Assembly (NCBI GenBank): GCA_028286665.1
Contig: JAQBRD010000012.1
Span: forward strand, 841 to 64,840
From: Candidatus Tayloriibacteriota bacterium
GTDB taxonomy: Bacteria > Patescibacteriota > Minisyncoccia > Phycocordibacterales > PALSA-1337
Direction: 5' to 3'
Length of the DNA: 64,000 nucleotides
Shown: positions 1-64,000 of the stretch, in pieces
Layout of the letters: every line of letters starts with the position of its first letter
Position numbering within the stretch: position 1 is the first letter of the stretch
The notes under the pieces: generated by a model
What the model saw: only the letters and a program-made list of their open reading frames with translations
What the model was told of the DNA's origin: nothing
Database searches by the model: none
Made by a program: the position numbers and the translations under genes

Positions 1-1
1 T

Positions 2-1009
2 CTCTCGAGCTACATCATCTTCTTCTCGCTTCTCGCATATGTGCATACGATCGCTGGGAAGAAAGCGCTTCTCCCGAAGCTTGAGAACAGCCAATCGCAT
101 GCCGCAGTCTTCGACCCGGTCATCGTCGGATACGTCTGCGTTCCAGTCATCGTGATCCTGCTCGGCGCCTCGATCTATTTCATCAATGTGAAGAGCCTCA
201 AAGCGAATTTCACGCTCATCACTTCCATGATATCCTGCCGCGATCGGAGATATGACGAGGCGAGCGCGCAATTCAAGAAAGCTCTCGCGTACGGCACGTA
301 TGACGGACGCTCGGAGATCCGCGAGCAGCTGCTGAGCTGCACGACCAACGTGATAGGCGATCCGAAGGCATCCAACGAATTGAAGGGCGTCTGGTTCAAT
401 GATGCGATGGCTGCAATGAAAGCGCAGATCGCTGAAACCCCGGCAGATCCGAGGCCGTACATGATCACCGGATCATTCCTCAATTCGATCGGCCGCTATG
501 AGGAATCTATTCCGTATCTCGAGCAGGGCTTGAAGACTGCTCCAGGAAAGCAGCAGATGATGCTTTTGCTCTCGCTCGATTACCTGAATTTGAAGCAGAC
601 GGACAAGGCTATCGCGCTTCTCAAAGACGCGTACGACATCACTCCGAACAATGAGCAGATCAAGCTCGCGTATGCAGCAGGCCTCATCTTCGCAGGAAAG
701 AAAGCTGAAGCCGATGCGATCTTCGGAGCGACATCGACGATCATGACGAACGATCAGGTCATCTCCGCATATCAGCAGCGAAAGGAATACGGATATGTCA
801 TCGATGCATACCGTGCCCGCGCAGCTCGGACTCCGGACGATGTTCAGGCGGCCATCGTTCCCGGAATCATCTATTTCAAGATGGGGGACAAGTCTTCGGC
901 GATCCGCGAATTCCGCCAAGTCGCAATCGCATTTCCGAAATACGCCAAAGAATTCAGCCAGATCATCAATGAAATCCAAGCCGGCAGGGATCCTTTCGTG
1001 CAGAAGTAG
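2..1009 (+). CDS. TPR-repeat protein (5' partial; the frame is open to the window edge)
   Basis: Open frame with no stop from position 2. Helical, TPR-like repeat composition. A GC hairpin plus T-run follows at 1137-1157. Confidence 0.55.
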   Translation, partial: LSSYIIFFSLLAYVHTIAGKKALLPKLENSQSHAAVFDPVIVGYVCVPVIVILLGASIYFINVKSLKANFTLITSMISCRDRRYDEASAQFKKALAYGTYDGRSEIREQLLSCTTNVIGDPKASNELKGVWFNDAMAAMKAQIAETPADPRPYMITGSFLNSIGRYEESIPYLEQGLKTAPGKQQMMLLLSLDYLNLKQTDKAIALLKDAYDITPNNEQIKLAYAAGLIFAGKKAEADAIFGATSTIMTNDQVISAYQQRKEYGYVIDAYRARAARTPDDVQAAIVPGIIYFKMGDKSSAIREFRQVAIAFPKYAKEFSQIINEIQAGRDPFVQK

Positions 1010-1136
1010 CAGGGGGGGCAGGTTGCCCTTGCACCGAAGCGGCGCTATACTGAAGAAGTGTGAGTATTAACACGGCTAAATCTTCCAAGATTTTCACCGA
1101 GAAATGTTAGTCTTCCAAAATAAATGTCTACATGAA

Positions 1137-1160
1137 ATCCTGCCTCGGCGGGATTTTGTG
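1137..1160 (+). terminator. Rho-independent terminator after the TPR gene
   Basis: Stem ATCCTGC/GCGGGAT (1137-1154) followed by TTTT. Confidence 0.5.
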
Positions 1161-1275
1161 TTATAATGCGCGAGGTTGTTCCAAGCGATGGCGGCGGCTG
1201 TACTCACATTTTAATTTAGACATTATATTGGAGCTAACACCCGTCGCCATCAGTTGGCGCAATCATATTCCTGCC

Positions 1276-2400
1276 ATGATAAATATCCAGAACAACATCT
1301 CGCTTCGAGAATATACGACATTCAGAGTGGGAGGGCCCGCTCGTTTTTTTGCATGCGTGAAATCGGTCGATGAATTGAAGGAGGCCGTCGCTTGGGCGAA
1401 AGGGCAGCGGGGCAGCGATGGCGACGCGCTGCAGATCTTTGTTCTCGGCGGCGGTTCGAATATCGTCGTCTCGGATGCAGGGTTCGGCGGACTCGTGATC
1501 AAGAATGAGATTCCAGGCATGGAGTTCTCAGATGAAACGGCAGGCATAGTCATGGCGACTGTCGGCGCAGGAGAAAATTGGGACTCATTCGTCGCGAAGA
1601 GCGTCGAGCTCGGACTTTCAGGAATCGAGAATCTTTCGTTCATTCCCGGAACCGTAGGCGGAGGCGCGGTCCAGAATATCGGCGCGTACGGCGTCGAAGT
1701 GCAGGGCGCCGTCGATTCGGTCGAAGTTCTCGATGTCGCTCGGAATGAGATCGTCGATTTCGCAGCTGCTGACTGCGGATTCGAATACCGCGACAGCATG
1801 TTCAAGAAGAATCCGGGCGAATTCATCCTCACCAGGATCCATTTCAATCTCAAGAAATTCGATCCAGCATATGCTGCCGTGAATGTTTCATACAGAGATC
1901 TCAAGGAATATTTTTCAAAGATACCGGAAAAGTCCGCAGCTCCCGAATCGATCACTCCGGCCGATGTCCGCGAGGCAGTCATCGACATCCGCAAGCGCAA
2001 GCTTCCGGATTGGACGAAGCTCGGCACCGCCGGATCTTTCTTCAAGAATCCCGTAATCACCGAAGCAAAATTCGTCGAACTCAAGGCTGCATATCCTGAT
2101 CTTCCATCGTTCCCGGCAGGGAAGGCGACAAGTGAAGTCGTTCAGGGCTTCGTGAAAGTCCCGCTCGCATGGATCCTCGACAATGTCTGCGGCTACCGGG
2201 GAAAGATACACTCCGGCGCGATCGGCGTGTATCAGAATCAGGCGCTTGTCATTGTCAACGATTATCTTTCGGCAGGAAACGAAGCGGACAAAGCGGCAGG
2301 CACTGCGGAGCAGATCAAATCGCTTGCCGCTGAAATGGCTCAGTCCGTTCGTGAAAAGACCGGCATCGATATCGCGCCGGAGGTGCAGTATATCGGCTGA
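1276..2400 (+). CDS. murB: UDP-N-acetylenolpyruvoylglucosamine reductase MurB
   Basis: FAD-binding N-terminus (TFRVGGPARFF...VLGGGSNIVVSD) and MurB C-terminal domain. Start set at ATG 1276 because the upstream in-frame ATG 1132 lies inside the terminator hairpin and promoter region. Confidence 0.9.
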   Translation: MINIQNNISLREYTTFRVGGPARFFACVKSVDELKEAVAWAKGQRGSDGDALQIFVLGGGSNIVVSDAGFGGLVIKNEIPGMEFSDETAGIVMATVGAGENWDSFVAKSVELGLSGIENLSFIPGTVGGGAVQNIGAYGVEVQGAVDSVEVLDVARNEIVDFAAADCGFEYRDSMFKKNPGEFILTRIHFNLKKFDPAYAAVNVSYRDLKEYFSKIPEKSAAPESITPADVREAVIDIRKRKLPDWTKLGTAGSFFKNPVITEAKFVELKAAYPDLPSFPAGKATSEVVQGFVKVPLAWILDNVCGYRGKIHSGAIGVYQNQALVIVNDYLSAGNEADKAAGTAEQIKSLAAEMAQSVREKTGIDIAPEVQYIG

Positions 2401-2469
2401 TATGCTATAGTGGTTTTCTGTAAAAGTCGGCTTTTTTCCGTTAATTCCAACATCACTTTTCTACCAAAT

Positions 2470-4986
2470 ATGGCATTTTCACTCAAAACTATCTTCGGAG
2501 ATCCGAACAAGAAGAATCTCAAGAAATACGAATCGCTCCCGGCTCAGGTGAACGCGCTCGAGTCGATCGTTTCGGCGTTGTCCGATCAGGATCTGAAGGG
2601 AAAGACTGCGACTTTCAAGAGGCGTCTCTCTGAAGCAAAAAATCTTGAAGATGAAAAGAAGGTCCTTGCCGAAATCCTCCCTGAGGCTTTCGCAGTCGTT
2701 CGCGAAGCGGCGAAGCGAACGCTCGGACAGCGGCATTTCGACGTGCAGCTCATCGGAGGCGCGATCCTTCATAACGGCAATATCGCCGAGATGCGAACCG
2801 GAGAAGGAAAGACGCTCGTCGCGACGCTTCCGGTGTATCTGAATGCGCTCACCGGCAAGGGCGTGCATGTCATCACGGTCAACGATTATCTCTCTCGACG
2901 AGACGCTGTCTGGATGGGCCAGATCTACAATTTTCTCGGAATTTCTACTGCAGTCATCAATCACGACAGCTCGTATGTCTATGATCCGGAGCATAAGGCT
3001 GCGGTTGCTGCCGCTGCTCCTGCGAAAGAGGGCGATGAGCTCGACAAGGTCCGCGATCTGACCGGCTCATTCCATGTCGTCCATGAATTCCTGAGGCCGG
3101 TAAGCCGACGAGACGCATATCTCGCAGACATTACCTATGGAACGAACAACGAGTTCGGCTTCGACTATCTCCGAGACAATCTCGAATACAATTCCGCGAA
3201 CATCCGCCAGCGCGAATTCAACTATGCTGTTGTCGACGAAATCGACTCGATTCTCATCGATGAAGCTCGAACGCCGCTCATCATTTCATCTCCTACCACT
3301 GATTCGGAAAATCTCTATCAGCAGTTCGCCGAGATGGCCCGCGGCTTCATCGCGGAAGAGGATTTCACCGTCGATGAGAAGCGAAAGCAGATCTCGCTCA
3401 CCGACAAAGGCATCGAGAAGGCGGAGAAGATCCTCAACGTTGGAAATATCTATACCGACAAAGGCATCAAATACGTGCACCATCTCGAGACTGCGGTCCG
3501 AGCGAAGGCCCTTTTCAATCTCAATAAGGAATACGTCATAAAGGAAGGACAGATCGTCATCGTCGACGAATTCACCGGACGACTGCAGCCGGGACGACGC
3601 TGGTCAGAAGGCCTCCATCAGGCAATCGAAGCGAAGGAAGGCGTGCCTGTTCAGAAGGAATCTCGCACATTCGCATCGATCACGTTCCAGAACTATTTCA
3701 GACTTTACCGGAAGCTTTCCGGAATGACAGGTACCGCGGTCACATCAGCTGAGGAATTCTATAAGGTATACGGCCTCGAAACCATCACGGTTCCGACGCA
3801 TCACGCAGTCCAGCGAATCGACCGCAATGACCTCATCTTCCAGACAGAGAAGGGCAAATACAAGGCTGTTGCCCGCAAGGTGAAAGAACTCAACAAGAAA
3901 GGCCAGCCGGTGCTCGTCGGTACGGTCTCGATCGAAAAGAACGAAGTGCTCTCGCAATTCCTCAAGGCAGAAGGCGTTCCTCATGAAGTCTTGAACGCGA
4001 AGAACCATGAACGCGAAGGAGAGATCATCGCTCAGGCAGGAAAGAAAGGCGCAGTCACCATCGCTACCAACATGGCAGGACGCGGAGTCGACATCAAGCT
4101 CGGCGGAAATCCAGGCTCGAAGGATCTCTATGAGGAAGTGAAATCGGTCGGCGGACTTTTCGTCCTCGGCACCGAACGCCATGATGCGCGACGCATCGAC
4201 AACCAGCTCCGCGGACGAGCCGGACGACAGGGAGATCCGGGCGAGACGCAGTTCTTCGTATCGCTCGACGACTCGCTCATGCGCATCTTCGCAGGAGACA
4301 CGATCAAGAATCTCATGGGACGCCTCGGCGTCGCAGAAGATGAGCCGATCGAGAACCGCATCATCACGCGATCGCTCGAAAGCGCGCAGTCGAAGATCGA
4401 AGGCCTCAACTTCGATTCGCGAAAGCATGTGCTCGAATACGACGACGTCCTCAACCACCAGCGAAAGACCGTCTACGAACGACGACGCAAGATCGTCATG
4501 GGCACGATCGACGAAGTCGCGGCGAAGCTTGATGAAGTGGTCGCATTGGCGGATGCCGATACGAAGGCTCTCATCGAGAAATCCATCGCTGACAAGATCG
4601 CGCAGCTCGGCCGCGACGTCTTCTACGGCGTAGCTCGCCAGGTCATGCTCCAGACGATCGACATGTTCTGGGTTGAACACCTCGAAGTCATGGATTACAC
4701 CCGATCAAGCGTCAATCTCCGTGCCTACGGCCAGCGCGATCCGCTTGTCGAATACAAGAAAGAGGGCCTCCGCCTCTTCAAGGAAATGAATGAAGCCGTG
4801 AACGGCCAGATCCTCGGCCTGATCCAGCATGTCGGCGCGCAAGTCGCGGCACCTCAGCAGGTGGAGCTCAAGGAAGTCCACGAAGGAGCAGCGAAAGCTA
4901 TCGAATCGAGCAATGCAGCCGGCGGCGATGGCGAAGCGGCAGGCAATCGCCACGCTCGACGCGCGATGAAGAAGGCGCAAAAATAA
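2470..4986 (+). CDS. secA: Preprotein translocase ATPase SecA
   Basis: Full-length SecA with DEAD-like motor motifs (GEGKTLVATLP, VDEIDSILIDEARTPLIIS, TNMAGRGVDIKLGG). Confidence 0.95.
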   Translation: MAFSLKTIFGDPNKKNLKKYESLPAQVNALESIVSALSDQDLKGKTATFKRRLSEAKNLEDEKKVLAEILPEAFAVVREAAKRTLGQRHFDVQLIGGAILHNGNIAEMRTGEGKTLVATLPVYLNALTGKGVHVITVNDYLSRRDAVWMGQIYNFLGISTAVINHDSSYVYDPEHKAAVAAAAPAKEGDELDKVRDLTGSFHVVHEFLRPVSRRDAYLADITYGTNNEFGFDYLRDNLEYNSANIRQREFNYAVVDEIDSILIDEARTPLIISSPTTDSENLYQQFAEMARGFIAEEDFTVDEKRKQISLTDKGIEKAEKILNVGNIYTDKGIKYVHHLETAVRAKALFNLNKEYVIKEGQIVIVDEFTGRLQPGRRWSEGLHQAIEAKEGVPVQKESRTFASITFQNYFRLYRKLSGMTGTAVTSAEEFYKVYGLETITVPTHHAVQRIDRNDLIFQTEKGKYKAVARKVKELNKKGQPVLVGTVSIEKNEVLSQFLKAEGVPHEVLNAKNHEREGEIIAQAGKKGAVTIATNMAGRGVDIKLGGNPGSKDLYEEVKSVGGLFVLGTERHDARRIDNQLRGRAGRQGDPGETQFFVSLDDSLMRIFAGDTIKNLMGRLGVAEDEPIENRIITRSLESAQSKIEGLNFDSRKHVLEYDDVLNHQRKTVYERRRKIVMGTIDEVAAKLDEVVALADADTKALIEKSIADKIAQLGRDVFYGVARQVMLQTIDMFWVEHLEVMDYTRSSVNLRAYGQRDPLVEYKKEGLRLFKEMNEAVNGQILGLIQHVGAQVAAPQQVELKEVHEGAAKAIESSNAAGGDGEAAGNRHARRAMKKAQK

Positions 4987-5009
4987 TCCGAAAAAGGTAC
5001 AATGAAGGG

Positions 5010-6221
5010 ATGAAGAAAACAGCACTGTTCCTCATTCCTTTTTTGTTTTTCATGATCGCGATTTCGCAATCGGTTCCTTTGCGCGCGGATGCGCAGGCTT
5101 CGAAAGCTTCCGAGGTCGCGCTCCTTCAGGATACGGTAACTACGGTGAAAGCGAAGGTCGTCAGCATCGAAAGCGAAGAAGTGAGGGCGGTGCCGGGCAC
5201 CGACATCACGAGCAATTATCAGACGATCAAAGTCCGAATTCTCGAGGGCGCAGAAAAGGACAAGACGATCACTGTCGCCAACGATTACCTGAGCCTGAAG
5301 AAAGGCGAGACTTTCTATCTGACGATCACTATCCGCGGAGAAGACGGCAGGGAAATGTATGCGGTTTCAGAGCCATACCGTCTACCTGCGGTACTTTTTT
5401 TCGTGGGGCTTTTCATCGCGCTCGTCATCATCTTCGGCGGCATCCAGGGAATCAGAGGACTGCTCAGCCTTGCTGGCAGCCTCATCCTCATCATCTATGT
5501 CCTATTGCCCGGAGTGCTGCACGGATATTCGCCGGTGCTCGTCAGTCTCGGTGTCGCTGCGCTCATCATCATCGTCGGCTCGTACATAACGCACGGTTTC
5601 AATAAGACGACATCTGCCGCAGTCATCGGCATGATCGTCACGATCGCGTTCACTGGCGTGCTCGCATATGCCGCGGTGCACTGGAGCAGGCTTTCCGGCT
5701 TCAGCAATGAGGAGGCAGTTTACTTGAATCTCGATACTCGAGGCTCGATCGATTTCGTCGGACTGCTGCTTGGCGGGATCCTCATCGGATTGCTCGGCGT
5801 GCTGTACGATGTGGCGATCGGCCAGGCGATCTCCGTCGAAGAATTGAATCGGGTCGCGCCGCATCTGCCGCGAAGCGTCATATTCAAGCGATCGATCCGC
5901 ATCGGCAGGGAACATATCGGCGCGCTCGTGAATACGCTCGCGATCGCGTATGTCGGCGTATCGCTGCCGCTCCTGCTGCTCTACATGAAGTCGTCCGACA
6001 GTTCGATCGCGCTCACGCTCAATCGCGAGCTGTTCGCGACCGAAATCATCCGCACGATGATCGGCAGCATCGGCCTCGTTCTCGCGGTGCCGATCACGAC
6101 GCTCATCGCGGTGTGGATGCTCATGAAGCGAGAGAACGACGCATCCGAGGAAGATTCTGTTTCAGCTGAAAAGATCGCGAAGGAACAGGAGGCGATCGAG
6201 CACGTCGGCCATAGCCACTAG
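5010..6221 (+). CDS. YibE/F-family integral membrane protein
   Basis: Signal or anchor sequence, a soluble N-terminal domain, then a multi-helix YibE/F-like hydrophobic core. TACAAT lies 6 nt upstream of the ATG. Confidence 0.65.
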   Translation: MKKTALFLIPFLFFMIAISQSVPLRADAQASKASEVALLQDTVTTVKAKVVSIESEEVRAVPGTDITSNYQTIKVRILEGAEKDKTITVANDYLSLKKGETFYLTITIRGEDGREMYAVSEPYRLPAVLFFVGLFIALVIIFGGIQGIRGLLSLAGSLILIIYVLLPGVLHGYSPVLVSLGVAALIIIVGSYITHGFNKTTSAAVIGMIVTIAFTGVLAYAAVHWSRLSGFSNEEAVYLNLDTRGSIDFVGLLLGGILIGLLGVLYDVAIGQAISVEELNRVAPHLPRSVIFKRSIRIGREHIGALVNTLAIAYVGVSLPLLLLYMKSSDSSIALTLNRELFATEIIRTMIGSIGLVLAVPITTLIAVWMLMKRENDASEEDSVSAEKIAKEQEAIEHVGHSH

Positions 6222-6254
6222 TCCTGCATTCGAGGTGTGCTAGAATAAGCCAAT

Positions 6255-7313
6255 ATGGAAACACGCTCCCAATATTACATGTTCGTCGGATTGCTTATCG
6301 GCGCATTCTGCCTCGCTGCGCTCGTCTTCCTGCCGTACATGACGGCGATCGTCATCGCGATCGTGCTCTCGGTCATCTTCAGGCCAGTCCATCGTCTCGT
6401 CGCGAGATTCGTCGCAAAAGGAGATCAGGGAAGCACGTGGGCAACGATCGTGTCGATCATCGTCATCGCGATCATCGTCATCACGCCGCTCACATTCCTC
6501 GCGATCAGGCTCTATACTGAAACAGGAACGCTCTATCTGAGCCTCACTGACGAAGGCGAACGCGCGCACATCATCTCATCTCTCAACAAGGGCCTCAGCG
6601 GCATCGCGCACACCTTCGATGTCACTCCGACATTCAATTTCGATTCGTTCAACGTGACCGAATACATCCAGAGCTTCTTCGATTGGCTGCTGTCGAACAT
6701 GGACACGGTCTTCTCGAGCGCTGCGAAGATCGGCTTGAATATCTTCGTCATCCTCCTCGCGCTCTTCTATCTGCTCCGCGACGGCAATGCGCTCCGCAAG
6801 CAGCTCATCCTCTTCAGTCCGCTCAAGGACGATCATGAGTCCCAGATTCTTGATAAGCTCAAGCAGGCGATCCATTCGGTCGTCTCCGGCAGCATCGTCG
6901 TCTCCATCATGCAGGGAATCCTTTCGGGCATCGGCTTCTCGATATTCGGAGTGCCGAACCCTGTGCTCTGGGGAACGATCGCGATGATCGCCGCTTTCAT
7001 TCCAGGCATCGGCACCTCGCTCGTCATGATTCCTGCGATCCTCTATCTCTTCGTCATGTCGACGCATCTGCACGCGCTCGGCATGCTTATCTGGGCGATA
7101 CTCGCAGTCGGTCTCGTGGACAACCTGCTTTCGAGCTTCCTCATAAATAGGAAGGTGCGAATCCATCCGTTCCTCATCCTGCTCTCGGTGCTCGGAGGCC
7201 TTTCGTTCTTCGGACCGGTCGGTTTCATCCTCGGCCCGCTCATACTCGCGTTCCTATTCGCCTTGATTGAAATATACAAGACGAATCATTCGGCACCATC
7301 GCATAATAGCTAA
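6255..7313 (+). CDS. AI-2E family transporter (UPF0118/PerM-like permease)
   Basis: Eight-helix permease topology with the conserved C-terminal G-rich helices. Extended -10 TGCTAGAAT at 6238-6246, 8 nt before the ATG. Confidence 0.75.
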   Translation: METRSQYYMFVGLLIGAFCLAALVFLPYMTAIVIAIVLSVIFRPVHRLVARFVAKGDQGSTWATIVSIIVIAIIVITPLTFLAIRLYTETGTLYLSLTDEGERAHIISSLNKGLSGIAHTFDVTPTFNFDSFNVTEYIQSFFDWLLSNMDTVFSSAAKIGLNIFVILLALFYLLRDGNALRKQLILFSPLKDDHESQILDKLKQAIHSVVSGSIVVSIMQGILSGIGFSIFGVPNPVLWGTIAMIAAFIPGIGTSLVMIPAILYLFVMSTHLHALGMLIWAILAVGLVDNLLSSFLINRKVRIHPFLILLSVLGGLSFFGPVGFILGPLILAFLFALIEIYKTNHSAPSHNS

Positions 7314-7366
7314 ATTGGCATCGTGTGTGCTAGACTCTTATTTCTTCATAATTTTCTCAAAACCAT

Positions 7367-8497
7367 ATGTCTTTCATCGACGAAATCACAATTCATGCTC
7401 GGGCAGGACGTGGCGGCGACGGCGTCGTGCTGTGGCGCCATGAGCGCGCGAAGGAATTCGCAGGAGCCGCCGGCGGCAATGGCGGAAGGGGAGGCGACGT
7501 ATACATACGGGCTGTCCGCGATCTTTCGATACTCAACAGATACCGCAACTCGAAGGAATTCGAGGGAGGCAACGGCACCGACGGCATGAGGAACAGCATG
7601 CATGGAAAGGACGGAGACGACATCACGATCGATCTTCCGATCGGTTCCATCGTGAAGGATATGCGGAATGGCCGGCTCGTCAGCCTGCTCAGTGACGGCC
7701 AGCTCATCAAGATCCTGAAGGGAGGCCGCGGAGGTCTCGGCAACGAGCATTTCAAGGCTTCGACGAATGTCACGCCGCTGCAATCGACTCCCGGAAAGGA
7801 GGGCGAAGAATCCGATTTCCATATCGAACTCGAACTCGTGGCGGACGGCGGACTCATCGGCTTGCCGAATGCGGGAAAGTCGTCGCTCCTGAATGCGCTC
7901 ACGAATGCCGATGCGAAAGTCGGCAGCTACCAATTCACCACGCTCGAACCGAACCTCGGCGCATTGCCGGGAGGCTTCATCCTCGCTGACATTCCCGGAC
8001 TCATCGAAGGCGCTTCGGAAGGCAGGGGCCTCGGCATCAAATTCCTCCGCCACGTGAAGCGCACCCGCATGCTTTTCCATCTCATTTCTCTCGAAGGCGT
8101 CGTCGATATCACCAAAAAGGCCGACAAGGTCTCGAAGTTCGACGCTGATAGCGTCGCCGAAGTATACGAGACGATCCGAGAAGAGCTCAAGAAATACAGC
8201 GACGCGCAGGCGAAGATCGCAGAGGAGAGTATCGATGGCGTGCTCGACGAGCAGGCGTCGAATCTCGATCAGAAGCCTGAGACGATCATCTTCACCAAGA
8301 CCGACGTATTCGGCACTGACAAGAAGGTCATCGCGGCAGGACTCGCAGCTGCGAAGAAATCGATCATGAAAGTCGCCAATGCCGGCAAGAAGCCTGCGAA
8401 CAAGATCAAGGAAAGCGATATCCTTTCAGTCACCATCCTCGACGATGTCTCAGTGAAAGTCCTCATGGATGAAATCGTGAAGCGGCTCCGGGCATAG
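7367..8497 (+). CDS. obg: GTPase Obg/CgtA
   Basis: Obg fold with GGDGG/GGNGG repeats, followed by the G-domain motifs GLPNAGKSSLLNA and DIPGLIEGA. Confidence 0.95.
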   Translation: MSFIDEITIHARAGRGGDGVVLWRHERAKEFAGAAGGNGGRGGDVYIRAVRDLSILNRYRNSKEFEGGNGTDGMRNSMHGKDGDDITIDLPIGSIVKDMRNGRLVSLLSDGQLIKILKGGRGGLGNEHFKASTNVTPLQSTPGKEGEESDFHIELELVADGGLIGLPNAGKSSLLNALTNADAKVGSYQFTTLEPNLGALPGGFILADIPGLIEGASEGRGLGIKFLRHVKRTRMLFHLISLEGVVDITKKADKVSKFDADSVAEVYETIREELKKYSDAQAKIAEESIDGVLDEQASNLDQKPETIIFTKTDVFGTDKKVIAAGLAAAKKSIMKVANAGKKPANKIKESDILSVTILDDVSVKVLMDEIVKRLRA

Positions 8498-8544
8498 CTC
8501 CTGCTCCCTTTTTTATTTGGCGAATTTGAAGTACACTAGCGAGC

Positions 8545-10080
8545 ATGAAATACGTACCGACGATCGGACTCGAAGTGCACGCTGAACTTGCGACGAAGAG
8601 CAAGATGTTCTGCGCGTGCGTCAATGATCCCGATGAGGAAAAGCCGAACGCGAATATCTGCCCGGTCTGCATGGCGCACCCGGGAACTTTGCCCGTGCTC
8701 AATCACGAGGCGATCAAGCATGTGCTCAAGATCGGCCATGCGGTGAAAGGGAACATCGCTGACTTCACCGAATGGGATCGCAAGCAGTATTTCTACCCTG
8801 ACATCCCGAAGGGCTACCAGATCAGCCAGTACAAATATCCGCTCGTCTCCGGAGGCGAGCTTGCCGGCGTGGCGCTCACGCGCATCCATCTCGAGGAAGA
8901 CACTGCGCAGTCGACGCATGATGCGCCAGGCCTGCATGTCGCAGACAAGTCGCTCGTGAATTACAATCGCGCAGGCGTGCCGCTCATGGAGCTCGTGACC
9001 GAGCCGGTCATTCATGATGCCGAGACCGCGCTCCGATTCGCGAAAGAACTGCAGCTCCTCCTCCGATGCCTCGGCTCAGGCGAAGCGAATATGGAAAAAG
9101 GCGAGATGCGAGTCGAGGTGAATATCTCGATCGCTACCCCAGAGGATACTGCTGCGCGGAAATTCGGCACGAAGACCGAGGTGAAGAACATCAATTCATT
9201 CCGTGCCGTCGAGCGCTCCATCGTCTATGAAATCGCGCGCCATACGCGCATTCTCGAAGCAGCGGAAATCGAGCGAGCAGCAGGGAAGGAGCCGATCGAA
9301 AAAATCGTTCAGGAGACTCGCGGTTGGGACGAATCGTCCCAGAAGACTTTCTCGCAGCGGGCAAAAGAAAGCGCGCATGACTATCGGTATTTTCCGGATC
9401 CTGACATCCCGAAGTTGAAGGTGAGCGAGGTCGCGGATTTTGCTCCTGCAGCGCTCACGAAAGAGATGCCCGAACTCCCATGGGAGAAGCGTGCTCGATA
9501 TAAGACCGCATACGAAATGACCGATAAGGAAGTCGCGGTGTGCGTCGAGTCTGAAATCATTTCTGAATATTTCGAAAAGACGATTGCTCCGTTCTCGTCA
9601 GACAAGAAGCTTGTGCGTCTCGCGATCAACTACATCCTTTCCGATTATGTCGGCACGCTCAAGAAGGAATTCGGCGAAGGGGAATTCGTTTCGCACATGT
9701 CGATCGTCCCGCCGGAGCAATTCGCGAAGCTCATCCAGCTCATCGGATCCGGCAAAGTGAATTCGCGCGGAGGAAAGGATACGCTCTCGATCATGTATGC
9801 CGAAGGGAAGGTTGCGATCGCGGCTGCGGCTTCCGGCGCTCCGGTTTCATTCGTCGATCCCGAAATGCTCGCCGAGAAGAACGGCTTCATACAGAAAAAT
9901 GACGAAGGCGAAATCAAAAAGATCGCTGAAGCTATCGTCGCGGCGAATCCCGCGGTAGCTGCCGATTACAAAGCCGGAAAAGCCGCCGCTCTCCAGTTCT
10001 TCATCGGCCAAGGCATGAAGGCGACGAAGGGAAGCGCCAACCCAGAACTCCTGAAGACCATTTTCATGTCAATTCTCTAA
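8545..10080 (+). CDS. gatB: Asp-tRNA(Asn)/Glu-tRNA(Gln) amidotransferase subunit B
   Basis: GatB signature residues (PTIGLEVHAELATKSKMFC, CPVCMAHPG) and the C-terminal GatB/YqeY domain. Confidence 0.95.
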   Translation: MKYVPTIGLEVHAELATKSKMFCACVNDPDEEKPNANICPVCMAHPGTLPVLNHEAIKHVLKIGHAVKGNIADFTEWDRKQYFYPDIPKGYQISQYKYPLVSGGELAGVALTRIHLEEDTAQSTHDAPGLHVADKSLVNYNRAGVPLMELVTEPVIHDAETALRFAKELQLLLRCLGSGEANMEKGEMRVEVNISIATPEDTAARKFGTKTEVKNINSFRAVERSIVYEIARHTRILEAAEIERAAGKEPIEKIVQETRGWDESSQKTFSQRAKESAHDYRYFPDPDIPKLKVSEVADFAPAALTKEMPELPWEKRARYKTAYEMTDKEVAVCVESEIISEYFEKTIAPFSSDKKLVRLAINYILSDYVGTLKKEFGEGEFVSHMSIVPPEQFAKLIQLIGSGKVNSRGGKDTLSIMYAEGKVAIAAAASGAPVSFVDPEMLAEKNGFIQKNDEGEIKKIAEAIVAANPAVAADYKAGKAAALQFFIGQGMKATKGSANPELLKTIFMSIL

Positions 10081-10156
10081 AATCTGCTTATTTTGCTTCA
10101 TTTATCCCCACTTTTTTGCTCAAAAAAGCCGCATTTCCGTGCTAAACTACTGGGGA

Positions 10157-13100
10157 ATGAACGAGCTACCCTCAAATTTCAGGAAATCTTTCCTCATAAC
10201 GGCAATTTTGCTCGCCTTTTTTCTCGTTTCATCGAATATTTCATACGCATTTTCTTTCAATGACCTGCTGCAGCCCGCGAATAAGGGCATGCAGGTCGTC
10301 GGCAATTCCGCTCTCCAGGCGCTTTCCTTCGAGTCGATCAAATCCTTCATCCCGGATGTCATCAATAGGTTCGCCTCGAATCTTAACTGTACGGTCGATG
10401 AAGTCATCGGGCGAGACCTGACTGCGGTGTGCGCGAAAAGTCCCGCAATCCTCGCCTCTCGGAAGGTTCCTGCTTCTCATAATTTGGCTTCTGTCGATCC
10501 TGGAAAGGGCGCGCTTGCGTCCAAGGACAAGCCTGCTGCAAATCCAGCTGCTGCAGCTCCGGATCAAACAGTAGCCGCTGCGCCCGCAGTCACTCCAAGA
10601 CCTCAGACGACAACAGTCCAGACGCAGACAGTTCAGGTCGCTTCTGTTTCTTCGAATCTTTCATCGGCAGAATTCGCAGCTATCCAGCGGCAGCTTGCGG
10701 ATGTTTTCGAAAGCATCAGGCTGCAATCGCGCCAGATCACCTCGACTGTCGATCATCTCGGATCGGCGTCGAGCGGCGGCGGTGGCAGCGTGAACTCGGA
10801 CCAGATCAATGGCTCGATCTCAGGCCTCTCATCACGGATATCTTCATTGGCTGCAAGCTCTACTGACGCGGGCAACATCACCGCTGGCATACTCTCAATT
10901 CCGTATGGAGGCACGGGGACATCGACCGCTCCGGCATTCGGCCAGCTTCTCCTTGGAAATGCGAATGGCGGATACGATCTTGTTTCGACATCATCCCTCG
11001 GAATCGTAGGCGCCGGTTCGGTCGGAACAAGCACGATCAATTTCGGCACGACAGGTCAGCTCGCATATTATGCTTCAGACGGCACAGCCGTTTCAGGAAT
11101 CTCGACTTCGTCGCTCGGCCTCACTACTTCGAACATTGCCGAAGGATCGAACCTCTACTTCACCGCCCTCCGCGCCTCCACCACCGCCGGCCAGGTCGTC
11201 GCCGCCGCGACCTCGACCGTCCGCAATTTCATCTCGTCCTCGGCTTCAGGCCTTACGTACGCACCGAGCACGGGAATATTCTCGCTGACTTCCGGCTTCA
11301 ATATCCCGCTGTCGGCTTCGAGCACCGAATGGGCTTCCTTCTTCAATGCGCCCTCGTCGCGGATCACGGCAGGCAATCTCCTCTCGTGGACGGGGAACAC
11401 GCTCAATGTCTCGACCTCGTCGCTCGGCCTCACTACTTCGAACATCGCCGAAGGGTCGAACCTCTACTATACCGATGCCCGCGCCTCGACGACCGCGATC
11501 AATGTTCTCGCAGCCACGACCTCGCTGCCGAATATCGCTACATTGGCGGGGCTGACGTCGGCTCCCTCGCTCGCGCTCTCCGCTTCGAACATCACGTCCG
11601 GCGTCCTCGCGGTCGCCCGCGGCGGCACCGGCACGACGACTGCGCCGACGCTCGGGCAGATACTCCTCGGAAACTCGGCAGGCGGATACAATCTCGTCGG
11701 GACCTCGACGCTCGGGTTCCTCACTACGGATGTGAGCGAGGGATCGAATCTCTACTACACCGACGTTCGCGCAGATGCCCGCATCGCCGCCGCGACCTCG
11801 ACCGTCCGCAATTTCATCTCGTCCTCGGCTTCAGGCCTTACGTACGCACCGAGCACGGGAATATTTTCACTGACTTCCGGCTTCAATATCCCGCTGTCGG
11901 CTTCGACAACTGACTGGAATATTGCATTCGTCAACAGGATCACCGGCGTGAACGGCCCTCTCTCGCTCCTTTCGAATGCGCTCTCGATCACTCGGGCCTC
12001 AAGCACTGCAGACGGATATCTCGCTTCGACCGACTTTGCGGCATTCACTGCGAAGGAATCTGCGATCGCCGCTTCTACTACAAGTTCATATTTCAGGGGA
12101 GACAAGACATTCCAAGCACTCGATACGTCAGCCGTTGCTGAAAATGGAAACCTCTACTTCACCGCCCTCCGCGCCTCCACCACCGCCGGCCAGGTCGTCG
12201 CCGCCGCGACCTCGACCGTCCGCAATTTCATCTCGTCCTCGGCTTCCGGACTGACGTATGCTCCGAGCACCGGCATCTTTTCACTGACTTCCGGCTTCGC
12301 CATTCCGCTCACTGCGTCGACGTCTGACTGGGCTTCTTTCTTCAACACTCCTTCATCGAGAATCACTGCAGGTGGCGCCCTCGCATGGACGGGGAACACG
12401 CTTAGCGTCGCGACATCGTCGCTTGGATTGACGACGACGAACGTCGCTGAAGGGAATAATCTGTACTATACGACAGCCCGTGCCTCGACCACCGCGATCC
12501 AGGTGCTTGCCGCTACGACATCTCTTCCGAACATAACGACACTATCAGGAATCACTTCATTCGGAACCGCAAATATTACGACGACTGCTGCCGGCAGCTT
12601 CGCAGCAGGCACTACGACCGTGTCAGGTCGCCTCAGCGTCGGCACTACTCCACCGGCAGCGACGCTCGGCGTGAAGGGAACTGCAGGCACGAGCCCGTTC
12701 GTTGTCGCTTCATCGACCGGTTCACAGCTGCTCACGCTGCTCCAGAGTGGAAATCTCGGTGTAGGCACTACAAATCCTCTCTACAAATTTGATATCACCC
12801 AATCAGGTTCGGCCAGCGGTTTCCATCTCGGCGGAGATTCGACAGATAAAGGATTGTATATAACGAACGTGCCCGGAACGAATGATACATATTTCGGAAA
12901 TGTTGCTTTCAATTCAAGCGGTCAATGGGTCTTAAAATCTACATACGGATCATTTACCGGGTTTGATTCCTCAGGCACATCTTTTTATAGCGACAGTGGC
13001 TTAACTACCGGCGCTGCATATACTCCGACCCGTCGAATGCTCATTACTCCTACGGGGAACGTAGGAATCGGAACCACCCCTTCGACTGCGAAGCTCGAAG

Positions 13101-16100
13101 TGGCAGGAGAGACTCTCGGCCAATACTTCACAGCCAATACGCAGACGGAATCTACGCTCCCTCGGCTTGTAAGCACAAACGCAACTTCTACCACGCTCGC
13201 AGCACTGACCTCGGTTGATATCGGAAGCGGGAATCTGATGCTTGCTGCCGGCGAGATTGGATTGACTAATACCTTGAATATCTGGGATCCTATCAACGGT
13301 GCAAATTCATCATTCATAGGATATGGTGGACAAAATGACGCGTCATATAATCATGAATTCTTCGGGACTATTCATGCGAACAGTGACCTATTTGTGAGCG
13401 GCACTTTGGCAAGCGATAACTGGAGCATTGATACCAACGGAAATTTCAACGGAACAGCGTCTAATGCTGGTTACGCGTATGGTGCAGGCTATGCATTTAA
13501 CGCAGGTTCAGATTTCAATAGTTTTTTTCATGCTAATGGATACCTAGGAGGCACCAACCTCTATGATGATGGCACCGCGTCTTTCGGAGGCGCTGTGAGC
13601 GGAGGTTCTTTTGCAGGCAATGGCTTCATTGGCTACAATTTCGGCAATAGCAATATCATGAATTCGGACGCTCCGAATGCGGCAACGGGGTACGTCACGC
13701 TTACTGGGGTACCTTCCGATGGTGACATGGTCACCATCTCAGACGGAATCGTTACATATAATTTCGAATTCGATAATGACAGCAATCTCCAGAATGGAGG
13801 AGATTATGGAGTGACGATCGGCGGCGGCACGACTGCGACAGCATACGCATTGTATGCGTCTGTGGGTAGTTCCGGGATGAATATGTCATATAGCATCGAC
13901 GATACGATCGATACGGTTTATTTCACTAATAGTTCATATGGCATAGCTGGAAATGTCACTATTACCAGCACGGCGGCGGATATTACCCTATCGGGCATGT
14001 CGGGCGGGTATGATGGCGGAGGCTATACCGGAAGCTATGCGTTCGGAAGCGGAAATACCATTCTTGCCAGCGGCGCGCACATTTTGGGAAGCAGCATAAC
14101 GAATAATATCGCAGATTCTGTCCAGATCGGCCCAAACAATGCGTCAAAAATAACCATCAACTCGAGCGGGAATGTCGGTATCGGCACGACTACCCCTTCG
14201 AATCGACTTTCAATCGGTTCTCGTAACCCAACGGATTCGACTGACAGGAAGGCTATCGAGCTGAATGCCGGAGGTTACGGAGCTCCCGGCGCATACGGCT
14301 CGAATTCAAACGGAGACAAGATCATTCTCTATAGGGATGCTGCCGCGAACTATGACTCGACGATCGGCGTCGGCGCTGCGGGGGACACCTGGTTCAAATC
14401 TTTCGGTCCTTCTACGACAGGGCAATTCGGCTGGTATACCGGCGGCAGCAGCACAGCGAGGATGGTTCTGGATCCTTTGGGAAATCTCGGCGTCGGCACG
14501 ACTACTCCTGGGTCGAAGCTTTCAGTCGGCGGCGACATCAATTTCACCGGCGATATATACAGGAACGGCGTGCTGTATTCTCAGACGCTTGCAACAAGCC
14601 AGTGGACGACTTCCGGGTCGAATATTTATTACAATACAGGGAGTATAGGAATCGGCACCGCAGCGCCTGATTCGCAATTCCATGTCTCAGGAAGCTCTAC
14701 CGGAGCGACGATTGTTCAGGGGAAGTTTGAGAATGTGAATGATTTCGGCAGAAGCCAATTCATCGTCACAAGCGGAACTTATCCGAACAATTTCTTTGCT
14801 CTGATGACCCATGGCAGTTCCTTCGCGAGCGACAACTATCTGAATGACGGAACTTCGGACGCGGGACTAGGATTGCTCCTCGGTCAGGGCACGCAGATGA
14901 CTAAATTCGCAGTCGGCACATATGATGCGAAGCCGCTGGCATTATTTACGAGCAACACGGAACGATTGAGTATCACATCGAGCGGCACTGTCGGCATCGG
15001 CACCACCACTCCCGCGGCAAAGCTCGCGGTCTCCGGAACCGCAGGCGTCACCACCGACATCTTCTCGGTGGCATCGTCGACGAACGCCAAATTCTTCACG
15101 GTCACTGCTGCAGGCAATGTCGGCGTCGGGTCATCGACTCCTTCCGCTAAGTTCGCCATCACCGGCACCGCGGGAACAGCAGACATATTCGCAGTAGCTT
15201 CGTCTACCGACGCGCGTCTTTTTACGATCACGAGTGACGGAAAGGTGGGAATCGGCACCACCACGCCGTCGGCTCGTCTCGGCCTTTACGGTATCGCTGG
15301 CACGTCGGATATCTTTGCAATCTCGTCCTCGTCGAATTCTCGACTCCTTACATTCACTTCTGCAGGAGAACTCGGCGTAGGAACTTCGACTCCTTCAGCG
15401 AAGCTCGCGGTCTCCGGAACCGCAGGCGTCACCACCGACATCTTCTCGGTGGCATCGTCGACGAACGCCAAATTCTTCACGGTCACTGCTGCAGGCAATG
15501 TCGGCGTCGGGTCATCGACTCCGATCGGCACTCTTTCAGTGAAAGGATCTGCTGCGCTCGATCCGTTTATCGTCGCATCCTCTACTGATAGCAGGCTCCT
15601 CACGCTTAATGCGCTCGGCAACCTCGGACTCGGGACCACCACCCCTTCAGCGAAGCTCGCAGTCTCCGGAACCGCAGGCGTCACCTCCGACATCTTCTCG
15701 GTCGCTTCATCGACGGACGCGAAGCTATTCACGGTGAAGAGCACCGGCTTCGTGGGCATCGGAACAGCCGTTCCTACTTCTGCGCTTACATTCGCTGACG
15801 CAAGCACGATCGATTCGATCGGAAGCTTGACGATCAAGTCGACGACGACGAATGCCCTCACGCTCGATTCCGGAACGACCGGAGCGATCGGCATCGGTAC
15901 GAGTGCAAACGCCAAGACGATAACTCTTGGAAACGGCACTGGCGCGACATCGCTCGTCCTCAACGCAGGAACGGGCAACATCGATATCGGCGTCAATGAC
16001 TTCGCTCGCAATATCAATATCGGCACCGGAGGTACCGCTGTTCAGACTATAGCAATAGGTGGTGCCGCAGCCAACGTCATCACGATCGGAACGACGCAGA

Positions 16101-17611
16101 CCGCAGGCTCCATCTCCCTCGGCGACGCGATGACCGGCGGCACGATCAACATCGGCGGCACCGGCCTCCAGACCGGAACGATCGGCCTCGGCACGGGCAC
16201 GGGCGCGCAGACCATCAGCCTCGGCACGGGCACGGGACTCAAGACGCTTTCGATCGGAGGAACGGGCGCGAACGTGATCGCCATCGGCAACACGCAGACC
16301 GGCGGATCGATCGCGATGGGCGCGGCCATGACCGGAGGCACGATCACCATCGGAGGCACCGGCCTCCAGACCGGAACGATCGCAATCGGCACCGGAACCG
16401 GCGCGCAGACCATCAACCTCGGAACCGGAGGCACGGGAGCGAAGACCATCGCGATCGGAACGGCTGCTGTCGCAAACACCATTACTATCGGTAACTCGAC
16501 AGGCGCTACTTCGATTGCCCTGACTGCAGGAACCGGCGGAATCTCACTCACAGGCAATACCGGCGTCGGCACGACAACTCCGGTAGCTAAGCTCGATATT
16601 TATGGAACTGCAGGTGCTGCCGACATTTTCGCAGTCTCATCTTCGACGAACTCGCGACTCATCACTGTTACCGCGGCAGGCCGCATGGGCATCGGCACAT
16701 CGACGCCCCTGTATCCTTTCCATGTGCAGACAACAGTTGCCGGCGGCGTGGCAGGCTTCACTGATGCTGATGGTACATGTACCGTCGACCCGACCTCGAC
16801 ATCCCTCGTCTGCTCCTCTGACCGACGCCTCAAGAAGGATATTGTTTCTATAAATAGCATCACGGCGCTCGACAAGATCAATCAGCTCCAGGGAGTCAAT
16901 TTCCGATGGAATAATCAGACGAGCGATACGCTCCGATACGGCTTCATCGCGCAGGACCTTGAACAGATATTCCCAGAGCTCGTTCAGACCGATATCAACG
17001 GCTTCAAGAGCGTCGCATACACCGCGCTCACTCCGGTCCTCGCAGAAGCGATCAAGCAGCTCGACGTGAAGGTCAATGATCTCAATGCCCGAGTAAGCAC
17101 TTCGACATTGAAATCAATGATTCTCGATATGGGTGATTGGGTGGTGACGAAGATCACTGCGCCGTTCGCTTCATTCAAGCATGTCGAAACCGAAACAGCT
17201 TCAGTTTCAAATGGACTTGAGATGAAGGATTCGGCGAGCGGACAAGTATGGTGCGTGCGGATTACGAATGGAGAATGGGCAAAGGTTCCTGGCAAGTGTT
17301 CGGATGCGGCTCCGGCAGTTTCGACAACTCAGCCTTCAGTAACGCCGGCATCTCCCGCACCAGCAGCAACTACGACGCCGCCAGTTGCGCCGGCTCCAGC
17401 TGCTTCTGCAAGCTCGACCGAAGCTGTGCCTGCTACGACTACTCCGGCAACTGCAGATACGACAGTCGCCGCATCTTCGACAGCGCCTTCGGCGATGTCT
17501 GCAGCCGATGCGACCTCGACTCCGGTTTCTGCCGCAACTCAGCCTGAACCGACACCCGCGCCTGACTTGCCGGCTGTTCCTGCGCAGGGAAGCACCGAAG
17601 CTTCTCAATAA
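10157..17611 (+). CDS. Giant secreted tail-fibre-like repeat protein with C-terminal peptidase S74 (intramolecular chaperone autoprocessing) domain
   Basis: Signal peptide. Multiple about 60-aa and about 40-aa repeat families, then a Gly-rich GTGxxTIxIGT block. Near the C-terminus, the motif SDRRLKKDIVSI...ALDKINQLQGVNFRWN...GFIAQDLEQIFPELV...GFKSVAYTALTPVLAEAIKQL is diagnostic of the S74 chaperone-of-endosialidase domain. A two-Cys mini-domain and a Pro/Thr/Ala-rich tail follow. Start set at ATG 10157, which sits 8 nt after TGCTAAACT; the ORF-track start 10139 is a GTG inside the -10 box. Confidence 0.8.
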   Translation: MNELPSNFRKSFLITAILLAFFLVSSNISYAFSFNDLLQPANKGMQVVGNSALQALSFESIKSFIPDVINRFASNLNCTVDEVIGRDLTAVCAKSPAILASRKVPASHNLASVDPGKGALASKDKPAANPAAAAPDQTVAAAPAVTPRPQTTTVQTQTVQVASVSSNLSSAEFAAIQRQLADVFESIRLQSRQITSTVDHLGSASSGGGGSVNSDQINGSISGLSSRISSLAASSTDAGNITAGILSIPYGGTGTSTAPAFGQLLLGNANGGYDLVSTSSLGIVGAGSVGTSTINFGTTGQLAYYASDGTAVSGISTSSLGLTTSNIAEGSNLYFTALRASTTAGQVVAAATSTVRNFISSSASGLTYAPSTGIFSLTSGFNIPLSASSTEWASFFNAPSSRITAGNLLSWTGNTLNVSTSSLGLTTSNIAEGSNLYYTDARASTTAINVLAATTSLPNIATLAGLTSAPSLALSASNITSGVLAVARGGTGTTTAPTLGQILLGNSAGGYNLVGTSTLGFLTTDVSEGSNLYYTDVRADARIAAATSTVRNFISSSASGLTYAPSTGIFSLTSGFNIPLSASTTDWNIAFVNRITGVNGPLSLLSNALSITRASSTADGYLASTDFAAFTAKESAIAASTTSSYFRGDKTFQALDTSAVAENGNLYFTALRASTTAGQVVAAATSTVRNFISSSASGLTYAPSTGIFSLTSGFAIPLTASTSDWASFFNTPSSRITAGGALAWTGNTLSVATSSLGLTTTNVAEGNNLYYTTARASTTAIQVLAATTSLPNITTLSGITSFGTANITTTAAGSFAAGTTTVSGRLSVGTTPPAATLGVKGTAGTSPFVVASSTGSQLLTLLQSGNLGVGTTNPLYKFDITQSGSASGFHLGGDSTDKGLYITNVPGTNDTYFGNVAFNSSGQWVLKSTYGSFTGFDSSGTSFYSDSGLTTGAAYTPTRRMLITPTGNVGIGTTPSTAKLEVAGETLGQYFTANTQTESTLPRLVSTNATSTTLAALTSVDIGSGNLMLAAGEIGLTNTLNIWDPINGANSSFIGYGGQNDASYNHEFFGTIHANSDLFVSGTLASDNWSIDTNGNFNGTASNAGYAYGAGYAFNAGSDFNSFFHANGYLGGTNLYDDGTASFGGAVSGGSFAGNGFIGYNFGNSNIMNSDAPNAATGYVTLTGVPSDGDMVTISDGIVTYNFEFDNDSNLQNGGDYGVTIGGGTTATAYALYASVGSSGMNMSYSIDDTIDTVYFTNSSYGIAGNVTITSTAADITLSGMSGGYDGGGYTGSYAFGSGNTILASGAHILGSSITNNIADSVQIGPNNASKITINSSGNVGIGTTTPSNRLSIGSRNPTDSTDRKAIELNAGGYGAPGAYGSNSNGDKIILYRDAAANYDSTIGVGAAGDTWFKSFGPSTTGQFGWYTGGSSTARMVLDPLGNLGVGTTTPGSKLSVGGDINFTGDIYRNGVLYSQTLATSQWTTSGSNIYYNTGSIGIGTAAPDSQFHVSGSSTGATIVQGKFENVNDFGRSQFIVTSGTYPNNFFALMTHGSSFASDNYLNDGTSDAGLGLLLGQGTQMTKFAVGTYDAKPLALFTSNTERLSITSSGTVGIGTTTPAAKLAVSGTAGVTTDIFSVASSTNAKFFTVTAAGNVGVGSSTPSAKFAITGTAGTADIFAVASSTDARLFTITSDGKVGIGTTTPSARLGLYGIAGTSDIFAISSSSNSRLLTFTSAGELGVGTSTPSAKLAVSGTAGVTTDIFSVASSTNAKFFTVTAAGNVGVGSSTPIGTLSVKGSAALDPFIVASSTDSRLLTLNALGNLGLGTTTPSAKLAVSGTAGVTSDIFSVASSTDAKLFTVKSTGFVGIGTAVPTSALTFADASTIDSIGSLTIKSTTTNALTLDSGTTGAIGIGTSANAKTITLGNGTGATSLVLNAGTGNIDIGVNDFARNINIGTGGTAVQTIAIGGAAANVITIGTTQTAGSISLGDAMTGGTINIGGTGLQTGTIGLGTGTGAQTISLGTGTGLKTLSIGGTGANVIAIGNTQTGGSIAMGAAMTGGTITIGGTGLQTGTIAIGTGTGAQTINLGTGGTGAKTIAIGTAAVANTITIGNSTGATSIALTAGTGGISLTGNTGVGTTTPVAKLDIYGTAGAADIFAVSSSTNSRLITVTAAGRMGIGTSTPLYPFHVQTTVAGGVAGFTDADGTCTVDPTSTSLVCSSDRRLKKDIVSINSITALDKINQLQGVNFRWNNQTSDTLRYGFIAQDLEQIFPELVQTDINGFKSVAYTALTPVLAEAIKQLDVKVNDLNARVSTSTLKSMILDMGDWVVTKITAPFASFKHVETETASVSNGLEMKDSASGQVWCVRITNGEWAKVPGKCSDAAPAVSTTQPSVTPASPAPAATTTPPVAPAPAASASSTEAVPATTTPATADTTVAASSTAPSAMSAADATSTPVSAATQPEPTPAPDLPAVPAQGSTEASQ
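11108..12310 (+). repeat. Intragenic near-identical direct repeats (about 150-180 bp units, at least three copies)
   Basis: DNA-level identical blocks (aacctctacttcaccgccctccgcgcctccaccaccgcc...cgcaatttcatctcgtcctcggcttc) near 11150, 11780 and 12141. The shorter SSLGLTTSNIAEGSNLY unit also repeats at 11108 and 11411. Confidence 0.8.
15020..15522 (+). repeat. Intragenic 122-bp perfect direct repeat (15020-15141 and 15401-15522)
   Basis: Identical sequence aagctcgcggtctccggaaccgcaggcgtcaccaccgacatcttctcggtggcatcgtcgacgaacgccaaattcttcacggtcactgctgcaggcaatgtcggcgtcgggtcatcgactcc at both sites. Confidence 0.85.
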
Positions 17612-17679
17612 TAGAAGTATTTCAACAACTGAGGATAAGTCAGCATTTCCATATTTCAATCATGGTATAATTACGTCGA

Positions 17680-20600
17680 ATGAAGCAGCGACTACCAAAT
17701 CAACGATGGTTATTTGCGCTAATAGCTTTTGCGATCGCGCTTTTTTCTATTTCTCCGAAAATTTCCCAGGCGTATTTCTCAGACATCTTCAAGGAAGGAG
17801 CTTCTGTCGTCATGTCCAGCACTTTGAATGGGATGAATGCTGTCGGAAAATCGACGATCCAGGCATTCTCATTCGAATCGATCAGGTCCTTCATTCCGAA
17901 CTTCATCAATTCAGCCGCATCAGGAATGAATTGCGGCGTAAATAAAATCGTCGGCGCTCCTCTTCCTGTTGTCTGCATGAAAAATCCGGCATCCGTCCTC
18001 GCAGCCGCATCAGCAGACGCATTTGTGCCTGTGCCTATGCCTGCGCACGCGTACGTTGCGGCTGTTCCGGCACCAGCATCAATATCAAAACCGTCTTCGG
18101 CATTATCGTCAGCCTCGATACCGACGCGACTCCCGCCTCCGTCTGCGCCGCAGGTCTCGACTCAGACGCAGCTTACTTCAGCAGAGTACGATGCTATTCA
18201 GCAGCAGCTTGCGAATATCGCCTTGGGCACCAGGAGTCAGCTTATCCGGCAGACGGACTCCACAGTCGATCATGTCGGCCAGTCCATGTCGAATCTCGCG
18301 ACGTCGGTCGCGTCTGCAGCGGCGAATGCATCGAACGCTGGCAATATCACTTCAGGCGTTCTGTCGGTCGCGCACGGAGGCACCGGAGCGACGTCAACTC
18401 CGACGTTCGGACAGGTCCTTCTCGGCAATGCAAGCGGCGGATATGATCTCGTATCGACATCGTCGCTCGGGATCACGAGCGGCGCCAGTTCGCAATGGAC
18501 CACATCAGGTTCCAATATCAGCTTCATTGCTGGCAATGTGGGCATCGGCTCATCGACGCCGATCGCGACGCTTTCAGTGAAGGGAACTGCAGGCACGAAC
18601 CCTTTCGTCGTCGCTTCGTCGACTGACGTGCAGCTCCTTACGCTCCTCCAGAATGGAAGCTTCGGCATCGGCACAAGTTCACCGGTATCGACCCTGTCCG
18701 TTGCGGGAAGCGGAACATTCACCGGAGGCGCAAGCTTCGGCGGCAGCGTCGGCATCGGCACGTCTACGCCGATCGCGACGCTTTCAGTGAAGGGAACTGC
18801 AGGCACGAACCCCTTCGTCGTCGCTTCGTCGACCGGCGCGCAGCTCCTTACGCTCCTCCAGAATGGAAGCTTCGGAATCGGAACTGCAGCTCCGAATGCA
18901 AACGCGATCCTCGACGTATTCCAGGGAGCGAGCACGACGCGCATCAGCAGAACGACGACGCAGTATATACAGTTCACCACGGACGGAGTGGTCAATGAAG
19001 TGAGGGGCGTGAGCGTTTCAGGAGGCGCGAAGCCTTTCCGAATCGCGAGCGATTCGAATAGCAGCGGCCTCCGCCTCTTCACCGGCACGACGGATAAAGT
19101 GTTCATCGACAACAACGGCTTGGTCGGCATCGGCTCGACGACGCCTTCTGCGCTGCTCACGCTGCTCGGATCAAATGCTGCGACAACGACGCTTTCGATC
19201 AGGCCTGCAGCATCGCAGACTGCGAGCCTCGTCAATTTCTATGATACTACTGGAGCGATCTCATCGGTCATCGCCGCTGGCGGAAACTTCGGCATCGGCA
19301 CGACGACTCCGGGATCCAAGCTTGTGGTGAACGGAGACATCAATCTCACCGGCAATATTTATCAGAACGGCGTCCTTTTCACGGGCGGCGGTGGAAGCTC
19401 GCAATGGACGTCTTCGAGCACTGATATTTATTACAATACCGGCAACGTCGGCATCGGCACCAATTCCCCGATATACAAGCTAGACATAGCCGGAACCGCT
19501 CATGTCTCAAGCGACCTCACTGTCGGCGGAATCTTCACGACGACCGCATTCACCGCAAATGGAACAGCCACATCCTTCAATGATGCGATAACTATAAATC
19601 AGTCTACAAGCTCGACGCGATTTGTCCGTCCTGGAACTCCTGTGTTGCAAGCTATCGACATCACGACTGACAGCAATTCGAATAGGATAAAAGCATTCGC
19701 TGGACCCGGCACGAACAAGCAATTCCGAATCGAAGCCGATATCGGAATGACTGGACTTTCGCTGAGAACAGGAGGTTCTGAACGAGTCCTCATCGGCCCG
19801 AGCGGAGACGTATCCGTCGGAACGGCATCGACGAGCGCAAGGTTCACTCTCATGGCGTCCTCATCTCCGACGTATGCGATATTCGATGTGACTGACACAT
19901 CGCGCAATTCTTTTTTCAAAGTCTTCGGCAACGGCTTTGTCGGCATCGGCACGACGACCCCTTCGGCAAGATTCGCGCTCGACGGATTCAGCGGCGCGGA
20001 TAATGCTAACGCATCGCAAGCACTCGCGATCTATGGTGGTAAGGGGGGTCTGAACAACAACGCGACTCCGGGCGGATTCAGCGGAGGAGGCATAGATCTT
20101 TTTGCCGGTCCGGGCGGAGATTCGAGCGGAGGCGGCGTCGACGGCGGCAGCGGAGGTGTCGTCAATATATTCGGCGGAGCAGGCGCATCGAACGGCGATG
20201 GTACCGAAAACGCAGGACTCGGAGGCGCAGTCAACATCGGCGCGGGCAACGGAGCTGCTTCTCTGGGCGGCGGCTTAGGAGGGGCGCTTACGCTCGCATC
20301 AGGAAATGGCGGCAATGATACTGCGAGTGGATTCGGTCAGCCTGGCGATGGCGGCCTCCTGAGCGTCATTGCAGGTTTTGGCGGATCAAGCAACGATAAT
20401 TCCGTGAATGGCGCGAATGGAGGAAATGTCATCATCAGCGGCGGAGCACCCGGGGCTGGTCTTGTCGCAGGCTCGTATGGAAATATCATCATGAATCAGA
20501 ACGGAGGAAAGGTCGGCATCGGCACCTCTACGCCTCTGTACAGACTTCATATCCAGCGATCCGGAGACGGACCGGTCGCAGGCTTCACCGATGCCAACGG

Positions 20601-21456
20601 CACATGTACCATCGATCCGACGTCGACATCGCTCATCTGTTCGTCCGATCGCCGACTCAAGAAAGATATCGTTTCAATAAATGGCGCAACAGCGCTCGAC
20701 CAGATCAATCAGCTCCAAGCTGTCAATTTCCGATGGAACAATCAATCGACTGATACGCTCCGCTTCGGATTCATCGCGCAGGATTTCGAAAAAGTATTCC
20801 CGCAGCTCGTCCAGACTGACGTCAACGGCTTCAAGAGCGTCGCATACACAGCGCTCACGCCTGTGCTCGCCGAAGCAATCAAGCAGCTTGATGTGAAAGT
20901 GAATGCGCTCACGATAGCGACGAGCACTTCGACTTTGAAGTCCATGATACAGGGCATAGGGGATTGGACTGTCGGAAAGATCACCGGAACAGTCGCGTTG
21001 TTCGGCGACCTGAAGGCCGACGCGCTGACGGTCGGATCGCCATCGAAGCCTTCGGGCATTACGCTGTATGACGGGGTCACCGGCCAGCCGTATTGCCTCA
21101 AGGTGATGAATGGAACAATGCAGAATTTCCCAGGGGATTGTGCAACTCCTACCTCGATTCAGCCTTCAAATCAGCCTTCGACCCCTGGAAACGTCCCTAT
21201 GAGCACTGTTTCCGATCCAAATACCGCAACAACGACAGTTACCACAGCCGGAACCGCTTCATCAGGCGAAACAAGCACTTCTACGGCTCCAGCAGCCACA
21301 TCCACCGAATCGGCAGTTACGACTGAAATAGCCACTTCTACAGCCCAGATGCCTGCACCGGAGCCAGAAATAGCCCCAATTACAGCCACGCCTGATCCAA
21401 CGCCCACACCAGTTTCAGAGCCTGCCGCGCCTGCGCCAGAGGTTCCAGTTCAGTAA
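17680..21456 (+). CDS. Paralogous giant secreted tail-fibre-like protein with C-terminal peptidase S74 domain
   Basis: The N-terminal about 90 aa are homologous to the upstream giant protein. Same repeat families. Gly-rich GGxGG block. The S74 motif SDRRLKKDIVSINGATALDQINQLQAVNFRWNNQSTDTLRFGFIAQDFEKVFPQLV is about 85% nucleotide-identical to the region of gene 1 around 16,740-17,080. A Cys mini-domain and PT-rich tail follow. TATAAT lies 8 nt before the ATG. Confidence 0.8.
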   Translation: MKQRLPNQRWLFALIAFAIALFSISPKISQAYFSDIFKEGASVVMSSTLNGMNAVGKSTIQAFSFESIRSFIPNFINSAASGMNCGVNKIVGAPLPVVCMKNPASVLAAASADAFVPVPMPAHAYVAAVPAPASISKPSSALSSASIPTRLPPPSAPQVSTQTQLTSAEYDAIQQQLANIALGTRSQLIRQTDSTVDHVGQSMSNLATSVASAAANASNAGNITSGVLSVAHGGTGATSTPTFGQVLLGNASGGYDLVSTSSLGITSGASSQWTTSGSNISFIAGNVGIGSSTPIATLSVKGTAGTNPFVVASSTDVQLLTLLQNGSFGIGTSSPVSTLSVAGSGTFTGGASFGGSVGIGTSTPIATLSVKGTAGTNPFVVASSTGAQLLTLLQNGSFGIGTAAPNANAILDVFQGASTTRISRTTTQYIQFTTDGVVNEVRGVSVSGGAKPFRIASDSNSSGLRLFTGTTDKVFIDNNGLVGIGSTTPSALLTLLGSNAATTTLSIRPAASQTASLVNFYDTTGAISSVIAAGGNFGIGTTTPGSKLVVNGDINLTGNIYQNGVLFTGGGGSSQWTSSSTDIYYNTGNVGIGTNSPIYKLDIAGTAHVSSDLTVGGIFTTTAFTANGTATSFNDAITINQSTSSTRFVRPGTPVLQAIDITTDSNSNRIKAFAGPGTNKQFRIEADIGMTGLSLRTGGSERVLIGPSGDVSVGTASTSARFTLMASSSPTYAIFDVTDTSRNSFFKVFGNGFVGIGTTTPSARFALDGFSGADNANASQALAIYGGKGGLNNNATPGGFSGGGIDLFAGPGGDSSGGGVDGGSGGVVNIFGGAGASNGDGTENAGLGGAVNIGAGNGAASLGGGLGGALTLASGNGGNDTASGFGQPGDGGLLSVIAGFGGSSNDNSVNGANGGNVIISGGAPGAGLVAGSYGNIIMNQNGGKVGIGTSTPLYRLHIQRSGDGPVAGFTDANGTCTIDPTSTSLICSSDRRLKKDIVSINGATALDQINQLQAVNFRWNNQSTDTLRFGFIAQDFEKVFPQLVQTDVNGFKSVAYTALTPVLAEAIKQLDVKVNALTIATSTSTLKSMIQGIGDWTVGKITGTVALFGDLKADALTVGSPSKPSGITLYDGVTGQPYCLKVMNGTMQNFPGDCATPTSIQPSNQPSTPGNVPMSTVSDPNTATTTVTTAGTASSGETSTSTAPAATSTESAVTTEIATSTAQMPAPEPEIAPITATPDPTPTPVSEPAAPAPEVPVQ

Positions 21457-21559
21457 TTTCATTGACATAACCTGTCAAGTCAGTTACCATTATGTATAAG
21501 TAAGTTTTCTCAGTCGCTTACGAAGTTAATAATATATAGACGAGGTATATAGAACCCAA

Positions 21560-21874
21560 ATGGCAAAGAAGCTATACGTAGGAGGAATTTCATACGGCAC
21601 CAGCGAAGAGACTCTCAAGAATCACTTCGCTCAGGCCGGAGCAGTTGAATCAGCAAGCATTATCATGGACAAGATGACGGGCCGATCAAAAGGTTTCGGA
21701 TTCGTTCAGATGAGCAATGATGCTGAGGCAGACAATGCTATCAACATGTTCAACGGCAAGGAACTCGAAGGCCGAACTCTTACGGTTAACGAAGCGCGAC
21801 CAATGGAACCACGAGCTCCACGACGTGATTTCAACCGAGGTGGAAACGGAGGTGGCTCACAGAGCAACTGGTAA
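21560..21874 (+). CDS. RRM-type RNA-binding protein with Gly-rich tail
   Basis: RNP-2 (LYVGGIS) and RNP-1 (KGFGFVQM) motifs. TATATA lies 8 nt before the ATG. Confidence 0.85.
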   Translation: MAKKLYVGGISYGTSEETLKNHFAQAGAVESASIIMDKMTGRSKGFGFVQMSNDAEADNAINMFNGKELEGRTLTVNEARPMEPRAPRRDFNRGGNGGGSQSNW

Positions 21875-21892
21875 TCTCACCAACCTCTAAAC

Positions 21893-21920
21893 AAAAAATC
21901 CCCGAAAGGGGATTTTTTGT
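21893..21920. terminator. Bidirectional rho-independent terminator between convergent genes
   Basis: AAAAAATCCCC GAAA GGGGATTTTTT: a GC stem flanked by an A-run and a T-run. It sits between the + strand RRM gene and the - strand LOG gene. Confidence 0.8.
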
Positions 21921-21965
21921 TTGTATAATTTTGTAACCTGGCATCCAAATGCGCTTTCCTTTCTC

Positions 21966-22664
21966 CTAGTCGAGCATTTCCCACCAGTTGGAAACCGGCG
22001 CATGCTTCACGACATTCACGATCTTCTCGATGTCCTCGGTGATGATGAAGAGATTCTCGTCGCCGAGAGAGATGGTCTGATGCTCGGTGAGCATCTGGTG
22101 CTTGATGAATACTGCAAGCGGCTTCCAGAAATCGTTTCCGACGAGGATGACCGGAACCCGCGGGATCTTGCGAGTCTGGATGAGCGTGATTATGCCGAAG
22201 AGCTCATCGAACGTTCCGAAGCCTCCGGGGAAGAAGAGGTATGCTTCTGCGGCAAACGTGAGGAGCGCCTTTCGCGTGAAGAAATAATCGAGACGCAATT
22301 CCGAATCTACGAACTTGTTGGTCGACTGCTCCTGCGGAAGCTTGATGCAGATCCCGAGCGAGCTTCCGTGAGCGGCGCCGTTCGATTGCGCATCGCGGGC
22401 GCCTTTGTTCGCGGCTTCCATGATGCCGGGTCCTCCGCCAGTGATGACCGAGTAGCCGAGGTCCTTCACGATGCGATATGCGAGATGCTCCGCAGCATGA
22501 TAGTGCGAGCTTGTCGGCGTCAATCGGGCAGAACCGAAGATCGTCACGGATTTCGGATATTTCTTGAGGAATTCGAAGCCTGCGCGGAATTCGTCATTGA
22601 TGTCTTTCAGGTGCAGCTCGATATTGTCCTGGATCGCTTTCGCTGTGAATTGCTCTGGTTTCAT
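21966..22664 (-). CDS. LOG-family (TIGR00730) cytokinin riboside 5'-monophosphate phosphoribohydrolase-like protein
   Basis: GGGPGIMEA and PGGFGTFDE motifs. TGATATACT lies 6 nt upstream of the ATG on the - strand. Confidence 0.8.
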   Translation of the reverse strand: MKPEQFTAKAIQDNIELHLKDINDEFRAGFEFLKKYPKSVTIFGSARLTPTSSHYHAAEHLAYRIVKDLGYSVITGGGPGIMEAANKGARDAQSNGAAHGSSLGICIKLPQEQSTNKFVDSELRLDYFFTRKALLTFAAEAYLFFPGGFGTFDELFGIITLIQTRKIPRVPVILVGNDFWKPLAVFIKHQMLTEHQTISLGDENLFIITEDIEKIVNVVKHAPVSNWWEMLD

Positions 22665-22734
22665 GGCGACAGTATATCATATTCGGCCAGGCGCATTCCT
22701 CGGCGGCGCACGCATGTGCTATGATAGCCGCATC

Positions 22735-24144
22735 ATGAAATTTTCGATCGAAAAAAGGCTGAAAGGCCTGGCAGGCGAGGACAAGAATCGCCTCGGGCGA
22801 GTCGGTGTCATCGAGACTCCGCACGGCTCGATAGAGACGCCGGCTTTCATCGTGGTCGGAACGAAGGCTACCGTGAAAGCGCTCTCGGCTGACGATATCG
22901 CCGAGCATGTCGGCGCGCATGCGGTCCTTGCGAATACCTACCACCTCTATCTTCAGCCGGGATATGAGCTCATCAAGCGTGCGGGCGGTCTCGGCAAATT
23001 CATGAACTGGAAAGGGCCGACATTCACTGACTCCGGAGGATTCCAGGTCTTTTCGCTCGGCGCGGCATTCAATGCAGGCGGCGCTCGTAAAGGCGGCGTG
23101 AGCAAGATCGGCCAGCGCGGAGCGAATTCCACTGCCCATCTCGCGCCAGAACTTCAAATTGCAAACGCAGCAGCCGTTTCAACTCTGAGCGCTTCCGGCG
23201 CGACTGTCGACCTCGCTCGGCCGGACCATCGTTCTGACGATGAGCCGTCGCAGCATGAAGCGCTCGCGAAGATCGATGAGGAAGGCGTCACATTCAAATC
23301 AGTGCTCGACGGCAGCACGCACCGCTTCACTCCCGAGCGATCGATCGAGATTCAGCACGGCATCGGCGCCGATATTATTTTCGTATTCGACGAATGCACG
23401 TCGCCGCTCGCATCATATGAATATCAGAGAGCTGCGATGGATCGCACCCACCGCTGGGCGCAGCGTTGCCTCGATTTCCATCAGGAAGCAGAGGCAAAGA
23501 AAGTCGCTGACGGCATCTTGCCGCAGGCATTGTTCGGTATCGTGCAGGGCGGCCGCTATGAGGATCTCCGCAAGGAAAGCGCTCAGATCATCGGCAGCAT
23601 GACGACTACGGCAGGCGATGGCACGGAGCGCGGCTTCGACGGCTTCGGCATCGGCGGGTCTTTCGACAAGGAAGACATGTATACGACGGTCGGTTGGGTG
23701 AACGAAGTCCTTCCTGAAGGGAAGCCTCGGCACCTTCTCGGCATCGGCGAACCCGCGGACTTCTTCGGCGGAATCGAGAACGGCGCCGACACGTTCGATT
23801 GCGTCATGCCGACACGCATGGCTCGCAATGGCACGCTCTATACGAGCACCGGAAAGATCCATATAAAGAATGAAAAATACACCGATCGTCTCGGTCCGAT
23901 CGATATGGATGAAACAGGGAAGAGCCTCTGCGATTGCTATATGTGCGCGAATTATACCGCTGCTTATGTCGCGCATCTTTTCCGCGCGAATGAGATGCTT
24001 GCCGGCACGCTCGCCTCGATCCACAATCTCTATTTCATCGTGAACCTCGTGCGAAAGATCCGGCAGTCCATCCTCGATGATCGCTTCGACGAATACAAGC
24101 AGGAATTTTTCAGCAAATACAAATCTCCCGGGTCGACGGAATAA
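22735..24144 (+). CDS. tgt: Queuine tRNA-ribosyltransferase (tRNA-guanine transglycosylase) with an about 65-aa low-complexity insertion
   Basis: Tgt core motifs (GGFQVFSLG, GIGADIIFVFDECT, zinc site CDCYMCANY...H). An insertion after FSLG, at roughly nt 23065-23265, is absent from canonical Tgt. TGCTATGAT lies 9 nt before the ATG. Confidence 0.9.
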   Translation: MKFSIEKRLKGLAGEDKNRLGRVGVIETPHGSIETPAFIVVGTKATVKALSADDIAEHVGAHAVLANTYHLYLQPGYELIKRAGGLGKFMNWKGPTFTDSGGFQVFSLGAAFNAGGARKGGVSKIGQRGANSTAHLAPELQIANAAAVSTLSASGATVDLARPDHRSDDEPSQHEALAKIDEEGVTFKSVLDGSTHRFTPERSIEIQHGIGADIIFVFDECTSPLASYEYQRAAMDRTHRWAQRCLDFHQEAEAKKVADGILPQALFGIVQGGRYEDLRKESAQIIGSMTTTAGDGTERGFDGFGIGGSFDKEDMYTTVGWVNEVLPEGKPRHLLGIGEPADFFGGIENGADTFDCVMPTRMARNGTLYTSTGKIHIKNEKYTDRLGPIDMDETGKSLCDCYMCANYTAAYVAHLFRANEMLAGTLASIHNLYFIVNLVRKIRQSILDDRFDEYKQEFFSKYKSPGSTE

Positions 24145-24147
24145 ATT

Positions 24148-25173
24148 TTATATCTCCCTCGGCTTATAGTTCTCCGGAGCGTGCTTCAATAGGTCTTCGA
24201 TCTGTTCTCGGGTGAGGAGGCCTTGCTGCGCGCCGACGTACTGCACGACGGACATCGGATTGACCGGAGCCCAGACGAGCGCTTCGAGCGGAGTATGACC
24301 GAGGAGGAGCGCCGAGACGAATGTCGAAGCGAAAGCGTCGCCGCAGCCAGTTCGCTCGTATGGTGGCTTCGGATCAGGATATATCGGCATGAAATAGTAA
24401 TGGTCGCCATCGAACATATAGGCGCCCTTCGGTCCGTCGGTGATGAGGACGATCTTCGGTCCGAGCGCGCGGCAGCTCTTGAGCAGTTCCTTCATCGCAG
24501 CGATATCGGTGAAGCCTTTTTCCTCGAGTCCGAGCACGCGCTGCGATTCCTCGGTGTTCACGATGAAGACTTCGGTTTCAGCATAGATGTCTTTCAGCTG
24601 GCTTGCGCCGATCTTCATCTGGAATGTTCCGGGCTGGAAGGCGAGCTTCGTTTCAGGATGCCTCTTCATATATTCTGCGATCTCGACGTGATACGGGTAT
24701 GACGATGATCCGACCGAGCTCAGATATATCCACTTCGGAGCGGGACCGTTCACGAATGCTTTCGGCAGCTTGTAGTTGTAGTCTTCGTGATGGACGAGGA
24801 TGGTGCGGTCGACGTCGTACCAGAGGACGTAATGGAAGTTCGTGACCTTGGTCTTGTCGAGGTCGACGAATTTCGCGCCGACATCATTTTTCTTCAGCTC
24901 TGCGACGCAATCGCGGCCGTTCTGATCGTCGCCGACATTGGTGATGAGCGAGCTTGAGAGGCCGAGGCGGGCAGCGGAGACGGCTGCATTCGGGGAATTT
25001 CCGACTGATTTCACGATATGGACTTCCTCGAAGGGAACCTTGTCGCCGAATTTCATGCAGAGCTCGCATGCGGAGGTGTTGATGCTGCAATTCACATGCG
25101 CCTCCTTCAATTTGATGAATGCATCCGTGGTAATGTCGCCGATCGCTATGAAATCGAGTTGTTTGTTGAACAT
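24148..25173 (-). CDS. PfkB-family carbohydrate kinase (ribokinase/phosphofructokinase-B/tagatose-6-P kinase-like)
   Basis: PfkB signature TGCGDAF near the C-terminus and a GG dipeptide region near the N-terminus. The first in-frame ATG (25179) abuts TGCTATACT, so the ATG at 25173, 6 nt downstream, is the likelier start. Confidence 0.8.
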   Translation of the reverse strand: MFNKQLDFIAIGDITTDAFIKLKEAHVNCSINTSACELCMKFGDKVPFEEVHIVKSVGNSPNAAVSAARLGLSSSLITNVGDDQNGRDCVAELKKNDVGAKFVDLDKTKVTNFHYVLWYDVDRTILVHHEDYNYKLPKAFVNGPAPKWIYLSSVGSSSYPYHVEIAEYMKRHPETKLAFQPGTFQMKIGASQLKDIYAETEVFIVNTEESQRVLGLEEKGFTDIAAMKELLKSCRALGPKIVLITDGPKGAYMFDGDHYYFMPIYPDPKPPYERTGCGDAFASTFVSALLLGHTPLEALVWAPVNPMSVVQYVGAQQGLLTREQIEDLLKHAPENYKPREI

Positions 25174-25179
25174 GTGCAT

Positions 25180-25221
25180 AGTATAGCATCCTGCAGAAAT
25201 CGCTTATGCTACAATATCCCC
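25180..25221. promoter_or_regulatory. Back-to-back divergent promoters (leaderless type)
   Basis: TGCTATACT on the - strand (reverse complement of 25180-25188) and TGCTACAAT on the + strand (25207-25215). Each lies 6 nt from its ATG. Confidence 0.6.
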
Positions 25222-26199
25222 ATGAATACACAGATCAAATCATTGCGGGAGTATGTGAAGGACGCGCTTGCGCGAAAGGTGGGCGTCGGCCATTTCAATA
25301 TCGCGAGCCTCGACGCCTTCTGGGCGGTCGTGAATGCGCAGGACGAAATGACGAAGGCTGCGCGAAATCTGCCGGACGGAGCGCCTGGCAAGATCGGCGC
25401 TGACGAGCAGATCCCAGTCATTATCGGCGCATCGGAAGGCGAGCGCGATTTCATTGGCGTCGATCAGGTCGTCGCACTGGTGCGCAGCGTTCGCGAGCCG
25501 TCTGCCGCGAATACGAAGCTCGGTTATCCCAACGGCCGGGCAGTTTTCCTCAATGCTGATCATACCTACTCATTCGAGCGTGTCGCCGAGGCTGCTGATG
25601 CAGGCTTCGATGCAGTCATCATCGATCAGACCGAACTTCCATTCGATCAGAACGTCGCCATCACGAAGAAATGCGTCGAGTATGTCCATGAAGTCACGAA
25701 GAAGACCGGCCGCGACATCATGATCGAAGCTGAGATCGGTTTCATCGGAAAATCCTCGAAAGTCCTCGATGCTGTTCCTGAAGGTGTGAAGATCAGCGAA
25801 GAATTCCTCACAAAGCCTGAAGAGGCGAAGGCATTCGTCGATGCGACCGGCGTCGACATGCTCGCGCCTGCAGTGGGGAATATCCACGGCATGCTCAAGG
25901 GCGGCGTCGATCCGGCGCTCAACACGAAGCGCATCGCGGAGATAAGCGCAGCTGCGGGCGTGCCGCTCGTGCTTCATGGCGGATCAGGCGGTTCTATCGC
26001 AGATTTCTTGGGAGCTATCGACGGCGGCTGCGGAATCGTGCATATCTCTACTGAGCTCCGCGTGGCTCTCCGCGCTGGCCTCGTGAAGGCGCTTCAGGAT
26101 AATCCCGACGAAGTCGCTCCATACAAATATCTCAAGCCAGCTCGCGCTGCGATGCAGAAGGCTGTGGAGGATAAGCTCAAGTTATTCAACAAAATTTAA
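25222..26199 (+). CDS. Class II fructose/tagatose-bisphosphate aldolase
   Basis: Class II aldolase fold with the LVLHGGSG motif and a zinc-binding His pattern. Divergent from the pfkB-like kinase. Confidence 0.8.
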   Translation: MNTQIKSLREYVKDALARKVGVGHFNIASLDAFWAVVNAQDEMTKAARNLPDGAPGKIGADEQIPVIIGASEGERDFIGVDQVVALVRSVREPSAANTKLGYPNGRAVFLNADHTYSFERVAEAADAGFDAVIIDQTELPFDQNVAITKKCVEYVHEVTKKTGRDIMIEAEIGFIGKSSKVLDAVPEGVKISEEFLTKPEEAKAFVDATGVDMLAPAVGNIHGMLKGGVDPALNTKRIAEISAAAGVPLVLHGGSGGSIADFLGAIDGGCGIVHISTELRVALRAGLVKALQDNPDEVAPYKYLKPARAAMQKAVEDKLKLFNKI

Positions 26200-26215
26200 T
26201 TTCAGACAAACAGCA

Positions 26216-27205
26216 ATGAAGAAGATATTCGTCACGCACGTCATTCCAGAAATCGGGTTGAAGATGCTCCGAGACAAGGGGTATGAAGTCGCCGTCAGCG
26301 ATGCGGTAAATCTCGAGCAGAAGCATCTCATCAAGGCGCTCAAGAAGGACAAATACGATGCGGTGCTCTCGCTCCTTACCGACAAGATCGACGCGTCGGT
26401 TTTCGACGCGTCGCCTACCGCCAAGATATTCGCGAACTATGCCGTCGGTTTCAATAATTTCGATGTCGCTGAAGCGAAGAAGCGAGGAATCGCGCTCACC
26501 AACACTCCAGGCGGAGGAACCGAACGCGTTGCCGAGCATGTATGGGCGCTCATCCTTGCGATGTCGTGCCGGATCGTCGAAGGCGACAGCTATATTCGCT
26601 CGAACAAGTACAAGGGCTGGGATCCGATGCTCCTCCACGGAGTGAAGCTCGCAGGCATGACACTCGGTATCATCGGCAGCGGGGCGATCGGTGGCGATGT
26701 CGCGCGGAAGGGCAAAGGCTTCGGCATGAACATCATTTATTTCGACGTGAAGCGCAATGAGAAGATCGAGGCTGAAACCGGCGCGACATTCTATCCGAGC
26801 GTCGACGATGTCGTGAAAGCAGCCGATGTGGTTTCAATCCATGTGCCGCTGCTCGATTCGACGCATCATCTCATCGATGCTCGACGCCTTTCGATGATGA
26901 AGCCGAGCGCATACCTCGTGAATACATCCCGCGGTCCGGTCGTCGATGAGGTCGCGCTCGTCGAAGCTCTCAAGAAGGGCATCGCGAGCGGCGGCAAGGA
27001 AGGCATCCGCGGCGCAGGCCTCGACGTCTTCGAATTCGAACCGAAACTGGCCAAAGGCCTCGCGAAGCTTCCGAATGTCGTCTTCACGCCGCACATCGCT
27101 TCAGCGTCCGATGAATCCCGTGCAGATATGGCGATCAAGGCAGCGACCAACATCATCGAATTCCTTGAAACAGGCACGCCTCGCAACCCCGTCCTTGTGA
27201 TATAA
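26216..27205 (+). CDS. D-isomer-specific 2-hydroxyacid dehydrogenase (glyoxylate/hydroxypyruvate reductase-like)
   Basis: NAD-binding motif GIIGSGAIGG and the catalytic R/E/H arrangement. It starts 17 nt after the aldolase stop. Confidence 0.85.
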   Translation: MKKIFVTHVIPEIGLKMLRDKGYEVAVSDAVNLEQKHLIKALKKDKYDAVLSLLTDKIDASVFDASPTAKIFANYAVGFNNFDVAEAKKRGIALTNTPGGGTERVAEHVWALILAMSCRIVEGDSYIRSNKYKGWDPMLLHGVKLAGMTLGIIGSGAIGGDVARKGKGFGMNIIYFDVKRNEKIEAETGATFYPSVDDVVKAADVVSIHVPLLDSTHHLIDARRLSMMKPSAYLVNTSRGPVVDEVALVEALKKGIASGGKEGIRGAGLDVFEFEPKLAKGLAKLPNVVFTPHIASASDESRADMAIKAATNIIEFLETGTPRNPVLVI

Positions 27206-27212
27206 TTTTGTC

Positions 27213-27452
27213 ATGTCTAATGTAGAATTCGATGCTGATGAGCAGGGAGGCGGAAAACTCCAGCGCTTCAGCTCACAATACGCCTCTCAGTACGACGCTC
27301 AGCAGCCGAAACGCGCTTCCGGCATGGCTTCGTTGCTGATCAAGATGCACATCATCGACGATCCTGATCAGGCAAAAAACGTCTACGTCGTCGTCCTCAT
27401 CCTCAATTTCATCGCAGCGGGACTCATCTTCTATTTCTACGTACTCAGATGA
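27213..27452 (+). CDS. Small hypothetical protein with a C-terminal transmembrane helix
   Basis: 79 aa. Its stop overlaps the ATG of the pilin gene (ATGA), implying translational coupling. Confidence 0.4.
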   Translation: MSNVEFDADEQGGGKLQRFSSQYASQYDAQQPKRASGMASLLIKMHIIDDPDQAKNVYVVVLILNFIAAGLIFYFYVLR

Positions 27453-27997
27453 AAACGAATCGAGGCTTCACGCTTATCGAGCTTCTGGTCGTGATTTCAA
27501 TAGTAAGTCTTTTGTCGAGCATCGTTCTCGCATCGCTGACTTCAGCACGTGCAAAGAGCCGGGATACTCAGCGCATGCGCAATTTCCACGAGATCCAGAC
27601 TGCGCTGCAGCTGTATGCGACAGACAATGGCGGAAAGTTTCCTGATTCTTCGGCCATATTGCTCGACGATTTCATCGACAGCGTCGATGTTGCTCACCCC
27701 GGAGGCTGGTCGACGCTCAAGACTCAACTCGGCAGGTATATACGGAAGCTTCCGGTCGACCCGATGAATAACGGCAGATGGAGCGATGCTGTGGGGAATT
27801 ATTCCTACTCGTATTATTACAACGTGAATACCGATTCTGATTATGATCTGGTCGCGAAGCTCGAAAATGCCAGCAGTCCGTATCGGGCGACTGTACGGCA
27901 TTACTCTCGCCATTCGAGCGTCCTTCCGGGGTCCAGCGTGCTTTGGGAAAGCGTCCTTCCGAGCGCCGGTTCCAACCTCTTGTACTCTGATCATTGA
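27449..27997 (+). CDS. Type IV pilin / pseudopilin (prepilin-type N-terminal cleavage/methylation domain)
   Basis: N-terminal MKTNRG-FTLIELLVVISIV is the classic prepilin peptidase site (G|FTLIE). Confidence 0.8.
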   Translation: MKTNRGFTLIELLVVISIVSLLSSIVLASLTSARAKSRDTQRMRNFHEIQTALQLYATDNGGKFPDSSAILLDDFIDSVDVAHPGGWSTLKTQLGRYIRKLPVDPMNNGRWSDAVGNYSYSYYYNVNTDSDYDLVAKLENASSPYRATVRHYSRHSSVLPGSSVLWESVLPSAGSNLLYSDH

Positions 27998-28058
27998 AAA
28001 CGCTTGAATTGCCGTTTCTACTTGATTTTTTCAGGCGGCTATAGTACCATGGCCTCCT

Positions 28059-28745
28059 ATGGCAATGCTAACACTTACGACAGAAAAGCGAGACACGAAG
28101 GCGGATCTTACGAAGGTCCGAGCGAGCGGGAAGATGCCGGCTGTTTTTTATGGCCCAAAAGAAGCATCGACCTCGATCACCGTATCTCAGACCGAGTTCG
28201 CCAAGGTATGGAAGAAGGCGGGCGAATCAGCAGTTATTATCCTTAAGGACGGCTCTAACGAGCATGAGGCTCTTATCCACGAAGTCGACGTTCATCCGGT
28301 ATCAGGCGCTCCTCGCCATGCCGATTTCTATGTCATCGAAAAGGGAAAGAAGGTAAAGGTTCACATCCCGATCGTCTTCAACGGCGTCGCTCCGGCAGTC
28401 AAGGACTTCGGCGGCATCCTCGTGAAGGTCCTCCGAGAAGTCGAAATCGAAGCAGCTCCGAAGGATCTTCCTCATGAGCTCGCAGTCGATCTTTCGACTC
28501 TTGTCGAAATGACAAGCACGATCACGGTGAAGGACATCAAGCTCCCAGCAGGCGTCACGCTCGTCGCAGCTCCAGATGAAATCGTCGCTTCAGTCGCAGT
28601 CGCGAAGGAAGAAGTCGAAGAAGTCGCTACCGCAGTCGACATGTCGGCTATCGAAGTCGAAAAGAAGGGCAAGGAAGCGAAGGAGGGTGCAGAAGGCGAA
28701 GAGGGCGCAGCTCCTGCAGATGCGAAGAAGGAAGGAAAGAAATAA
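28059..28745 (+). CDS. rplY: 50S ribosomal protein L25 / general stress protein Ctc
   Basis: L25/Ctc N-terminal beta-barrel (KMPAVFYG...) and C-terminal Ctc domain, with an acidic tail. Confidence 0.85.
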   Translation: MAMLTLTTEKRDTKADLTKVRASGKMPAVFYGPKEASTSITVSQTEFAKVWKKAGESAVIILKDGSNEHEALIHEVDVHPVSGAPRHADFYVIEKGKKVKVHIPIVFNGVAPAVKDFGGILVKVLREVEIEAAPKDLPHELAVDLSTLVEMTSTITVKDIKLPAGVTLVAAPDEIVASVAVAKEEVEEVATAVDMSAIEVEKKGKEAKEGAEGEEGAAPADAKKEGKK

Positions 28746-28769
28746 TCTCGAGCAATATCAATACGAAGG

Positions 28770-28800
28770 AACCCCCGCGATCTGCGGGGGTTTTCTTTTC
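28770..28800 (+). terminator. Rho-independent terminator after rplY
   Basis: CCCCCGC gatct GCGGGGG followed by TTTTCTTTTC. Confidence 0.8.
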
Positions 28801-28819
28801 GTGCTAAAATTAGCTGCAT

Positions 28820-31800
28820 ATGGCCGCAAATCGGATCTATTCAAAAAAAGCTTTTTTCAGCATATTTCTTTCTGTGCTTATGCCGCTGCTTCTCCTTTCT
28901 GTTCTGATCTCTGATCCGGCAAGTTCGGACGCTGCGGGGGGCTGCGCTCCTTCCATCTATTGGTATAAGACTGGAGCGGATGCGTACTGGACTACGCTCG
29001 CCGGCAATTGGTGGACGGATGAAGCGCATACTTCGCAAGCGTCAGCATTGCCTGCTTCAGGCGCTTGCGTCGGCACTGTTCCTGACAGTGAAATTCCCAT
29101 CGTCGTCGTCGATGACGTTCCTGAGGTATCTACCCTTGCCGGGATAGATGCGACAGCTACAGGAATCATTTTTACGAGCAGCGACGGTGCCTCGTTTCCA
29201 AACATACATTACGAAATTCAAGGCGATGTCACGCTCAAAGGTTCCGTCGTTCTTCAGGGCGAACTTCACGCTGCGGGCACCATCACATTCGATGGTACGA
29301 GCGTCAATCAAGGCTCGCCGGATCGCAATTCGCTCGTGTTCAGCGGAGCGAGCCATAATGAGGCGAATTTTCCTGGAGGCTCCGGAACATTTACGTTCAA
29401 CGGTTCGAGCTACAATACGGGATTTCTCGATGCAGCCTTCGTCACTTTCAATGGTTCGAGCCATAGCGACGGGGGTATTTTCGGCAGCATAACATTCAAT
29501 GGATCAAGCTACACTACTAACCAGATAGCCGGCGGCAGCCATACAATACTCAATACTGATCATTATGGCGGAGTGGTGCCTATCGGCGGCGTGCTCACGC
29601 TCAATGGAAACCAGAATTGGTGGGCAACTGAAGGAGGCAATGCGTATGATTCGAATGATCAGCTGATCACGTCATTCATATTCAACGGATCAAGCTATCT
29701 GCATCAGGATTCACAAGTCAGCGGCGATGCGGTATTCAACGATTCCAGCCATATCGATGGGAGTGTATCCGGCAATGCGAAGATGAACACAGATTATTAT
29801 GGCGGAGTAGTGCCGACCGGCGGCGTGATCACATTGAATGGGACGCAGGTATGGAATGCACCAGTCACCATGATTACGGATTCGAATGATGAACCGATCA
29901 CGTCAATCATTTTCAATGAATCAAGCTATAATGCGGGCACTGTTAATGCCATGGCCGCATTCAATGGCTCCGCGTATAATGCAGGTTACATATACGGCAC
30001 CTCGACCTTCAATGGCGTCAGCTTTAATGGCGCGGGCGGCACTCCTGGTTCGGTAGCGATTTTCAATGCTTCGAGCAGCAACCGGAGCGATGTTATGGGG
30101 GAAGCAACCTTCAATGACTCAGCTTATAATACCGGCAACCTCTATAACACCGCCACATTCAATGCATCGAGCAGCAACCTGTACGGAGCATCGATCTACA
30201 GTCCTGCGACTTTCAATGGTACGAGCTACAATGAAGGCTACATCGAAGCGCTGACGACATTCAATGCATCGAGCAGCAATGCGGGAGGAGGAATTATCAA
30301 TGGCGATGCCGAATTCCATGGTGTGAGCTATAACGGCGGCAGCGTGACCGGCAGCGCGACATTCAACGACTCGACGTATAACATATTCAACGTTGCGGTC
30401 TTGGCGACATTCAATGACTTCAGCCATAATGACGCAGCTACTGATTTTCCTGCTGATGCGATATTCAATGATTCGAGCTTCAATCAGACCAATGCGGTCG
30501 TGTATGGACATGCGACATTCAATGACCTGAGCTATAACCTGGGAACTATCGATTCGGATGCGACATTCAACACGGCATATTACGGGGGAGTCCTTCCTGC
30601 GGGCGGGCTTTTCACGATAGGCGGCGGAAAATCCTGGTACGGCAGCGTTGGAAATATTGCATTCGGTTCAGACGATGCCACTATCACGGCATTCGCATTC
30701 ATGGGAACGAGCACCAACGAGGGCACGGTTTTCGCGACTGTTCCTGCGAATGCGACGACCACCTTCTATGAAGACCTGTCAGAGAACCATGGCATCGTCA
30801 ATGGAACGAAAGTTCGGCGATACACGTCGAACGCCACGACGACCCGCAATTTCATCACCAGCGGTCCTTGGACGGTGATCGCTGACGGGGCGACGGTCGA
30901 TCTTTCCGGATCGAGTTTCAATGCGACGACGACTTTCCGGACTCTGAATGGCGGAGCGTTCGGGGTGCTTTCGACTGCTTGCGCCGCTCCATTGCCAGGA
31001 ACCCTCTCGTACGTCCTCTCCGGGGATATTTCAGGAAGCTGTACTGTAGCTTCGAGCGACGTCACGATCGATGGAAATGATCATGCGATCTCCGGCAATG
31101 TCATCGCCAACGGCATCGCAAGCGGCGCATCCGGTTTCAATCTGAATCTTGCCCGCGTCACGGTCGGCGGCACGGTTTCTTCGAACGGTGCCAACGGCAC
31201 GATCGGAGGATCAGGTGGCACGATCACCATATCCAGTTCGACGGTTGCGGCGGTGAGAGCGAACGGAGGAAATGGAACAGGGAATGGCGGCAACGGAGGA
31301 ATCATCGCACTGGTAGATTCGACGAGTACGGCATTGAGCGCGAATGGAGGCAATAGCTCGAATAACGGAGCGGGAGGTTCCGGCGGCACGATAAGTCTCG
31401 AAAACTCGACATCAACCTCGATCTCGGTCTCTGCGGGAACGGACGGTCCGAATAAGAATCCAGCGCAAGATTCCGGCCATGGCGGCACAAGCCATGCGAC
31501 AGATACCGCGCCTCCGGTCATAACTCTGAATGGAAGCAGCGCCGTCTCGATCGCCTTCGGCGGCACGTATGTCGAATTGGGCGCGACTGCGGTGGATGCG
31601 GTTTCAGGCTCGCGTACCGTGGTCATTTCCGGATCGGTGAATACTGCCGTTGCCGGAGTCTATGTGAAAACATACACTGCTGCTGACGCTGCCGGAAACA
31701 GCGCAAGCAAGACGAGAACGATCACCGTGCGTGCCCAAGCTACAGCAGCCAATACTAATCCTCCAGGAGGAGCTGCGACGCCAGCGCATGCTTCATCGCG

Positions 31801-32515
31801 ATCATCCGGTTCTGCTGCCATGCTTCCGACGCTCAATTTGGCTCCGCTTCCTTCATTCAGCAATAGCGTTTCAAACAATCTCGGAGTCTCGCATCTCGGC
31901 AACCCTCTCGAAGGCCTCAAGGCTTTCAGTTCGCTGAAGCTTTCCACGCTCTCGTTCAAGTTCGTGCCGCAGATCTCGACATTCGTCTTCGCGCCGCTTC
32001 CAGCATCGGTTGCGAAGATACTCGGCAGATCTCCGAAGCTGTCGAACCTCGTCGCATCCGTCGGCGTCTCTCGCGAGCAGGATCTCGTCGCGCTTCTCCG
32101 GAACCCGATCCTGATCCCGAAGCCTGCTGCAGGCGACATTCCGCCAGGACTCTTCATCGCGACTGCCTCCAGCACGCCGCTCGAGCTGTATCTCGCCGGA
32201 GACGCTGAGCATCGTCTTGCGGAACTTGTCCGGACGCAGCCGGGAACTGTTCTCGATATCGCATTCGTGCCGCTGAGCAAGAGCAGCGTACAGGCCAAAT
32301 TCCGCGGCAGCCCGATCAAATTCTTCGCATCGCGCACGGCAGAGGTGCATGCAGTAATCGCTGCTCCTGATGTTCCCGGCAGATATTTCATGACTACTTC
32401 CGCCGCTCCATTTCCGCTCATCATCGAAGTTGTCGCACTGAAGCAGCAGTCTGCGCCGGCGAAGCCTGAGGCGAAAGGGAAGTTCGGCAGCTGGCTGAGC
32501 GGACTGTTTCATTAA
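28820..32515 (+). CDS. Large secreted protein with tandem about 20-aa N-x-S/T-sequon repeats, a Gly-rich block and a DUF5011-like Ig domain
   Basis: Signal peptide. At least 20 units of the form ATFN[GDA]SSYN-G between about 29390 and 30560. A Gly-rich GGxGG region at about 31080-31440. The segment DTAPPVITLNGSS...GATAVDAVSG...YVKTYTAADAAGN...TRTITV matches the bacterial Ig-like DUF5011 pattern. TGCTAAAAT lies 9 nt upstream. Confidence 0.8.
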   Translation: MAANRIYSKKAFFSIFLSVLMPLLLLSVLISDPASSDAAGGCAPSIYWYKTGADAYWTTLAGNWWTDEAHTSQASALPASGACVGTVPDSEIPIVVVDDVPEVSTLAGIDATATGIIFTSSDGASFPNIHYEIQGDVTLKGSVVLQGELHAAGTITFDGTSVNQGSPDRNSLVFSGASHNEANFPGGSGTFTFNGSSYNTGFLDAAFVTFNGSSHSDGGIFGSITFNGSSYTTNQIAGGSHTILNTDHYGGVVPIGGVLTLNGNQNWWATEGGNAYDSNDQLITSFIFNGSSYLHQDSQVSGDAVFNDSSHIDGSVSGNAKMNTDYYGGVVPTGGVITLNGTQVWNAPVTMITDSNDEPITSIIFNESSYNAGTVNAMAAFNGSAYNAGYIYGTSTFNGVSFNGAGGTPGSVAIFNASSSNRSDVMGEATFNDSAYNTGNLYNTATFNASSSNLYGASIYSPATFNGTSYNEGYIEALTTFNASSSNAGGGIINGDAEFHGVSYNGGSVTGSATFNDSTYNIFNVAVLATFNDFSHNDAATDFPADAIFNDSSFNQTNAVVYGHATFNDLSYNLGTIDSDATFNTAYYGGVLPAGGLFTIGGGKSWYGSVGNIAFGSDDATITAFAFMGTSTNEGTVFATVPANATTTFYEDLSENHGIVNGTKVRRYTSNATTTRNFITSGPWTVIADGATVDLSGSSFNATTTFRTLNGGAFGVLSTACAAPLPGTLSYVLSGDISGSCTVASSDVTIDGNDHAISGNVIANGIASGASGFNLNLARVTVGGTVSSNGANGTIGGSGGTITISSSTVAAVRANGGNGTGNGGNGGIIALVDSTSTALSANGGNSSNNGAGGSGGTISLENSTSTSISVSAGTDGPNKNPAQDSGHGGTSHATDTAPPVITLNGSSAVSIAFGGTYVELGATAVDAVSGSRTVVISGSVNTAVAGVYVKTYTAADAAGNSASKTRTITVRAQATAANTNPPGGAATPAHASSRSSGSAAMLPTLNLAPLPSFSNSVSNNLGVSHLGNPLEGLKAFSSLKLSTLSFKFVPQISTFVFAPLPASVAKILGRSPKLSNLVASVGVSREQDLVALLRNPILIPKPAAGDIPPGLFIATASSTPLELYLAGDAEHRLAELVRTQPGTVLDIAFVPLSKSSVQAKFRGSPIKFFASRTAEVHAVIAAPDVPGRYFMTTSAAPFPLIIEVVALKQQSAPAKPEAKGKFGSWLSGLFH

Positions 32516-32560
32516 GCAGAGATGGGATATACTTAGGGGCATACTAATCTTTAATTTCAT

Positions 32561-32947
32561 ATGTTCAAATTCACCACAGGGCTTCTCGAAAAAACTCGTC
32601 TCATGTCGAATATCCTGATGTTCCTTCTGCTCATCGGCAACATCTTCTTCAGCGTCCAGTATACGGAGCGGATGAAGGAGCAGGTTTTCGAAAATCAGCT
32701 CACAAGCCAGACTGAAGCCGACCGCGCCCAGATATCCCATTTTCTCAAGTTCTTCATCGACACCGTCATCAATACGCAGGGAACCGTTTCCTTCGATGAC
32801 CGAGTCAAGCTCGAGAACGATATCCGTCAGATCCACAATCCGGAACTCACCAAGCAGTGGGAGGATTTCGTCGGCAGCAAGGATAGCAAGACAGCCCAGC
32901 AGAATGCCGTGAAGCTCATGTCGATGCTCGTCGGCAAGATGGTCTAG
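32561..32947 (+). CDS. Hypothetical protein with an N-terminal transmembrane anchor
   Basis: 128 aa with no recognisable domain. A perfect 32-nt palindromic terminator follows. Confidence 0.5.
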   Translation: MFKFTTGLLEKTRLMSNILMFLLLIGNIFFSVQYTERMKEQVFENQLTSQTEADRAQISHFLKFFIDTVINTQGTVSFDDRVKLENDIRQIHNPELTKQWEDFVGSKDSKTAQQNAVKLMSMLVGKMV

Positions 32948-32961
32948 GCAATACGCGAAGG

Positions 32962-32996
32962 AAAATGCCGTCGCATGCATGCGACGGCATTTTCGC
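32962..32996. terminator. Palindromic (bidirectional) terminator
   Basis: AAAATGCCGTCGCATG|CATGCGACGGCATTTT, a perfect 16-bp inverted repeat with A and T flanks. Confidence 0.75.
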
Positions 32997-33123
32997 AATG
33001 ACCCTTACAAGGTCTTGGCATGCCAAATCCAGCCCCGAGTCCATACTGGATTTTTCGTCAGAAATATTCTATAGTGTTGTGGCGCTTCAGCTATCGGCCG
33101 AAGCGGCATCGAAGCTCATATAT

Positions 33124-33197
33124 TGCGGGATCATCTAATGGTAGGATAGACGCCTCTGAAGCGTTTCATCTTGGTTCGAGTCCAAGTCCCGCAGCCA
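33124..33197 (+). tRNA. tRNA-Gln (anticodon CUG)
   Basis: Cloverleaf folded by hand. Acceptor TGCGGGA/TCCCGCA with U1-A72 and G73 (Gln identity elements). D-stem ATCT/GGAT with a GG loop. Anticodon stem GACGC/GCGTT with loop CT-CTG-AA. T-arm CTTGG-TTCGAGT-CCAAG. CCA is encoded. Confidence 0.85.
33177..33195 (+). repeat. 19-bp direct repeat, copy 1 (the 3' end of tRNA-Gln), attL-like
   Basis: The sequence cgagtccaagtcccgcagc recurs exactly at 34082-34100. Confidence 0.75.
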
Positions 33198-34081
33198 ACT
33201 TGAGGTAGGTTCGGAGTCCGAGGAGCATCGAATCTGATATAATTACCAATATGAATAACTTATATCTCATCGGCGGCTCTCCGCGTTCCGGAAAGACCAT
33301 CATCTTTAAGGAGATGATAAATAGGAAACCGATGATCGCCATTTCTTCCGATGCGCTGCGAGAATCCGCTAGATATACATTGACTGAAGAACCATTTGTC
33401 AGCATACAAAAACTTTCTTTTGAAGGAGATGTTTCTTTCCATCGGGCGGGAGAGAATAAAGACATATCTCATGCAAAACATTTTTCATACGATATCGACC
33501 AAGAAGAACTGACTTGGAAAGCGATTGTCGGATTGATCAACTTTTATGACCGAAAGTCCGGCAACTCTCTCATTATTGAAGGAATGGCGATTACTCCTGA
33601 GCGAGTCAAAAGCCTGTCTCTTAAGAATCTGAAGATAAAAGCTGCTTTTGTAGGGTTTACCGATGATTCTCATCTTAAGAATATTCTTGAATATGCCCAT
33701 GCGAATGAAGATTGGGTTCATAAGAAAATTACGCTTGAGGATGGCGGAGATGATTCTTCCGTAAGGAAATGGTTTAATGAAGAACTTGGCAAGAATAAAG
33801 AGGATGCTACTCTCGCAAAGGAATATGGTTACGAATTTTTCTCTCCTCATGAGGGTTCTTTTGAGGAATATACAAATAAGGTGGTGGAGTATCTTCTTGG
33901 TTAGTTGGTCATTCCGAGGAAGGTCAAAATGCCATATTCAAACATCTCAGAAAACCCTTGTGGGGTCTAACGGCAGAAGTTCCGAACCCGAGAAGGCCGG
34001 AGCGCAGCCGCCATGTTGCGCAGCAACGGCGGCAAGCGAGGCGGGGTCGAGCAAAATCTGCGAAGCAGATTTATGCGTGAC
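33198..34081 (+). mobile_element. Putative remnant of an integrated element between the tRNA-Gln direct repeats (no integrase present)
   Basis: The segment is bounded by perfect 19-bp repeats of the tRNA 3' end. Its coding sequence is visibly more AT-rich than its surroundings, with frequent TTA, ATA, AAA and TTT codons. This was judged by reading the sequence, not computed. Confidence 0.45.
33251..33904 (+). CDS. P-loop kinase-like protein (AAA_33 / zeta-toxin-like Walker A)
   Basis: Walker A motif LIGGSPRSGKT near the N-terminus. AT-richer codon usage than the flanking genes. TATAAT lies 7 nt before the ATG. Confidence 0.65.
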   Translation: MNNLYLIGGSPRSGKTIIFKEMINRKPMIAISSDALRESARYTLTEEPFVSIQKLSFEGDVSFHRAGENKDISHAKHFSYDIDQEELTWKAIVGLINFYDRKSGNSLIIEGMAITPERVKSLSLKNLKIKAAFVGFTDDSHLKNILEYAHANEDWVHKKITLEDGGDDSSVRKWFNEELGKNKEDATLAKEYGYEFFSPHEGSFEEYTNKVVEYLLG

Positions 34082-34100
34082 CGAGTCCAAGTCCCGCAGC
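34082..34100 (+). repeat. 19-bp direct repeat, copy 2 (displaced tRNA 3' fragment), attR-like
   Basis: Identical to 33177-33195. An AAATCTGC-gaa-GCAGATTT hairpin precedes it. Confidence 0.75.
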
Positions 34101-34127
34101 TCGTAATTTACGTGTTAAGATTCGCAT

Positions 34128-34550
34128 ATGAATAGCGAACAAATCATAAAGGTTGGGATTGGTGTAACCGTTTTTAAAGACGGCAAGATACTTATGGGAA
34201 AAAGAAAGAAAGCGCATGGAAGCGGAGAGTATGCATACCCCGGGGGTCATTTCGAATATATGGAATCCTTCATTGATTCTGCTCAGAGAGAGGTGCGGGA
34301 AGAGACCGGTATAGAAATAGATAACATCAGATTTCTGGGTTTGCTCAATCTCAAGAATTACGCTCCGAAACATTACGTTCATATCATGCTTGCGGCAGAT
34401 TGGAAAAGCGGTGAACCGCAAGTACTAGAACCTGAAAAGTGCGAAGGGTGGGATTGGTATGAAGTTGATAATTTGCCTTCACCGCGATTTGCTACTGCTG
34501 ATAAGCATATCGAGGCAATAAAAACAGGAGTTAATTTCTTCGATAATTAG
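34128..34550 (+). CDS. NUDIX hydrolase
   Basis: Nudix box GGHFEYMESFIDSAQREVREETGI (Gx5Ex7REUxEExGU). AT-richer composition. TAAGAT lies 6 nt before the ATG. Confidence 0.85.
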   Translation: MNSEQIIKVGIGVTVFKDGKILMGKRKKAHGSGEYAYPGGHFEYMESFIDSAQREVREETGIEIDNIRFLGLLNLKNYAPKHYVHIMLAADWKSGEPQVLEPEKCEGWDWYEVDNLPSPRFATADKHIEAIKTGVNFFDN

Positions 34551-34667
34551 TTAAAAGGGCTCCAACTTCCTACCACACGGCCAGCCAAAGAGGCGGATAT
34601 TAAATTCGACGATGGCGTTTCTGCGCTTCCCGTTTCCTTCTGACGAAATCGCGTTATACTATAGCCC

Positions 34668-35570
34668 ATGTGGATCCTATTCGCCTTCCTCGCGCCAGCG
34701 CTCTATGCCGTCGGAGAAATATTCGATGAATATCTGAGCAATCAGGGCTTCAAGAACATCTCGTCGCTCATATTCTTCGCATGCCTCCTCAATTTCATAT
34801 TCATACCCGTCATCTTCCTCATCGAGCGGCCGATGCTGCCGCCGCTGCACCTGATCTGGCCGCTCATCGGCGTCGCGCTCACGAATCTCCTCTACCTCTA
34901 TCCGTATTATAAATCCCTGAAGATCGAGGATACCTCGGTCGTCTCGGCATTCTTCTCCTTCGGCAAGATCATCATTCCGATATTCGCATTCGCCTTCATC
35001 GGGGAAGTGCTGCAGCTGCGCGAATATGTCGGCATCGCGATCATCATCCTCGGAAACATATTTCTCGCATTCCATGCGACGAAGAAGAAATTGACTCTGA
35101 GCAAGGCTTTCTACCTCATCATCTTCGCGTCGACGCTCCTCGCGATCGAAGGCATCCTCTTCAAATACATGTTCGAGCAGGGAATGAATTGGAGCACGGC
35201 AGTCGGCGGTCAGCTCCTCATCTCGGGCGTTCTTGGCTGCACGACGCTCCTGCTTTTCAAGAAATCGAGAACCCGCATCATGGAAGACCGCGGGCATTTC
35301 AGGAAGAATTCGGTATTCTTCTTCACTGAGGAGCTCTTCACATTCCTCGCACTTGCTGCAGAAACCTACGCCATCAGCCTCGCGCCGGTGAGCCTCGTCA
35401 AGGGAATCGGCATGGCCATTCCGATATTCGTGCTTACGTATACCGTCGCAGTCAAGAGATTCAGGCCGAAAGCTTTCCACGAAGACACGCATCGCGGCAT
35501 CGTGGCGAAGAAAGTCTTCACGTTCGGACTGATCATCGTCGGGCTGCTGCTTATCGGGGTCGCTGATTAG
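34668..35570 (+). CDS. DMT-superfamily (EamA-like) membrane transporter
   Basis: Ten predicted helices arranged as two EamA-like halves. TATACT lies 7 nt before the ATG. Confidence 0.65.
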   Translation: MWILFAFLAPALYAVGEIFDEYLSNQGFKNISSLIFFACLLNFIFIPVIFLIERPMLPPLHLIWPLIGVALTNLLYLYPYYKSLKIEDTSVVSAFFSFGKIIIPIFAFAFIGEVLQLREYVGIAIIILGNIFLAFHATKKKLTLSKAFYLIIFASTLLAIEGILFKYMFEQGMNWSTAVGGQLLISGVLGCTTLLLFKKSRTRIMEDRGHFRKNSVFFFTEELFTFLALAAETYAISLAPVSLVKGIGMAIPIFVLTYTVAVKRFRPKAFHEDTHRGIVAKKVFTFGLIIVGLLLIGVAD

Positions 35571-35640
35571 ATAGCTGATTCCAACAGCAAAACGCACCCA
35601 ACAATGCGTTTTGCTTCATTATAGATTTTGCTTCAGACGC

Positions 35641-36585
35641 TTAGAGTCCGAGAGCGGTCGTAATACTGAACTGAGTTGTCGTTCGCGTGTTTCCTGCAGC
35701 ATCCTTCGATTCCGCTACCATATAGTACTTGGTCGATGTGCTGAGTCCTGAGAGGGCAATCTCGTGGTTCGTCACAAGAGAAGCATTATCAACGCGTGCG
35801 GTGCTTGTCGAATTCACATTGACTGGATTCGTCGCTGAGAAATAGACTCGCGTCGTCGCAGCTTCATTCGTGTTCCAGAAAACCTTCGCTGATGTCGATG
35901 CTACGGTCGCGTACAGGCTGGTCATGACTGGTGCTCGGGTGTCTGAAACCGTCGAGCTTGCCTGAGTCGTGAAAGAGAATTGGCCAGATGTCGTCGCATT
36001 TCCGGCGTTGTCTCGCACTTCGATGAGCGCATAGTACGTAGTGCTTGCGCTGAGGTTTGAAATCGTTACGTCGTGATTTTTCGTCATCTCATTTCTCACG
36101 GCGATTCGCGTAGTCGAAGCTGTCTTCGATGCCGGCGTACTCGTGCTTACGAAGATCTTCGCATCAGATCTCTCATTCGTCGACCATCGAATTTCTGCAG
36201 CACTGCCTGTGGTCTGAGTCACGATGGCGCTTATGACCGGCGCGAGCGTATCGTGGGCATCGCGGTCCTCGTTGTTTCGATTTTCATTGTCGCGATCATC
36301 ATGCGTGCGGTCTTCATTTTGAAATTTATTTGCGATGCCGTTCGGAATATGGCATCGGCCTGACATGTCTGCTGCAGTGACTGCTCCGTTGAGCTTGATC
36401 CATCCAGGAGCGATGAGATGTCCGTACGCATGGAAGCAGCTTTCTTTCTGGAGCACTTTGTCAGCGCCTCGGTCATTGCCCTTGCCATTCTCCTTTGCGA
36501 AGCTGACGCTCGGGCTCATCGCGATCGTCGCTGCGAGCGCTGTTATGGCTGCAAGCTTGCTGAAAGTCATATTGTGTTTATTCAT
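35641..36585 (-). CDS. Secreted protein with two fibronectin type III-like domains
   Basis: Signal peptide MNKHNMTFSKLAAITALAATIAMSPSVSFA. Two FN3-like units (DT-APV...W-T-E...LS-STTYY...D-AGN...F-T). The start was trimmed from the ORF-track start (36762) to Met60 (36585). Confidence 0.65.
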   Translation of the reverse strand: MNKHNMTFSKLAAITALAATIAMSPSVSFAKENGKGNDRGADKVLQKESCFHAYGHLIAPGWIKLNGAVTAADMSGRCHIPNGIANKFQNEDRTHDDRDNENRNNEDRDAHDTLAPVISAIVTQTTGSAAEIRWSTNERSDAKIFVSTSTPASKTASTTRIAVRNEMTKNHDVTISNLSASTTYYALIEVRDNAGNATTSGQFSFTTQASSTVSDTRAPVMTSLYATVASTSAKVFWNTNEAATTRVYFSATNPVNVNSTSTARVDNASLVTNHEIALSGLSTSTKYYMVAESKDAAGNTRTTTQFSITTALGL

Positions 36586-36733
36586 GATGTTTGGGTTATT
36601 GGTAATGGTACAAGGCCGATGACGCGGGGCAGCGGCAATCCTTACATCGACAAATAATGGATTATGTTGTATTTTAGTAAATGTAAGAAAGTCATTCCAA
36701 GGACGTCTGCCCATATAGGGTCTCCACATACTG

Positions 36734-37264
36734 ATGAACTCAAGCCTCGAAAAAGCATTCATAGACCTCTATGCAAAGGAAGCCGACGCTGTCTTTCGCT
36801 TCTGCCTTATGCGCACATCGAATCGCGACGTGGCAAGGGATCTCACGCAGGAAGCATTCACGAAGATCTGGACAAGCATGCAGGACGGCATCGATATTCA
36901 GAATATGCGGGCATTCGTATTCAAGGTCTCAAGGAATCTCCTGATCGACTGGTACCGGAAGAAGAAGCCGTCATCTCTCGATGCGATGGCAGATGAGGAT
37001 ATCCATGGTGAGATCGCTCTCGTCGAGGACGGCGCCGAAATGGCCGCAGAGATGAGCGCGGAAGCGAGATTCCTCATAGCGAAGATCGGGGAACTGGAAC
37101 CGGCGTATCAGCAGGTCGTCTATCTCAGGTTCGTCGAAGACTTGAAGCCGCAGGAGATCGCAGATGCTCTCGGAGAATCGGTGAATGTCATATCGGTGCG
37201 GATAACGAGAGGGATCGAGAAGCTTCGGCAGATGACAGGATATGAGAAAGAAAATTCCAAATGA
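36734..37264 (+). CDS. ECF-family RNA polymerase sigma factor
   Basis: Region 2 (FRFCLMRTSNRDVARDLTQEAFTKIW) and region 4 (VVYLRFVEDLKPQEIADALGESVNVISVRITRGIEKLR). Confidence 0.85.
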   Translation: MNSSLEKAFIDLYAKEADAVFRFCLMRTSNRDVARDLTQEAFTKIWTSMQDGIDIQNMRAFVFKVSRNLLIDWYRKKKPSSLDAMADEDIHGEIALVEDGAEMAAEMSAEARFLIAKIGELEPAYQQVVYLRFVEDLKPQEIADALGESVNVISVRITRGIEKLRQMTGYEKENSK

Positions 37265-37902
37265 AAAACTTCAATCTACAAAACGCGATACAGGATTTCA
37301 AGAAAGCAGGCCTCTCTCAGGATGAAAAGAGGGATATGCTGGCGCGCATCATGCAGAAGCCGGCAGCGCTTCCGATCAAGTCTCCTTTCCTCACCTTTTT
37401 TCCGAGGAGGATGGCATATGCGATGGTCGCTCTGTTATTTGTTGCAGGGAGCGTCGGCACATCATATGCAGCGGAAAGGGCCGTTCCGGGAGACGCGCTC
37501 TATCCGGTGAAGATACATGTGAACGAATCGCTCAGAGGTGTACTCTCAATCAAGAAAGAGGCGAAGATAGAATGGGAAGCGGAGAAAGCCGAACGCCGCC
37601 TTGCAGAAGCTCGCGTGCTCGCGTCGCAAGGCAGGCTCGATGAAGGTGCGCGCAAAGGCATCGAAACTAAGTTCAATCTCCACGCTGAAAAGTTCAGCGA
37701 AATTTCCAATGAAGATGGAAGAAGCGACACTAACGAGAAGAACGCCGAGCATCTGCATGATAAGTTCGAAGCCGGAATAAAGGCTGAGACCGGCAAGCTC
37801 GACCTCATCAAGGGTTCCTCCGGCGATGTCCAGAAGCATGAGATCCAGGAGCTTGAGAATGCCATCAAGGGAAAGATGCAGAAGATACAGAAGCATATAT
37901 GA
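37261..37902 (+). CDS. Putative anti-sigma factor (DUF5667-like, single-pass membrane protein)
   Basis: ATGA overlap with the sigma gene. One transmembrane helix, then the PGDALYPVK motif typical of DUF5667 proteins that sit downstream of ECF sigma genes. Coiled-coil C-terminus. Confidence 0.55.
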   Translation: MKNFNLQNAIQDFKKAGLSQDEKRDMLARIMQKPAALPIKSPFLTFFPRRMAYAMVALLFVAGSVGTSYAAERAVPGDALYPVKIHVNESLRGVLSIKKEAKIEWEAEKAERRLAEARVLASQGRLDEGARKGIETKFNLHAEKFSEISNEDGRSDTNEKNAEHLHDKFEAGIKAETGKLDLIKGSSGDVQKHEIQELENAIKGKMQKIQKHI

Positions 37903-38474
37903 AAAAAATCACCGTATTCAATTTCATAAGTGTCGACGGCTACTACGCGGGACCGAATGACGAGATCGATTGGTTCAAAGCGATCGGCAAGGATGCTGAA
38001 TATGATGCATATACGCATAGCCAGTCGAGCTCGAATCACACGCTCATGTTCGGGCATACGACGTACGATATGATGAAGAGCTTTTGGCCGACGCCGATGG
38101 CGATGGAGAGCGATCCGCATATGGCGAAGATCATGAATGAAAGCATGAAGATCGTCTTCTCGAAAGAGCTGCAGCACTCGGACGATATCCCGGGCTGGGA
38201 CGATGTCATCATCCTCCGCGATATCCGCGCCGAAGAGATCTTGAAGCTGAAGCGGGAATCGGCACATGATATCACGATCCTCGGCAGCGGCAGCATCGTG
38301 CAGCAGCTTTCGAACCTCGGCCTGATCGACAGCTATCAGCTCATGGTCGTTCCGATCGTGCTCGGTGCTGGCAAGAGCCTTTTTGCGAATGCGAAGAGCT
38401 TGAATCTGAAATTGCTCGAGGCGAAGTCGTTCAAGAACGGGGTCGTTTCGCTTCAGTACGAGCCGATGAGGTAG
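37899..38474 (+). CDS. Dihydrofolate-reductase-like protein (RibD C-terminal domain family)
   Basis: ATGA overlap with the previous gene. Segments VFNFISVDGYYAG and ILGSGSIVQQL match the RibD_C fold. Confidence 0.65.
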   Translation: MKKITVFNFISVDGYYAGPNDEIDWFKAIGKDAEYDAYTHSQSSSNHTLMFGHTTYDMMKSFWPTPMAMESDPHMAKIMNESMKIVFSKELQHSDDIPGWDDVIILRDIRAEEILKLKRESAHDITILGSGSIVQQLSNLGLIDSYQLMVVPIVLGAGKSLFANAKSLNLKLLEAKSFKNGVVSLQYEPMR

Positions 38475-38520
38475 ATTCCTGATCAGGAATCCAGAGCTTT
38501 GAAAGCGTGCCTGATATGCT

Positions 38521-40296
38521 ATGCTTCATGCAATACGGCTTATGAAAATATCTCTCGATTCCGCCCGCCATACCAAGCCTTTAGGCTTCTATCTCAAGGT
38601 AAACCGTCAGGACCTCGGCTGGTTCTTTGGCAATGCATCGCTGTATGCGCTCGGTCAGGTCATCATGCTCACGGCGACATACATGCTTGGCAGGACGATC
38701 GACGCGCTCTCGAATGACCCGACGCATGCAAAGTTTTTCGCATGGATGTTCATCGCTTGCGTCGTCGGCCATGAAGTCTCGTGGCGCTTCGGCCATATGT
38801 GCGAAATGCAGATACTCGGACGCATCCGCAGGAATTCGCAGAAGGCATTGTTCGATCACACGACATCGCTCTCATTCGGCTATTTCGCCGATCGTTTCGC
38901 GGGAGAGATCGCGCACAAGATCTCGAGCATCGCTGACAATTTCGAGCGCATGAATATCATCATGACCAACGGCTTCATCGAGGATAGCGTCCTCATTCCG
39001 CTTACCGCTATCGCTCTCGGCATGATCCATTGGTATTACGGAGCATTCGTCATCGTCTGGGGAATCGTCATGATTTTCGGCTCGCGGTTCCTCGCGAAAG
39101 AGATGAACCGCCGCTCAGAAAAGCTCGCTACCGAAGAGGCAAAGACCATAGGCACCATCGTCGATGTCTATGGAAATATCGGCACGGTGAAAGTATACGG
39201 GAAAGCAGGGGATGCGAACCGGGCGCATCTGCAGATAGATGCGGAACGCCGAGCGTATGCCCGATTCGGCTGGTGGGATGTCGTCATGTTCCATTTTCAA
39301 GGATGGTCGATCATCATTTTGTGCTCAGGACTCGTGCTCATCACGAGCATCTTGCACGGTCAGCATGCGATAACGGTAGGACAGATCGTATTCGTCTCGA
39401 CGGCAGGACTTCGACTTTTCAGCATGTCGTGGGAGATGGCACGCAATATCGCCGACTTCATCAGGTATCGCGGCGAATGTTCCCAGAATCTCGCTGATCT
39501 CGTAGTCGCACCCGCGATCATCGACGGCAATCACGCTCAGGCGCAAGGCAAGGAAGCGATCATTGTCCATTACGATCATATCGCATTCGGATATGTCGAG
39601 GAGCGTCCGATACTCGATGATTTTTCAATCACGATCAAGCCAGGCGAAAAAGTGGGCATCGTCGGACTCTCGGGAGCGGGGAAGACGACGTTCGCAAACC
39701 TCCTCCTTCGATTCTTCGATCCGCAATCAGGCACGATCCGCTTCAATGGCACTGATATCCGCAATTTTACCCAGGAATTCCTTCGTTCGCACATCTCGTA
39801 TATCTCACAGGATACATCTCTTTTTCATGCGACGATATCTGAAAACATTGCCTATGGTTCTTCGGCAGCATCTGAGGAGAATATCGAAACAGCTGCCCGG
39901 CTCGCATACGCCGACGATTTCATCATGAAGCTGCCGCACGGCTACAAGAGCATCGTCGGCGAGCGCGGAGTGAAGCTTTCTGGCGGACAACGCCAGCGGA
40001 TCGCCATCGCCCGCGCACTTCTCGCCGATCGGCCGATATTCCTCCTCGATGAAGCGACGAGCGCGCTCGATAGTGACAGCGAAGGGAAGATACAGAAAGG
40101 CCTCTCGATCCTCATGGAGAACAAGACGGTCATCGCCATCGCCCACCGCCTCTCGACGTTGTCTCATATGGATCGGATCATCTTCCTCGAAAATGGAAAG
40201 ATTGCCGAAGACGGAACTCATGAGCAGCTGCTTGCGCAGAAAGGCAGGTATGCCGCACTGTGGCAGATGCAGGCCGGTGGTTTCCTTCCAGCTTAG
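38521..40296 (+). CDS. ABC transporter, fused permease/ATP-binding protein (MsbA-like exporter)
   Basis: Six-helix transmembrane domain. Walker A GLSGAGKTT, signature LSGGQRQR, Walker B IFLLDEATSALD. Confidence 0.9.
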   Translation: MLHAIRLMKISLDSARHTKPLGFYLKVNRQDLGWFFGNASLYALGQVIMLTATYMLGRTIDALSNDPTHAKFFAWMFIACVVGHEVSWRFGHMCEMQILGRIRRNSQKALFDHTTSLSFGYFADRFAGEIAHKISSIADNFERMNIIMTNGFIEDSVLIPLTAIALGMIHWYYGAFVIVWGIVMIFGSRFLAKEMNRRSEKLATEEAKTIGTIVDVYGNIGTVKVYGKAGDANRAHLQIDAERRAYARFGWWDVVMFHFQGWSIIILCSGLVLITSILHGQHAITVGQIVFVSTAGLRLFSMSWEMARNIADFIRYRGECSQNLADLVVAPAIIDGNHAQAQGKEAIIVHYDHIAFGYVEERPILDDFSITIKPGEKVGIVGLSGAGKTTFANLLLRFFDPQSGTIRFNGTDIRNFTQEFLRSHISYISQDTSLFHATISENIAYGSSAASEENIETAARLAYADDFIMKLPHGYKSIVGERGVKLSGGQRQRIAIARALLADRPIFLLDEATSALDSDSEGKIQKGLSILMENKTVIAIAHRLSTLSHMDRIIFLENGKIAEDGTHEQLLAQKGRYAALWQMQAGGFLPA

Positions 40297-40315
40297 TTAA
40301 AAATAATAAAATACC

Positions 40316-40702
40316 ATGAACACCATCGCATATTTCGAAATACAGGCATCTGAACCTACGAAGGCCGTAGATTTCTATGGCGCAGTCTTCGGCTGGAAAT
40401 TCGCGAAGGAAGAACTTGTCCCGATCGAATACTATCGGATGACGGACACCGGCGGCGCAGGTATCATGGGTGCAATTCTCAAGCGTCCCGCAGCGACACC
40501 GCCGCTCGAATGTGGAACGAATGCTTTTACTTGTTCTGTGCAGGTTGAAAGTTTCGATCAGACAGCCGCAGTCATTCTCAAAAACGGCGGCCAGGTCGCG
40601 CTGCCGAAATTCGCCATTCCAGGCCGATGCTGGCAGGGCTATTTCATCGACATCGACCACAATGTCTTCGGCATATTCCAGGCAGACGAGCGTGCGAGAT
40701 AG
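40316..40702 (+). CDS. VOC / glyoxalase-bleomycin-resistance family protein
   Basis: Paired beta-alpha-beta-beta-beta modules (YFEIQASEP...FYGAVFGW). Confidence 0.7.
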   Translation: MNTIAYFEIQASEPTKAVDFYGAVFGWKFAKEELVPIEYYRMTDTGGAGIMGAILKRPAATPPLECGTNAFTCSVQVESFDQTAAVILKNGGQVALPKFAIPGRCWQGYFIDIDHNVFGIFQADERAR

Positions 40703-40740
40703 TGCTTCCATTTTCAGGCGAGATTTGCCATACTTATTAT

Positions 40741-41127
40741 ATGAAACCAAAAACAATAAAAGTCACGTATTGGATCGCAACGGTTCTCTTCGCGCTCTTC
40801 ATGGTATTCTCGGGAGTTTCTGAACTCATGATGACTGAAGAAGGAAAGCAGATCATGATCCATCTCGGATATCCGATCTACATGCTGTACATGCTCGGCA
40901 TCGCGAAGATCCTCGGCACGATCGCGCTTCTGCAGACGAAGTATCAGGTCATCAAAGAATGGGCGTACGCCGGTTTCGCGATCGATATTCTCAGTGCTTC
41001 CATTTCAATGTTTTTCGTGGGAGATAATGTCGGCTTGTCTCTCATGCCGCTCATCTTCCTCGTCGTCATGTTCATCTCGTACGGCTTCTGGAAGAAAATG
41101 GAACGGTTGAAGACTGCATCCGTGTAA
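40741..41127 (+). CDS. DoxX-family membrane protein
   Basis: Four-helix, 128-aa DoxX-like hydrophobic protein. Start trimmed to ATG 40741. Confidence 0.6.
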   Translation: MKPKTIKVTYWIATVLFALFMVFSGVSELMMTEEGKQIMIHLGYPIYMLYMLGIAKILGTIALLQTKYQVIKEWAYAGFAIDILSASISMFFVGDNVGLSLMPLIFLVVMFISYGFWKKMERLKTASV

Positions 41128-41160
41128 TGATGCATTTATTCTGTCGGCCTCTTCGTATTC

Positions 41161-43803
41161 ATGGATACGACCGCCAGCAGACAACCTTTTCTTGTCGACG
41201 TGCTCGGCAGAAGGCAGAAAATCCACTTGCGGGTTCTCATAACTCTCTGGCTGTTGAGCGTATCCGCATTCTGGATCTGGTGGCTGTCACCGCTGCATAT
41301 GGGAGACATGGCAAGGTTTGCGATAAACACCGTCATCCTGGCATGGAATTCGCTGCTGCCCGGTTTCTATTTTTATTTCCTGAACCGGATGAAGAAGCAG
41401 AATCCGGATCTGAAGATTCCTCGGCATTGGAGGATCGCCATGGTCGTCACCCGCGCTCCGTCGGAGCCTTTCGAACTCGTGAAGAAGACGCTCATCTCCA
41501 TGAAATTGCAGGACTTGCCGCATGATACGTGGTTGGCTGACGAGGATCCTACTCTTGAAATACGAGAGTGGTGCGCGAAGCACGGAATATGCATCTCGAC
41601 ACGCAAAGGGAATGCCGAATATTATCAGCAGAATTGGCCGAGAAGGGAGAAGTGCAAGGAGGGCAATCTCGCCTATTTCTACGATCATTACGGCTATCGG
41701 AGATATGATTTCGTGTCGCAGCTCGATGCGGATCATGTTCCAAGTCCGGGCTATCTGCATGAAATGATCTTGCCGTTCGTCGATCCGAAAGTCGGGTACG
41801 TTTCGGCGCCGAGCATATGCGATGTGAATGCACAGGGAAGCTGGGCCGCCCGCGGGCGGCTTTTCGCCGAGGCGACGCTTCACGGAACGCTTCAGGCCGG
41901 ATACACCAATGGCTGGGCGCCGCTTTGCATCGGCTCTCATTATGCGGTGCGCACGGAAGCGCTGAGCGAAATCGGAGGACTCGGCCCGGAGCTCGCCGAA
42001 GATCATTCGACCACGCTCATGATGAATGCCTTCGGCTGGAAGGGAGTCCATGCGCTGAATGCTGAAGCGCATGGCGATGGCCCGACCACTTTCATGGATT
42101 CGATGACGCAGGAATTCCAGTGGGCGAGGAGCCTCGTCATGCTCCTGCTTACAGTCACTCCGGGATGCTGGAAGCGCCTCACTCCGAAATTCCGATTCCA
42201 GTTCATTTTCTCGCAGCTCTGGTATCCTATTTTCGGAGTACTGATGCTTGCGGCATACATGTCTCCGCTGGTAGCGGTCATGACCGGCGTACCGTGGGTG
42301 CATATTTCATATATTCAATTTCTCGCCTATTCTTTCTTTCCGTTCACGACCGCTCTGCTCGTCGTCGCTTGGGTGAGGAGACAGCATCTGATGCGTCCGG
42401 CCGATGTGAAAATATTGAGCTGGGAAGGCGCAATCTTCCAGCTCGTCCGATGGCCGTGGGTGCTATGGGCGACATGCGATGCTATCCGCACTGCGGTCTT
42501 CAAGAAGAAATGCGTCTGGCGCATCACTCCCAAGGGCCGAGTCGAAGAGGTCGCGATTTCCCTCAAGGCAATATGGCCGTACGCATCGATAGTCTGCCTC
42601 TCCGGCCTGAGCGTGCTTCTCGCGGTGAGGAACCCTGAGATAAAGGGATATTACTGGTTCGCCTTCATCAATTGCTTCGCATATCTCGCCTGCATCGGGA
42701 TCATCATCGTCCGGCATGTGTTCGAAAATAAGATAGCGATGAATTTCAGGAACGTTTTCCTGCGATGGGGGAAACATCTCGTCATGATGCTCATCCTGAT
42801 GTTCCTCACCGGCTCGGCAGTGTACGTGCATGGAGAAGACGCGTGGAGCGGAATCACTTGGAATAGCGGCTCGATCCTCAACTGCCGGAACTTTTCTTCC
42901 ATCTGCGAGCTCGGCGGGACGACGACGCTGGTTGCTGAAAAGAATCGCATCGGATTCGGCGCATACGATCCATCGGAAGTCTTTCAGGGCAAGCAGTTGG
43001 CCATCGAGCACGTATTCATTTCCTGGAATTCGTATGGGAAAGGCAGCATCGCGCGCGATCTCGCTGGAATCGAAGGCCGCGGAAGAGAGCCGCTTCTGAC
43101 CATCGAGCCGTGGCTGGATCCGTCGGTGAGCAGCAGCACGGATGTGCTGAGCGATGTCGCAGCCGGAATATACGATAGCAAGATCAATGACATGTGTTCT
43201 GAAATAGCAGCTTCCGAAGCTCCCGTATTCGTCCGTTGGGGACATGAAATGGAAACGATAAGCAACCGAAGCCGTTATCCGTGGGCAGTCGAAGATGCGC
43301 CGAAGTATCAGCGGGCGTATCGGCATTTCGTAGAGCAATGCAGGGCAAGCGCGAAGAATGTCCTCTATGTCTGGTCGCCGGCTGGAGATAAGGGTTTGGA
43401 AAGATATTGGCCTGGCTCCGAGTATGTCGATTCCGTCGGAATCTCTATCTATGGATTCCCGGAGTGGGATCTGCATTATTTCAAGAAAGTCCGCTCATTC
43501 GCGGAGATAATGAAGGAAAAATATGCCCGAGTCGAAAAGTATCGGAAGCCGATAATGATCGCGGAGCTCGGCGTGGCAGGCGACAAGGCGCATCAGCTCA
43601 CATGGATGCTCATCGCGCTCGACGAGCTGCGCGGCTTTCCGCTCGTCACGAATGCGGTATATTTCAATTCTCTGGATAATCCGAAGGCTTGGGGCGATGG
43701 CTATTCGACGCCGGACTGGAGCATGGATCCGAAAGCCTTTCCCACGACGATGCCGATCACTGCGCCGATGATCGCTCCTGCAGCGAACTCCGAGAACCAG
43801 TGA
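41161..43803 (+). CDS. Fusion protein: processive family-2 glycosyltransferase (cellulose-synthase-like, QxxRW) with transmembrane region and a C-terminal GH26-like glycoside hydrolase domain
   Basis: GT2 motifs (D...QLDADH... and QEFQWARS, the QxxRW motif). At least six transmembrane helices. In the C-terminal domain, VRWGHEME and IMIAELGV match the GH26 acid/base (HE[MF]N) and nucleophile (ITELG/D) motifs. Confidence 0.75.
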   Translation: MDTTASRQPFLVDVLGRRQKIHLRVLITLWLLSVSAFWIWWLSPLHMGDMARFAINTVILAWNSLLPGFYFYFLNRMKKQNPDLKIPRHWRIAMVVTRAPSEPFELVKKTLISMKLQDLPHDTWLADEDPTLEIREWCAKHGICISTRKGNAEYYQQNWPRREKCKEGNLAYFYDHYGYRRYDFVSQLDADHVPSPGYLHEMILPFVDPKVGYVSAPSICDVNAQGSWAARGRLFAEATLHGTLQAGYTNGWAPLCIGSHYAVRTEALSEIGGLGPELAEDHSTTLMMNAFGWKGVHALNAEAHGDGPTTFMDSMTQEFQWARSLVMLLLTVTPGCWKRLTPKFRFQFIFSQLWYPIFGVLMLAAYMSPLVAVMTGVPWVHISYIQFLAYSFFPFTTALLVVAWVRRQHLMRPADVKILSWEGAIFQLVRWPWVLWATCDAIRTAVFKKKCVWRITPKGRVEEVAISLKAIWPYASIVCLSGLSVLLAVRNPEIKGYYWFAFINCFAYLACIGIIIVRHVFENKIAMNFRNVFLRWGKHLVMMLILMFLTGSAVYVHGEDAWSGITWNSGSILNCRNFSSICELGGTTTLVAEKNRIGFGAYDPSEVFQGKQLAIEHVFISWNSYGKGSIARDLAGIEGRGREPLLTIEPWLDPSVSSSTDVLSDVAAGIYDSKINDMCSEIAASEAPVFVRWGHEMETISNRSRYPWAVEDAPKYQRAYRHFVEQCRASAKNVLYVWSPAGDKGLERYWPGSEYVDSVGISIYGFPEWDLHYFKKVRSFAEIMKEKYARVEKYRKPIMIAELGVAGDKAHQLTWMLIALDELRGFPLVTNAVYFNSLDNPKAWGDGYSTPDWSMDPKAFPTTMPITAPMIAPAANSENQ

Positions 43804-44390
43804 ATGCTCATCGAGACGCCGAAGCCGATATAGAAAGCATAGAGCAATGCGCCGCATCGCGCGATAGCGCGCTGCCGAGCGCTCGCGCTTTTCGGATAGA
43901 CATATATGAATGCGAAAGCCATGGCGAAGGCGATCGTCGTGTGCGATGACGGCCAGCCCCAGAATACGCCGTGCTTCAGCAAGCCGAAATTAAAATTGCC
44001 GCTGATGTCGGTGATGACGTTATGGATATCCGGCTGCACTCTGCCGGTGAGGGCTTTGTATGCGGATGAAATGACCGAACCGATGATCGCTGCTTGCGCA
44101 AGCGCATATCCGGCATTCAGTGCAGCGGTTGATCCCGATGCGCGCTTCCGCAGCCAGCCGATCGCGAGCATGCAGATCGGCACTATGATCGGAACAAGTC
44201 CGCCGATAACGACCGCAGGGAAGAATATGCGATCGAGTCCGCTGCTTCTCGTTGCAAGGAAATATTGCCAGTCGAAACCGCTCGCCACGATGATATAGGT
44301 GAGCGCGATCGCAGCGAGATGCCATGGCAGATTGCGCATTGAGAAGCAGCGGATGATATTTCGGGGAAGCGAATAGAGGAATCTTTTCAT
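43701..44390 (-). CDS. PAP2-family phosphatase (membrane)
   Basis: PAP2 motifs KALTGRVQP, PSSHTT and SMSIHWFSEF. Its 3' end overlaps the convergent GT2-GH26 gene by about 100 bp. Confidence 0.7.
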   Translation of the reverse strand: MKRFLYSLPRNIIRCFSMRNLPWHLAAIALTYIIVASGFDWQYFLATRSSGLDRIFFPAVVIGGLVPIIVPICMLAIGWLRKRASGSTAALNAGYALAQAAIIGSVISSAYKALTGRVQPDIHNVITDISGNFNFGLLKHGVFWGWPSSHTTIAFAMAFAFIYVYPKSASARQRAIARCGALLYAFYIGFGVSMSIHWFSEFAAGAIIGAVIGIVVGKAFGSMLQSGVE

Positions 44391-44404
44391 TAGGCAAGTA
44401 TAGC

Positions 44405-44440
44405 AACAAATAAAAAACTTCCAGCCGGGATGGCGGGAAG
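44405..44440 (-). terminator. Rho-independent terminator downstream of the tRNA-like gene (- strand)
   Basis: On the - strand: CUUCCCGCC-AUC-CCGGCUGGAAG followed by UUUUUU. Confidence 0.6.
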
Positions 44441-44600
44441 TGGTGCAGGAGGCGGGAATCGAACCCGCATGGATGGGGGGTCACACCCTTTGAAGGAAGC
44501 TAGAAGAAGTAGTCAAAAACCTTCATCGGTAGCAATTTAGCCGTCCCGCTTGCGCGTGCATCAACGCAGTTGATGTGCTCTGCCGTTAAGCTACTCCTGC
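44441..44600 (-). tRNA. tRNA-like gene with an 85-nt insertion (intron-containing or disrupted tRNA; anticodon uncertain, candidate UGC)
   Basis: On the - strand, the 5' half is canonical: GCAGGAG-UA-GCUU-AACGGCA-GAGC-A-CAUCA-ACUGCGU-UGAUG, with U8, A9, A14, G18G19, A21 and A26. The 3' half is canonical too: GCGGG-UUCGAUU-CCCGC-CUCCUGC-A-CCA, and the acceptor strands are perfectly complementary. The halves are 85 nt farther apart than in a standard tRNA. Confidence 0.5.
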
Positions 44601-44679
44601 ATCTTCCATGGAAACATACCCTACGTGTAACTATATGTCAATGGATATCATTGAGTAAGCTGCCTGCTATAATGAGCCG

Positions 44680-45723
44680 ATGAAACAGATCCTAAAAAGC
44701 GCATTTGTATTGCTTGCCATCGCGACCTTCTTCCGCATCAGCGTTCCGCAGGTTTCAGCTCATGAGGTATATGTACTCGATCATTCAGAAATAAATACCG
44801 CCATGCAGGCGCCGCGTCCCGATTTCATGCAGAGCATGCGGGATCACCTCGGACAGTTCATCGTATGGGGCCTGATCTTCACGATCCTGATTCTCATTGT
44901 CTTCTACGTATCGATAAGCCGTCCCATCGAGCGCCTCATCGATCCTGCGCTCATGTATCTGAAGAAATTCGCTCCGCACGTAGCTCAGGCGACCCTCGGC
45001 CTCGCGCTCATGGCAAGCGGCTACTATCATGCGGTCTTCGGAATCGAAATTCCGCTCGGTCCGACATTCGGCTCGCTCGAGCATCTCGTCTCATTCTGCC
45101 TCATCGTCGCCGGCGCGATGCTCGCGTTCGGGCTTTTCCCCCGGATCGCAGCGATGTTCACGGTCGCGTTCTTCATCGGCCTCGCAGTCCATTTCGGAGC
45201 ATACATGCTCAATTACGCGACGTATCTCGGAGAAGCGATCACCATCGCGATCTTCGGCGGGGCGCATACGATCTTCGCGAATAAGCGGCTGTCGCAGATC
45301 GCTGCGCGAGTCATCAGTCCTTCATTTCATGCGTACAAGTTCCTGATCATGCGCGTCCTTTTCGGGTCCTCGCTCATCTATGCCTCGGTATATGCGAAAT
45401 TCATCCATGGCGCGCTCGCGCTCGAAGTCGTCTCGAAATACAATCTGACGCATTATTTCCCGTTCGATCCGGTCTTCCTCGTGCTCGGCGCGATGCTCAC
45501 CGAAATACTCCTCGGAGTCTGCTTCGCGATCGGATTCGAGATTCGCTTCGCTTCGCTTTTCTTCCTCGCATTCCTCTCGATGTCGCTCGTCTTCTTCGGT
45601 GAAGCTGTCTGGCCGCATATCATCCTCATCGGAACTGCGCTCGCCATGTTCCTTCACGGATATGATCGCTTTACATTCTCTGTGCAGATGGAGAAGGACA
45701 AGAGCCTCGAGCCGGTGCTCTAG
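44680..45723 (+). CDS. Hypothetical polytopic membrane protein with signal peptide
   Basis: Signal peptide plus about eight transmembrane helices. TGCTATAAT lies 6 nt before the ATG. Confidence 0.6.
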   Translation: MKQILKSAFVLLAIATFFRISVPQVSAHEVYVLDHSEINTAMQAPRPDFMQSMRDHLGQFIVWGLIFTILILIVFYVSISRPIERLIDPALMYLKKFAPHVAQATLGLALMASGYYHAVFGIEIPLGPTFGSLEHLVSFCLIVAGAMLAFGLFPRIAAMFTVAFFIGLAVHFGAYMLNYATYLGEAITIAIFGGAHTIFANKRLSQIAARVISPSFHAYKFLIMRVLFGSSLIYASVYAKFIHGALALEVVSKYNLTHYFPFDPVFLVLGAMLTEILLGVCFAIGFEIRFASLFFLAFLSMSLVFFGEAVWPHIILIGTALAMFLHGYDRFTFSVQMEKDKSLEPVL

Positions 45724-45787
45724 CGAGAAAGTCCAGCTCTGGATAACTCGCGTGTACGTTTCCTTGCGAATAGGCTATACTTATCTC

Positions 45788-45889
45788 ATGCCACGAAGAA
45801 CAACAACACCAAAGAAGGCATCTCGATCGAAGAAGACGAAGAAGCGTCTCGCGACCAAGAAAGCGCGTTTGGCAGCAAAGAAGAAATAG
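45788..45889 (+). CDS. Putative 33-aa highly basic small protein
   Basis: MPRRTTTPKKASRSKKTKKRLATKKARLAAKKK. TATACT (45776-45781) lies exactly 6 nt before the ATG, the same promoter geometry seen for about 20 other genes here. Confidence 0.4.
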   Translation: MPRRTTTPKKASRSKKTKKRLATKKARLAAKKK

Positions 45890-45948
45890 TTTTGTTTCAA
45901 AATGGCTAGTTGGACGAGAATGGAGCCCCAAAGGCTTCATTTTCGTAT

Positions 45949-46524
45949 CTACTCGCGAACGATCTTGAGGCCCCACTTGGTCGCGTTCGGGAGACGTTCT
46001 TTTTTTGAAACTCTCAATTGATAGAAAGCGAATACGGTCGTCGTCACAGTCGCAAAGCCTTTGAATATGACCCACTCATCAGGCGTGAGCGATATGCGGG
46101 CGATCTCATTGGCGATCGTGAGCAGGGTGAAAAGCACCGCCCATCGGAGCGACATGATCTTCCAGCCGCGATCGCTTATCGAGAAGACTTCCTTGAAGAG
46201 CGGCTTCAGGAGCGGATGCCCGAAATAAAGTCCGGTGAAGAGGACGATGGCGAAAGCTGCATTGTAGATCGTGTCTTTGATAATGAAGAAGAACGGGCTG
46301 TCGAGGATGATCGTGAGGAGTCCGAAGCCGATGATGCTTGCGCTCACGATGACGGGGAACCATGCGAGCTCTCTCCGCTCGATATATCCGACGACGAGGG
46401 CCATCGCGGTGAGCGCGACGAAGATCGCTGTCGCTTTCACGAAGCTGAGCAATTCCGAGGCGATGAGGAAGGCGAGGATCGGCCCGAATTCGATCGAGAG
46501 GTTCAGTATCAGCTTGTTTTTCAT
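45949..46524 (-). CDS. Intracellular septation protein A-like (YciB/IspZ family) membrane protein
   Basis: Five transmembrane helices. The C-terminal segment LRWAVLFTLLTIANEIARISL...WVIFKGFATVTTTVFAFYQ resembles the YciB consensus. Confidence 0.55.
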   Translation of the reverse strand: MKNKLILNLSIEFGPILAFLIASELLSFVKATAIFVALTAMALVVGYIERRELAWFPVIVSASIIGFGLLTIILDSPFFFIIKDTIYNAAFAIVLFTGLYFGHPLLKPLFKEVFSISDRGWKIMSLRWAVLFTLLTIANEIARISLTPDEWVIFKGFATVTTTVFAFYQLRVSKKERLPNATKWGLKIVRE

Positions 46525-46563
46525 AAAAAATACAATACCATACTATCATGAGTATGGCAATAT

Positions 46564-47199
46564 ATGTCATTTCGCATTCGTGTGAGATGTAGTACTATGG
46601 ATCTCATGAAGAAGACCTACGAAATCCTCGGCGAAATGCTCAAGCTCAATCCATCGATCACGCACCTCTGCCTGCGGCTGTACGAAAGCAAGACCGGTCT
46701 CGCTGCGACGCATGACGATGCGTTCCGGTATGAATGGATCAGCACTGATCTCGCCTCGGATGTTTCAGAAATCAGCGCGCTCATATCTGAGTTCGAAAAG
46801 GAGGGCTGGACAGTCGGCCTTGCGAGCATGGTCATGACGACCGAGGGCATCATGCACCTGCTCATGCTCGACTATCTCGTCGCGCCATCGGCCAATGCTG
46901 AAGGCGATCTCGCGTGGAAGCTCTCGACCTTCAATCAGAGCGGCGACGTGAACTATCGAATGGACGGCTATCTCATACGAACGAAGAATTCATATCATTA
47001 CCTGAGCAAGTACATCACGACCGAAGCGAATTTCATCAACTTCCTCGGCAGCGCGCTCTTATTCCGGCATTCTGAAGAAGGCGAGTCGCACATCGTCGAT
47101 GACATCTGGCTCGGCCGATCCATCAAGCGGCGTTTCGGCACCATCCGCCTCGGCAAAAAAGAAGGAATCTATCCCACGGTCGCAAGCGAGGTGAAATGA
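46564..47199 (+). CDS. Hypothetical protein
   Basis: 211-aa ORF with no recognisable motifs. An alternative start is at 46597. Confidence 0.45.
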   Translation: MSFRIRVRCSTMDLMKKTYEILGEMLKLNPSITHLCLRLYESKTGLAATHDDAFRYEWISTDLASDVSEISALISEFEKEGWTVGLASMVMTTEGIMHLLMLDYLVAPSANAEGDLAWKLSTFNQSGDVNYRMDGYLIRTKNSYHYLSKYITTEANFINFLGSALLFRHSEEGESHIVDDIWLGRSIKRRFGTIRLGKKEGIYPTVASEVK

Positions 47200-47319
47200 A
47201 TTATTCTGAATTGAAATACTGAAACTGTCGAGTTGTGGATAACTGTTTGCATTTCAATCGTCAAAGAGTAGACTGTATTCAGTATATTTTCCCTGTTCTT
47301 CAAAGAAGAATATTTGTCA

Positions 47320-47428
47320 GTGGTCGTGGATTTCGGTGCGGGTCAGTCAGCGCGCTTCGAAATCCACGACCACTTCAGACATTTCACGTTAGTGAGATTG
47401 CGACTGAAAGGGTCGTGGAAAAAACAAG
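47320..47428 (+). promoter_or_regulatory. Structured 5' leader with a 16-bp perfect inverted repeat and alternative-pairing GGTCGTGG/CCACGACC elements
   Basis: GTGGTCGTGGATTTCG (47320-47335) pairs with CGAAATCCACGACCAC (47358-47373). A third GGTCGTGG copy at 47411-47418 could pair instead with CCACGACC. The ATG of the downstream gene is at 47451. Confidence 0.4.
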
Positions 47429-47450
47429 TAGTTGCGGTGTTTCAAATACA

Positions 47451-47897
47451 ATGAAAACGTTAATTCCACGGCATAGCCTATCCTCGCGAATGCGAGGAAG
47501 CGGCTTGTTTGCCTCGATAGTCGCTATCGCGATATGTGGCGCATTTGCCACCCAGACCGTCCAAGCTTCGCCTCCGCAGACATCTCATGGAAGTGCTGCG
47601 CAGATGGTCGCTTCGGCTCCGTCAACAACGCTTGTCGCGAATGATCGGCTTGTTGCCTCAGAACCGCCAGTGCTCGTCGATTCCGATCAGTTCGGATCGA
47701 TCACCCAAATCGCGAGTATCATTGCGAGTCCTCAACGGCAAAATTCCGCCGTGACGACTATCGGACATGCATTATTGACCGCCACCGGCTCGGATTGCGT
47801 TGCTCAAGCCACGATCGGCATTGATCAATCGTTTACCACTGCAAAGGAGGTTGTTGGGCACGACCACGAATCGGTAGGTCAGATTCTCGCATCCTGA
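47451..47897 (+). CDS. Secreted hypothetical protein
   Basis: Signal peptide MKTLIPRHSLSSRMRGSGLFASIVAIAICGAFATQTVQA. Ser/Ala/Thr-rich mature region. Confidence 0.55.
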   Translation: MKTLIPRHSLSSRMRGSGLFASIVAIAICGAFATQTVQASPPQTSHGSAAQMVASAPSTTLVANDRLVASEPPVLVDSDQFGSITQIASIIASPQRQNSAVTTIGHALLTATGSDCVAQATIGIDQSFTTAKEVVGHDHESVGQILAS

Positions 47898-47983
47898 TAA
47901 TAATCGCGCGAGTAATCGCTCAACCTTCAACCCTTAACCATGCGGTCGCAGGTATCAGTCTAATCAATGACAAATATTCTTAA

Positions 47984-48023
47984 GGCAGGGGAACGCAAAG
48001 CCGTCCCCCTGCCTTTTGATTTT
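47984..48023 (+). terminator. Rho-independent terminator
   Basis: GGCAGGGG followed by a 14-nt loop, CCCCTGCC, then TTTTGATTTT. Confidence 0.8.
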
Positions 48024-48074
48024 CCTGCATAAGCCCCTGTGCTACACTATTCTTATTACCATTCATCTATCTCT

Positions 48075-48785
48075 ATGAATACTTTCAATGCGAAATTCCG
48101 CAGCGCCGCTTCAAAGATAGCATCATTTTGTGCAGTTGCAGCGATCATGCTCGCGCCTGCCGTTTCATCTGCGCATGTCGTCGTAACTCCCAATACGGCA
48201 GCAGGCACGTCCTATCAGACATTCTCGATAGGAGTTCCGTCGGAACGCGAAAGCTCGACAGTCTCGATTCGTCTCGCCATTCCAGAGTTGCTCTCAAGCG
48301 TCCGTCCGAATGTGAAGCCTGGCTGGAAGATCGATATCCATTCTGCGCAGAAGGGAACATCGACTGTCGTGACGGAGATCGTCTGGAGCGGAGGATCGAT
48401 CCCTGCAGGTTTCAGAGACGATTTCGCCTTCAGCGTGAAGACTCCGGCATCCGGTTCCATCATCTGGAAAGCGTATCAGACCTATGCCGATGGCAAGACC
48501 TTCGCCTGGGATGCGCAGCCGGCCGCTGAGCATGGACACGATCATGAAAGCGTATCCGGGCCGTACTCGACGACGAAGATCATTGCTGCTCCTGCGGGCG
48601 CGATGATGCGTGACGATGATGGTGGAGATATGCATATGGATAGCGACATGCATGACAGCGATGCTTCTGCTGCGCCCAGCCATGCCGATCACTCGACGCA
48701 TGACCTCATCCTGCCGCTCATCGCTATCGGGCTGGCGCTCGTCGCGCTCATGGAGATCGAGAAGCTGCATAAGAAGATCAAATAA
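48075..48785 (+). CDS. YcnI-like (DUF1775) copper-binding protein with His/Asp/Met-rich tail and C-terminal membrane anchor
   Basis: Signal peptide. The mature N-terminal HVVVTPNTAAGTSYQTFSIGVPSE is the DUF1775 signature. A metal-binding-like tract MHMDSDMHDSD is followed by a transmembrane helix. Confidence 0.7.
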   Translation: MNTFNAKFRSAASKIASFCAVAAIMLAPAVSSAHVVVTPNTAAGTSYQTFSIGVPSERESSTVSIRLAIPELLSSVRPNVKPGWKIDIHSAQKGTSTVVTEIVWSGGSIPAGFRDDFAFSVKTPASGSIIWKAYQTYADGKTFAWDAQPAAEHGHDHESVSGPYSTTKIIAAPAGAMMRDDDGGDMHMDSDMHDSDASAAPSHADHSTHDLILPLIAIGLALVALMEIEKLHKKIK

Positions 48786-48791
48786 TTCGAA

Positions 48792-49574
48792 ATGAACTCA
48801 AGGATCAATGCGCAAATCATCGCCAACTGCCGCCTCGTCATGGAGGCGTTCAAGGCCGGCAAGCTCGGCCAGACGCGCATGCCGGAGGATTCGAATCCAT
48901 GGTTTTCGAGCAGAGCGGCTCCGACAGGGAAAACTTCTGCCAAAGACTGCGAGATGCGCCTCGCGTATTTCACGCTGCCCATGGCGCTCAACTATCAGCG
49001 CGACAGCTACAAGCTGTGGGAAGCCGCGCTCAAGACCTTCAATGATCCTGAAACGAGGTTCGTATTTGATGTCGCCGCATTGACGAAGGCATCAGAAAGC
49101 GAAGTGCGTGCGGCGCTCACGAAGCACAAGGTCGCGCTCCAGCCGAACAAGCATATCGCGACATGGCGGACGATCGCGCGCACCATTCATGAGCATTGGG
49201 GATCGTTCGAGAAATTTTTCGATGCAGTCGATGGAGATTTCCTGATACTCAAGCGCCTCGTGAATATCGATCACAAGAAAGGCTTCCCGTATATTTCCGG
49301 CCCGAAGATATTCAATTACTGGTCATTCATCATCACGACGTATGGCGGCGTGCGGCTCACGAATCGAGGTCATATCGAGATCGCGCCTGATACGCATATC
49401 ACGCAATGCTCGGTGAAGCTCGGCGTCATAACCGCGCTCGAAGCAGAAGCGCTCGGCAAGGAAGCCGTCTCGCTCCGATGGCGAGAATTGCTCAGCGAAA
49501 GCGGCATCGATCCGATCGACATGCATCCGCCGCTCTGGTTCTGGAGCAGGAACGGGTTTATTTTCGAGCTTTGA
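48792..49574 (+). CDS. Hypothetical protein with a helix-hairpin-helix-like motif
   Basis: FPYISGPKIFNYW resembles an HhH GxG hairpin. No confident family assignment. Confidence 0.45.
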   Translation: MNSRINAQIIANCRLVMEAFKAGKLGQTRMPEDSNPWFSSRAAPTGKTSAKDCEMRLAYFTLPMALNYQRDSYKLWEAALKTFNDPETRFVFDVAALTKASESEVRAALTKHKVALQPNKHIATWRTIARTIHEHWGSFEKFFDAVDGDFLILKRLVNIDHKKGFPYISGPKIFNYWSFIITTYGGVRLTNRGHIEIAPDTHITQCSVKLGVITALEAEALGKEAVSLRWRELLSESGIDPIDMHPPLWFWSRNGFIFEL

Positions 49575-49577
49575 TTT

Positions 49578-49895
49578 TCAGCTGATTTTATTGAAGAAGC
49601 AGGTGGCGCTTCCGGTGTGGCATGCTCCGATGCCATTCTGCTCGACGACATATATGAGAGCGTCGCTGTCGCAATCAGCATATATTTCTCTGATGATCTG
49701 GGTGTTGCCGCTCGTCGCGCCTTTCACCCATAACTCATTCCGCGATGTCGAATAATAGGTCGCGATGCCGGTTTCGATAGTCTGCTGCAGCGCTGCATCG
49801 TCTGCATATGCGAGCATGAGCACTGCGCGCGTCTGCGAATCCTGCGCGATCACGGGAACAAGCCCGCCGCGCTTCTTGAAGTCGATAGTTTCCAT
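49578..49895 (-). CDS. hisI: Phosphoribosyl-AMP cyclohydrolase
   Basis: HisI motifs (LVPVIAQD, the cysteine pair in DCDSDALIY...GACHTG). Confidence 0.9.
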
Positions 49896-49900
49896 GATTC

Positions 49901-50779
49901 TTAATAGATTATCTTATTGAGCGGATACTCGATGATGCCTTCGGCGCCGAGGCGCTTCAATTCAGGGATGATCGATTTGACCGTCGTTTCGGGAAGGATT
50001 GATTCGAGCGAGATCCAGCGCCTGTCCGCGAGCGGGGAGATCGTCGGCTTGCGAAGCGCCGGCAGCGAGCTCAGGATCTTCGGCAGGGAACATTTGCGAA
50101 TGTTGAGCTTCAATCCGACCATGCCTTGCGCATCAAGCGCGCTCTTCAGAAGAAGCGAAATCGCTTCCATTTTCTGACGCTTCCAGCCATCTTTGAAGCT
50201 TTCCTCGTTTGCGATGACGCGCGTAGTGGATTCGAGGATCGTTTCGATGACTCGGAGGCTATTCGCACGAATGGACTTGCCGCTGTCTGAAAGCTCGGCG
50301 ATGGCGTCGACGAGGTAGGGGGCTTTCGATTCGGTCGCGCCCCATGAGAATTCGACCTTCGCATCGATGCGATTCTTCCTCAGGAATTTCTTCGTCACAT
50401 TGACGAGTTCGGTGGCTATCGTTTTTCCTTCGAGGTCCTCGATCGTCCGGATCTCTGACTTTTCAGGAACGGCGAGGACGAGCTTCACCGGGTTGCTGCC
50501 TTGCTTCGAGTAGATCAGTTCTGAGAGCTCGCGTACCTGCGCGTCGTTTTCCTCGATCCAGTCCTTTCCGGTGATGCCGAGATCGAATTTGCCTTGCTCG
50601 ACATAGCGGGGGATTTCCTGCGCTCGGATGAGCGTGCACTCGATCTCAGGATCATCGATGCGCGGCGCATATGATCGGCTGTCGGCATCGATCCTGAAGC
50701 CGGCCTTGGCGAATAATGCGATCGTCGCTTCCTTGAGGCTGCCTGCGGGGAGGGCGATCCTGAGCTTGTTCGTTTTCAT
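49901..50779 (-). CDS. hisG: ATP phosphoribosyltransferase (long form with C-terminal regulatory domain)
   Basis: HisG catalytic domain ([10 protein letters not shown]...DLGITGKD) plus the roughly 75-aa C-terminal ACT-like regulatory domain. Confidence 0.9.
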
Positions 50780-50854
50780 CTTGTTTTTTGTTAGTTATTT
50801 TTGTAAGTAGATTTATCATGTCTGCGCAGAGAAAAGCGCGAGAAATATGCAGAG

Positions 50855-50932
50855 AAAAAGCCTCTTGCAGGAGAGGCTTTTTCTGGAGATTGGATTCCGA
50901 CGGAAAAATGCCTCTTTACTGCAAGAGGCTGC
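50855..50932 (-). promoter_or_regulatory. Two tandem terminator-like hairpins with interchangeable stem arms upstream of hisG (candidate attenuator)
   Basis: In - strand reading order: GCCUCUU-GCAGUAA-AGAGGC + AUUUUU, then AGCCUCU-CCUGCA-AGAGGCU + UUUUU, about 75 nt before the hisG ATG. Confidence 0.45.
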
Positions 50933-51049
50933 TATGGATGTTCCCTTGTCGGATTACTGCTGTCATGAGAATGAGGATATCATGCTGATCGCTCCTTGTC
51001 ATCTCGGAGCAGTCTTGACACGGAATTTAAGATGCTGCATCATATCTAA

Positions 51050-51790
51050 ATGAAACACGCCATCAGGCAGCGTTTTCCAAAAAAAGCCGCTTCTGTCAGC
51101 ATTCCGACGCAAGAAGACATTCTCAAGGAACCTCTGTTCCGAAGGGCAACCGCGGGGTTCGTGCGGCAGCATGGCGGAAGATTCGCTCAGGAATTCCTCG
51201 CGCATGCCGAAAAGCTCGGCTTGGTCAGCGAAAAATCCCGCTTCATGTGCCAGAGAAGCCGCTTCGTAGAAGGAGCATATCCGAGCTCTCCGGACTGGCA
51301 TTTCGATGTCATTCCCGGTCTCCCGAGCTCGATCGAGGAGCATGTCACCAATCCGATCGTCTCGGCGATCTTGTGCGCATGCTCGCCTGATCGGGTTTCG
51401 ACTACCGAATTCATCAGCGAAGGAACGGTCATCATTGACGATGGCTCGAATGAGCGGCAGCACTACAAGGGCGGAGAATATCTCCACGGTACCGGGGGCA
51501 AGGTCAACTTCTTCCATCGGCAGATCGAGGACGCGATCAGCAGGGGAGAAATATCGGCGCAGTCGCTCGAGCCGAATCATATCTACGTCTACGATTCATC
51601 GTCGCTTCACCGAGCTTCGAAATTTACCGTGTCAGGAGGCTACCGCCTGATCATCCGCATCACCAATGCTCCTGATGGCTTCATGCAGGAAATTCCGATA
51701 AATGATCAGATCTTGACGCCCGAGCGCGATCAGTACATCGTATTCGTCGACGGATCCTCGGAGGTGTTCGAGAAGCGCTTCATTTCCTAG
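51050..51790 (+). CDS. Hypothetical protein
   Basis: 246-aa ORF with consistent codon usage. A TTGACA -35-like hexamer sits at 51016-51021. Confidence 0.5.
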   Translation: MKHAIRQRFPKKAASVSIPTQEDILKEPLFRRATAGFVRQHGGRFAQEFLAHAEKLGLVSEKSRFMCQRSRFVEGAYPSSPDWHFDVIPGLPSSIEEHVTNPIVSAILCACSPDRVSTTEFISEGTVIIDDGSNERQHYKGGEYLHGTGGKVNFFHRQIEDAISRGEISAQSLEPNHIYVYDSSSLHRASKFTVSGGYRLIIRITNAPDGFMQEIPINDQILTPERDQYIVFVDGSSEVFEKRFIS

Positions 51791-51817
51791 TCGGCCCCCG
51801 TCTGCTATGATGGATAT

Positions 51818-52255
51818 ATGCCTCCGGAAATAACCCAAGAACATATCGATCGCCATGTCCACAGGGGCCTGAAAGCCAGAGTCCGCATCTATTTGTGCAT
51901 ATCCGTATTGATCGTCATAGCGATCGTCTATCGGATCGTCGCGCATGGAAGCGCAGGCTTCTATCCGGTGATCATCTTCATCGTCGGCATCGTGATCGGG
52001 GTCTTTCTCTCGAAGATGTTCAAGATCTCGTGGGATGAGCAGGCGCAGAAAGTCATCTCTCGCATCGATATCTACGGCTTTCTCCTGCTCGCTGCATATA
52101 TCGCATTCGAATTCCTCGGCGAGCGTTACATACACGAGCAATTCTCAGGCTATGATGCCGCGACGATCGTCCTCGCGCTTGCCGGCGGCGCCATCCTCGG
52201 ACGAGGATGGGGAATAGGCCGCAAGATGCTCCAGGTGCTCGGCGAGAATATATAA
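51818..52255 (+). CDS. Hypothetical membrane protein (about four transmembrane helices)
   Basis: TGCTATGAT lies 6 nt upstream. Confidence 0.5.
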   Translation: MPPEITQEHIDRHVHRGLKARVRIYLCISVLIVIAIVYRIVAHGSAGFYPVIIFIVGIVIGVFLSKMFKISWDEQAQKVISRIDIYGFLLLAAYIAFEFLGERYIHEQFSGYDAATIVLALAGGAILGRGWGIGRKMLQVLGENI

Positions 52256-53041
52256 ATGCGCATGAAAGAATTCCTCATCTTCGGCTTGAAACAGGCGCAA
52301 GCCTGCGTATTCGCGGGGTCATTCTTCGTGCTCCTTTTCCTATCGAATCACATCCCGCTCGAAATGCTCGGCATCGCCCGATACGATTTCCTGTTTGTCG
52401 CCGCACTCCTCATCCAGCTCGTCCTGTATCTCACGAAGCTCGAGACGAAAGACGAGGTGAAAGTCATCTTCCTGTTTCATATCATCGGCCTCGTCCTCGA
52501 GCTCTATAAGACCAGTCCCGGAATCGGATCGTGGAGCTATCCAGAATCCGGGTTCTTCAAGATCGCGACCGTTCCGCTCTATAGCGGCTTCATGTATGCT
52601 GCGGTCGGCAGCTACATGAGCCAGGCCTACAAAATATTCAAGATGGAATTGAAGGATCAGGGCAAATATATCTACAGCATCATCCTGGGCGTATTGATCT
52701 ATGCGAATTTCTTCACCAATCATTTCATCCATGACATCCGCTTCATCCTCATTCCTGCCGTCTTCGTCTTGTATTGGAAGACCCGTGTCTATTTCACCGT
52801 GACGGAGAGGCGCCGCTCGATGCCGCTCAGCATCGCATTCCTGCTCGTCGCATTTTTCATCTGGATTGCGGAGAATATCTCGACGTATCTCGGCGCGTGG
52901 CAATATCCCGATCAGGTGCATGCCTGGACAGTCATCTCGACGCAGAAAGTCAGCTCGTGGTTCCTCATGGTCATCATCAGCTTCATCATCGTCGCGTACC
53001 TGAAGCATTACAAGAAAGACGTGCTGAAAATAGGGAATTGA
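52256..53041 (+). CDS. DUF817-family membrane protein
   Basis: Start coupled to the previous stop (TAAATG). Multi-pass hydrophobic protein with a DUF817-like YPESGFFKIATVPLYSGFMY segment. Confidence 0.55.
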   Translation: MRMKEFLIFGLKQAQACVFAGSFFVLLFLSNHIPLEMLGIARYDFLFVAALLIQLVLYLTKLETKDEVKVIFLFHIIGLVLELYKTSPGIGSWSYPESGFFKIATVPLYSGFMYAAVGSYMSQAYKIFKMELKDQGKYIYSIILGVLIYANFFTNHFIHDIRFILIPAVFVLYWKTRVYFTVTERRRSMPLSIAFLLVAFFIWIAENISTYLGAWQYPDQVHAWTVISTQKVSSWFLMVIISFIIVAYLKHYKKDVLKIGN

Positions 53042-53042
53042 T

Positions 53043-53399
53043 ATGTTGGCGGATTTGGCTATACTTAGCCATATCACTATGCGAACACTTAAGGAAAACC
53101 CAACCCTCGCGGATATCCAGGAATACGTCGGGGTTCTTGAGCGTGAGCTCGGCTTCGACAAGACGACTACGAATCTGCAGAGCGCACTCCAGCTCGGCGA
53201 GGAAGTGGGCGAGCTCTTCAAGGCGATCAGGAAGGCTGAAAAGATGCGCGTCGCCGGCGATGCGAAGATCGGTTCGATAGACGAAGAGCTGGCAGATATT
53301 CTCATATTCATTTCGGCAATCGCAAACCGCTACAGCATCGATCTCGAGAAAGCCCTCCGCAACAAGGAAGAAATCAATAAGAAGCGGGAGTGGAAATAA
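53043..53399 (+). CDS. MazG-like nucleotide pyrophosphohydrolase
   Basis: EEVGELFKAIRK and EELADILIF, the MazG EExxE metal-binding helices. Confidence 0.7.
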   Translation: MLADLAILSHITMRTLKENPTLADIQEYVGVLERELGFDKTTTNLQSALQLGEEVGELFKAIRKAEKMRVAGDAKIGSIDEELADILIFISAIANRYSIDLEKALRNKEEINKKREWK

Positions 53400-53412
53400 T
53401 CTACAATCATCT

Positions 53413-53982
53413 ATGAACACGAAACCATCGAAAGTTTTCATTATTCATGGATTTGACGGAAGTCCGAATGGCGGATGGAGACCTTGGCTTATGGGCGAAT
53501 TAGAGAAATCCGACATATACGCGTGCGCCCTCTCGATGCCGACTCCAGCTGAACCTCTTTGCGACGAATGGGTGGAAGAGATAGGTCGGCATGTGCAGCG
53601 GAACAGCGACGCAAATATTTATCTGGTCGGCCATAGCCTCGGAGTTCCTGCGATACTCCGTTATCTCGAATCCATGCCTGATTCAACGAAGCTCGCCGGG
53701 ACGGTCCTTGTTTCAGGTCCGTGTACTCAGACGAAGAATGAGAAGCTCAAGCATTTCTTGGAGAAGCCCTTCGATTTCAGCTCGATACGATCGAAAGCTG
53801 GTAAAGTCGCAATCATTCACGGAGATAATGATGAAGTCGTTCTTGTCACCGAAGCGCACATCCTTTGCGAAAAGCTTGGTGGGGAATTGCACATTGTGAA
53901 GAACGGAGGCCATCTCAATGGCTCATCAGGATGGTTCGCGCTTCCGGATTGCCTCGCGGTTCTTAAAAACTGGATCGACTGA
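53413..53982 (+). CDS. Serine hydrolase of the YdeN/RBBP9 alpha/beta-hydrolase family
   Basis: IIHGFDGSP...GHSLG nucleophile elbow. About 190 aa, the size typical of PF06821. Confidence 0.65.
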   Translation: MNTKPSKVFIIHGFDGSPNGGWRPWLMGELEKSDIYACALSMPTPAEPLCDEWVEEIGRHVQRNSDANIYLVGHSLGVPAILRYLESMPDSTKLAGTVLVSGPCTQTKNEKLKHFLEKPFDFSSIRSKAGKVAIIHGDNDEVVLVTEAHILCEKLGGELHIVKNGGHLNGSSGWFALPDCLAVLKNWID

Positions 53983-54014
53983 AAGAGCCCCGCCCGTTCT
54001 GCGGCATCGGCCGT

Positions 54015-54998
54015 ATGCAGGAAAAACCCCTCAAGCCTTTCAAGAAAATCGGCCCGCTTTTCATCTCGGCGCATTTCAAGGACGCGAAAGATCCATGCAT
54101 CGTTTTTGACGGCCGCATCTGGCATATCTACGGTTCCGGCGGCAATGTCCGCAAGGAAGAATGGAAAGTCCTCCATGCGACCGCGCAGTCGATCGAAGGT
54201 CCATGGACGGAACAGGAACCGGCGATCCTGCTCGGCCTCGACGGTCCGCATGTCGCCGCGCCGAGCGTCGTCTACGATCCGGCTGACAAGCTTTTCCATA
54301 TGGCCATCCAGAAAGACTTCATGATGATCGGCGGGGGAATCGAGTATCTTGTCTCGGCTGACGGGAAGAAATTCACCCTGACGCATACGCTCCTGGACCC
54401 GATCTCGGATTCGTCGGAGGCCGGCCTGTATGACCCGCATTTTTCTGAAGCAGACGGCAAGAAATACATGGTCTATGCCGGCATGCCGTCGAAGATGACG
54501 TATGCGCGCGCATTCACGCCGCAGCCCGATGCGTATCTCGCCGAAAGCGAATCCGGCCTCTGGTCCGGTCCGTGGAAGCGCCTCAAGAAGATCCTCGATC
54601 ATGACGATATCGCCTGGCATCACAATAGCCGCGAGCACGTCGATTATGAATGGGGCATCGAAGGCCCGCAGATCGTCGCCCTGCCGAACGGGAAAGTCCT
54701 GCTCAATGCGACCTGCTTCATCGAAGGCGAGCGGCGGGGAACCCGTCAGCGGGTTTTCTTCGCGCTCGCCGATCGCCCCGAAGGTCCGTATCGAAGCCTC
54801 GGCCCGGTCATTCCTCCGGGCGCTTCGGATTCTGCAGATCAGGAATGGGAATCCGGAGAGAACGGCCACGCGAGCGCGTACGTGAAAGACGACATCCTGC
54901 ATCTTTTCTATCAGGCTCGCTCGCGGAAAGATCCTGATCCGAGGGCCAATAATTGGCAGTACGGCCTCGCGCTTTTCAGGCTCGATGACATGCGGTGA
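54015..54998 (+). CDS. Beta-propeller glycoside-hydrolase-like protein (GH43/GH32/GH130 fold)
   Basis: Repeated DP/D-x-x-W blade motifs (KDPCIVFDGRIWHIYGSG, YDPADKLFHMAI, YDPHFSEADGKKYMVYAG). Confidence 0.45.
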   Translation: MQEKPLKPFKKIGPLFISAHFKDAKDPCIVFDGRIWHIYGSGGNVRKEEWKVLHATAQSIEGPWTEQEPAILLGLDGPHVAAPSVVYDPADKLFHMAIQKDFMMIGGGIEYLVSADGKKFTLTHTLLDPISDSSEAGLYDPHFSEADGKKYMVYAGMPSKMTYARAFTPQPDAYLAESESGLWSGPWKRLKKILDHDDIAWHHNSREHVDYEWGIEGPQIVALPNGKVLLNATCFIEGERRGTRQRVFFALADRPEGPYRSLGPVIPPGASDSADQEWESGENGHASAYVKDDILHLFYQARSRKDPDPRANNWQYGLALFRLDDMR

Positions 54999-55038
54999 TT
55001 TTCTGTAATTTTTGCTTTTGCGGAACGACTTCATCAGT

Positions 55039-55584
55039 ATGAAACATTTAATCACAGGAATTTTCGAATCAAGGGACGCAGCCGAAAAGGCCATTAATCA
55101 TATTCATAACGAATTGAAGATTCCGAATGAGGATATTTCCTTCATCTATCGGAATACGAAGGGGGAGATACGCGAAGTCGATACGAGCGCCATCAGCACG
55201 AATACTCCTGCCGAAGGAGCGAAGACGGGAGCCGCAGTCGGCGGAACTCTCGGAGCCATCGCCGGCCTTGCGGTCGTAGCCGGACTCATCCCGGTCATCG
55301 GACCGGTCTTTGTCGCCGGAACGCTCGCATCAGCTTTGGGAATCGGACTTACCGGAGCAGTCGGCACGACCATCGCAGGAGCGCTCACCGGAGCTGCCGC
55401 TGGCGGACTTGTCGGAAGCCTCGCGAGCATGGGCGTCGGAAAGGAGAATGCACAGCGTTACGCTGACCGCGTCCTTGCGGGAGACATTCTGGTTGCGGTA
55501 TATTCGACGGACCCTGCGAACGTCGCGACGCTCATGGACAAGACCGGCGCGGTCGAGATCAACAAATACGCTCCGAAGATCTAA
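55039..55584 (+). CDS. General-stress-protein YflT-like (heat-induced) protein with Gly/Ala-rich membrane-like segment
   Basis: N-terminal ITGIFESRDAAEKAINHI matches the YflT/GSP17M domain. The central part is a G/A-rich hydrophobic stretch. Confidence 0.55.
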   Translation: MKHLITGIFESRDAAEKAINHIHNELKIPNEDISFIYRNTKGEIREVDTSAISTNTPAEGAKTGAAVGGTLGAIAGLAVVAGLIPVIGPVFVAGTLASALGIGLTGAVGTTIAGALTGAAAGGLVGSLASMGVGKENAQRYADRVLAGDILVAVYSTDPANVATLMDKTGAVEINKYAPKI

Positions 55585-55613
55585 TCAGCGCGGCTTCCGC
55601 GCATTCCGAACCA

Positions 55614-55829
55614 ATGAACCGCTACGGACCGAAAGCTTCGAAGAAAGTCGGGAAAGCCATGCATGAATACAAGCGCGGCGATTTGAAGATGGGCAGAAGC
55701 GGAAAGAAGGTGAAGAGCCGCAAGCAGGCCATTGCCATCGGCCTCTCCGAAGCGAAGAGATCCGGAGCGAAAGTGCCTCCGGCGCCGAAGCGTTCCGTAT
55801 CGCGCAGCAAGCGAAAACCTATCAGATAA
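55614..55829 (+). CDS. Small basic conserved protein (DUF6496-like)
   Basis: MHEYKRGDLKMGRSGKKVKSRKQAIAIGLSEA matches the widespread small DUF6496 pattern. Confidence 0.5.
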   Translation: MNRYGPKASKKVGKAMHEYKRGDLKMGRSGKKVKSRKQAIAIGLSEAKRSGAKVPPAPKRSVSRSKRKPIR

Positions 55830-55842
55830 TCATTTCAACCAC

Positions 55843-56331
55843 ATGAAACAGCCGACGAATCTAGCTGATCTTTTCGTGATCAAGCTGAAGACGCTCTACG
55901 ACATCGAAATCGAGCTTGTGAAGGCTATTCCGAAGATGATCAGGAAGGCAACGGACGAAGAGCTCGCTGAAGGCCTGTCGATGCATCTCGACGAAACCAA
56001 GCAGCATGTGCAGCGTCTCGAGAACATCTTCGAGATGCTCGACGTGAAGCCGGGCAAGATCAAATGCGAAGCGATCCGCGGGCTCGTCGCAGACGCGCAA
56101 TGGGTAATGGATACCATCGAAGACTCGATCCTGCTCGACATCAATATCTGCGCAGCAGCAGGCTATATCGAGCACTATGAGATCGCGGGCTATACGACTG
56201 CATACGAGTGGGCGAGCAGCCTCGATGAGGAAGAGATCGCCGATATCCTCGGTGAGACCCTCGCTGAAGAGAAGTCCGCCAATGAATCGCTTCTCGAGCG
56301 TTCAAGCGCGCTTATTACTGGAACGCTCTGA
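55843..56331 (+). CDS. Ferritin-like DUF892 (YciE/YciF-family) protein
   Basis: Helical bundle with spaced E...E...H and E-x-x-H pairs. Start trimmed to ATG 55843. Confidence 0.6.
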   Translation: MKQPTNLADLFVIKLKTLYDIEIELVKAIPKMIRKATDEELAEGLSMHLDETKQHVQRLENIFEMLDVKPGKIKCEAIRGLVADAQWVMDTIEDSILLDINICAAAGYIEHYEIAGYTTAYEWASSLDEEEIADILGETLAEEKSANESLLERSSALITGTL

Positions 56332-56433
56332 ATTCATCGATGCAGATCGCATGAAAGCCCCGTACGTACGGGGCTTTCATGCGTACTCGCTTGGTGTGCT
56401 CGAGATCAATTGGTCCGAAGGCCAAGAGGTCTT

Positions 56434-56847
56434 CTATCTTGTAGCGTTGGTGCTTGTCCCGTACAAGAGCGAGAGCCATCCGCGCGCTGCAAAATCATTG
56501 GTCATTCCTTGTCGCGTCATCGGTCCGAAATATCCGGTCGATGGGACATTGATGCTTGCCTGATACTGCGCGAGCGCCGCCTTCGTCATCGGTCCGAAAT
56601 ATCCGAGCTGCACGGTTGCCGGCACGTTGAGATATCCGAGCTCGGAGAGGATTCCCTGAAGCTGGACGACGTCATTGTTCGACGAGCCGGTCGTGAGATT
56701 CATATTGTCGGCGAGAAGAGTGAATTGAGGCTGCGATGCGAGCGTAACGGACATGTATTGAGCATGAGCTCCTTTCACGAATGCTCCGGCGCTTGCTGCT
56801 GCCGCAATGATGGCTGCTGCGGCTAGAACTCCCTTGATATGTTTCAT
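56434..56847 (-). CDS. Secreted protein with peptidoglycan-binding-like repeats
   Basis: Signal peptide. Two repeats of GYFGPMT...AL..YQ, a PG_binding_1-like motif. Confidence 0.55.
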   Translation of the reverse strand: MKHIKGVLAAAAIIAAAASAGAFVKGAHAQYMSVTLASQPQFTLLADNMNLTTGSSNNDVVQLQGILSELGYLNVPATVQLGYFGPMTKAALAQYQASINVPSTGYFGPMTRQGMTNDFAARGWLSLLYGTSTNATR

Positions 56848-56976
56848 AGTATTTGATGAATTTAATTATAGGGCATACATTACTGATAATACGTGCCTTT
56901 ACGTGACCTTTATACTCTATATATGACGTATGTTCTTCTGCTGGATTACATGCCTTCTGAGTGCTACAATTCGGCC

Positions 56977-57150
56977 ATGGAAATGCAAATGGATATGAAA
57001 GGATTGGACAAGGCGTGCGCATGCAAGTCGGACAAGGTCGCCGGAGCATGCTGCAAGAAGGACGAGAAATGCCCATGCGGTTCGAACGAGAAGGTGAGCA
57101 AATGCTGCGTTGAGCGAATGACTGAAACCGCTCAATCATCAAATGCCTAG
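56977..57150 (+). CDS. Cys-rich 57-aa protein (metallothionein-like candidate)
   Basis: Nine Cys in CxC, CC, CPC and CC arrangements. TGCTACAAT lies 6 nt before the ATG. The 3' end overlaps the folC start by 8 nt. Confidence 0.45.
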   Translation: MEMQMDMKGLDKACACKSDKVAGACCKKDEKCPCGSNEKVSKCCVERMTETAQSSNA

Positions 57151-58495
57151 CCGATCGAATACCCCACAGCAGCAGACTCGCATCTTCGAAGACTACAGGA
57201 AAGCTGTGGCGTTTGTTGAGAGCTTCTCGAATACGTCCCTCCGCAATAACTTCGGCCCCGAGAAGCGCGATCCCTCCTTCTATCTCGACCGTCCTCGCTG
57301 GTTCTGCAAGCTCATCGGCAATCCCGAAGCTGCTTTCAAGTGCGTTCATATCACCGGCACTGCCGGCAAAGGCAGCGTCTCGACGATGACGCACGAGATC
57401 CTGCTCGCTGCAGGGAAGAAAGCCGGCCTCTTCACTTCGCCCTATGTCACGACGACGATCGAGAAGTTCCGCGTCGGCAATGCATATATTTCTCCGAAGG
57501 AATTCGTCGAGACAGTCGAATATCTGAAGCCATTCATCGAGCAGGCGAAGTCCGGTCCGTACGGCGCGCCCTCGGCATTCGACATATTCGTCGCTATCGC
57601 TTTCATCTTCTTCAAGAATCACGGATGCGAATGGGTCGTGCTCGAGGTCGGCCTCGGCGGCAGATATGATTCGACGAATGTCATCGAGCGTCCGGCAGTC
57701 ACCGCGATCACCAATATCGACTACGATCATACGGAAATTCTCGGCAAGACCCTCGGCCTCATCGCGTACGACAAGGCTGGCATCATAAAGAACGGCAGCG
57801 CATTCTTCACGACCGAACAGCGCCCTGCGCTGCTCTCGCTCTTCCGGAAGATCTGCAAGGAGCAGGGGGCGACTTTCAATCATATTCCGAAACAGAAAAG
57901 CTATGCCGACTACAACCGCCTTCTCGCGAGCAGCATCGCCAAGGCTGCCGTCAGCGCGTATGGAGGCGAAATCACCCAGGCGCAGATCGATGCGGGACTC
58001 GCCCATGCCAAGCTCCCGTGCCGCTTCGAAATCATCCAGGAGAATCCGCTCATCATCCTCGACGGCGCGCATAATCGCGCGAAGATACAGAGCACTGTTG
58101 AAAACTTGAAGCAGCTTCGCCGAAAGACAAAGACGGCGGGCGGCTTCAAGCGCCTCATCGCCATCGTCGCTATTTCGGATACGAAGAAGGACAATCGCGC
58201 GATCCTCGAGCCGCTCGCCGCCGTCGCTGACGTGATCTACGCCACCTCGATCGAGAAAGGCGAGCGGCGGTCAGTCCACCCTGCGGCACTCCTCCCGTAT
58301 ATAGAGAAATACAAGAAATCAAAAGCCACCGTCGAGGTCGTTCTTGATGCGCATATGGCGCTCAAGAAAGCCCGCGCCGCCGCAGCGGCTTCAGACTGCA
58401 TCATCGCCACCGGTTCTTTTTTCCTTGCCGGAGAACTCCGCACCGAATGGTATCCGGAGGAATGGGTACTCGAGCATCTGAAGAGCTTCAGATAA
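57143..58495 (+). CDS. folC: Bifunctional folylpolyglutamate synthase / dihydrofolate synthase
   Basis: Mur-ligase P-loop HITGTAGKGS and FolC middle and C-terminal domains. Confidence 0.85.
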   Translation: MPSRSNTPQQQTRIFEDYRKAVAFVESFSNTSLRNNFGPEKRDPSFYLDRPRWFCKLIGNPEAAFKCVHITGTAGKGSVSTMTHEILLAAGKKAGLFTSPYVTTTIEKFRVGNAYISPKEFVETVEYLKPFIEQAKSGPYGAPSAFDIFVAIAFIFFKNHGCEWVVLEVGLGGRYDSTNVIERPAVTAITNIDYDHTEILGKTLGLIAYDKAGIIKNGSAFFTTEQRPALLSLFRKICKEQGATFNHIPKQKSYADYNRLLASSIAKAAVSAYGGEITQAQIDAGLAHAKLPCRFEIIQENPLIILDGAHNRAKIQSTVENLKQLRRKTKTAGGFKRLIAIVAISDTKKDNRAILEPLAAVADVIYATSIEKGERRSVHPAALLPYIEKYKKSKATVEVVLDAHMALKKARAAAAASDCIIATGSFFLAGELRTEWYPEEWVLEHLKSFR

Positions 58496-58501
58496 GAAGT
58501 C

Positions 58502-59011
58502 TTACTTTTTCGCAATTTTCGATCGCGAGAATTCTCCCCACTCTTTCAGGAAATCAGAGCTGCTCCACAGCTTGCTCAAGCCGACGCCGGATACGATCTC
58601 GATGCCATGATCCTGACAGACCTTCCATTCGGGAATCGTCGATTCGTCGATCCGATCGCCGCCTTTGGTGAAGACGTGCGGACGGATTCTTTTCAATGCT
58701 TCGCATACTGTCTGATCGCCTTCGATCTCGAAGGGAATGACATAATCCACGCCTTTCAGATATGAAACGATCTGGCAGCGCGTCTTGATATCCATGAACG
58801 GCTTGCCTTTTTTCGCTTTCAGGAAGCTGTCGCCATTCACGATGACGACGATGGTATCGCCGTATCGCTTCGATTCATGGATGCAGGAGATGTGCCCGGG
58901 ATGGATCGGATCGAAGCCGCCGGAGGTGCAGACGATCGTGCCGAGCCTTTTGCCAAGCTTGAGCCGCAGCGCGTCGAATTCTTCGAAGGAGATGATCGGA
59001 GCAGGTTTCAT
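58502..59011 (-). CDS. Cytidylyl/adenylyltransferase (nucleotidyltransferase superfamily, RfaE domain II / TagD-like)
   Basis: GGFDPIHPGH, an (H/T)xGH motif, in a 169-aa Rossmann-like protein. Confidence 0.75.
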   Translation of the reverse strand: MKPAPIISFEEFDALRLKLGKRLGTIVCTSGGFDPIHPGHISCIHESKRYGDTIVVIVNGDSFLKAKKGKPFMDIKTRCQIVSYLKGVDYVIPFEIEGDQTVCEALKRIRPHVFTKGGDRIDESTIPEWKVCQDHGIEIVSGVGLSKLWSSSDFLKEWGEFSRSKIAKK

Positions 59012-59118
59012 CTGGTGTTCGTTATGGAATCAGTATATCGCGGCTTCGAAAAAGAGAGTAGCCCGATCCGGATATGATATAATAGCTGGAACTTGCCACT
59101 TCGTAATCAATGTAAGAG

Positions 59119-60975
59119 ATGAAACCAGTCACTAATTCATATGCGCGCGCTGATTTTGCGATAGCAATTCTCATTGCTGCGATATTGTTCGTCGGCTTCG
59201 TGCTCTACACCGTCCAGCCGGTATCGGCCAGCATGCAGCTCTGGTTCCTCCTGCTCCCGATCGTCATCATCATCGGCTCGCTGCCGCTTCTTTTCGAGAT
59301 CATCAGCTCGCTTTCGCGCGGGCATTTCGGCGTCGACATCATCGCGCTCGTCGCTATCATTTTTTCCCTTTCCACGGGCGAGACGATCGCGGGAGCCATC
59401 GTGCTGCTCATGCTTTCCGGAGGGGATTCGCTTGAGCATTTCGCCCAGCGCCGAGCGAGATCGTCCATCGAACGCCTCCTGCAGCGGGCGCCGACGATCG
59501 CTCATCTTCATCGTCGCCAAGAGATCGTCGATGTGCCGGTAAGCGAAATCAGAGCCGGAGATATCCTCATCGTGAAGCCTGGCGAGATCATCCCGCTCGA
59601 CGGAACGATCATCGAAGGCATGTCCATCATCGATGAGTCCGTCATCACCGGAGAGCCGCTTCCTCGGGATGTCCTCGCGGGAAGCCAGATCGTGAGCGGC
59701 ACGACCAATGGCGCGGGTCTCATCAAGTTCCAAGCGTCGGACTCATACGAGAAGAGCGTCTTCGCCGGCATCCTTCGGCTCACAAGCCAGGCCGAAGCTC
59801 AGAAAGCACCCATCATCCATCTCGCCGATACCTACAGCGTATTCTTTACCGCAATCACGTTCGCGATCGCATGCTTCGCCTGGATCATCAGTCCGAAGCT
59901 CGCTACTGCAGTGCTTGTCGTCGCCACTCCGTGTCCGCTCATCCTCGCGGCGCCAATCGCGTTCATCGCCGGCATGGGCCGCGCCGCGAGGAAGGGCATC
60001 ATCGTGAAGCATGGCGGCGTCTTCGAGACGCTCGTGAAGGCAAAAGCTTTCTTCTTCGACAAGACCGGAACGCTCACCTTCGGCATACCGTCAGTCGAGA
60101 AGGTCATCGTGCTCAGCTCTTCTTCCGAAGGCAAGAAGGATCTGACTGAAAAGCAGATCATTCGGGACGCTGCTTCGCTCGAGCAATTCTCGACGCATGT
60201 CCTCGCGCAGGGAGTCGTGACGTTGGCGAAGGAACTCGGCATATCGCTCATGACCCCTGACAATATCCAGGAAACTGTCGGCGGCGGCATTATCGGAACC
60301 ATCGACGGCCGGCAGTACGCGATCGGAAAGCTTTCATTCATCGCGTCATTCGGCATCGCCATGCCGCAGCTCGCGCAGCTGGAGAAGCCCGGCAAGCCTG
60401 CAGTCTACATCGCCTGCGACGGCAAGCTCATCGGCCAGCTCATCTTCTCCGATAAGGTCCGAGCGAACGCGCCTGAAGTCCTCAAGCGCATTTCCGATGC
60501 CGACGTCGAAACGATTCTCATCACCGGCGACGCGCAGGAGCGGGCAGCGGAAGTCTCGAAAGCTCTCGGGTTCACTGGCGTGCGCGCGAATTGCCTTCCT
60601 TCTGACAAGGTCGCCTGGGTCCAGGAATTCGAATTGCGGAATAAGCCCGTCGCGATGATCGGCGACGGCGTGAATGATGCGCCAGCTCTTGCTGCAGCTT
60701 CCGTCGGCATCGCTCTCGGATCGCATGGCGCGACTGCCGCCACAGATGTCGCCGACGCGGTCATCATCGTCGACGACATCAGCAAGGTCGCCGATCTCGT
60801 CGACATCAGCCGCCGCACCATGCGGATCGCGCGCCAGTCCATGGTCGCCGGAATGATACTGAGCCTGATCGCTATGGTCGCCGCTTTCCTCGGCTTCATA
60901 CCGCCGGTCCAGGGCGCGATCCTTCAGGAAGTCATCGATGTGCTCGTCATTTTCAATGCGCTGAGAGCCTTGTAA
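59119..60975 (+). CDS. Heavy-metal-translocating P1B-type ATPase (PCP motif, P1B-5-like; no N-terminal metal-binding domain)
   Basis: DKTGTLT, GDGVNDAPAL and TGES (ITGEPLP) motifs. A transmembrane helix carries ATPCPL, the TPCP motif. Confidence 0.9.
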   Translation: MKPVTNSYARADFAIAILIAAILFVGFVLYTVQPVSASMQLWFLLLPIVIIIGSLPLLFEIISSLSRGHFGVDIIALVAIIFSLSTGETIAGAIVLLMLSGGDSLEHFAQRRARSSIERLLQRAPTIAHLHRRQEIVDVPVSEIRAGDILIVKPGEIIPLDGTIIEGMSIIDESVITGEPLPRDVLAGSQIVSGTTNGAGLIKFQASDSYEKSVFAGILRLTSQAEAQKAPIIHLADTYSVFFTAITFAIACFAWIISPKLATAVLVVATPCPLILAAPIAFIAGMGRAARKGIIVKHGGVFETLVKAKAFFFDKTGTLTFGIPSVEKVIVLSSSSEGKKDLTEKQIIRDAASLEQFSTHVLAQGVVTLAKELGISLMTPDNIQETVGGGIIGTIDGRQYAIGKLSFIASFGIAMPQLAQLEKPGKPAVYIACDGKLIGQLIFSDKVRANAPEVLKRISDADVETILITGDAQERAAEVSKALGFTGVRANCLPSDKVAWVQEFELRNKPVAMIGDGVNDAPALAAASVGIALGSHGATAATDVADAVIIVDDISKVADLVDISRRTMRIARQSMVAGMILSLIAMVAAFLGFIPPVQGAILQEVIDVLVIFNALRAL

Positions 60976-61207
60976 ATCAAGGGTATTCGGAATCTTTTCC
61001 GTACCGCGGGATATGCGAAATATCCTTGCTTTTTATTTTTAATGGTGGTATAGTATATACGTAGGCGAGCACATCGAATGTTCACCACCCTCCTCATCAT
61101 TTTGAGGATTCGCCAGGATCATTTCATCTTTGAAATCTTCCTCCGGCATTGATCTGTCTGTCATTTTTTGTTTTGTTTCCAGCCTGTTCCTCGGTTCCTC
61201 CATGCAT

Positions 61208-61241
61208 GGCCACGACTCTCCTAGTCGTGGCCAGCTTTTTT
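61208..61241 (+). terminator. Rho-independent terminator
   Basis: GGCCACGACT ctcct AGTCGTGGCC followed by agcTTTTTTT. It lies 230 nt after the ATPase stop. Confidence 0.75.
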
Positions 61242-61272
61242 ATATTTATGCCGATAGCGGTATACTATCCAT

Positions 61273-63195
61273 ATGATCTACTTCATCCTCTCATTCGTCG
61301 GCGGAATCCTCACGGTCCTCGCGCCATGCGTGCTGCCGCTCTTGCCAGTCATCGTCGGCGGTTCGATCTCGAATGGGGCAAATGACAAAGGCCAGGCTGG
61401 AACGCAGCCTGCTGACAGGAAGCGCGCGCTGATCATCACGATATCGCTCGGCATCTCGGTCATGCTCTTCACCTTCATCTTGAAGGTGAGCACGCTGTTC
61501 ATCATGATCCCGCAGTCTGTCTGGACATGGATCTCGGGCGGCATCATTGTCATCTTCGGCGCGATCACGCTGTTCCCGAGCCTCTGGGAAAAAGTGAAAT
61601 TCATGTCGAAGCTCAATCGCTCGTCGAACAAGGCGATGGGCGCAGGCTACATGAGAAAGAGCGTGCTGGGCGACATCATCATCGGCGCGTCGCTCGGTCC
61701 GGTCTTCTCGACCTGCAGTCCGACGTATTTCGTGGTCCTCGCGACGGTGCTTCCGATGAGCCCGCTCGCCGGCTTCATCGATCTTCTCGCATATACCGCC
61801 GGCCTCTGCGGAGCGCTTCTCATCATCTCGCTTGTCGGACAGAAAGTCATGGCGAAGCTCGACATCGCAGCTGATCCGAAAGGCTGGTTCAAGAAGACGC
61901 TCGGCATCATCTTCATCATCGTCGGCTTCATGATCCTCGGCGGCGCGGACAAGAAGCTCGAGGCATGGCTCCTCACGTCCGGATTTTTCGATGTCACGAA
62001 GATCGAGCAGAGCCTCCTGCGTTCGGCTGACCAGACTGATATGCCGATTCCGCCGTCGACGACCGATGTCATCATGGGAACTTCGACCGAATCGAGTGCA
62101 GGGCAGGCGTCATTCCTAAGCGCTGCCGAAAAGGCAGTCCGGTTCAAGAAATCTCCCGAGATCGTCGGCGCGAGCGGCTTCATCAATACGAAAGGCCTCG
62201 GTGCAAATCCCGCTGACGATCATGCGTCGATTACCGTCGCGCAATTCAAGGGAAAGAAAGTCGTGCTTCTCGATATCTGGACATACAGCTGCATCAATTG
62301 CCAGCGCACGCTTCCGTACGTCGAAAGCTGGTACGACAAGTATGCCGATACGGGCCTCGAGATCATCAGCATCCATACGCCGGAATTCTCATTCGAGAAA
62401 GTGCAGAAAAACGTAGAGGATGCCGCGAAGCGTCTCGGCGTGAAATATCCGATCGTTCTCGACAACGACTACTCGACATGGAACGCGCTGCACAATCAAT
62501 ACTGGCCGCGCAAATATCTCGTCGATATCGACGGCTACATCGTCTATGATCATATCGGCGAAGGGAATTACGATGAAACCGAGAAGGCGATTCAGAAAGC
62601 CCTTATCGAGCTCCATGGTCGCAATGGCGAAACGATGCCGATGCCGGCAGTGACTTCGTTCTCGACGCCGGCTGCTGGCAGCATGAAGCCCGTGAGCTAT
62701 GACGGCGCGCGAGTCGGCAGTCCCGAAGTGTATTTCGGTGCCGGCAGGAACGAGTACTTGGCGAATGGCCGACAAGGCATGAGTGGCGATCAGTCTCTTG
62801 TCGCGCCGGATGCTTCGAAGGCTCAAAAAAATGCTCTCTATCTCGGCGGCACCTGGTCATTCGAGAGCGAATTCGCTGAGGAGAAATCAGCGAGCGCAGC
62901 AGCTCCGGCTACCGTTCTCTTCAGATACAATGCGAAAAATGTGTACATGGTCGCGAGTGCCGACAAAGCCATCGCGCCGAACGGCGTCGAGATCGAGGTG
63001 TATAAGGATGGCGTGAAGCAGTGCGGCGTAAGCGGTGCCGGCAATTTCTGTTCAGCTAATTCATCAGCCCCTTCGGTGATCATCAATGCCGAGCAGCTCT
63101 ATCAGCTTATCGAAGGCGACAGCTACGGCGAGCACACCCTCGAGATCCGCATCAAGAAGGGCGGACTGAAAGCCTTCACGTTCACCTTCGGCTAG
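61273..63195 (+). CDS. Thiol:disulfide interchange fusion protein: CcdA/DsbD-type transmembrane domain, thioredoxin-like (redoxin, CxxC) domain and an extra C-terminal beta-rich domain
   Basis: CVLPLLP (DsbD_2) in the first transmembrane helix. WTYSCINCQRTLPY is a TlpA/ResA-like CxxC motif. The C-terminal roughly 240 aa has no known homolog. TATACT lies 6 nt before the ATG. Confidence 0.8.
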   Translation: MIYFILSFVGGILTVLAPCVLPLLPVIVGGSISNGANDKGQAGTQPADRKRALIITISLGISVMLFTFILKVSTLFIMIPQSVWTWISGGIIVIFGAITLFPSLWEKVKFMSKLNRSSNKAMGAGYMRKSVLGDIIIGASLGPVFSTCSPTYFVVLATVLPMSPLAGFIDLLAYTAGLCGALLIISLVGQKVMAKLDIAADPKGWFKKTLGIIFIIVGFMILGGADKKLEAWLLTSGFFDVTKIEQSLLRSADQTDMPIPPSTTDVIMGTSTESSAGQASFLSAAEKAVRFKKSPEIVGASGFINTKGLGANPADDHASITVAQFKGKKVVLLDIWTYSCINCQRTLPYVESWYDKYADTGLEIISIHTPEFSFEKVQKNVEDAAKRLGVKYPIVLDNDYSTWNALHNQYWPRKYLVDIDGYIVYDHIGEGNYDETEKAIQKALIELHGRNGETMPMPAVTSFSTPAAGSMKPVSYDGARVGSPEVYFGAGRNEYLANGRQGMSGDQSLVAPDASKAQKNALYLGGTWSFESEFAEEKSASAAAPATVLFRYNAKNVYMVASADKAIAPNGVEIEVYKDGVKQCGVSGAGNFCSANSSAPSVIINAEQLYQLIEGDSYGEHTLEIRIKKGGLKAFTFTFG

Positions 63196-63223
63196 CATCA
63201 TATGCTATCGAAATAAAAAATAT

Positions 63224-63802
63224 ATGAATAAAGAAATAAAAAATAATGAAGTCGCGATTTTCGGAGGAGGCTGCTTCTGGTGCACGGAAGCGGTCTTCAA
63301 GATGCTCAAAGGCGTTTCCGCAGTCATGCCTGGCTATGCAGGCGGCAAATTCGCCAACCCCACGTACGAGCAGGTCTGCGATGGCAATACTGGCCATGCC
63401 GAGGTCATTCATATCGAATACGATCCGTCTGTCGTCGGCTACGACAAGCTCCTCATGGTCTTCTTCGGCTCGCATGATCCGACTACCCGCAACCGACAGG
63501 GGAACGACGTCGGCACGCAGTATCGTTCCGTCATTTTCTATACGACGCCAGAACAGAAGGCGATCGCAGAGAAATTCATCGCAGACATCAATGCCTCGAA
63601 CAAGGACGGCAAGCCGATCGTGACAGAGGTCGTGCCGCTCGAGACCGGAGCTGACGCACCAGGCGGCTTCTATCCAGCCGAGTCATATCATCACGACTAT
63701 TTTGCCCGCAACAAGGGCAATCCGTACTGCGAAGTGATCATCAATCCGAAGCTCGAAAAAGTTCAGAAAATGTTCGCAGATCTTATCAGCGATAATCAAT
63801 AA
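63224..63802 (+). CDS. msrA: Peptide methionine sulfoxide reductase MsrA
   Basis: [12 protein letters not shown] active-site motif. Confidence 0.9.
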
Positions 63803-63807
63803 AATAT

Positions 63808-64000
63808 ATGGAAACAAATATGAATGAAGACGAATTGAAAGCGAAGCTCACGCCCGAGCAATACAAAGTTCTCCGCGAGCATGGCACCGAGGCTCCTGGC
63901 AGCGGCAAATATCTCCATGAGAAGCGCGAAGGGAAGTATCATTGCGCAGCGTGCGGCAATGCGCTCTTCTCGTCCGATGCGAAATTCGAATCCGGCACCG
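63808..64000 (+). CDS. msrB: Peptide methionine sulfoxide reductase MsrB (3' partial at window edge)
   Basis: [12 protein letters not shown] and CAACGNALF (zinc-site Cys, the SelR fold). An alternative start is at 63820. Confidence 0.8.

Follow-up and report, generated by a model that had tools for sequence, protein, structure and literature searches.

A probable ApsS/ApsE-like polysaccharide synthase and GH26 glycoside hydrolase joined in a single polypeptide, encoded in a 'Candidatus Taylorbacteria' genome

Synthase-dependent exopolysaccharide systems almost always include a dedicated hydrolase or lyase, the role of which is debated, with chain release, length control and the clearing of stalled polymer all under consideration. 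BcsZ, PssZ, PslG and ApsE are separate hydrolases of this kind, and they are thought to trim or release the polymer, or to set its length, in their respective systems. The operon comprising uxs1-uxe-apsS-apsH1-apsE-apsH2, responsible for an arabinose-containing polysaccharide (APS), has been reported for S. meliloti and S. fredii; in S. meliloti (SMb20458-63) CuxR/c-di-GMP is described as its activator and MucR as its silencer. The annotated pSymB record, through which the APS gene names were matched to domains, reads AraC<->UDP-GlcA decarboxylase-GalE-GT-DUF995-GH26-DUF995. The free-standing ApsE carries a Sec-type signal peptide. No report on the biochemical activity of ApsS, ApsE or fused homologues was found in the literature searched.

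The window analysed here, a stretch of 64 kb from a CPR/Patescibacteria metagenome-assembled genome ('Candidatus Taylorbacteria'), encodes a protein of 880 aa (41161-43803, + strand) matching the Pfam families Glyco_trans_2_3, Glyco_transf_21, Glyco_tranf_2_3 and Glyco_hydro_26. Across 584 aligned positions, residues 8-588 share 50.5% identity with S. meliloti ApsS (580 bits, E=0), and residues 591-853 align with S. meliloti ApsE at 34.6% identity (E 2e-49). Both halves are clearly homologous to APS proteins, and their N-to-C order is that of the genes apsS and apsE; the pentapeptide QEFQW and the GH26 catalytic glutamates are also common to the two systems. In S. meliloti, however, the two genes are separated by a DUF995 gene, whereas here a single polypeptide is encoded. 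The combination of a family 2 glycosyltransferase (GT2) and a hydrolase is not an unrecognised type but that of ApsS and ApsE. It is likely, with a probability of about 0.7, that the 880-aa protein represents a single-chain ApsS/ApsE pair of synthase-dependent exopolysaccharide systems and that the genes surrounding it do not make up one functional module. NCBIfam contains no profile of the fusion protein, and its highest-scoring entry, CelA, reaches 65.8 bits against a cutoff of 699 bits. The hosts differ as well, S. meliloti being a diderm alphaproteobacterium, while CPR bacteria probably lack an outer membrane.

The ApsS-like GT2 part comprises residues 1-565 (41161-42855, + strand), as delimited by homology to ApsS, the match to BcsA and the helices of the AF2 model, the mean pLDDT of which is 83.8 for the fusion protein. 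The model helices and the distribution of Lys and Arg indicate two N-terminal transmembrane (TM) helices, a cytoplasmic GT-A domain, interface helices and five more TM helices. The helices following the GT domain span residues 342-375, 384-407, 468-487, 492-522 and 529-565, and amphipathic helices occupy residues 311-339 and 421-447. The GT-A motifs D127 (LADEDP), D189-A-D191 and E280-D281 (ELAED) align with those of BcsA and are invariant in 22 homologues. The relationship to BcsA is seen in sequence (E 2.6e-14) and in fold, where Foldseek gave E values of 4e-18 to 6e-17 (9b8v, 4p00) over ~560-580 columns, although the identity in the fold alignment is only ~18%. The earlier note had assigned a QxxRW motif to this domain; the pentapeptide actually present is Q317-E-F-Q-W321 (42109-42123), which retains the Q and W of the aligned BcsA pentapeptide Q-R-G-R-W and has Q in place of its second R. 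The signature QE[F/Y]QW was found in 117 of the 120 family members, defined as the best 120 database matches. Homology and the structural model together predict that the N-terminal two-thirds of the protein form a BcsA-type processive GT2 with a cytoplasm-facing catalytic domain and its own membrane channel.

Like the fusion protein as modelled, BcsA is a processive GT2 embedded in the membrane and containing its own channel, and the hydrolase of its pathway lies on the other side of that membrane. The two systems differ in that BcsA has four TM helices before the GT domain, compared with two in the fusion protein, has the QxxRW rather than the QxxQW motif, and contains a PilZ domain, which is missing here; BcsB and BcsC of the bacterial cellulose system are also absent from the fusion locus. 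BcsZ is a separate periplasmic endoglucanase of family GH8, whereas the hydrolase of the fusion protein belongs to GH26 and is covalently joined. The Romboutsia mixed-linkage glucan synthase RiGT2 was rejected as an enzyme of the same kind, having QxxRW and a PilZ domain but no GH26. The glucomannan synthase gene gmsA of R. leguminosarum (RL1661) was considered in view of the homologues present in Rhizobium and the mannanases found within GH26; it was rejected, since it is reported to be the orthologue of uppE, from the cluster for the unipolar polysaccharide.

The seventh TM helix is followed by a linker (residues 566-595; 42856-42945, + strand), with pLDDT below 50 for residues 569-595, which differs in length and sequence among homologues. 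The ApsE-like GH26 domain occupies residues 596-860 (42946-43740, + strand) and was assigned from Pfam, the alignment to Lic26A, Foldseek and the identity to ApsE. It matches PF02156 at 30.6 bits (cutoff 20.2 bits), and the phmmer matches include Lic26A of C. thermocellum (E 8e-11) and a beta-1,3-xylanase (E 7e-9); Foldseek aligned the domain to Lic26A (2v3g) with a target-normalised TM-score of 0.75. The two GH26 motifs recognised earlier are indeed in register with Lic26A (2bvd, phmmer), 'rwgHE'/'rplHE' corresponding to E109 and 'miaEl'/'iiaEf' to E222. The residues aligned to these, the acid/base E696 (43246-43248, + strand) and the nucleophile E802 (43564-43566, + strand), are invariant in the 22 homologues, and the preceding His/Gln are conserved as in hydrolytic GH26 enzymes.

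Seven TM helices are predicted in the fusion protein, and Lys and Arg are clustered in the predicted cytoplasmic loops, with 0-1 in the short outer loops. Since the seventh TM helix would take the chain across the membrane, the C-terminal GH26 should lie on the outer face. The location outside the cytoplasm proposed before is supported by this topology prediction, which places the domain in an extracytoplasmic position. Homology and modelling together point to a GH26 (beta/alpha)8 domain on the outer face of the membrane with both catalytic glutamates intact. The domain would thus be extracytoplasmic in both systems, by means of a signal peptide in ApsE and, as predicted, of TM7 in the fusion protein.

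In the proposed mechanism, the GT2 domain would polymerise a UDP-sugar and extrude the chain, and the tethered GH26 domain would cut the emerging polymer, which may result in trimming, the setting of chain length or release. An alternative is that the GH26 domain acts mainly as a transglycosylase or as a polymer-binding or anchoring module, for example by passing the chain on to an acceptor in the cell wall. GH26 enzymes are retaining, retaining enzymes are capable of transglycosylation, and the tether holds the domain where the channel is predicted to end. There are also precedents for a GH-family domain fused to a synthase, namely the NdvB-type cyclic beta-1,3-glucan synthases (GH17 and GT2) and Cgs (GT84 and GH94). 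NdvB-type GH17-GT2 fusions transglycosylate with their GH domain, and in both groups the GH domain is a transglycosylase or a phosphorylase that makes a cyclic glucan; however, the GH families, domain orders and topologies are other than those found here. Against a non-hydrolytic role, the catalytic glutamates and the preceding His/Gln are conserved exactly as in hydrolytic GH26 enzymes, and most family members have a free, signal-peptide-bearing GH26, which fits a soluble periplasmic glycanase. This alternative is therefore quite improbable, and cleavage of the emerging chain is the preferred reading.

The earlier note regarded a fusion of this kind as uncommon. The best 120 database matches are nevertheless mostly proteins of ~880 aa, 106 of them with the GH26 acid/base motif, and sequence clusters of 171 and 315 members from Burkholderia are among the matches. 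The fused proteins of the Burkholderia cepacia complex and Caballeronia (for example P0056, P0054 and P0016), cyanobacteria, Chloroflexota, Saccharibacteria and Collierbacteria have the same architecture and a length of ~860-900 aa, share 40-47% identity over 96-98% of the 880-aa protein, and have identical invariant motifs. Literature searches for GT2-GH26 fusions turned up no paper that characterises a fused protein of this family. At 80 species-level loci, a GH26 gene lies no more than 4.5 kb from the GT2 gene in 78; the two were scored as fused in 17, split but adjacent in 41 and further apart in 20. At four loci (L009, L015, L055 and L071) a GH26 gene with its own hydrophobic N-terminus directly follows the GT2 stop codon. 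Same-frame stop codons are not enriched among the adjacent split loci, occurring in 17 of the 41 where ~14 would be expected. Fused forms, which appear to be polyphyletic, come from Burkholderia, cyanobacteria, Chloroflexi and CPR lineages. In a rough neighbour-joining tree, the fusion protein of the window groups with split-gene relatives (Verrucomicrobia, Microgenomates and a gammaproteobacterial MAG) and not with the fused clades.

The product is most likely an APS-like polymer containing a pentose (arabinose), judging from the homology of the synthase. The characterised relative makes an arabinose-containing polysaccharide, which does not support the presumption of a polymer of the beta-glucan type. 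Across the family, Uxs1 is encoded at 55 of the 80 loci and Uxe at 61, including the fused Burkholderia and Caballeronia loci, where uxs1 and uxe lie 1-3 kb upstream. DUF995 genes occur at 39 and CuxR at 18 of the 80 loci, all in the part of the list labelled Proteobacteria. The 64-kb window differs from the S. meliloti operon and from the Burkholderia and Caballeronia loci in this respect: no homologue of Uxs1 or Uxe (tblastn), of DUF995 (apsH1/apsH2) or of the AraC-type CuxR was found in it at E<=1e-3. Since the genes for UDP-xylose or UDP-arabinose are missing from the window, the identity of the sugar is the weakest step of the assignment. Linked uxs and uxe genes are also missing at the loci of the nearest GT2 relatives (L020, L022, L024, L032 and L033), and the donor sugar of this sub-clade may therefore differ. 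A further point against the assignment is that the closest GH26 relatives of solved structure comprise a lichenase and a beta-1,3-xylanase instead of an arabinanase.

Alternatively, the product could be a beta-glucan, either cellulose-like, beta-1,3 or mixed-linkage, with the GH26 domain cutting it as a glucanase of the lichenase type. The nearest solved GT2 is the cellulose synthase BcsA, and the nearest solved GH26, with the E value and TM-score given above, is the beta-1,3-1,4-glucanase Lic26A; besides the UDP-xylose and UDP-arabinose genes missing from the window and from the loci of the nearest relatives, CPR genomes in general have a limited sugar-nucleotide metabolism. Yet the ~18% fold-alignment identity to BcsA contrasts with 50% identity to ApsS, the CelA match falls far below its cutoff, the QE[F/Y]QW signature unites ApsS, the fusion protein and the whole family, and most of this family is linked to uxs1 and uxe. 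The identity of the GH26 domain to Lic26A (~24%) is too low for substrate specificity to be transferred. Lic26A (the CelH GH26 lichenase) and the Vibrio beta-1,3-xylanase Xyl4 share the (beta/alpha)8 fold and the aligned catalytic glutamates with the fusion protein, but they are secreted degradative enzymes, whereas the GH26 domain here is tethered to a synthase; its substrate is therefore presumably the organism's own polymer. A beta-glucan product is thus rather unlikely, and an arabinose-containing polymer is favoured. A broader proposal, speculative and unlikely as a whole, is that ApsS-type enzymes constitute a distinct class of processive GT2 with QxxQW in place of QxxRW and UDP-pentose donors, and that in CPR bacteria the GH26-fused form without UDP-xylose or UDP-arabinose genes would make a different surface polymer, whose release or transfer where the channel ends would depend on the tethered GH26 as a compulsory step and might serve to attach the episymbiont to its host.

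All ten ORFs were recovered at or close to the stated positions, and each assignment was confirmed by Pfam. The first gene of the cluster (36734-44390) encodes an ECF sigma factor (36734-37264, + strand; Sigma70_r2 and r4_2, TIGR02937 at 85 bits). Its stop codon is overlapped by 4 bp by the start of a gene for a DUF5667 single-pass membrane protein (37261-37902, + strand; PF18915), a putative anti-sigma factor with a hydrophobic segment at about residues 51-71, which in turn overlaps by 4 bp with the gene of a RibD_C/DHFR-like reductase (37899-38474, + strand; Pfam, 78.5 bits). An ABC exporter half-transporter follows (38521-40296, + strand; ABC_membrane and ABC_tran). Among NCBIfam entries it matches MsbA best, but the 330 bits fall short of the 602-bit cutoff, so the protein is MsbA-like only and not an equivalog. 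Then come genes for a VOC/glyoxalase-fold protein (40316-40702, + strand; PF00903 at 25.2 bits) and a DoxX_2 membrane protein (40741-41127, + strand; PF13564 at residues 50-150 of the longest ORF). The start of the latter is most likely the in-frame ATG at 40741, 3' of the VOC stop codon, rather than 40627, and the apparent overlap with the VOC gene therefore disappears. Downstream of the fusion gene, a PAP2-family membrane phosphatase (43701-44390, - strand; PF01569) is convergently encoded and overlaps its last 103 bp. A secreted FN3-like protein (35641-36585, - strand) with a signal-peptide-like N-terminus, MNKHNMTFSKLAAITALAATIAMSPSVSFA, is encoded divergently from the sigma gene; its best Pfam match is Pur_ac_phosph_N, the match to fn3 being weaker. 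The previous MsbA and FN3 labels thus hold as superfamily-level matches but not as statements of orthology.

Two ECF-type promoter-like motifs were identified by motif scanning in the intergenic region between the FN3-like and sigma genes, the alignment of which with locus L084 shows conserved blocks. One, TGTAAGGAT-N-CGTC (36621-36646, - strand), is directed towards the FN3-like gene and has the homologous TGTAAGGATGTCCAACCTGCCCCGTC in the same place in L084; the other, GTAAG-N16-CGTC (36683-36707, + strand), is directed towards the sigma gene, corresponds to GTAAGGAAACCATTCCTCACTCGTC with equal spacing in L084, and is probably autoregulatory. The pattern GTAAG-N15-17-CGTC was found only at these two sites and at 32983. 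The matches at 32983 and 56925 were dismissed as chance occurrences, with no plausible downstream gene, the latter lying within a coding ORF. The suggestion that the FN3-like gene stands at a sigma-dependent promoter is therefore probably correct, given the conserved motif facing it. The sigma homologue in L084 is 75% identical, the FN3-like homologue (58% identity) is placed divergently in the same way in L084 and in L085, and the sigma-DUF5667 pairing is kept in both, where the FN3-sigma-anti-sigma trio occurs without a GT2-GH26 gene. Judged by this gene order, the sigma/anti-sigma pair and the divergently encoded, secreted FN3-like protein belong together as a conserved unit.

The remaining neighbours are less constant. 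None of the six partner genes or the PAP2 gene was found within 10 kb of the synthase gene at any of the 80 homologous loci. In a relative with 81% identity (L082), the ABC-VOC-DoxX genes are missing, window positions 38465-41172 having no counterpart; a RibD_C copy (84% identity) lies directly upstream of the fusion gene and a PAP2 copy (73% identity) has the identical 103-bp overlap. In L083 the neighbours are entirely different and PAP2 is missing. Comparison of the sequences indicates that the ABC-VOC-DoxX genes form a variable block, which the window has and the close relative lacks, and that only RibD_C upstream and PAP2 downstream keep their linkage with the fusion gene, as seen in L082, the single close relative examined.

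The seven genes had been interpreted as one envelope-stress-regulated exopolysaccharide or cell-wall glycopolymer module, and they could accordingly form an ECF-sigma-controlled, stress-inducible operon that makes and exports a glycopolymer, with the ABC exporter, DoxX and PAP2 as accessory components. From the sigma gene through the fusion gene all lie on one strand; the first two junctions overlap by 4 bp each and the others leave 19-46 nt between genes, and a scan for sigma-70 promoters and terminators gave weak matches only, with no strong intergenic terminator and a weak hairpin at 41115-41134. Because RibD_C immediately precedes the fusion gene in L082, genes of the sigma side and the synthase gene are neighbours in two genomes. 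With this tight spacing and shared strand, co-transcription of the fusion gene from the sigma promoter is possible. However, the absence of the partners and PAP2 from the 80 loci, the loss of ABC-VOC-DoxX in the 81%-identical relative and the different surroundings in L083 argue against a single module. Sigma/anti-sigma homologues in L084, L085 and L086 precede ParA-like or META-domain genes with no synthase gene, and the ECF-like motifs are confined to the FN3/sigma intergenic region, none being found upstream of the fusion gene. Moreover, BcsA-type synthases translocate their own product through the membrane, so an ABC exporter and a lipid carrier are not needed. A sigma-controlled operon dedicated to the glycopolymer is therefore decidedly unlikely.

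The annotation of the gene is accordingly corrected to an ApsS-ApsE fusion, rather than a member of a sigma-controlled seven-gene module. The ApsS/ApsE family provides a natural series for synthase-hydrolase coupling, in which the two activities are encoded as one protein, as abutting genes with a single in-frame stop codon between them, as adjacent genes, or as genes a few kb apart. The QxxQW motif offers a testable signature of a GT2 clade that is genetically tied to an arabinose polymer and now extends to species of the Burkholderia cepacia complex, cyanobacteria and several CPR lineages. The ApsS-ApsE fusion is an architectural variant of a known synthase/hydrolase pair and is neither rare nor an orphan.

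The gene at 41161-43803 on the forward strand encodes an 880-aa protein in which Pfam recognises three overlapping GT2 models and Glyco_hydro_26 (30.6 bits, cutoff 20.2). Among PDB sequences, residues 160-399 match the cellulose synthase BcsA (E 2.6e-14), and the C-terminal 289 residues match best the GH26 lichenase Lic26A of C. thermocellum (E 8e-11), followed by a beta-1,3-xylanase (E 7e-9), with mannanases much weaker. The motifs RWGHE and IMIAE lie opposite RPLHE and IIAE of Lic26A, where the glutamates are residues 109 (by alignment numbering) and 222, the published acid/base and nucleophile; because both are in register, the GH26 motifs had been read correctly in the earlier note. Its assignment of the synthase part to the QxxRW type does not hold, since the site aligned to BcsA QRGRW reads QEFQW. 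In an alignment of 22 sequences the invariant residues include D127, D189, D191, E280, D281, Q317, E318, Q320 and W321 of the GT2 part and E696 and E802 of the GH26 part.

Unlike the QxxRW of other processive GT2 synthases, QE[F/Y]QW (residues 317-321, window 42109-42123) is family-wide: it is carried by 117 of the 120 best database matches (P0001-P0120), and ApsS, the GT2 synthase of the Sinorhizobium meliloti APS pair (record L081), reads TQEFQWSRS in this region. In the ApsS family a glutamine replaces the QxxRW arginine, which in BcsA contacts the UDP pyrophosphate.

An AlphaFold2 model built on the 22-sequence alignment has a mean pLDDT of 83.8, residues 569-595 being the sole low-confidence stretch between the GT2 and GH26 parts. 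Foldseek searches of the PDB matched it to BcsA chains (E 4e-18 to 1e-14, about 560-580 aligned columns) and to Lic26A entries (E about 5e-14, target-normalised TM-score 0.72-0.75). The model contains seven long hydrophobic helices (17-41, 50-75, 342-375, 384-407, 468-487, 492-522 and 529-565). The GT domain loop has 28 lysines and arginines and the 408-467 loop 10, against none in the short loops 42-49 and 376-383 and one in 488-491. With the GT domain placed in the cytoplasm and five helices after it, the GH26 domain is predicted to lie outside the cytoplasm.

By sequence, the 880-aa protein appears to be a fusion of ApsS with the GH26 protein ApsE, and thus an architectural variant of a genetically characterised system. 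ApsS aligns with residues 8-588 at 50.5% identity (BLASTP, 580 bits) and ApsE with residues 591-853 at 34.6% identity (E 2e-49); ApsE has the motifs RWGQEMD and MVAELG and a typical Sec signal peptide. ORFs were clustered from 80 distant synthase loci. At 59 of these, one or two paralogues encoding about 330-360 aa directly precede the GT2 gene; many alphaproteobacteria encode GT2 (about 620 aa) and GH26 (about 320 aa) side by side as two genes. Plasmids searched by tblastn gave matches in 77 Sinorhizobium and 34 Rhizobium replicons. The annotation of pSymB lists a divergent AraC-family regulator, UDP-glucuronic acid decarboxylase, a GalE-type epimerase, a glycosyltransferase (621 aa), DUF995, GH26 (325 aa) and DUF995, which is the published order uxs1-uxe-apsS-apsH1-apsE-apsH2 with divergent cuxR (PMC7902896; PMC12560781). 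The product of this cluster is an arabinose-containing, Congo-red-binding polysaccharide, and the cluster is activated by CuxR with c-di-GMP and repressed by MucR (PMC7902896; PMC12560781).

A GH26 homologue lies within about 4.5 kb of the GT2 gene at 78 of the 80 loci. A frame test classed 17 of these as fused (including L009, whose class is uncertain because direct reading gives a stop-start junction), 41 as adjacent but split and 20 as separate within the cluster. Genes similar to Uxs1 (at least 40% identity) occur at 55 of the 80 loci, Uxe-like genes at 61, DUF995 at 39 and CuxR at 18. Since uxs1 and uxe stand upstream of the fused Burkholderia and Caballeronia genes, the fused form belongs there to an APS-like cluster. 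In a rough neighbour-joining tree of the GT2 part, calculated without support values, fused genes fall into at least five separate groups (Burkholderia with Caballeronia, Saccharibacteria, Chloroflexi with Collierbacteria, Cyanobacteria, and the query), and the nearest neighbours of the query are split-gene loci from Verrucomicrobia, Microgenomates and a gammaproteobacterial MAG. At four loci the two genes abut exactly in the same frame, with a single stop codon and then a start codon (L009, 11591-11596, TAA ATG; L015, 11534-11539, TGA TTG; L055, 5393-5398, TAG GTG; L071, 11699-11704, TAA GTG). In these the GH26 protein has a hydrophobic N-terminal segment of its own, and the GT2 part stops short of the helix equivalent to TM7 of the fused protein. 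Such genes are one mutation away from fusion, as loss of the stop codon would join GT2 and GH26.

Two of the records call for comment. The APS cluster in L053, titled Bacillus subtilis strain SK6B4, is nearly identical to those of records labelled Rhizobiales bacterium (L057) and Pseudochrobactrum (L058), probably through mislabelling or contamination of the assembly. One scaffold of R. leguminosarum CC278f carries the same locus (L035/L036) at either end, probably the overlap of an unclosed circular assembly.

A word-indexed protein search with the fusion protein, in which 8000 candidates were scored, returned 3100 proteins at E<=1e-5, one of them identical to the query and labelled 'Candidatus Taylorbacteria bacterium'. 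Most of the best 120 have 830-960 aa, with 95-99% query coverage and 39-47% identity; they include clusters of Burkholderia cepacia, cenocepacia and multivorans with 315, 65 and 171 member sequences, as well as Caballeronia, Crenobacter, Nostoc, Synechocystis, Pannus and Chloroflexota. The GH26 acid/base motif is present in 106 of these 120, and with Burkholderia clusters of this size the fusion can no longer be called uncommon, as had been proposed. At least 590 relatives came up when one genome was scanned for each GTDB species. The GH26 domain alone, searched against 1.84 billion representatives, gave 3165 matches at E<=1e-3 and 243 at E<=1e-30; the best 150 are mostly free-standing proteins of 270-460 aa, with eight fusions of at least 850 aa. 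The GT2-GH26 fusion is therefore a recurrent minority arrangement within a large family. About 20 representative clusters among the closest GH26 relatives (P0122, P0126, P0132-P0137, P0140, P0141 and others) show a third ApsE-like architecture, a tandem of two GH26 stretches in 514-577 aa.

Every gene named in the earlier note was recovered in the ORF list and Pfam scan: the ECF sigma factor (36734-37264), the DUF5667 protein (37261-37902) and the RibD_C protein (37899-38474), each overlapping the preceding gene by 4 bp, the ABC exporter (38521-40296), the VOC protein (40316-40702), the DoxX_2 protein between VOC and the fusion gene, the convergent PAP2 gene (43701-44390), and the FN3-like gene (35641-36585), divergent from the sigma gene. 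The most probable start of the DoxX gene is the in-frame ATG at 40741, with which its apparent overlap with the VOC gene disappears. An NCBIfam scan added no specific assignment for the cluster proteins; the ABC protein is MsbA-like, far under the equivalog cutoff, and the 880-aa protein scores 65.8 bits against CelA (cutoff 699).

The proposal that these genes form a seven-gene module is unsupported. Homologues of the ECF sigma, DUF5667, RibD_C, VOC, DoxX and PAP2 proteins were found within 10 kb of the synthase gene at none of the 80 loci, and the ABC matches there reflect generic ATPase similarity. One metagenome supplied two close relatives. In L082 (81% identity) the RibD_C gene (84% identity) ends 60 nt before the fusion gene, and nothing corresponds to window 38465-41172 (ABC, VOC and DoxX) or 44407-45732 (an ORF of 347 aa weakly matching DoxX); in L083 (75% identity) the neighbours are unrelated to those of the window. 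Both blocks missing from L082 carry DoxX-type membrane proteins, and its flanks are otherwise collinear. The 103-bp (34-codon) convergent overlap of the fusion and PAP2 genes (43701-43803) is also kept in L082 (2838-2940); it spans the disordered tail of the fusion, where pLDDT is <50 from residue 863 onwards, and the C-terminal glycine-zipper helix of PAP2.

The DUF5667 protein has few homologues (24 at E<=1e-5). A Patescibacteria genome (L084/L085) keeps the divergent arrangement of FN3-like (58% identity), sigma (75%) and DUF5667 (53%) genes; the next gene there is ParA-like and convergent, and a synthase gene is missing. In L086 a META-domain gene follows the DUF5667 gene (67% identity). 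The FN3/sigma intergenic region (36586-36733) holds two opposed ECF-like matches, GTAAG-N16/17-CGTC: TGTAAGAAAGTCATTCCAAGGACGTC at 36682-36707 (+) and TGTAAGGATTGCCGCTGCCCCGCGTC at 36621-36646 (-). The window contains four matches to the pattern where 0.61 would be expected, the first not being independent because the pattern was derived from it; those at 32983 and 56925 do not precede any plausible gene, the latter lying inside a coding ORF. The position and spacing of the two well-placed motifs are kept in L084 (intergenic 9305-9453), that is, in two Patescibacteria genomes, which agrees with the placing of the FN3-like gene at a presumptive sigma-dependent promoter. The region resembles a pair of ECF-dependent promoters facing both ways. 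Most probably the sigma factor controls the FN3-like gene as well as its own operon, and the secreted FN3-like product is likely the main regulon member. The ABC, DoxX and fusion genes have no ECF-like match in front of them; read-through from the sigma operon to the synthase gene may occur but is unsupported. Of the earlier interpretation as a whole, the domain assignments, catalytic motifs, topology and placing of the FN3 promoter stand, the rarity of the fusion does not, and the seven-gene module lacks support.

No homologues of Uxs1, Uxe, DUF995 or CuxR were detected in the 64-kb window at E<=1e-3, and no linked uxs/uxe genes at the loci of the nearest GT2 relatives. On stereochemical grounds, an inverting GT2 using UDP-beta-L-arabinopyranose would give alpha-L-arabinopyranosyl links, which would be analogous to beta-D-galactosyl links; because of this resemblance a retaining enzyme of clan GH-A is plausible as the arabinopyranosyl hydrolase.

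The rest of the window has ordinary CPR-like chromosomal content (MurB, SecA, Obg, GatB, TGT, L25 and class II aldolase). It also contains very large ORFs at 10139-17611 (2490 aa), 17680-21456 (1258 aa, with a Peptidase_S74 intramolecular-chaperone domain) and 28820-32515 (1231 aa, with a bacterial surface Ig-like domain), and a type IV pilin-like gene (27449-27997). The large ORFs and the pilin-like gene suggest an elaborate cell surface, as expected of a CPR episymbiont. The points of continuing interest are the QxxQW signature, the natural series of fused and split genes, and the presence of the family in CPR lineages without UDP-pentose genes.
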